A stretch of 24,770 nt of DNA, from NCBI GenBank assembly GCA_964654465.1, contig CAZZIO010000036.1, forward strand, positions 1 to 24,770. Direction: 5' to 3'. This DNA comes from an uncultured Dictyoglomota bacterium (GTDB lineage Bacteria > Dictyoglomota > Dictyoglomia > Dictyoglomales > Dictyoglomaceae). The notes under the pieces are model-generated. The model was given only the letters and a program-made list of their open reading frames with translations. It was not told where the DNA came from and searched no databases. A program made the translations under genes and the position numbers. Below are positions 1 to 24,770 of this stretch, in pieces; within the stretch, counting starts at the first letter, position 1, and every line of letters begins with the position of its first letter.

Positions 1-306
1 TATATATAAAGCAGAAACCGTACCAGGCGTAAAAATAAGCCACTCAGGTTTAACATCCCAGTTAAACTTTGACTTAATTCTTTCAATCACTGCATCTATA
101 AGAGATTCAGGAATAGTAGTATATCCATAAATTGCATGTTCAGCCCTTTTCAAAATTGCTTCGTATATAGGCCTCGCAACTTCAAAATCCATATCTGCAA
201 TCCACATGGGAAGAACATCTTTATCCCCAAATATATCATGAACAGCATCCCACTTTAATGAGGCTGTATTTCGTCTATTTATAACTTTATCAAAGTTATA
301 TTTCAT
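1..306 (-). CDS. MalY/PatB-family PLP-dependent C-S lyase/aminotransferase (5' part; runs off the left edge)
   Basis: Not in the ORF track. Manual translation from ATG at 306 (SD GGAGGC upstream) gives MKYNFDKVINRRNTASLKWD...VLPMWIADMDF...HAIYGY...FTPGTVSALYI, with the S-x-KWD and PMWIADMDF signatures of MalY/PatB. Confidence 0.9.
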   Translation of the reverse strand, partial: MKYNFDKVINRRNTASLKWDAVHDIFGDKDVLPMWIADMDFEVARPIYEAILKRAEHAIYGYTTIPESLIDAVIERIKSKFNWDVKPEWLIFTPGTVSALYI

Positions 307-376
307 AACTGCCTCCGACAAAATTTATTTTACAACATTATAAAGCATAATGTACTAAAAAACATACTTAACCATT

Positions 377-677
377 GGTATTGTCTCATTAGTTGTACAA
401 ATCTTTGAGAGGTATTTTAAATTTATTTCACAAGGAGGTCAAAAAGCTACTTAAACACCTTTTGGAAAACCTCATGCTTGGAAAGCAATATTAACTTTTT
501 GAATTATCCGAAGGAGATAAGACAATTTATATACACAACAGATCAACTTTGAGAGGCTATTATACTTGATTTTTTAAGATGGGAGATTAAACTCAAAGAG
601 ATTAAGGGACTTAAGGGAGTGTAAAATGGATACTATACCCTTTAAATAAAATTTTACATAATAAAAGAGATGCTACG
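377..677 (+). mobile_element. Internally deleted IS256-family element remnant (MITE-like)
   Basis: Three broken transposase-like peptides: HKEVKKLLKHLLENLML (429-479), FLNYPKEIRQFIYTTDQL* (496-552, resembling the IS256 YP.EIR..IYTTN..E motif) and ERLLYLIF*DGRLNSKRLR (551 onward). Degenerate terminal IRs: GGTATTGTCTCATTAGTTGTACAAA versus the reverse complement of 653-677, 15/25 matches. Flanking direct repeat taaccatt (369-376) / aaaccatt (678-685). Confidence 0.75.
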
Positions 678-804
678 AAACCATTTATTAATATTTCAAT
701 TCAGAATCTACAATTTTTTCAAACTTTCTTCAATTTTCAAACTTTCTTCTATTATGATAATATCTATTATAGATAATACTTTCTGAAAAAAGGAGAAAAT
801 TTTA

Positions 805-1725
805 ATGTTAAAAGATGTAATAATATTCATAATAAGCTTATTCTTTCTAATAAAAGGATCCGATAAATTTACTGAATATTTAAAAATAATAGGGATAAAA
901 CTAAGAGTAAAAGATTTCGTTATTAGCCTTATACTAGCAAGTATTGCCACAACACTTCCTGAAATCATAGTATCCATAATCTCCTCATTAAAGGGAAATA
1001 GTAATTTAGCCCTTGGTAATGCCTTAGGAAGTGTTATTGTTAATACCGCCTTAATTCTTGGTATATGTTCTCTCATATCTCCCATGAAAGTGGATGATTT
1101 AGCGTGGAAAAATTCATTTTTTTTATTATTTATTAATTTCCTCTTATTTTTATTAATGTTTGATATGAAAATATCAAGATTTGAAGGCTTTATTTTATTA
1201 ATCCTGTATGCTATATTTATCTATATAATTTATAGGGTTAAAGGAGACAACAAGTCTGAAAATTACCAAGACCAAAACTCAGCAATAAAAATTTTTATAC
1301 TTATGATACTTAGTATAGGAGTAGTTATTGTTAGTTCAAGATTTTTAGTAGAGAGTAGTATAAATATTGCTCGCTTTCTCAATATTTCAGAACTTATAAT
1401 AGGCCTTACATTAGTAGCATTAGGTACTTCTCTTCCAGAACTTGCTAATTCTGTTATTTCAACAATAAAAAAAGTGCCAGATATAGGAGTTGGAAATATA
1501 ATAGGTGCAAGTATACTAAATGTATTAGTGGTGATAGGAATAGCATCTATAATAAATCCCATAAAAGTTGATCAAAAATTTATCACTTATATAATGCCAG
1601 TAATACTAATCACCTTACTTGCATTGAGTATATCTCTTAAAAGGGATAACATTATAGGAAAGAAAACAGGGCTTATCCTTCTTTCTTTATATTTCATTTC
1701 TATAATACTAAATTTTATTTTTTAA
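805..1725 (+). CDS. Ca2+/cation antiporter (CaCA, YrbG/NCX_Mj-like Na+/Ca2+ exchanger)
   Basis: About 10 hydrophobic segments in two internal repeats, with alpha-repeat motifs ATTLPE...GNALGS and GTSLPE...GNIIG. SD AGGAG upstream. Confidence 0.92.
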   Translation: MLKDVIIFIISLFFLIKGSDKFTEYLKIIGIKLRVKDFVISLILASIATTLPEIIVSIISSLKGNSNLALGNALGSVIVNTALILGICSLISPMKVDDLAWKNSFFLLFINFLLFLLMFDMKISRFEGFILLILYAIFIYIIYRVKGDNKSENYQDQNSAIKIFILMILSIGVVIVSSRFLVESSINIARFLNISELIIGLTLVALGTSLPELANSVISTIKKVPDIGVGNIIGASILNVLVVIGIASIINPIKVDQKFITYIMPVILITLLALSISLKRDNIIGKKTGLILLSLYFISIILNFIF

Positions 1726-1805
1726 AATTAGGAATAATTACAAAATTTTTATGTCTAACATATTATGGGAAGAATCTAATCCATAAAAAGGGAGGTAGAG
1801 AAGAT

Positions 1806-2249
1806 ATGAACAAGAATCTTCCAAAATGGTTTCCTTACGTAATTGTGGTGATTATCATGGTAATAATTATAGGAGTGATTATCTCAACCACAGGGAAAAA
1901 GGCTCCTGAGCAAGGATCCACTCCTGAGACCCCTGCTGTTACTTCTCCTGTGGAGACTGTAAAGGAAAAAACACCAGATGAAGAGGCGTATGAAAAGGCA
2001 AGAGAATTATATTATGATGCTAAATATAAAGAAGCTATTGAAGCATATAGAAAGTTTATAAAAGACTTTCCTGACAGTGAATACGCAGACGATGCCCAAT
2101 ATGAAATTGCATTAAGCTATGAATTCCTTGAAGATTACAAAAAGGCTATAGAAGAGTATGAAAAATTAATTAAAAATTATCCTAATAGTGAATATGTGGA
2201 ATCTGCAAAATCATCAATAGATTATTTAAAGGATTATTTGAAACAATAA
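1806..2249 (+). CDS. Membrane-anchored TPR protein (BamD/YfiO/CpoB-like TPR repeats)
   Basis: N-terminal TM helix, Pro/Thr/Glu-rich linker, then two TPR units (AIEAYRKFIKDFPDSEYADDAQY; AIEEYEKLIKNYPNSEY). SD GGAGGT. Confidence 0.8.
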   Translation: MNKNLPKWFPYVIVVIIMVIIIGVIISTTGKKAPEQGSTPETPAVTSPVETVKEKTPDEEAYEKARELYYDAKYKEAIEAYRKFIKDFPDSEYADDAQYEIALSYEFLEDYKKAIEEYEKLIKNYPNSEYVESAKSSIDYLKDYLKQ

Positions 2250-2255
2250 AAAAAT

Positions 2256-2284
2256 AAAGCCCCCTATTCTATTTAGGGGGCTTT
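2256..2284. terminator. Bidirectional intrinsic terminator
   Basis: AAAGCCCCCTA-ttctatt-TAGGGGGCTTT 11-bp stem between convergent genes, with an A-tract on the left and a T-tract on the right. Confidence 0.85.
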
Positions 2285-2287
2285 TCT

Positions 2288-4615
2288 CTAAAACCTAATC
2301 TTTATTTCTTTTATACCTTTATTTGGCTTAATTAATATACCTTTATCTGTCTTTTCTAAACTACCGCCTTCTACCTTTTCTATCTCATATGTATTAAATA
2401 AAAGTACAGAAAACATCTTTCCAGAATCCTTTTCTACATTTATTACTATCTCATCTTTATCTTTTAACAAATTCACCTTTAATTCTACTTCTCTTTGCTG
2501 ATTATATATTTCACAGACTGATACTTTCCCATCTTGAGGTTCAAAAACATACAAAGTCACACCATCTGCATAGTCATAATCAGTTCTTTCCTTATTATTC
2601 CCAATAGCAATTATGCTTCCAGGTCTTGCCATAAGAGGTAAAGAGAAATAATCATACTTTTCTTTGTACCACTTACCCCCTTCTTTTCTCTCTCCTGTTA
2701 TAAGATTTGTCCATATACCTACATTAGGAAGATAATATTCCACTTCTCCCGTTTCTGAAAATATGGGAGCTACAAGTAAAGAATCTCCAAGCATATATTG
2801 TCTATCTAAGAAATGACAAGTAGGATCTTCTTCAAATTCAAGAAGCATAGCTCTCATCATTGGAATTCCTTTATTTACTGCTTCTACCGCCTTTGCAAAA
2901 AGATAAGGCATTAATTGGCATTTTAAATTTACAAAAAATCTCAATACATCTACAGCTTCTTCGTCATATAACCATGGAACCTTATAATCATGATTTCCAT
3001 GAAGTCTTGAATGGGAAGAAAGAAGTCCAAATGCTACCCATCTCTTATAAAGATCAGGAGTAGCAGAACTATCAAATCCTGCAATATCATGACTCCAAAA
3101 GGCAAATCCACAAAGACCTAAGGAAAGTCCTCCTCTTAATGTCTCTGCCATGGACTCATAAGTAGATAAACAATCTCCCCCCCAATGTACTGGAAATTTC
3201 TGACTTCCTGCAGTAGCTGATCTGGCAAACACTATAGCATTTTCCTCTCCAAGCTCCTCCTTTAATGCTTCAAAAACAGTTTTGTTATATAGATAGGTAT
3301 AAAAATTATGCATCTTTTCAGGATCTGATCCATCATAATAAACCACATCTGTAGGTATCCTTTCTCCAAAATCTGTCTTAAAAACATCAACACCCATTCT
3401 AATAAGCTCTTTTAACTTATTAGCATACCATTTTCTTGCAGATGGATTTGTAAAGTCCACAATTCCCATGCCCGGTTGCCATTCATCAGTTTGCCATACA
3501 TCACCGTGAGGCTTCTTTAAGAGATAACCCTTCTCTTTTCCTTCCTCAAAGAGTTTTGATCTTTGAGCTATATAGGGATTAATCCATACACATATTTTCA
3601 AGCCTCTATCTTTTAACCTTTTCAACATATCTTCGGGATTAGGAAACACTCTTTGATCCCATTCAAAATCAACCCAATGATATTCTTTCATCCAAAAACA
3701 ATCAAAATGGAAAACATGTAAAGGTATATTTCTCTCCTTCATTCCATCAATAAAACTTGTTACCGTTTTTTCATCGTAATTGGTTGTGAAAGACGTGGTA
3801 AGCCAAAGTCCAAAAGACCAAGAAGGAGGAAGAGCAGGCCTTCCTGTAAGAAGGGTATAATTTTCAATTACTTCCTTTAAATTTTCTCCTGCAACTATAA
3901 AGTAATTTATCTTTTCACCCTTTACACTAAATTGCACCCTTTCAACATTCTCTGTAGCTATCTCAAAAGAAACCCTCTCTGGATGATTTACAAAAACTCC
4001 ATAATCTCTATTTGTTATATAAAAAGGTATATTTTTATATGTTTGATCTGAAATAGTTCCTGCATCAGCATTCCACATATCCACCTGTTGCCCATTTTTT
4101 ATAAAAGGACTAAATCTTTCTCCAAGGCCATATACCAATTCCCCTACAGAAAGATCTAATTGCTCTACCATATAAGGAGTCTTGTTTTCATCAATAGCAT
4201 AAGCCATATGCTTGAATCCAGAAGACGTCAATTTCTTATCTTTCCAGAAGAAGGTATATTTAAACACTCCTTTTTTATTAATTTCCACCCTAAGATTTCC
4301 AGACTTTAATATGATCACATCCTCTTTATCTAATATCTCAGGTTTAAAATTTTTATCTTTATTTAACTCGAAAGATGGTCCTTTCTCTACCACCCCTTTA
4401 AAATGGTACGATATCACCTCTATAACATTAGGAAATGGAGCTGAAAAATGAATTTCTAAAAGAGGACCAAATAGAGTTTCTCCCCTATTTCTAACAAAGG
4501 TATAAGGTGCATATACTATAACTTCTTTTTCCTTAACTTCGTAATCCCAAACCATGAAAGGATAATGTATTCTTATACCTTCTCTAATACGCCAATGCCC
4601 ATCAGTAAATCTCAT
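2288..4615 (-). CDS. yicI: GH31 alpha-xylosidase
   Basis: MRFTDGHW N-terminus, HFDCFWM, nucleophile motif FKTDFGERIP, HWGGD acid/base and SHSRLHG are typical of YicI. Start placed at ATG 4615 (SD GAGGAGG) rather than 4636. Confidence 0.95.
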   Translation of the reverse strand: MRFTDGHWRIREGIRIHYPFMVWDYEVKEKEVIVYAPYTFVRNRGETLFGPLLEIHFSAPFPNVIEVISYHFKGVVEKGPSFELNKDKNFKPEILDKEDVIILKSGNLRVEINKKGVFKYTFFWKDKKLTSSGFKHMAYAIDENKTPYMVEQLDLSVGELVYGLGERFSPFIKNGQQVDMWNADAGTISDQTYKNIPFYITNRDYGVFVNHPERVSFEIATENVERVQFSVKGEKINYFIVAGENLKEVIENYTLLTGRPALPPSWSFGLWLTTSFTTNYDEKTVTSFIDGMKERNIPLHVFHFDCFWMKEYHWVDFEWDQRVFPNPEDMLKRLKDRGLKICVWINPYIAQRSKLFEEGKEKGYLLKKPHGDVWQTDEWQPGMGIVDFTNPSARKWYANKLKELIRMGVDVFKTDFGERIPTDVVYYDGSDPEKMHNFYTYLYNKTVFEALKEELGEENAIVFARSATAGSQKFPVHWGGDCLSTYESMAETLRGGLSLGLCGFAFWSHDIAGFDSSATPDLYKRWVAFGLLSSHSRLHGNHDYKVPWLYDEEAVDVLRFFVNLKCQLMPYLFAKAVEAVNKGIPMMRAMLLEFEEDPTCHFLDRQYMLGDSLLVAPIFSETGEVEYYLPNVGIWTNLITGERKEGGKWYKEKYDYFSLPLMARPGSIIAIGNNKERTDYDYADGVTLYVFEPQDGKVSVCEIYNQQREVELKVNLLKDKDEIVINVEKDSGKMFSVLLFNTYEIEKVEGGSLEKTDKGILIKPNKGIKEIKIRF

Positions 4616-4628
4616 AAAATCATCCTCC

Positions 4629-7448
4629 TCACTCAAATTTCAACCAATTTATTTTTACTTCCTTTTCTCCTCTTATATACATATCTTGTTTACCTAAAAT
4701 ATTCTCATCTAAAACAAAAACAATTTCTTCCCATTCATTAAAAGTATCTATTACATCAAAAGAAAATTCTTTATCAATTTTGCTAAAATATAAAAACATT
4801 TTGGAATTTTTGGTAGTAGATATTTCCATCCTTATCCTTTGAGAGGGTCTATAAAAATTTAAATCCTGAAATAGTATCCATGAATCTTCTTTAGGAAAGA
4901 TTACATAAGTTTCTTCCCAATTTCTTTTTGTATTGAAAACTAAATTGTATCCATCATCAAAATTAAAAGCTTTTATTCTCTCAAAAGGATCTCTATCTTC
5001 AATTTCCTCTCCCCCCACATAAATTCTTCCTCTTAATCTTATATCCTCTGATGAAGCACCAACTAAAATCTCGTATTCTCCTTTCTCAACTAAATACTTC
5101 TCTTTTCTCACATCCCATATAAAAAGCTCCGAAACAGGTACTGTAAATTCAACCTTAACCTTTTCTCCCTTTGGAATAAATATCCTTTGAAAACCTTTTA
5201 ACTGAAGCTTTGGCCTTTTTATCTTTGAATTAATAGCTCTAACATAAACTTGTGGTACCTCATCAGAATCCATATCTCCGACATTTCTAATCTCAAAACT
5301 AAGCCTTATTTCATCTTTTATTCCATAATTTTTAGAATTTAAAAATAAATTACTATATTCAAATTCAGTATAAGAAAGTCCATGTCCAAAAGGAAAGAGG
5401 GGTTCTTTATCAAAATACATATAGGTTCTCTTTTCCCTTATTACATCATAATCTATCATGGGAGGTATATCATTTACAGATTTATACCATGTAATACATA
5501 ATCTTCCTGCCGGAGAATAATTTCCAATTAATACATCTGCTATAGCATTTCCCATTTCTTGTCCCCCATGGGAAGACCATAAAATGGCTGGTATATGCTC
5601 CTTTGCCCAGTTAATAGCGTAAGGATAACTACTAATTATTAAAAGCACTGTGTTAGGATTTACTTTATAAATCTCTCTAACAAGTTTCTCTTGGTGATCT
5701 GGTAAAACAATGTCTACTCTATCTTCTCCTTCTCTTCCATTTACTAAAGGATTATTTCCTACACATAATACTACTAAATCGGATTCTTTTGCTATATTGC
5801 AAGATTTTTCTATACCATCTTCTAATTTCTCAATTATAAATTTTTCCTCTGGAAGGTTTTCAAAACTATCTTTGAATTTAATCAAATTTCCATTCTCTTC
5901 ATCTATATAAAGATATTTTCCATGCCAAGTCTTAATATAGAAGGTACCATCTCCTAAGGAATCTATTTGGAAAAGTTCCTTTACAAACCACCCAAATACT
6001 TCTTCTGATGCAGACAGGATAGAAAAATTAGAGTCATCACAAGTTAAGTATTTGTTATTTGCTAAAGATTGCAGGCTTTTATTGCCCCATCCCCAATCTA
6101 TAAATCTAAATTTTTCCCTTGGGCCAATTTCTTCACTTATAGCCCATAAAGGACTGATCTCTGATTCTATAACTCTCAAATATTTATTATTTTTTACCGA
6201 TTTTATTGCAATAATATCATAGGAATCATAATATTTTATTTCCTTATTATATAATCTGTTTACTATTCCTTGGAGAATAGAAACTTTATATGGATAAGTA
6301 CCACTATACCAATCATTATAGTTTTTATTGGCTAAAGGACCTATGACCGCAATATTATTTATTTTTTCTTTATTTATAGGAAGGAATTTATTCTGATTCT
6401 TTAAAAGTACAATAGATTTAAGAGCAGATTGATATGCAAGCTGAGAATGCTCCTTATCACATATTTTGTTAGGAGAAACATAAAATTTTTTACTTATTTC
6501 TTCATCAAATTCACCAAGTCTAAATCTTACACGAAGGGTATTAAAAACAGCCCTATCAATATCCTCTTCAGTTATTAATCCCCTTTCAAGAGCTTTCCAT
6601 GCTGATTCTATAACAAGATCAGGATCATCAGTAAAGGCATCAATTCCAGCTTTCAGAGCATAAGCCATTGTCTCGTAATGATTATCAAAAGTTTTATGTG
6701 AGGTAACTGTTTGACTAAAATCTGCAGCATCAGTTACTACATATCCACTTAATCCAAATTTCTCTTTTAAAACCTTCTTTACTATTGGATTTACTATACA
6801 AGGTACACCATTTACAGCATTGTAAGCAGTCATTATTCCCATAGCTTTTCCCTTTTCTATAACCCTCCTAAAAACATCTAAGTAATATTCATACATATTT
6901 CTGGGATCAATATTGGCGGAAAATTTATCTCTATCCTTCTCATTATTATTAGCAAAGAAGTGCTTAGGAGTCATTGCGGTTTTAAGATATACTTCATCAT
7001 CTCCTTGCATACCTTGTATATATGCACTTGCCATTTCTCCAGCAAGATAAGGATCTTCACCATAACCTTCTTCCATCCTACCCCATCTTGGATCTCTTTC
7101 CATATCTACAGTAGGAGCCCAAAGCATAAGTCCCCCAATCTTTCCCCTCATATAGTAGTAAGCTCGAGCCTCTAATGAGACCACTTCTCCTATTTTTTTC
7201 ATAAGATCTCTATCAAAGGAAGATACAAGACCAATAGGTTGAGGAAACACAGTGGCTTTTCCCAACCAAGCTACACCATGAGCGGATTCCCCACCTATAT
7301 GAAACTCTCTTATATCTAATCTGGGTATTGGTGCTTGTCTGGTAGGAAGCAACTTAATCTTTTCTTCAAGGGTAAGAAGAGAGAGAAGATTTTTTACTCT
7401 TTCATCAATAGGGAATAAAGGGTTCTTAAAAATATATTCATCTGCCAT
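4629..7448 (-). CDS. GH3 beta-glucosidase/beta-xylosidase, multi-domain, no signal peptide
   Basis: ESAHG, RDPRWGRMEEGYGEDP, KHF, MTAYN and VVTDAAD (nucleophile region). C-terminal Fn3-like QLKGFQRI...GEYEILVGASS. Carries an internal insertion and an extra C-terminal domain. SD AAGGAGG. Confidence 0.93.
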   Translation of the reverse strand: MADEYIFKNPLFPIDERVKNLLSLLTLEEKIKLLPTRQAPIPRLDIREFHIGGESAHGVAWLGKATVFPQPIGLVSSFDRDLMKKIGEVVSLEARAYYYMRGKIGGLMLWAPTVDMERDPRWGRMEEGYGEDPYLAGEMASAYIQGMQGDDEVYLKTAMTPKHFFANNNEKDRDKFSANIDPRNMYEYYLDVFRRVIEKGKAMGIMTAYNAVNGVPCIVNPIVKKVLKEKFGLSGYVVTDAADFSQTVTSHKTFDNHYETMAYALKAGIDAFTDDPDLVIESAWKALERGLITEEDIDRAVFNTLRVRFRLGEFDEEISKKFYVSPNKICDKEHSQLAYQSALKSIVLLKNQNKFLPINKEKINNIAVIGPLANKNYNDWYSGTYPYKVSILQGIVNRLYNKEIKYYDSYDIIAIKSVKNNKYLRVIESEISPLWAISEEIGPREKFRFIDWGWGNKSLQSLANNKYLTCDDSNFSILSASEEVFGWFVKELFQIDSLGDGTFYIKTWHGKYLYIDEENGNLIKFKDSFENLPEEKFIIEKLEDGIEKSCNIAKESDLVVLCVGNNPLVNGREGEDRVDIVLPDHQEKLVREIYKVNPNTVLLIISSYPYAINWAKEHIPAILWSSHGGQEMGNAIADVLIGNYSPAGRLCITWYKSVNDIPPMIDYDVIREKRTYMYFDKEPLFPFGHGLSYTEFEYSNLFLNSKNYGIKDEIRLSFEIRNVGDMDSDEVPQVYVRAINSKIKRPKLQLKGFQRIFIPKGEKVKVEFTVPVSELFIWDVRKEKYLVEKGEYEILVGASSEDIRLRGRIYVGGEEIEDRDPFERIKAFNFDDGYNLVFNTKRNWEETYVIFPKEDSWILFQDLNFYRPSQRIRMEISTTKNSKMFLYFSKIDKEFSFDVIDTFNEWEEIVFVLDENILGKQDMYIRGEKEVKINWLKFE

Positions 7449-7563
7449 AAAATATTTAAAGCCTCCTTCACAAAATAATTTTAATTTAGGATTATATAAT
7501 GATACATGAAAATAATAAATTGCAAGATTTTACTAATTTGAGTTAAATTCATAGTATAAATAG

Positions 7564-7980
7564 CTATTCACCAATTATTTTTACAAGTACTCTTTTTCTC
7601 CTCATTCCATCAAACTCACCATAAAAAACCTGCTCCCATGGACCTAAATCAAGCTTACCATCAGTAATTGCTATTACCACTTCTCTTCCCATTATGGTAC
7701 GCTTTAAATGTGCATCAGCATTATTTTCACCCACATTATGGTAATATTGATTATATGGTTTTTCAGGAGCAAGCTTTTCTAACCATATTTCAAAATCTTT
7801 TAAAAGACCTGGCTCATCATCATTGATAAAAACACTTGCAGTAATATGCATAGCATTACAAAGAAGAAGCCCCTCTTTAATTCCACTCTCATCTACACAT
7901 TTTTGCAAGGTATCTGTGATATTCACAAACCCCCTTCTTGTTGGAAGATTAAACCACAATTCTTTTCTATAGGTCTTCAT
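7564..7980 (-). CDS. yjbQ: YjbQ/UPF0047 family protein (secondary thiamine-phosphate synthase-like)
   Basis: [20 protein letters not shown] and [16 protein letters not shown] motifs. Confidence 0.93.
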
Positions 7981-8009
7981 ACCTTTGATCCCTCCTTAAA
8001 TTATAAAAA

Positions 8010-8018
8010 TGTTATAAT
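8010..8018 (+). promoter_or_regulatory. Candidate extended -10 promoter for the MNT-HEPN operon
   Basis: TGtTATAAT about 33 nt upstream of the ATG at 8051, inside an imperfect palindrome (8001-8036). Confidence 0.45.
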
Positions 8019-8050
8019 TATATTACAAATTTATAAAGGAGTATTAGGCA

Positions 8051-8434
8051 ATGAGTAAAACCTTTAGAGATTTATCCCTTGAAGAAAAAAGAAAATATAT
8101 AGAAGTCCGAAAAAGACTTGAGGAAGAAGAAAAAAAGCTATTAGACATAAGATATGAAAAGGCATTAAATTTAGCAAAAGAAATCTCTGAAATTCTTTAT
8201 AAAAAATATAAAGCTAAGAAGGTATTATTAGTGGGATCTCTTAAAGATAAAGAATTATTTACAAAATGGTCTGATATAGATTTAGCTGTATCAGGAATAT
8301 CTGATAAAGATTATTTTAAAGCAATATCTGAAGTTTTATCTTTAAGCACAGATTTTAAAATAGATATTATTGATTTGGATAGCTGTGAAGAAGAAATTAG
8401 ACTTAGTCTTGAGAGAGAAGGTATATTACTATGA
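8051..8434 (+). CDS. Minimal nucleotidyltransferase (MNT), putative antitoxin
   Basis: GSLKDKELFTKWSDIDLAV matches GS-x-DxD of Pol-beta-type MNTs, with a third acidic residue in KIDII. ATGA overlap with the downstream HEPN gene. Confidence 0.88.
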   Translation: MSKTFRDLSLEEKRKYIEVRKRLEEEEKKLLDIRYEKALNLAKEISEILYKKYKAKKVLLVGSLKDKELFTKWSDIDLAVSGISDKDYFKAISEVLSLSTDFKIDIIDLDSCEEEIRLSLEREGILL

Positions 8435-8898
8435 AAAAAATGTATTTATTAATTTCAAGTAGGATAAAAAACGAAATTATAGAGATAGAAGAAACAATAA
8501 AAAGAGCACAAAAAGCATGGGAATTAATTAAAGAAGAAGATTCGCTATATATAGATAGTGTAGCACTAAACCTTCATAACTTTTATAGTGGTTTAGAGAG
8601 AATTTTTAGTTTAATCGCTAAAGAGATAGATGGTAAAATTATAGAAACACCAGATTGGCACAAAGAACTTTTACTCCAAATGTCTATAGAAATTCCTTAT
8701 GTAAGACCTGCAATTATTTCTAAAGAGCTCAAAGAAAAACTTGAAAACTACAGAGCTTTTAGACATGTTGTTAGAAATATATACGCCTATAAGCTAAAAC
8801 CTGAAAAGATAAGAGATCTTATAACAAATCTTCCTATAATATGGGAAGAAACTAAAAAGTATCTTTTAGACTTTTGCAACTTTTTAGAGATGCAATGA
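8431..8898 (+). CDS. HEPN-domain (HepT-like) putative ribonuclease toxin
   Basis: LHNFYSGLERIF, WHKELL and FRHVVRNIY motifs of the MNT-associated HEPN family. Coupled to the MNT gene. Confidence 0.85.
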   Translation: MKKMYLLISSRIKNEIIEIEETIKRAQKAWELIKEEDSLYIDSVALNLHNFYSGLERIFSLIAKEIDGKIIETPDWHKELLLQMSIEIPYVRPAIISKELKEKLENYRAFRHVVRNIYAYKLKPEKIRDLITNLPIIWEETKKYLLDFCNFLEMQ

Positions 8899-9927
8899 AT
8901 TTACCACTTTATCTATAATATTTTTTGCCTCATCTATATCATCAAAGGATACATCTTTGTGAGTCACAAATCTTAAAGTCTCTTCATCAAAACTTGTAGC
9001 AAGTAGTCCATAGTCTTTGAACCTTTTAATCAAATCAGAAGCCTTAAAACCATTTTTTATTTTTACCTTTAAAATATTGGTTTCTGGCTTTTTAATGTCA
9101 AAAATTGGTATAGTTTTGAGAAAATCATATAAATTGTAAGCCTTCCTATGATCCTCCTCTAAGCGATCTATCATATTATCTAAAGCCCAAAGACCACAAG
9201 CAGCAACAACTCCAGCCTGCCTCAAGCCCCCACCCAACCTTTGCCTATTTTTTCTTGCCCTCTCAATAAAATTTGAAGATCCCACAAGAAGAGAACCCAT
9301 AGGGCAAGAAAGACCCTTGGAAAGACAAAACATCACTGAATCGGCATATTTAGCTATCTCCTTTGCAGGAACCTTTAAATAAATGGAAGCATTAAAAATT
9401 CTTGCCCCATCAAGATGAATAGGTATGTTATATTCTCTACTTAATTCATATACCTCTTTCATATAATCTAAAGGAAGTACCTTTCCTCCAGCCCTATTGT
9501 GAGTATTTTCTAAAACAATTAAAGAGGTTTTTGGAAATACCTTTCCTTGTGGTCTAATCGCTTTTCTAATCTTTTCTACAGGCATCATTCCATCTTCACC
9601 TTGAATAAGGAATGGTTGCACCCCAGCATTTCCTGCCATCCCACCTGCTTCATAATAGTACATATGGGATTCTGCCTCAAGAATAACCTCGTCTCCTCTT
9701 GATGTCCAAGAAAGAAGAGCCACCTGATTCCCCATAGTTCCTGAGACTACAAAAAGAGCGGATTCTTTACCTAAAAGCTCTGCTGCTTTTTTTTCTAATA
9801 GATTTACTGTAGGGTCCTCACCATACCCATCATCACCTACTTCAGCTAAATACATAGCCTTTCTCATCTCTTCTGTGGGCTTTGTAACAGTATCACTTCT
9901 TAAATCAATAATTTTCAATTTTTTCAC
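8884..9927 (-). CDS. ltaE: Low-specificity L-threonine aldolase
   Basis: DLRSDTVT, GDDGYGEDP, SGTMGN, ENTHN, HLDGARIFNA and the PLP-Lys motif CLSKGL. GTG start. Overlaps the HEPN 3' end by 15 nt. Confidence 0.95.
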   Translation of the reverse strand: MKKLKIIDLRSDTVTKPTEEMRKAMYLAEVGDDGYGEDPTVNLLEKKAAELLGKESALFVVSGTMGNQVALLSWTSRGDEVILEAESHMYYYEAGGMAGNAGVQPFLIQGEDGMMPVEKIRKAIRPQGKVFPKTSLIVLENTHNRAGGKVLPLDYMKEVYELSREYNIPIHLDGARIFNASIYLKVPAKEIAKYADSVMFCLSKGLSCPMGSLLVGSSNFIERARKNRQRLGGGLRQAGVVAACGLWALDNMIDRLEEDHRKAYNLYDFLKTIPIFDIKKPETNILKVKIKNGFKASDLIKRFKDYGLLATSFDEETLRFVTHKDVSFDDIDEAKNIIDKVVNSLHL

Positions 9928-10115
9928 CTCTTCCTTATACGTTACTCTTTTAGAAGTTTATAACTATTATATTATCTTGAATTTTAAAGTGTAAATGAAA
10001 ACTTTGAGGAAATTCAAAAAACAAATAATATTGAAAATAAGAGAGCCTTATGTGTATAAAAAATAAGAAAGAAAAGAATTGATAAAAAGGTAGATTTTCC
10101 CTCTTCTACAAAATA

Positions 10116-10144
10116 TTGCCAGACTATAAATTTATAAGTATAAT
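10116..10144 (+). promoter_or_regulatory. Sigma70-type promoter of the DUF2892 gene
   Basis: TTGCCA-N17-TATAAT. The spacer contains the perfect palindrome TATAAATTTATA (10125-10136). Confidence 0.65.
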
Positions 10145-10174
10145 TAAAATAAAGCTTAATTAGGGGGTGAAAGG

Positions 10175-10366
10175 ATGAACATCGGGAAGACTGACGCCAT
10201 CATTAGGGTGATCGTTGGTATGATTTTACCTCATCTTACAAAATGGGGAATTGTTTCAGGGACTGCTTGGGGTATAATCTTACATATAATAGGGTTTATT
10301 TTAGTATTTACTGCGGCCGTAAGATATTGTCCTCTCTATAAACTTATAAATAAATCTACAGCTTAA
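10175..10366 (+). CDS. DUF2892 (YgaP-like) small membrane protein
   Basis: NIGKTDAIIR start, two TM helices and a C-terminal YCPLY motif. SD GGGGTG. Confidence 0.85.
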   Translation: MNIGKTDAIIRVIVGMILPHLTKWGIVSGTAWGIILHIIGFILVFTAAVRYCPLYKLINKSTA

Positions 10367-10368
10367 AA

Positions 10369-10398
10369 AAAAGAGGGGGATTTTCTCCCCCCTCTTTT
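10369..10398. terminator. Bidirectional intrinsic terminator closing the pectin operon and the DUF2892 gene
   Basis: AAAAGAGGGGG...CCCCCTCTTTT inverted repeat between convergent stop codons. Confidence 0.85.
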
Positions 10399-11488
10399 AA
10401 AATCTATTTATAACTATCTTTCCTGCCTTTTTCTCTTTTAAAAGTTTTAATCCTTCATTTATTTCTTCTAAGGATATCCTATGAGTTATCATTTCTCTGA
10501 AAATATCCTCATGTTTTTCTATGAATGTTACAGCCTTTCTAAAGTGTCTTGCATCACTTACCCATACCCCTTGAACATTCAAATTCTTTGAAGAGATATC
10601 ATAAAAATCTATGGGTATTTTATCTTGAGGTGTAGCAATTCCAACTATTAAATATGTACCACCTTTTCTAAGTAATTTTATCCCTTCAGTTATAGCACTA
10701 TTAAAACCAGTAGCCTCAATTACCACATCTGCTCCTTTTCCGTATGTTACATCATATACTTTTTTTATTCTTTCTTCCTCAGTAAACTCGTCTCTTTTTA
10801 TTACAAGATCAATACCTATCTTTTGAGCTACCTCTATTCTTTTTAGGCTTCCCGTTATAAGCACTACATTTTTAGCTCCCTGATACTTAGCTAAAGCAGC
10901 AGAAAAAAGCCCCAAAGGTCCTCCCCCTTGAACCACCACAGTACTACCTAACAGGTTATCCTTCAAATAGTCAAAGGCATGAACTGCTGTAGCTCCTGAA
11001 CAACCAGCTATCACCATTGTTTCTAAATCTACTTTTAAAGAAAGTTTTATGACTTCAGTTTTTTCTTCTAATATTATGTACTCACTAAATGCTCCAAGAA
11101 GATAGGGGTATTCCGAAAATGATCTATTAATTCCATAAACTTTTCGGTTTTCACATAAAAATGGCTCATTTAATACTTTACAGTAGAAACATTCTCCACA
11201 CACAATCCCTCTATTCCAAATAATTAGATCTCCTTTCCTTAATGATACCCCATTAAGATCCTTCTTTTCTCCATTAATTTCTACTACTTCTCCTACCCCT
11301 TCATGACCTAAAATTATAGGCAAAGGCACTCTGGGATCCTTTCCCTCTATGATGTGCAGATCTGATCCACAAACACCTGATGCGACTAATTTTACTAAAA
11401 GTCCACCAGAAGGAATTTCAGGTATCTCTACACTTTTCAAAACTAAGGGTTTATTAAATTCTTCCAGAACTGCAACCTTAGCCTTCAT
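10397..11488 (-). CDS. Zn-dependent medium-chain dehydrogenase/reductase (TM0436-like MDR)
   Basis: GVCGSD, GHEG, structural-Zn CGECFYC...C, third ligand in GCSGAT, Rossmann GGGPLG. Confidence 0.9.
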   Translation of the reverse strand: MKAKVAVLEEFNKPLVLKSVEIPEIPSGGLLVKLVASGVCGSDLHIIEGKDPRVPLPIILGHEGVGEVVEINGEKKDLNGVSLRKGDLIIWNRGIVCGECFYCKVLNEPFLCENRKVYGINRSFSEYPYLLGAFSEYIILEEKTEVIKLSLKVDLETMVIAGCSGATAVHAFDYLKDNLLGSTVVVQGGGPLGLFSAALAKYQGAKNVVLITGSLKRIEVAQKIGIDLVIKRDEFTEEERIKKVYDVTYGKGADVVIEATGFNSAITEGIKLLRKGGTYLIVGIATPQDKIPIDFYDISSKNLNVQGVWVSDARHFRKAVTFIEKHEDIFREMITHRISLEEINEGLKLLKEKKAGKIVINRF

Positions 11489-13265
11489 AGTTTTTAGGTC
11501 TTATAGGTTCTTTTATTTCATATTTTAACTCTCCATCTCTTTTATAAAATATTATGTACTTATTCCATTCAGACTTTTTAGGAAGGAAATCCATAACAGG
11601 GGGATTGAACTTTTTAAATCTTAAATGAGGACCTCTACTTTCATCCCTTATTAAAATAGCATTTAAAATTAATTCCGCAATATCTAACATATTTAAAGTC
11701 TCATAGTAATAGAAGATCCCATTCTCATCCAAGGAAACACCCTCTTTTTTAATTTCCTTTATCAAAGATATACCTTTTTTAATATCTTCTTCCATTCTAA
11801 CTAAAAATCCATATTCAGATACAATATCTCTGATCTTTTCCCTAACTAACTTTGAGGGTAAACCCCTTTGAGAAATTCTTTCTTCCACCTCATCCAAATT
11901 AAAATCTACAAAATCTACTTTAGAAGCGTATTGAACTGCATTTTCTCCCGCTATTTTACCAAATACTTGAGTATCAAGGAGTGAATTTCCCCCAGGACGA
12001 TTGGCACCATGTTGCCCACCTGCTACTTCTCCAGCAGCATAAAGCCCTTCTAAACTTGCTCTTGCATCTTCCTTTATTTTTACCCCTCCTTGAAAATGTT
12101 GAAGAGCATTTTGTATGGGAAGCAATTCCCTGGAAAGATCTATATTATAATTTTTCAGCCATTCAATAATTGAAGGATTTATTAATTTAAGCCTTTCATA
12201 GGGAGTAGTATCTTTAAAAATCTCTTTTCCAATCTTTTCACTCCATTTCAATATTTCTTCTGGAATACTTTCATAAGATAAGTAAGATGGATTTTCCATA
12301 AAATTCATATATACTTTGTGGCCTTGTTTTATATGATGATAGACAGCCAAATCAATTACCTTTGTAGGTGATTCGTAAGATACTGGCCAACGAGCTCCCT
12401 TTTTAAACTCAAGAACACAAAGATTAGCTTTATCCTCTTCTGAAAGATAATCTAACAAAAATTCTCTACCATTTTCATCCACTATCTTAGGCAAAGCTCT
12501 AAACATACTTCCTGATTCAGCAAAGAGAATCTGAGGATGGCATATACCAATCTGCATAAACTCCATATTAACCATTTGAGCCCCAGCTCTTAAAGATATT
12601 GCATATCCATCACCTGTCATTTCTGAAGTAAATACATTTTGACGATATAAAGATCCTGCTCCACCTGTAGCAATCACAAAAGCCTTTCCCTTAATAATTA
12701 TTTTTTCTTGCGTACTCATATCTATAGCTTTTGCTCCAACAACCCTATTATCTTTGACTATAAGATCATAAACCATTACATTTTCATAAGTCTCAATATT
12801 TGTTTCTCTTATCTTCTTAGCTAACGCTTTAGCTATCTCAATAGAAGTGTTTGGTCCTACATAACACGCCCTGGGATATTCGGAACCATCGGTAAGAAAT
12901 TGATCAATCTTTCCATCGTGGGTTCTGACAAAAGGTACCCCTATAGATATAAGGTAGTTAATAGCTTCTTCACTATTTTTAGCCAATATTTCAGCCAGAT
13001 TGTAATCCGATACTTCTCCTCCGATCTTATATATATCCATAGCATGATAAATATAATTATTTTGTATAGGTAATGTATAGGATAATGTAGCATGAAAAGC
13101 CATTCTATCTGAAAAGGCATTAGCAGTTACGCCACCTTTGCCAATCGGTTTCTTAGATAATAAGATAATTTTCAAATTTGGATTTTTTTCATAAGCAGTT
13201 AAAGCAGATCTAAGACCTGCCCCTCCAGCACCTATAACTATCACATCACCCTTAATTACTTTCAT
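11478..13265 (-). CDS. FAD-dependent oxidoreductase, fumarate reductase/succinate dehydrogenase/NadB flavoprotein family, substrate unknown
   Basis: VIVIGAGGAG, ATGGAG, TGDG, NMEF, HFQGG, GLYAAGE, HGANRPGGNSL and ESRGPH motifs. Lacks the SHT covalent-FAD His motif. Confidence 0.88.
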   Translation of the reverse strand: MKVIKGDVIVIGAGGAGLRSALTAYEKNPNLKIILLSKKPIGKGGVTANAFSDRMAFHATLSYTLPIQNNYIYHAMDIYKIGGEVSDYNLAEILAKNSEEAINYLISIGVPFVRTHDGKIDQFLTDGSEYPRACYVGPNTSIEIAKALAKKIRETNIETYENVMVYDLIVKDNRVVGAKAIDMSTQEKIIIKGKAFVIATGGAGSLYRQNVFTSEMTGDGYAISLRAGAQMVNMEFMQIGICHPQILFAESGSMFRALPKIVDENGREFLLDYLSEEDKANLCVLEFKKGARWPVSYESPTKVIDLAVYHHIKQGHKVYMNFMENPSYLSYESIPEEILKWSEKIGKEIFKDTTPYERLKLINPSIIEWLKNYNIDLSRELLPIQNALQHFQGGVKIKEDARASLEGLYAAGEVAGGQHGANRPGGNSLLDTQVFGKIAGENAVQYASKVDFVDFNLDEVEERISQRGLPSKLVREKIRDIVSEYGFLVRMEEDIKKGISLIKEIKKEGVSLDENGIFYYYETLNMLDIAELILNAILIRDESRGPHLRFKKFNPPVMDFLPKKSEWNKYIIFYKRDGELKYEIKEPIRPKNYEG

Positions 13266-14421
13266 TGTCTTTCCTCCTTGGTATCATGCGTATTGCTTTT
13301 ACAGGGCAAAGCTTTACACATAAACCACAACCATCACATAAATCAGTAATAATATATTTTCCATTTTTCTCGATTGGAGCATCATAAATACATACCTTCT
13401 TACATATCCCACAAGAGGTGCAAAGATTTTCATCTATACATGCTTCATAAAGATGTCTTCTATCAATATCATTATTCCCAAGAATAACCTTCCCTGAAAC
13501 TTTCCCCCTAAACTCTGAAGGACTTGTATAATTCTTTTTCTCCATGAATCTCTTTAATCCTTCTAATATTTTTGAAATGATTTCATAACCCATAAGATAG
13601 ACCACACTGCATATTTGAACAACATCAGCACCAGTTAGTATATACTTAGCCACATCATCTCCACTCCCCACTCCTCCAGAGCCTGCAATTGATAATTTCA
13701 AATGAGGACGAGAGGTTGCAATCCATCTCAGAACATAATTAAATGCCCAAGGACCACCATGTCCAGCATAACCACCATGTAAAATAGGCTTTTCTGTATC
13801 AAGATCTATATCAAGACCCGTTAACCTATTAAACATAACAACTCCGTTAACCCCAATATCTTCCAAAATTTTAGCTATTGCCAGAGGAGATGAAAGTTGC
13901 ATAGGCAGTTTTACAATTATGGGAATATTTACATTTTCTCTTACCATTTTCGCCACTCTCAAGATAGTATCATCCACATCTTGTCCTCTAAAGGATATGG
14001 ATGCATGAGGACAAGAGACATTAAGTTCAAGAGCAGGAGCACCTACTTCTTCCGCCATCTTTGAATATTTAAACCAACCCTCATCGGTTATACAATTTAT
14101 ACTGGGGATTACTGGTATAGATAAGGTATTTAAGGCCTTACTAATCTCCTTAAAATATTCTTCAGGACCAAAAGGGCTTGCCTGCTCAAAGGAATAAAAT
14201 GTCTGAGATCTAAGAGGTCCCATGGTCCTATTTATTATCTCAAATCGAGGAGTAGGTGATATCCTACATATTTCTTCCTCAAAAAGAGATTTTACCACCA
14301 CCGCCCCTGCTCCATTTTCTTCACATTTTTTCATATTTTTAACATTTTCTGTAAGTCCTGAAGACGCAATAATAATAGGATTTTTAAGCTTCAATCCTAC
14401 ATAATTGCAAGATAAGTCCAT
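13252..14421 (-). CDS. Dihydroorotate/dihydropyrimidine dehydrogenase-like FMN protein with C-terminal 2x[4Fe-4S] ferredoxin domain
   Basis: LKNPIIIASS, VVKSLFEE, ELNVSCPH (catalytic Cys loop), IIVKL, MFNRL and GSGGV. Cluster motifs CTSCGICKKVC and CDGCGLCVKLCP. Confidence 0.88.
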   Translation of the reverse strand: MDLSCNYVGLKLKNPIIIASSGLTENVKNMKKCEENGAGAVVVKSLFEEEICRISPTPRFEIINRTMGPLRSQTFYSFEQASPFGPEEYFKEISKALNTLSIPVIPSINCITDEGWFKYSKMAEEVGAPALELNVSCPHASISFRGQDVDDTILRVAKMVRENVNIPIIVKLPMQLSSPLAIAKILEDIGVNGVVMFNRLTGLDIDLDTEKPILHGGYAGHGGPWAFNYVLRWIATSRPHLKLSIAGSGGVGSGDDVAKYILTGADVVQICSVVYLMGYEIISKILEGLKRFMEKKNYTSPSEFRGKVSGKVILGNNDIDRRHLYEACIDENLCTSCGICKKVCIYDAPIEKNGKYIITDLCDGCGLCVKLCPVKAIRMIPRRKDNESN

Positions 14422-14435
14422 ACAAATTTCCTCCT

Positions 14436-15197
14436 TTATTTCTTACCCCTTAAAGCATTAGATATTTTCTCGCAAGTTTTCAAAAGTTCAGAGAGATACA
14501 TATCTTTATTTTCCTCTACCGATAAGTAGTATCCAGATATAGAGACTGCAGCTACAACCCTCTGAGAAAAATCAAAGATAGGAGCACCAATACATTTTAT
14601 TCCTCTTTCATTTTCCTCATTATCAAAAGCATATCCTTGATTCCTAACCTTCTGCAATTCTTCTCTTAATTTATTAGGGTCTGTAATAGTTTTATCTGTT
14701 CTTGGAATCAAAGGTACCTTCTTAAGATAATCCTCTATATAATCGTCGGAGCTAAAAGCAAGAAGAACTTTACCAAAACTTGTTGAATAAAGAGGCATTC
14801 TCATACCTATTCTTGACATCATAGGAAGAGTCCCTGGACCTTCTACTTTGTCAATATATACTCCTTCATATCCATCTTTTATAGTTAAATGTACTGTCTG
14901 CTTTGTGTTCTCCATTAACTCAATAAGATAGGGACGAGCAATATCTCTTAAATCAAGACTTTGAAGAATATAGGAAGAAAGTTCAAGAATTCTAAATCCT
15001 GGCTTATATAATCCTGCAGGTGTCTTTCTAACATATCCCTTATCAATTAAAGTTGACAGATAACGATGTACAGTAGATATGTGAAGCCCAATCTCCTCCG
15101 ATATCTCTTTTAAAGAAACCTCTCTTCCAGCCAAAATTATATACTCAAGAATATCTAAAGTTTGCCCTGCAGATCCAATACCTATTTTAGATTTCAT
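14436..15197 (-). CDS. IclR-family transcriptional regulator (KdgR-like by context)
   Basis: HTH LKEISEEIGLHISTVHRYL and effector-domain motifs GMRMPLYSTSFGK, GYAFDNEE and CIGAPIF. Start placed at ATG 15197, an ATGA overlap with the kdgK stop. Confidence 0.92.
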   Translation of the reverse strand: MKSKIGIGSAGQTLDILEYIILAGREVSLKEISEEIGLHISTVHRYLSTLIDKGYVRKTPAGLYKPGFRILELSSYILQSLDLRDIARPYLIELMENTKQTVHLTIKDGYEGVYIDKVEGPGTLPMMSRIGMRMPLYSTSFGKVLLAFSSDDYIEDYLKKVPLIPRTDKTITDPNKLREELQKVRNQGYAFDNEENERGIKCIGAPIFDFSQRVVAAVSISGYYLSVEENKDMYLSELLKTCEKISNALRGKK

Positions 15198-16156
15198 CTT
15201 TCTACACTCCATTCATTATTAAAAGATTCTAAAAACCCTTCTAAAGTCTCTTCATCCAATGCTAAAAAGTCACCAAATACACTCATCTTTAGTGATGCTA
15301 ATATATTTCCATATTTGGCACATTCTTCAAGAGTTTTACCCTTTAAATACCCATAGAGAAAACCAGCAACAAATGCATCTCCCGCCCCAATTCTATCTAC
15401 CATATCTGTAGATAAAGCCTTTTGAAGAAAATATTTATCCCCATAAAGTACAGAACATCCTTCTTCCCCTCTTGTAAGGACATAAATTTTTTCCTTTCCA
15501 AACCTCTTCTGAAGATTATATAAAATTTTATCATCTTCTACATTATTTCCAAAGAGTAACTTGTAATCTTCTTTCTTAATAAAAAGTATATCTACAAAGG
15601 GAATCACTATATCTAAGAATCTACGACATTCTTCTACACCCCATAACTTTTGTCTAAAATTTACATCAAAGGATAATTTTTGACTCTCTTTTTTGGATGT
15701 ACAGATCTTTATCACATTATTTTTACATATCTCACTTAAGCTGGGAGTTATTCCAGTAAGATGAATAAGTTTGGCTTTTTTTAGATAATCAAGATCACTA
15801 TCAGAAAGAGGAGTTAAGGAAAAAGAAGAATTTTTTCTATCATAAAGCACTTTTATGCCTTTTGTTCTATGATGAAGCTCCACAAAATACATTCCCATTC
15901 TTCCTTCTGATATAAGCCTCACCCTATTTGTTCCAACACCATATTTTCTAAGCTCACTTAAAGCTCTATAACCCAAAAAATTGTTAGGAAAAAAAGATAT
16001 AAACTCAGTTTTTAATCCTAACAAAGAAAGGGAGATAAGAACATTAGCCTCTGTACCACCTATTTCCACGTTCCAAGTATTACTACTTAGAAAAGTACGA
16101 TATCTCTCAGGGGTGATTCTTACCATCACCTCACCATAAGAAATAATATCCACCAT
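15194..16156 (-). CDS. kdgK: PfkB-family sugar kinase, probable 2-keto-3-deoxygluconate kinase
   Basis: YGEVM, GGTEANV, YDR, LTGITP, FDVNFRQKLW and DRIGAGDAF are KdgK-type motifs. Pectin context. Confidence 0.8.
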   Translation of the reverse strand: MVDIISYGEVMVRITPERYRTFLSSNTWNVEIGGTEANVLISLSLLGLKTEFISFFPNNFLGYRALSELRKYGVGTNRVRLISEGRMGMYFVELHHRTKGIKVLYDRKNSSFSLTPLSDSDLDYLKKAKLIHLTGITPSLSEICKNNVIKICTSKKESQKLSFDVNFRQKLWGVEECRRFLDIVIPFVDILFIKKEDYKLLFGNNVEDDKILYNLQKRFGKEKIYVLTRGEEGCSVLYGDKYFLQKALSTDMVDRIGAGDAFVAGFLYGYLKGKTLEECAKYGNILASLKMSVFGDFLALDEETLEGFLESFNNEWSVER

Positions 16157-16179
16157 ATTTCCTCCCTCTTTCTATGGAT

Positions 16180-17325
16180 TTATTCCCTAAACTTTACTAC
16201 ATACATCTCACTATTAGCAGTACTAAAAGACTCAGATCTACCTACGATCACTACATAATCAAGATCATATATAGCTCCCCAACCCTCATCCAAATCCGCT
16301 CCACCAAAAAACTTCTCCCAAATAAGATCCCCATCCTCATTAATCTTCACCACATATACATCACTATTTCCTGCCCCTTTAGAATTAGATCCGCCTACTA
16401 TCAAATATCCCTTTTCATCTTTAGAAGGCATAATAAGGAAGCCCGTCTCATAACCTTTACCACCATAAGTTTTCTCCCATATTTTGTTTCCATCTTTGTC
16501 TATCTTTATTACATATAGATCAGGATTATCAGAAAAAGAATTGGAGTTTCCAACAATCATATAACCATCCCTGCAAGAAGTAATACTGTATGCATAATCA
16601 AATCCCTTACCCCCAAAAACCTTATCCCAAATCAAGTTTCCTTTTTTATCCACTTTTATTACATATATATCCTGAGATTCTGAAAAAGAATTAGATATCC
16701 CTACAGCCACATAACCATCTTTATCAGACACTACCCCATATCCATATTCGCTCATTTTATCTCCAAATGCTTTTTCCCAAAGCTTATTACCCTTACCATC
16801 GATTTTTAATAGATAAAGATCATATTGCCCTTTTCCAAAAGAATTAGTCCTTCCAACTATGACAAAATTACCATCAGAATCCTTTGTCACTCTCCAACCT
16901 TCTTCAAAACCTTTACCGCCAAAAGTTTTTTGCCATAAGAGATCTCCATTTTCATCTATCTTTAACACATATACATCACTATTTCCTGCTCCCAAAGATC
17001 TGGTACCACCAACAACAAGATATCCATCCTCTGCCTCATTTATAGAATAGGCATAATCATCCTTAGACCCGCCATAAAATTTCTCCCAAACTTTTTCCCC
17101 TTTTCTGTCTATCTTAAGAATATAAACATCTTTTCCTCCACTACCAAAAGATGAAGTCTCTCCTACAAGAATATATCCATCCTTACTTTTAACTATTCCA
17201 TAACCTTTTTCACTTTTTTCACCACCATATACACTCTGCCCAAAATCCAACATTTCTTTTTCTTGAGAAAAAGAAATAACAAACAGAGAAAAGAAAGTTA
17301 AAAAGAAAATCAAAAACCTTTTCAT
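16180..17325 (-). CDS. Secreted seven-repeat beta-propeller protein, function unknown
   Basis: Sec-type signal peptide (MKRFLIFF...SFS/QE). Seven ~50-aa repeats of the form WEK.YGG...D.AYSI....DGY.VVG...S.G.G..DVYVLKID..G. Confidence 0.8.
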   Translation of the reverse strand: MKRFLIFFLTFFSLFVISFSQEKEMLDFGQSVYGGEKSEKGYGIVKSKDGYILVGETSSFGSGGKDVYILKIDRKGEKVWEKFYGGSKDDYAYSINEAEDGYLVVGGTRSLGAGNSDVYVLKIDENGDLLWQKTFGGKGFEEGWRVTKDSDGNFVIVGRTNSFGKGQYDLYLLKIDGKGNKLWEKAFGDKMSEYGYGVVSDKDGYVAVGISNSFSESQDIYVIKVDKKGNLIWDKVFGGKGFDYAYSITSCRDGYMIVGNSNSFSDNPDLYVIKIDKDGNKIWEKTYGGKGYETGFLIMPSKDEKGYLIVGGSNSKGAGNSDVYVVKINEDGDLIWEKFFGGADLDEGWGAIYDLDYVVIVGRSESFSTANSEMYVVKFRE

Positions 17326-17337
17326 AAACCCTCTCCT

Positions 17338-18342
17338 TTAAGGTAAAAGTACCTTCTTTCCTGCTCCTGCTCCTTTTTCCAATAGATATGGAATCACGTC
17401 AGCTTCATCTAATTCATATTCATAAGGAATATTAAAGTCCTCCAATTCTTGAGTTATATTATTTTCTCCACATTCCCAGTAAAAATTATTAGACTCTTTT
17501 ATATACCCATCCTGTGGACTTTCAAACTGAGTAGTCATTGGAATTTTTACATTCTCAAAATAGTTATTTTCTACAATAACTTTTGCCCCCATTCTGGATG
17601 CAATACCATAAAGAAGTATATTTTTATAATAGTTATTAAAGATATGGACAGCCCCAAATCTTACAGAAGGATTTCTTGAATTAGTATTTCTAAAGATATT
17701 ATGGTGATAAGTTACCCTTGCATCTACATCTACAGTAGAGCTATCACTACTACCTACTTGAGTACATTTCCAACTATTCTCAAAAATATTCCATGAAACA
17801 GTGACTCCTTGAGATCCTTTGATAATATCTAATAATGCATCAACTCTATCCTTTTCTTTTTCTCTTTCTGGTACCACAATCATATCACTGGTTAATGTGC
17901 AGTGATCTATCCAAACGTTTTTAGAGTTTTCAACAGTTATGGCATCATTTTTAGGATTTTCAAAAGTATTTTTAATGGTTAAGTTTCTGATAATTACATT
18001 ACTTACTCCTTTTAAATATAAGCCCCAGCCAACAATACCTGCATCTTCTGTTATACCAATAATAGTCTTATTAGATTCAATAGTAATCTGACCCTGTTCT
18101 TTACTAGTATCTATAATTCCTTTTACAAGAATAATATATGGATCTTTATCTTGTGCATACTTTTTAAAATCATTAATATTATCAACAGTTACAACTTTTC
18201 CACCTTGCCCACCTGTTGTCCCTGCCCCAAAACCTACTGGCTTATCATCAAGAGTAAGTATAGTTTCATCTATATTTTCTTGAGAGAAACCAAAACTCAT
18301 TAATAAAGCAATAATTAGTAATAGAATAAAAAGCTTCTTCAT
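17338..18342 (-). CDS. Secreted pectate lyase, polysaccharide lyase family 1
   Basis: Signal peptide, GFGAGTTGG.GG, SNKTIIG, NVIIRNL, DAI, VWIDH, VTYHHN and RNPSVR motifs. Confidence 0.95.
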   Translation of the reverse strand: MKKLFILLLIIALLMSFGFSQENIDETILTLDDKPVGFGAGTTGGQGGKVVTVDNINDFKKYAQDKDPYIILVKGIIDTSKEQGQITIESNKTIIGITEDAGIVGWGLYLKGVSNVIIRNLTIKNTFENPKNDAITVENSKNVWIDHCTLTSDMIVVPEREKEKDRVDALLDIIKGSQGVTVSWNIFENSWKCTQVGSSDSSTVDVDARVTYHHNIFRNTNSRNPSVRFGAVHIFNNYYKNILLYGIASRMGAKVIVENNYFENVKIPMTTQFESPQDGYIKESNNFYWECGENNITQELEDFNIPYEYELDEADVIPYLLEKGAGAGKKVLLP

Positions 18343-18357
18343 GACTCTATACCTCCT

Positions 18358-19731
18358 TTATTTTTCTCCAAAATATTTTAGAAATCTTTTTGTACCATCA
18401 ATCATTCTATCAAAAAGTTCTTTGGCTTTAGAATGATTTAATCTTGACTCTACTAATGGATCATTATAAAAAGCCCTAAAAGCAAGCTTTAGATCTTTTT
18501 CCAAAACTGCTTGAAGGATCATTTCTTGATTCATAATATGCCTCAAAACCCATGAATTCACATCATTAGGTAATTTCCCTGCATATATAGGTAGTATATT
18601 ATCTCTTGTTATATATACATTAGTTTCAACTATAACATCTCTTGGTACTCCATCCATCTGCCCAACATTAGGATAATTAACATTAGTTATAAAATCGGAA
18701 AGCCCAAGAAGAGCTTTCATTATTTGGACTCCTACCTCTCCAGAAGGTTTAATAGGAAATTCCATCTCTCCTTTAGCAAGTTTTTGACTCATCTCATAAA
18801 GTTCTTTTGCTTGCTGTCTTCTAAAGGATACAGGAGTTAAAGAAAACTTCCATTCTTTTACCTTTTCAGGATTTTCCAAATACCAGTAAGCAGGGAAAAA
18901 CTCTGCTAAATGTCTGTCACCAGCAGCTGCAATTATTCCATATCTTTTATAAAGATCAAATTTTACCCTATTAGCAGAGGCAAAATAATCCCAAGTCCAT
19001 CTACCTTTCTCTTCTTCATAACCTTCATAATAATATTTCTCGGCAAATTCACCATAAATGGGTAATAGATCCATATTTCTGTAGGAAATCTTATCTACCC
19101 ATGTAAAATGATTAATTCCTAAAACATTTTGTTTTATCTCAGAAAGTGAGACATCAATATTCTCCTTTTCCTTTAACATGAGAGACAAAATCTTAGGGAT
19201 TTTAAAAACTTCATGACAACAACCTATTGCTTTTATCTTAGGAAATACTGTATATAGAGTCCTCACACAAAGAGCCATAGGGTTTGTGTAATTAATAACC
19301 CAGGAAGTGGGAGAATATTTTCTAATAGCCTCAGCAAATTCCATATATATAGGAATAGTTCTTAAAGCTCTTATAACTCCTCCAGGTCCAGGTGTATCTC
19401 CTACTGATTGATAAATACCATACTCCTCTGGAAGATGCACATCTATTTCCATCTCATCCAATGTACCTGGAAGAATGGAAATAACTATAAAATCTGCACC
19501 TTCTAATGCTTCCCCTATCTCCTTTACCGCTTTATATCTCCATTTACTTTTAGCAGACTTCTGTTCACTTATTCTATTTCCAATAATCTCATTAGTTTTT
19601 GCAGACTCAAAATTTATATCATAAAGTCTCACTTCTCCAGAAAAACTCTCTTCAAGAGCAAGATCTGCCATAAACTTCCAAGCCCAACCCTTAGATCCTC
19701 CTCCTATGTATGCTATCTTTACATCATTCAT
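18358..19731 (-). CDS. lplD: GH4 NAD+/Mn2+-dependent alpha-galacturonidase
   Basis: KIAYIGGGS, QSVGDT.GPGG, NYTNP, GINHF and the CHEV motif associated with GH4 alpha-galacturonidases. Confidence 0.88.
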   Translation of the reverse strand: MNDVKIAYIGGGSKGWAWKFMADLALEESFSGEVRLYDINFESAKTNEIIGNRISEQKSAKSKWRYKAVKEIGEALEGADFIVISILPGTLDEMEIDVHLPEEYGIYQSVGDTPGPGGVIRALRTIPIYMEFAEAIRKYSPTSWVINYTNPMALCVRTLYTVFPKIKAIGCCHEVFKIPKILSLMLKEKENIDVSLSEIKQNVLGINHFTWVDKISYRNMDLLPIYGEFAEKYYYEGYEEEKGRWTWDYFASANRVKFDLYKRYGIIAAAGDRHLAEFFPAYWYLENPEKVKEWKFSLTPVSFRRQQAKELYEMSQKLAKGEMEFPIKPSGEVGVQIMKALLGLSDFITNVNYPNVGQMDGVPRDVIVETNVYITRDNILPIYAGKLPNDVNSWVLRHIMNQEMILQAVLEKDLKLAFRAFYNDPLVESRLNHSKAKELFDRMIDGTKRFLKYFGEK

Positions 19732-19752
19732 TTTTTTAATTCCTCCTCTCCT

Positions 19753-20592
19753 CTATCCTCTAAGCCCTGACGTGGTTACACCTTGTACAATATATTTCTG
19801 GAAGAATACAAATAATATAAGCACAGGAAGTAAAGATAACGTAGACATAGCAAAAACTGCTCCCCAATTAGTTACTGCAGAAGGATCTGAAAAAGCTCTT
19901 AATGCTACTGAGACTGGATATTTTTCAGGACTATTTAAATATACCAAAGGTCCCATAAAATCATTCCACGCCCAATAGAAAGAGAATATGGTAGCAGTAG
20001 TAATTACTGGTTTTAAGTTGGGAAGAATAATATGATAAAAAATACCAAATCTTCCTGCCCCATCAATAAAGGCAGACTCATCAAGTTCCTTAGGTATTCC
20101 TCTAATAAATTGCATGATCATAAATATAAAGAAAGGACCCCCAAGAAAAGCCGGTACTATAAGAGGTTTAAATGTATTTATCCATCCAAGCTTAGAAAAT
20201 AAAATATACCTGGGTACAATCTGAACCTGCATAGGAAGCATCAATGTAAGAATTACAGTAGTAAATATGATTTTTCTTCCTGCAAAAGGAATTCTGGCAA
20301 GTCCATATGCTACAAGAGTTGAAGATATAACTGTTCCAATAGTATTAAGACCTGCTAATATAAAAGAGTTTTTAAAGAATGTAGCAAAAGTTATACCACC
20401 AAATCCCCCCCATCCTTCTATATAGTTATTTATTGTAGGTTCCTTAGGTATAAGATTTAAAACATCACTAAAAATCTCCCACGGCTGTTTAAAAGAACTA
20501 CTTAACATCCACAAGGCTGGATATACCATAATGAAGGCAAGAAAAGTAACAAAGGTATAATAAATTATATTATTCAAAGTTTTCCTTTTCAC
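19753..20592 (-). CDS. Carbohydrate ABC transporter permease (MalG-like)
   Basis: Six TM segments, EAA loop IPKELDESAFIDGA, WNDF and a QKYIVQG C-terminus. GTG start. Confidence 0.95.
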   Translation of the reverse strand: MKRKTLNNIIYYTFVTFLAFIMVYPALWMLSSSFKQPWEIFSDVLNLIPKEPTINNYIEGWGGFGGITFATFFKNSFILAGLNTIGTVISSTLVAYGLARIPFAGRKIIFTTVILTLMLPMQVQIVPRYILFSKLGWINTFKPLIVPAFLGGPFFIFMIMQFIRGIPKELDESAFIDGAGRFGIFYHIILPNLKPVITTATIFSFYWAWNDFMGPLVYLNSPEKYPVSVALRAFSDPSAVTNWGAVFAMSTLSLLPVLILFVFFQKYIVQGVTTSGLRG

Positions 20593-21498
20593 TTATACTC
20601 CCTCCTCTGCTTCATAATAAACCCAACGATTAGAGGTCTTGAAAATGATAATAGTAAATAAGCCAACTAAAGCTAACATAAACCAGGCAAGGGCTGAAGC
20701 ATAACCCATTTCAAAATCATTAAAAGCCTTCCTATACATGTAAACTGCATAGAACAAAGTTGAATCTAATGGACCTCCCTGAGTAATAATATAGGACTGT
20801 GTAAAAGCCATAAAACCATGTATCATCTGGTTAATAAGATTAAAAAGAATAACTGGTGTAATCATAGGAAGAGTAATAGATGTGAGTCTTTTCCAAAAAC
20901 TTGCACCATCAATAGTCGCAGCTTCATAAAGCTCAGTAGGAACCTGTTTTAACGCTGCCAAAAATATTAACATGGGAGATCCAAACTGCCAAACTGCAAG
21001 TAAAATAAGAGTCCATATAGCAGTACGAGTATCTCCAAGCCAGTTTATACCATGAATTCCAAAAATAGAAAGAAATGCATTAATGATTCCATCATATCCC
21101 CATATCTGTCTCCAAACTACCGCTATAGCTACACTTCCTCCAATAAGAGAAGGTATATAATAGATAGCACGATATAAATTAAGAATTTTACTTTCTTTCA
21201 TACTAAATATAAGAGCAACAATAAAAGCAAAAATAAGCCTCAATGGCACCTCGAATAAAACATATTTAAAAGTTGCTTTTGTAGCACTCCAAAATCTGGG
21301 ATCTTGAGTAAACATTCTTATCCAATTCTGAAAACCAATCCATCTTGGTGAAGTCAAGATGTCATATCTGGTAAACGAAAGGTATAAAGAAGTTACAAGG
21401 GGAAAAATTATAAAGGCAATAAAACCTATCAACCAAGGACTTACAAAAATATATCCCATAAGTAGATCATGTTTTTTCTTTTTAGTAAGTTTTTTCAT
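20593..21498 (-). CDS. Carbohydrate ABC transporter permease (MalF-like)
   Basis: EAA loop VPTELYEAATIDGA, ITLPMITP, TQGGP and MGYASA. Confidence 0.95.
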   Translation of the reverse strand: MKKLTKKKKHDLLMGYIFVSPWLIGFIAFIIFPLVTSLYLSFTRYDILTSPRWIGFQNWIRMFTQDPRFWSATKATFKYVLFEVPLRLIFAFIVALIFSMKESKILNLYRAIYYIPSLIGGSVAIAVVWRQIWGYDGIINAFLSIFGIHGINWLGDTRTAIWTLILLAVWQFGSPMLIFLAALKQVPTELYEAATIDGASFWKRLTSITLPMITPVILFNLINQMIHGFMAFTQSYIITQGGPLDSTLFYAVYMYRKAFNDFEMGYASALAWFMLALVGLFTIIIFKTSNRWVYYEAEEGV

Positions 21499-21527
21499 AA
21501 ATCTCGCATTACCTCCTCAAAATATAA

Positions 21528-21556
21528 TAGGGAAGGGAGTTTGCCTCCCTTCCCTA
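21528..21556 (-). terminator. Intra-operon stem-loop after the binding-protein gene (partial terminator or mRNA stabiliser)
   Basis: Perfect 12-bp stem TAGGGAAGGGAG-N5-CTCCCTTCCCTA, followed on the minus strand by an imperfect U-tract (TTATATTTT). Confidence 0.7.
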
Positions 21557-21568
21557 AATAAAATTTAC

Positions 21569-22843
21569 TTACCTCTTTAATATCTGTATTACTTGTTCTC
21601 TGAACTTCTTTGCTGCTTCTTCTGGGGTAATCTTCTTATACATAATCTGGTCATATAGAGGAGTGTAAACATTATTATAAATCTCTTGCCATCTTTCAGG
21701 ATCAGGTGCTGGAGTTGGAGCTCCATATTTTTCAACTATAGATATGAAATTAAATATTTCTTTCTCCACTGGAGAAAGAAGAGGTTTTAGTGCAAGTTGT
21801 ACTCTCTTGGAAATAGGTACTCCCCTTTCTGCCATTAATATCTTTGCTGCTTCAATATCATTAATAAAGAAGTCTATAAAAGTTGCAGCTTCTTTGGGAT
21901 ATTTAGTTTTTGCATTTATTGCGAAAAACATGGAAGGCTTTAAGAAATTACCTACTTTTCCTTTAAGTGTAGGAAGCATATAAAGTCTTAATTGTTTTCC
22001 TTTTAAAGCTTTACTCATAGCAGTAAGCTGGTTACTCCATGTAAATTGCATAGCAGATTTTCCAAGACAAATGAATCTTTGCTCAGGGCTTACACTTCCT
22101 CTTGCTATTTCTACATCTCTTGATGGAATTACACCCTCATCTTGTAGTTCAAGAAGCATTCTATAGAAGTTGGCATAAACATTATCATCTTCATATCCAA
22201 GAGATTTTCCATCGTCACTAAATAGATAGCCACCATTCTCTATAGTCCATACTCTAAATACATTATGGTCTCCTAAGTTTTCTGCTGCTCCATATATTCC
22301 AAGTTTTCTATGAATTATCCTTGCAATTCTCTTGAAATCTTCCCATGTCCATAAAGTTGGAGGTAAAGGTACACCTGCTTTTCTGAAAATTTCAGGATCA
22401 ATAGCAAATGCTTGAGAGTTATTACCCAAGTTTATAGCATAAAGTTTTCCCTTTAACTTTCCTGAATCTACTATACTCTTTGCTACATCTTTTAGATTTA
22501 TTACTCCTTGGGCTACTAAATCATCCAAAGGAAGCAAAAATCCTTTTTCTACCCATCCCCTTAAATAGGCATGATCCTGTTGCATTATATCTGGTAAATT
22601 ACCACCGGCAGCCATAGTAGTAAGCTTTGTATAATACTCTGACCATCCAGTATACTCAGCTACTATCTTTATGTTAGGATACTTCTTTTGGAATAAATCA
22701 ATAACTTTTAAAGTTCTATTATGTCTATCCTGAGAGCCCCACCAAATAATTCTTAAAGTAACCTGCTGTTGAGCTGGAGAAATGGCTAATAAGAAACAGA
22801 CTAAAACTAATAAGATCATCAGTAATCTAAAATTTCTTCTCAT
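21569..22843 (-). CDS. ABC sugar-binding protein, probable oligogalacturonide-binding (TogB/YesO-like)
   Basis: Signal peptide without a clear lipobox, then LRIIWWGSQDRH, EYTGWSEY, GNLPDIMQ, KPSMFFAI and ERGVP. Start placed at ATG 22843 (SD GGGGG). Confidence 0.88.
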   Translation of the reverse strand: MRRNFRLLMILLVLVCFLLAISPAQQQVTLRIIWWGSQDRHNRTLKVIDLFQKKYPNIKIVAEYTGWSEYYTKLTTMAAGGNLPDIMQQDHAYLRGWVEKGFLLPLDDLVAQGVINLKDVAKSIVDSGKLKGKLYAINLGNNSQAFAIDPEIFRKAGVPLPPTLWTWEDFKRIARIIHRKLGIYGAAENLGDHNVFRVWTIENGGYLFSDDGKSLGYEDDNVYANFYRMLLELQDEGVIPSRDVEIARGSVSPEQRFICLGKSAMQFTWSNQLTAMSKALKGKQLRLYMLPTLKGKVGNFLKPSMFFAINAKTKYPKEAATFIDFFINDIEAAKILMAERGVPISKRVQLALKPLLSPVEKEIFNFISIVEKYGAPTPAPDPERWQEIYNNVYTPLYDQIMYKKITPEEAAKKFREQVIQILKR

Positions 22844-22955
22844 TTTTAATCCCCCCAAACTAAGTTTTTTAATAAAAGAAAATCAAAGCAAAGCTAAAAA
22901 TTTTTTTATTTCTTTATACACCTCCTTTGTATATTATGAAATTCATTTGTATTAT

Positions 22956-22984
22956 ATTATAACCACATCATTAAAATTTTTCAA
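22956..22984 (-). promoter_or_regulatory. Sigma70-type promoter of the pectin operon
   Basis: Minus-strand TTGAAA (22984-22979), 17-nt spacer, TATAAT (22961-22956). Confidence 0.7.
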
Positions 22985-23002
22985 GCAAATTTTAAATTAA
23001 GG

Positions 23003-24184
23003 TTAAAAATCCCCTTGAGAGTTGAGTTTCGTAATTAATACATCTCCTAAGGATGCTCCCCAAGATCTGGTTAGTCCAGCCAAAATATATCCATTATCCT
23101 CTGTTTCTATTATTGTTTTACCATCATCATCTCCGTCTCCATCGTATACTTTTTGCCATAATAAGTTACCATCAGAGTCTAATCTAATTAAATATACAGC
23201 TGTTCCGGTAGTTCCAAATGATCTTGTACTTCCCGATATTATATATCCTCCATCTGATGTTGTTCTTATACATTCACCTTCATCTCCCGAATCTCCACCA
23301 TAATACCTTTCCCAAAGCATATCACCATTAGGATCAACCTTGATAATATAAACATCACTATAGTTACTATAAGAAAGTGTAGATCCAACTAATATGAAGT
23401 TTCCATCCTTTGTCTTCTCAATTCTATTTCCCACATCATCTTTTGTTCCTCCATAAGTTTTATACCAAATTACATTTCCATTCTTATCAAATTTTACAAG
23501 TACTACATCCTTACTCCCATTACCAAAAGACATAGTATATCCTAACACCAAATATCCGTCTTCTACTTCTACTACCGAACTTGCCTCATCAAAATTCCTT
23601 CCACCCCATGTTTTACTCCATATAAGATTTCCATTAGGATCTAATTTGAGAACATAAAAATCAGAGTTTCCTTGCCCAAAAGACCTTGTCCATCCCACAA
23701 AAATATAATTTCCATCACTATCCTCAATAACCTGTCTTCCGCCATCCATATCTATTCCACCGAAATTTTTAGCCCAAGCAAGATTTCCTTTTGCATCATA
23801 CTTTATTGCAAAAAGATCCTTTGAAATTCCTGTAGCATAAGAATAGCTTTCACCTAAAAGTAAAAGTCCTCCATCACTAGTTTCTATTACACTTTGAGCA
23901 TTATCATCTCTTTCACCAAAAAAGAATATCTCCCAAAGAATATTTCCCCATTTATCAATCTTTAGAAAATAAAAATCATCTTCTCCATTAATATTCTTAG
24001 AATTGCTCATTCCTGCAAGAATGTAATTTCCATCCTTTGTTTTTATAATATCATTAACATATTCATTGCCTGAATATCCATGAATCTTTCTCCAAGTAGT
24101 CTTAGGAGTAAAATAAGTACATCCTGAAATAAAAATAATCAGAAGTACTACAAATAACATCTTCAAATATAGATATCTTTTCAT
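23003..24184 (-). CDS. Lipoprotein seven-repeat beta-propeller protein, function unknown
   Basis: Lipobox ISG/C after a hydrophobic leader. Seven ~50-aa repeats of the same type as 16180-17325. Start placed at ATG 24184 (SD AGGAGGT). Confidence 0.8.
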   Translation of the reverse strand: MKRYLYLKMLFVVLLIIFISGCTYFTPKTTWRKIHGYSGNEYVNDIIKTKDGNYILAGMSNSKNINGEDDFYFLKIDKWGNILWEIFFFGERDDNAQSVIETSDGGLLLLGESYSYATGISKDLFAIKYDAKGNLAWAKNFGGIDMDGGRQVIEDSDGNYIFVGWTRSFGQGNSDFYVLKLDPNGNLIWSKTWGGRNFDEASSVVEVEDGYLVLGYTMSFGNGSKDVVLVKFDKNGNVIWYKTYGGTKDDVGNRIEKTKDGNFILVGSTLSYSNYSDVYIIKVDPNGDMLWERYYGGDSGDEGECIRTTSDGGYIISGSTRSFGTTGTAVYLIRLDSDGNLLWQKVYDGDGDDDGKTIIETEDNGYILAGLTRSWGASLGDVLITKLNSQGDF

Positions 24185-24226
24185 TTTGTTACCTCCTTTT
24201 AACCAATAAAACGACAAGGTTTCAAC

Positions 24227-24250
24227 GGGGAGTCCCTAAAAGGACCCCCC
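24227..24250 (-). other. GC-rich stem-loop between the PL1 gene and the propeller lipoprotein gene
   Basis: Minus-strand GGGGGGUCC-uuuuag-GGACUCCCC, a 9-bp stem with one G-U pair. No immediate U-tract, so a stabiliser or weak terminator. Confidence 0.55.
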
Positions 24251-24257
24251 CCTATTA

Positions 24258-24770
24258 TTACTCATACTTAACTATAATCTTTCCAGCTCCTGCCTTCTCT
24301 AAGATTACGCTTGGCAGGTTAATAGGATCTTCAGGTGAGTAGTTATAAGGTATCCAATTGGATATATTTAGCCACTCATCTGCTCTATCTCTGAAATCGT
24401 AATTAATACCATCTGTCAGTTGATCTAAAGTAGGTAAGTTTTTCTGAGGAGTACCACTCTCTATATAGATATTTGTATCTCCGTTTTCTGGATCCTCTTT
24501 AGAAAAAACAATAAACCCTGGAGGAGAATTATATGTACCTGAGGCAGGAATCTGAACTCTCTCAAAGTAATTATATTCTACAAGAGCTCTTACAGCACAT
24601 GTACCATTAGGACCAAGCTGAACATCAGTATAATAATTATTGAAAATATGTACTATTCCATACCTCATTCTGGGATTTCTTCCAGCGGTACCATTGAAAA
24701 AGTTATGATGATAAGTAACCCTTAAATAATCAGCATCATCTGATAATTTATCATCACTCCCTACTATACT
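24258..24770 (-). CDS. Pectate lyase PL1 (3' part; starts beyond the right edge)
   Basis: The frame is open to 24770: SIVGSDD...LRVTYHHNFF...GRNPRMRYGIVHIFNNYY...AGAGK, the PL1 C-terminal motifs. The ORF-track start at 24668 is internal. Confidence 0.9.
   Translation of the reverse strand, partial: SIVGSDDKLSDDADYLRVTYHHNFFNGTAGRNPRMRYGIVHIFNNYYTDVQLGPNGTCAVRALVEYNYFERVQIPASGTYNSPPGFIVFSKEDPENGDTNIYIESGTPQKNLPTLDQLTDGINYDFRDRADEWLNISNWIPYNYSPEDPINLPSVILEKAGAGKIIVKYE

Follow-up and report, generated by a model that had tools for sequence, protein, structure and literature searches.

Among the closest described counterparts of the redox genes considered here are dihydropyrimidine dehydrogenase (DPD), PreT-PreA and the class 1B dihydroorotate dehydrogenase (DHOD) PyrD-PyrK, whose FMN barrel and 'ELNxSCPH' catalytic-Cys loop recur in one protein of the window (the whole 24,770-nucleotide stretch of DNA analysed, from an uncultured Dictyoglomota bacterium). 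PreA and DPD domain V also possess the C-terminal 2x[4Fe-4S] domain of that protein, and here, as in these enzymes, a second flavoprotein would be expected to exchange electrons with the FMN barrel by way of Fe-S clusters. In contrast to PreT-PreA and PyrD-PyrK, however, the operon encodes neither a PreT/GltD-like protein nor PyrK, and the neighbour is instead an SdhA-like FAD protein; furthermore, one pyrimidine-binding Asn is replaced by Ser, and the scores lie under the PreA and PyrD cut-offs. The FAD protein shares the FAD_binding_2 plus Succ_DH_flav_C fold with SdhA/FrdA, L-aspartate oxidase (NadB) and archaeal TfrA and, in alignments to 7d6v and to E. coli FrdA, preserves their 'QHFQGG' and 'GANRPGGNS' motifs, whose flavin-domain His and Arg, respectively, we take to bind the substrate carboxylate in FrdA. 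It differs from this group in having Gly at the covalent-FAD His position, in the absence of the 'HPT' motif and of an SdhB-type partner, and in bit scores that amount to at most 40% of the respective equivalog cut-offs. A third parallel is offered by soluble two-flavin 2-enoate reductases: the NADH:fumarate, acrylate and cinnamate enzymes combine FAD_binding_2 with an OYE-like domain, and the OYE-type barrel with a CxxCxxC...C motif seen in clostridial enoate reductase, FadH and BaiCD stands beside or fused to FAD_binding_2 in relatives of our locus. Unlike these reductases, the stand-alone partners lack an NAD(P)H/FAD domain, the barrel in the window is of DHOD rather than OYE type, and the genomic context is that of sugar acids, not of aromatic or short-chain enoates.

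At the pathway level, the canonical Ogl/GH105-KduI-KduD-KdgK-KdgA route begins, like the system described here, with PL1 products and also ends as it does, with KdgK in the operon, Eda on contig C65 and a KdgR-like regulator, but the present genome lacks Ogl, GH88/105 and a KduD equivalog, and the only solved structure matched by its KduI/IolB-family protein is the 'IolB-like' 2qjv. The 3-keto-glycoside pathway combines a Gfo/Idh/MocA 3-dehydrogenase, including a glucuronide 3-dehydrogenase, with a sugar-isomerase-like lyase/hydratase, and GH4 enzymes follow the same logic of C3 oxidation (bioRxiv 10.1101/2024.03.25.586180, accessible portion). GFO/Idh/MocA genes also occur beside the present module (17/80 loci, see below), and one of them (L055) has as its best solved match 8tdi, 'glucuronide-3-dehydrogenase' (E 2.7e-15, Rossmann part only); yet the genome's own GFO gene lies outside the window operon, on contig C72, and the pathway as laid out in that portion of the preprint is flavoprotein-free.

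The operon occupies the minus strand of the window and comprises the following features, in the direction of transcription:

22956..22984, minus strand: best-scoring promoter-like site ahead of the SBP gene (TTGAAA-17-TATAAT, 11/12 matches; a consensus match only)
21569..22858, minus strand: extracellular solute-binding protein (SBP) of an ABC importer (Pfam SBP_bac_1)
19753..21498, minus strand: two ABC permeases, CUT1 type (Pfam BPD_transp_1 twice)
18358..19731, minus strand: GH4 glycosidase, LplD alpha-galacturonidase-like (Pfam GH4 N and C domains)
17338..18342, minus strand: PL1 pectate lyase (Pfam Pectate_lyase_4, 1.4e-42)
16180..17325, minus strand: secreted DUF5122/delta-60 beta-propeller protein (Pfam and NCBIfam; hydrophobic, signal-like N-terminus)
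15194..16156, minus strand: PfkB kinase, KDG-kinase-like (Pfam PfkB, 4.7e-45)
14436..15212, minus strand: IclR-family regulator, KdgR-like (Pfam IclR_C, 7.7e-58)
13252..14421, minus strand: PreA/DHOD-like FMN TIM barrel with a C-terminal 2x[4Fe-4S] ferredoxin domain (DHO_dh 2.2e-29, Fer4)
11478..13265, minus strand: SdhA/FrdA/NadB-like FAD flavoprotein of an unnamed subfamily (FAD_binding_2 9.4e-49 and Succ_DH_flav_C)
10397..11488, minus strand: Zn-dependent medium-chain dehydrogenase/reductase (MDR), TM0436/1vj0-type (ADH_N and ADH_zinc_N)
10374..10392, minus strand: intrinsic terminator closing the operon (G+C hairpin GGGGGGAGAAAATCCCCCT followed by a T-run, directly 3' of the MDR stop)

ORF coordinates and the hairpin confirm the arrangement proposed in the initial annotation, in which three mutually overlapping redox genes follow kdgK-iclR and end at one terminator: the DHOD-like and FAD genes overlap by 14 nt (13252-13265), the FAD and MDR genes by 11 nt (11478-11488), and 14 nt (14422-14435) separate the iclR stop from the DHOD-like start. 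The kdgK and iclR genes overlap by 19 nt, the remaining intergenic gaps back to the first permease measure 12-23 nt, and the sole other intergenic hairpin in the operon, a stem-loop at 21556-21528 after the SBP gene, lacks a clean T-run. The genes for the SBP, permeases, GH4 and PL1 lie upstream of kdgK-iclR and the trio; the PL1 carries a signal peptide (N-terminus MKKLFILLLIIALLMSFGFSQ) and is thus predicted to be secreted, and the GH4 matches the solved structure 3fef at E 6.5e-154. The trio appears to share the transcript of this tightly packed operon, which the secreted PL1 and the LplD-like GH4 mark as a true oligogalacturonide operon, in line with the annotation's suggestion of co-transcription with the transporter, GH4 and PL1. 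The best NCBIfam matches of the regulator and the kinase are KdgR (179.5 vs a cut-off of 275) and KDG/KDGal kinase (228.6 vs 440), respectively, and a paralogue of the DUF5122/delta-60 propeller gene is found at 23003-24217.

Within the trio, the DHOD-like protein scores below the cut-offs of NF005741 (280.9 vs 303) and PreA (182.5 vs 335). Its 'ELNVSCPH' lines up with 'ELNLSCPH' in pig DPD, 11 aligned DHOD-like sequences have eight invariant Cys in common, and two of the three pyrimidine-binding Asn of pig DPD are retained, the third being Ser. The 'SCPH' Cys corresponds in this alignment to the catalytic one of the pig enzyme, and its conservation together with that of the two Asn suggests that the DHOD-like protein itself turns over a substrate. 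The FAD protein finds its best NCBIfam match in TfrA (291.6 vs a cut-off of 718). More distant paralogues are encoded elsewhere in the genome, one of DHOD type on contig C40 and one of FAD type on contig C65.

The MDR falls below the cut-off of every NCBIfam equivalog (best TIGR03366, 193.6 vs 328) and matches PDB 1vj0 at E 5.1e-133 across residues 1-360, by which similarity it is a close relative of that protein. We take 1vj0 to be Thermotoga maritima TM0436, and TM0436 in turn to be aldH, in keeping with the gene order in PMC3750489. That paper reports a more than 17-fold induction of aldH-pelB on pectin, within the UxaR pectin regulon (PMC3750489). The annotation's lead to a TM0436-type MDR holds through the full-length 1vj0 match (E 5e-133), provided that 1vj0 is TM0436. 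In the T. maritima genome, used as a control, the KduI family was not detected.

Among the window ORFs scanned (all but a 147-aa ORF at 1806-2249 and a few shadow ORFs), none encodes KduI, KduD, PL22, GH88/105, UxaA/B/C or Eda, which bears out the reported lack of canonical uronate genes. Extension of the search to the whole genome (assembly completeness 99.97%) gave a divided answer: UxaC, UxaA-type, UxuA, Mannitol_dh_C, GH88/105 and PL22 proteins are absent and a KduD equivalog was not found, but a KduI/IolB-family gene adjoins eda on contig C65, the only contig matched when the two encoded proteins, KduI-like and Eda, served as tblastn queries against this genome. A KduI-type route may therefore be partly present, and the trio need not replace it. 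For D. turgidum, the accessible part of the genome paper offers for galacturonate only a guess at UDP-sugar epimerases.

To place the trio in a wider context, we surveyed 80 loci from many phyla related by the FAD gene and counted neighbours within 6 kb of it. An MDR is present in 46/80 loci, an FMN/Fe-S partner of OYE or DHOD type in 35/80, an organic-acid transporter (Tct, TRAP or ABC) in 30/80 and kdgK or eda in 24/80 (23/80 and 12/80, respectively); where 6 kb or more of sequence is available in both directions (31 loci), the immediate neighbour of the FAD gene is the MDR in 16 loci and the FMN partner in 12. The predicted co-occurrence with kdgK is thus upheld, as FAD and MDR genes, with or without the FMN partner, recur close to kdgK and eda in other phyla, whereas that with PL1 is not (2/80 loci; no GH28 homologue in any of the 80), the transporters elsewhere being those for organic acids. 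Two different FMN/Fe-S barrels without an NAD(P)H domain fill the same place beside the FAD protein. The OYE-type partners, nearest to the FadH/OYE, bilirubin reductase and BaiCD models of NCBIfam, carry a CxxCxxC-x11-12-C motif in all 19 cases; FAD_binding_2 is fused to Oxidored_FMN in a single locus (L042), and in two others (L020 and L033) the same DHOD-type barrel is fused to Fer4_20 and Pyr_redox_2, a full DPD-like set. The composition of the trio varies: the operon of the closest relative (L004) lacks the MDR and has the terminator hairpin of the window after its FAD gene, L006 and L007 have FAD and MDR genes and no DHOD-like gene, and another Dictyoglomaceae locus (L005) reads MDR-TctCBA-GFO-kdgK-iclR-DHODlike-FAD, with no pectin genes.

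Links to known uronate enzymes are uneven. Two deltaproteobacterial clusters, L034 (NF002794, 510 bits) and L051 (77% identical), include uxaC, and among eight deltaproteobacterial module genomes UxuA and Mannitol_dh_C occur in none and GD_AH in two. Within one deltaproteobacterial order, Eda is encoded by 15/17 genomes with the FAD orthologue and 22/38 without (Fisher p 0.03, a weak test because the genomes are related). An anticipated anti-correlation with KduI was not seen, since the family is carried by 28/35 module genomes and, in one order, by 11/17 with and 20/38 without the orthologue. Several module genomes, such as Thermoanaerobacterium G022 and G023, also have UxaC, UxuA, GD_AH and a mannitol-type dehydrogenase, so that these organisms do not need the module to use plain glucuronate or galacturonate.

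With confidence evenly poised between belief and doubt, we propose that the trio is the redox core of an uncharacterised catabolic module for carboxylated, uronate-type sugars that feeds the KDG kinase/KDPG aldolase end-pathway. As the kdgK-iclR-DHODlike-FAD-MDR block follows a set of oligogalacturonide genes (for the secreted PL1, the ABC importer and the LplD-like GH4) in a genome without UxaCBA, UxuAB, KduD, Ogl or GH88/105, the module would here link galacturonate or 4,5-unsaturated galacturonate to KDG. The SdhA-like protein and the FMN/Fe-S barrel would together make up a two-flavin enzyme connected through [4Fe-4S] clusters, much like dihydropyrimidine dehydrogenase or clostridial enoate reductase, except that the SdhA-like protein stands in for the NAD(P)H/FAD half. 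Its FAD site would act at the carbon beside the carboxylate, by 2-enoate reduction or 2-hydroxyacid/alpha,beta-dehydrogenation, and its FMN site would reduce a C=C bond conjugated to a carbonyl, a 3-keto- or 5-keto-4,5-unsaturated uronate being conceivably orotate-like; a 4,5-unsaturated uronate or DKI is a plausible candidate substrate. The Zn-MDR, as an NAD(P)H-dependent keto- or aldehyde-reductase, would then reduce the remaining carbonyl in a KduD-like step to give KDG, and KdgK and Eda would complete the pathway. Neither KduI/KduD nor UxaCBA chemistry in its canonical form involves flavins, and a route that uses them would need a reason. The idea of an alternative route from uronate to KDG thus stands as to the genome-wide gaps and the kdgK/eda linkage, and is weakened by the KduI/IolB-family gene next to eda, the pectin CAZymes at only 2/80 loci and the variable trio in L004 (without MDR), L006 and L007.

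A tentative, rather unlikely alternative is that the module degrades another carboxylated substrate, one that enters as a monomer through Tct, TRAP or ABC systems, such as 4-O-methylglucuronate from glucuronoxylan, an aldonate or keto-aldonate (L-galactonate, L-gulonate, 5-ketogluconate) or a carboxylated cyclitol, and shares with pectin use only the KDG end-steps and the KdgR-like regulator, its position behind the Dictyoglomaceae pectin genes being one of regulatory convenience. The excess of acid transporters (30/80) over PL1 (2/80), the pectin-free block with TctCBA in L005, the separate TctCBA-M24like-GFO-DctP cluster on C72 and the module genomes with complete UxaC/UxuA/UxaA sets all speak for it, as do the LarA-like, D-2-hydroxyacid dehydrogenase and IlvD/Edd genes in some clusters and the fact that GFO, Zn-MDR, IolB-like and PfkB proteins are inositol catabolism families too (NCBIfam IolG, IolM, IolC; 2qjv). 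Against it stand the tightly packed, overlapping window operon with its one terminator, the presence of uxaC inside two clusters, the want of any other known galacturonate-to-KDG route in this genome, and the pectin induction reported for the presumed T. maritima relative of the MDR. Another suggestion is that the trio detoxifies heat-formed uronate breakdown products (furan-, reductone- or cyclopentenone-type enones) rather than serving as a main carbon route: activated alkenes and carbonyls are typical substrates of OYE-type and DHOD-type flavoproteins and of MDRs, and the low-G+C host is related to thermophilic Dictyoglomus. We consider this suggestion of the initial annotation highly improbable: the module is found in MAGs of Syntrophaceae, Sporomusa, Latescibacterota, Verrucomicrobiota and Planctomycetota, taken as non-thermophilic from their names alone, and its physical linkage to kdgK, eda and uptake genes is what marks a nutrient pathway. 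Finally, Pfam and NCBIfam similarity would allow the proteins simply to be what their families are named for (dihydroorotate/dihydropyrimidine dehydrogenase, fumarate reductase/L-aspartate oxidase, threonine/alcohol dehydrogenase), adjacent to pectin genes by chance, which is scarcely credible given that every equivalog model is well under its cut-off, that the covalent-FAD His, the 'HPT' motif and one of three pyrimidine-binding Asn are missing, that the distant C40 and C65 paralogues exist, and that the linkage to MDR, kdgK, eda and transporter genes persists from one phylum to another.

The best reading, for which we infer both substrate and chemistry, is therefore of a module joined to pectin genes only in Dictyoglomaceae. 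As it lies beside sugar-acid transporters and two KDG-consuming enzymes, the trio belongs to a widespread, unstudied module that is probably an undescribed breakdown route for uronic-acid-type sugars.

The window is one entire contig (C36, 24,770 bases) of a 1.91-Mb assembly with a completeness score of 99.97%; its G+C content is ~32%, and the nearest relatives of its proteins carry the names Dictyoglomaceae or Dictyoglomus. The redox trio ends a tightly packed row of reverse-strand genes that begins with an SBP gene and continues with two permeases, a GH4 glycosidase, a PL1 pectate lyase, a DUF5122 β-propeller, a PfkB kinase and an IclR regulator. The features of interest are the following:

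23003-24217 (-): DUF5122/delta-60-repeat β-propeller, upstream of the SBP gene
21569-22858 (-): SBP gene, first of the row
16180-17325 (-): paralogous DUF5122/delta-60-repeat β-propeller, within the pectin operon and flanked by PL1 and kdgK
13252-14421 (-): DHOD-like FMN/Fe-S protein (DHO_dh + Fer4)
11478-13265 (-): SdhA-like FAD protein (FAD_binding_2 + Succ_DH_flav_C)
10397-11488 (-): Zn-MDR protein, last of the row
10392-10374: terminator
10175-10365 (+): small hydrophobic ORF between the operon terminator and a threonine-aldolase gene, kept in the related locus L004 (by eye)
8051-8898 (+): overlapping genes for a nucleotidyltransferase (Polbeta/NTP_transf_2, 127 aa) and a HepT-like protein (155 aa), a layout typical of MNT-HepT toxin-antitoxin modules
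2288-7448 (-): overlapping GH31 and GH3 genes (GH31 start 4636, GH3 end 4629), a separate glycoside-utilization unit downstream of the trio locus

The 14-nt and 11-nt overlaps within the trio, the 14-nt gap past iclR and the terminator described in the initial annotation were all confirmed, and the best candidate for a promoter is found upstream of the SBP gene. Because the PL1 protein carries a signal peptide, the GH4 protein matches the Bacillus subtilis α-galacturonidase LplD (3fef, E = 6.5e-154), and the top models for the IclR regulator and PfkB kinase are KdgR and 2-keto-3-deoxygluconate (KDG)/KDGal kinase, respectively (both below cut-off), the row reads as a putative pathway of extracellular lyase cleavage, ABC-mediated oligogalacturonide import, intracellular GH4 cleavage and terminal KDG phosphorylation. 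No shared IclR operator is evident by eye upstream of the SBP gene, the KduI-like gene of contig C65, the tctC gene of contig C72 and their relatives. The two propellers are ~38% identical and have signal-like N-termini, and a third paralogue is found on contig C25.

The initial annotation had noted the lack of canonical uronate genes in the window, and family searches across the whole assembly widen this gap to the genome: they found no UxaC, UxaA-type GD_AH, UxuA, Mannitol_dh_C, GH88/105 or PL22, and none of the nine SDR matches passes the KduD equivalog cut-off (TIGR01832; top SDR 210.6 versus 338.85 bits). The gap does not extend to the KduI/IolB family, one member of which (PF04962, 281.6 bits) is encoded on contig C65 directly upstream of the genome's KDPG aldolase gene (eda); since the only solved-structure match of this protein at E ≤ 1e-5 is the 'IolB-like' 2qjv, it cannot be called a true KduI. 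A single GH28 gene lies on contig C58. The known bacterial uronate routes (isomerase, oxidative and KduI/KduD) are insufficient to account for this genome, and the available text of the D. turgidum genome paper names no galacturonate route, its only suggestion being that UDP-sugar epimerases might act. Elsewhere in the assembly, locus L094 (G000:C49:24000-41235) encodes a second ABC system paralogous to that of the window (SBP 50%, permeases 65% identical) together with a GH4 of its own plus a RhaA-like isomerase, FGGY kinase, class II aldolase and SDRs, and looks like a rhamnose or rhamnogalacturonide utilization locus.

None of the three trio proteins reaches any curated equivalog cut-off; they belong to known superfamilies yet fall outside every named family tried. 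The FAD protein scores 291.6 against TfrA (cut-off 718), 239.4 against the SdhA/FrdA subfamily (cut-off 567) and 209.7 against NadB (cut-off 452.75); the ESM Atlas yields only unnamed 'FAD-binding protein' clusters. HMMER alignment to 7d6v_A and 3p4p_A reveals a gap at the capping-domain 'hpt' and Gly in place of the covalent-FAD His of 'RSHT', and the family consensus reads 'NMEFIQIG..S'; scores below the cut-offs and the loss of both 'HPT' and the covalent-FAD His led us to reject its assignment as an Sdh/Frd flavoprotein or L-aspartate oxidase. Among 14 family sequences, R423 is invariant and H390 at least 90% conserved, the two residues aligning with the 'HYTMGG' (H390) and 'GANRLGSNSL' (R423) motifs of Escherichia coli FrdA, whose flavin-domain His and Arg hold the substrate carboxylate in fumarate reductase. 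As this His/Arg pair is kept and the 'HPT' motif and covalent-FAD His are lost, the protein's features fit a monocarboxylate substrate reacting at the carbons beside the carboxylate.

The DHOD-like protein comes closest to the 'DHOD-like protein' subfamily NF005741 (280.9, cut-off 303); with scores of 182.5 against PreA (NF006183, cut-off 335) and 161.8 against PyrD (NF005574, cut-off 269), both of these identities were rejected. Its FMN TIM barrel is kept, its 'ELNVSCPH' stretch lines up with the loop that bears the catalytic Cys in pig dihydropyrimidine dehydrogenase (DPD), and two of the three substrate-binding Asn residues are conserved ('FNR' aligns with 'TNT'; the Asn of 'FLNIE' stands opposite Ser), the roles of the Cys and Asn positions being those described for DPD. 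In the C-terminal domain of the DHOD-type partners, eight Cys residues are invariant across 11 sequences. The loop, the retained Asn residues and the invariant Cys residues together make the protein look like a working substrate site joined to an electron wire. The PreA-like barrel is common to DPD/PreA and the window protein, whereas the window operon contains no PreT/GltD-like or PyrK partner gene and its DHOD-like protein has no Pyr_redox_2 (NAD(P)H-binding FAD) domain.

The Zn-MDR protein combines ADH_N and ADH_zinc_N (Pfam) domains and matches 1vj0_A over nearly its full length (E = 5.1e-133, 446 bits, query 1-360 to chain 16-376), and thus belongs to the TM0436/1vj0 type. It was rejected as an L-threonine 3-dehydrogenase (182.6, cut-off 380), L-idonate 5-dehydrogenase (115.1, cut-off 469) or scyllo-inosose 3-dehydrogenase IolM (148, cut-off 450). 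We take PDB 1vj0 to be Thermotoga maritima TM0436, and TM0436 in turn, from T. maritima gene order alone, to be aldH. A paper on T. maritima regulons places the operon aldH-pelB-gnd-uxaRED-gntEK in the UxaR pectin regulon and reports that aldH-pelB is induced more than 17-fold on pectin (PMC3750489).

A profile built from 14 relatives of the FAD protein retrieved 211 encoding stretches from one-genome-per-species contigs, the best 80 of which were analyzed by calling ORFs, labeling them by BLAST to the window proteins and clustering the remainder, each cluster being named from a Pfam scan of one representative. These 80 loci stem from Dictyoglomota, Pseudothermotoga, Deltaproteobacteria/Thermodesulfobacteriota, Aerophobetes, Latescibacterota, Chloroflexota, Verrucomicrobiota, Planctomycetota, Bacillota (Moorella, Sporomusa, Thermoanaerobacterium, Caldicoprobacter) and others. 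At least 6 kb is available on both flanks in only 31 of them, so the 80-locus counts are lower bounds.

Genes within 6 kb of the FAD gene in the best 80 of 211 loci and in the 31 loci with full flanks (OYE, old yellow enzyme type).
MDR: at least 46/80; 22/31 (adjacent 16)
FMN partner: at least 35/80 (OYE-type 20, DHOD-type 16); 14/31 (adjacent 12)
Organic-acid transporter (TctCBA, TRAP or Peripla_BP_6 ABC): at least 30/80; 18/31
kdgK-like: at least 23/80; 8/31
GFO/Idh/MocA: at least 17/80; 10/31
eda: at least 12/80; 7/31
Cupin: at least 10/80; 7/31
IclR: at least 7/80; 4/31
LacI: at least 7/80; 4/31
PL1: at least 2/80
GH4 (at least 50% coverage): at least 1/80

Pectin genes accompany the module only in the window, L004 and L008 among these 80 loci, and a GH28 homologue is near it in none of the 80. 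The typical deltaproteobacterial cluster reads M24like-ABM-TctCBA-GFO-cupin-MDR-FAD-OYE-kdgK-eda-LarAlike-MDR2-2HADH, the Pseudothermotoga order is TctCBA-GFO-DHODlike-FAD-MDR-IclR, the Dictyoglomaceae locus L005 has MDR-TctCBA-GFO-kdgK-iclR-DHODlike-FAD, and L054 of Thermoanaerobacterium saccharolyticum has DHODlike-FAD-MDR-GFO-TRAP. Binding proteins that go with the module include TctC (C72, L005 and L010), DctP (L054/L055) and Peripla_BP_6 (L072). In L004, where the FAD protein is 92% identical to that of the window, PL1-propeller-kdgK-iclR-DHODlike-FAD runs into the same terminator and the MDR gene is missing, and in L006 and L007 (TctCBA-GFO-FAD-MDR-UROD-like) the DHOD-like gene is missing. 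The trio is therefore no fixed unit, and its stable core is the FAD protein, usually with the MDR and an FMN/Fe-S partner.

Several of these loci show further features. In the closest relative (L004:6650-7060) the FAD gene is followed, after ~100 nt, by the same terminator hairpin, the same small forward-strand ORF and then the gene for threonine aldolase. L006 and L007 also have, a few kb upstream, a KduI-like gene with 72% identity to the C65 copy. Locus L093 of our genome (G000:C72:8000-27000) carries TctC-TctB-TctA, M24/creatinase-like, GFO/Idh/MocA and DctP genes in a row, which corresponds to the 'upper' part of the module in other phyla, here split from the FAD, FMN and MDR genes; its GFO protein shares 61% identity with the L005 protein, and its M24-like protein shares 48% with the deltaproteobacterial counterpart. 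In two Dictyoglomota loci, including L007:12882-13976, FAD-MDR is followed by a URO-D-like gene (methyltransferase-type fold family), and in L027:5767-7683 a gene for a RACo corrinoid activase is found upstream of MDR-FAD; these may point to methoxylated substrates or be unrelated neighbors. In two verrucomicrobial loci (L044:5644-8697 and L058:5464-8646) a GH116-family glycosidase gene lies directly upstream of MDR-FAD.

Two unrelated FMN/Fe-S barrels, DHOD-type and OYE-type, occupy one position beside the SdhA-like protein. All 19 of 19 OYE-type partners, plus the fusion protein of L042, carry a C-terminal CxxCxxC-x11-12-C motif, which we take as marking the [4Fe-4S] site in the TMADH/FadH/enoate-reductase branch, and that branch is the nearest in NCBIfam for the OYE partner of L034. 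The barrel followed by Fe-S ligands is common to DPD, enoate reductase, FadH, TMADH and the window partner, whereas the NAD(P)H-binding FAD domain of that architecture is absent from the stand-alone OYE partners and the PreA-like window protein, which end past the Fe-S ligands. Among the FMN partners Pyr_redox_2 occurs only in L016, L020 and L033, namely as an enoate-reductase architecture (Oxidored_FMN + Fer4_20 + Pyr_redox_2; L016:6208-8889) and as permuted full DPD-like proteins (DHO_dh + Fer4_20 + Pyr_redox_2 + Fer4; L020:1439-4015 and L033:4334-6943). The FAD and FMN genes are adjacent in 12 of the 31 full loci and fused into a single FAD_binding_2 + Oxidored_FMN polypeptide in L042:9986-13054, and their 14-nt overlap in the window fits equimolar synthesis. 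The strongest argument that the FAD and FMN/Fe-S proteins may exchange electrons is a genetic one, namely that two unrelated barrels fill the same slot beside the SdhA-like protein. Fumarate and acrylate reductases combining FAD_binding_2 and OYE modules exist. A search of literature outside subscription journals found nothing on this gene module and no precedent for an SdhA-like protein paired with a domain-truncated DPD- or enoate-reductase-type barrel; what would be new is a sugar-acid catabolic cluster, assembled from known superfamilies, in which the flavo-Fe-S enzyme has a novel architecture.

A link to uronates is also found outside the Dictyoglomaceae. The final gene of the L034 cluster encodes a glucuronate isomerase (510 bits, cut-off 387), and a 77%-identical copy occupies the same cluster position in L051. 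In a survey of 35 module genomes, chosen non-randomly from those of the 80 loci for taxon span and longer contigs, we found UxaC in 14, KduI/IolB in 28, UxuA in 15 and GD_AH in 22, and Mannitol_dh_C in 18 of 36 with our own genome added, absences being soft as assembly completeness was not reported. The eight deltaproteobacterial genomes include UxaC in three, GD_AH in two, and UxuA and Mannitol_dh_C in none, with the same softness of absences, so that the known post-isomerase steps are not found in genomes with uxaC in the cluster. In the order containing genome G013 (55 genomes, 17 with an FAD orthologue at E ≤ 1e-100), eda is present in 15/17 genomes with the orthologue versus 22/38 without (p = 0.03, only indicative because the genomes are related), and, going by contig coordinates, 12 of the 17 have it no more than a few kb away from the FAD gene. 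The anti-correlation with KduI predicted in the initial annotation was not seen, the family being present in those 28 of 35 surveyed genomes and in 11/17 versus 20/38 genomes of this order (p = 0.56, again among related genomes); the figures for this order also reject a specific positive correlation.

We put about even chances on the module being a uronate-type route to KDG. A challenge to this general reading is that KduI/KduD and UxaCBA need no flavins, so that flavin use demands explanation. A competing explanation, that the module degrades a different carboxylated substrate imported as a monomer, is retained mainly because two Thermoanaerobacterium genomes contain UxaC, UxuA, GD_AH and Mannitol_dh_C beside the module and would not need it for plain hexuronates. 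Under the uronate reading, the FAD and FMN/Fe-S proteins would together make up a single enzyme, either with two substrate sites or with one such site fed by ferredoxin; the FAD site would act beside a carboxylate, and an enone would be the target of the FMN site. A 4,5-unsaturated uronate is a cyclic 2-enoate whose 3-keto or 5-keto forms resemble orotate, and the MDR could perform the last step, reducing a carbonyl with NAD(P)H to give KDG, as KduD does. Several schemes were considered: unsaturated galacturonate might be ene-reduced directly, the route might pass through a 3-keto intermediate, saturated uronate might undergo redox-assisted 4,5-dehydration to 5-keto-4-deoxyuronate, or 4-O-methylglucuronate might be demethylated; any one specific chemistry is improbable. 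Tentatively, and with the balance of probability against it, we propose that the SdhA-like protein and the interchangeable DHOD- or OYE-type FMN/[4Fe-4S] barrel lacking an NAD(P)H domain constitute a new two-site flavo-iron-sulfur enzyme, which would convert saturated or 4,5-unsaturated hexuronates toward KDG independently of dehydratases and isomerases by coupling oxidation beside the carboxylate to ene-reduction.

Galacturonate and glucuronate rank among the major carbon sources that plants supply, and this conserved module, whose unnamed flavoproteins neighbor sugar-acid transporters as well as KDG kinase and KDPG aldolase in anaerobes of many phyla, is a concrete candidate for the missing route; in addition, it may represent a new wiring of two flavin sites through Fe-S clusters. 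What lifts it above routine annotation is its conservation across phyla, the gap that it would fill in the pectin metabolism of Dictyoglomus and the fact that it can be tested directly. Assignment of the pathway would give the structural-genomics protein 1vj0 a role and sharpen carbohydrate-use predictions for metagenome-assembled genomes. If the proposal is true, the two-site enzyme together with a TM0436-type MDR would constitute a hitherto unknown hexuronate pathway in anaerobes of many phyla and would explain pectin use by Dictyoglomus.
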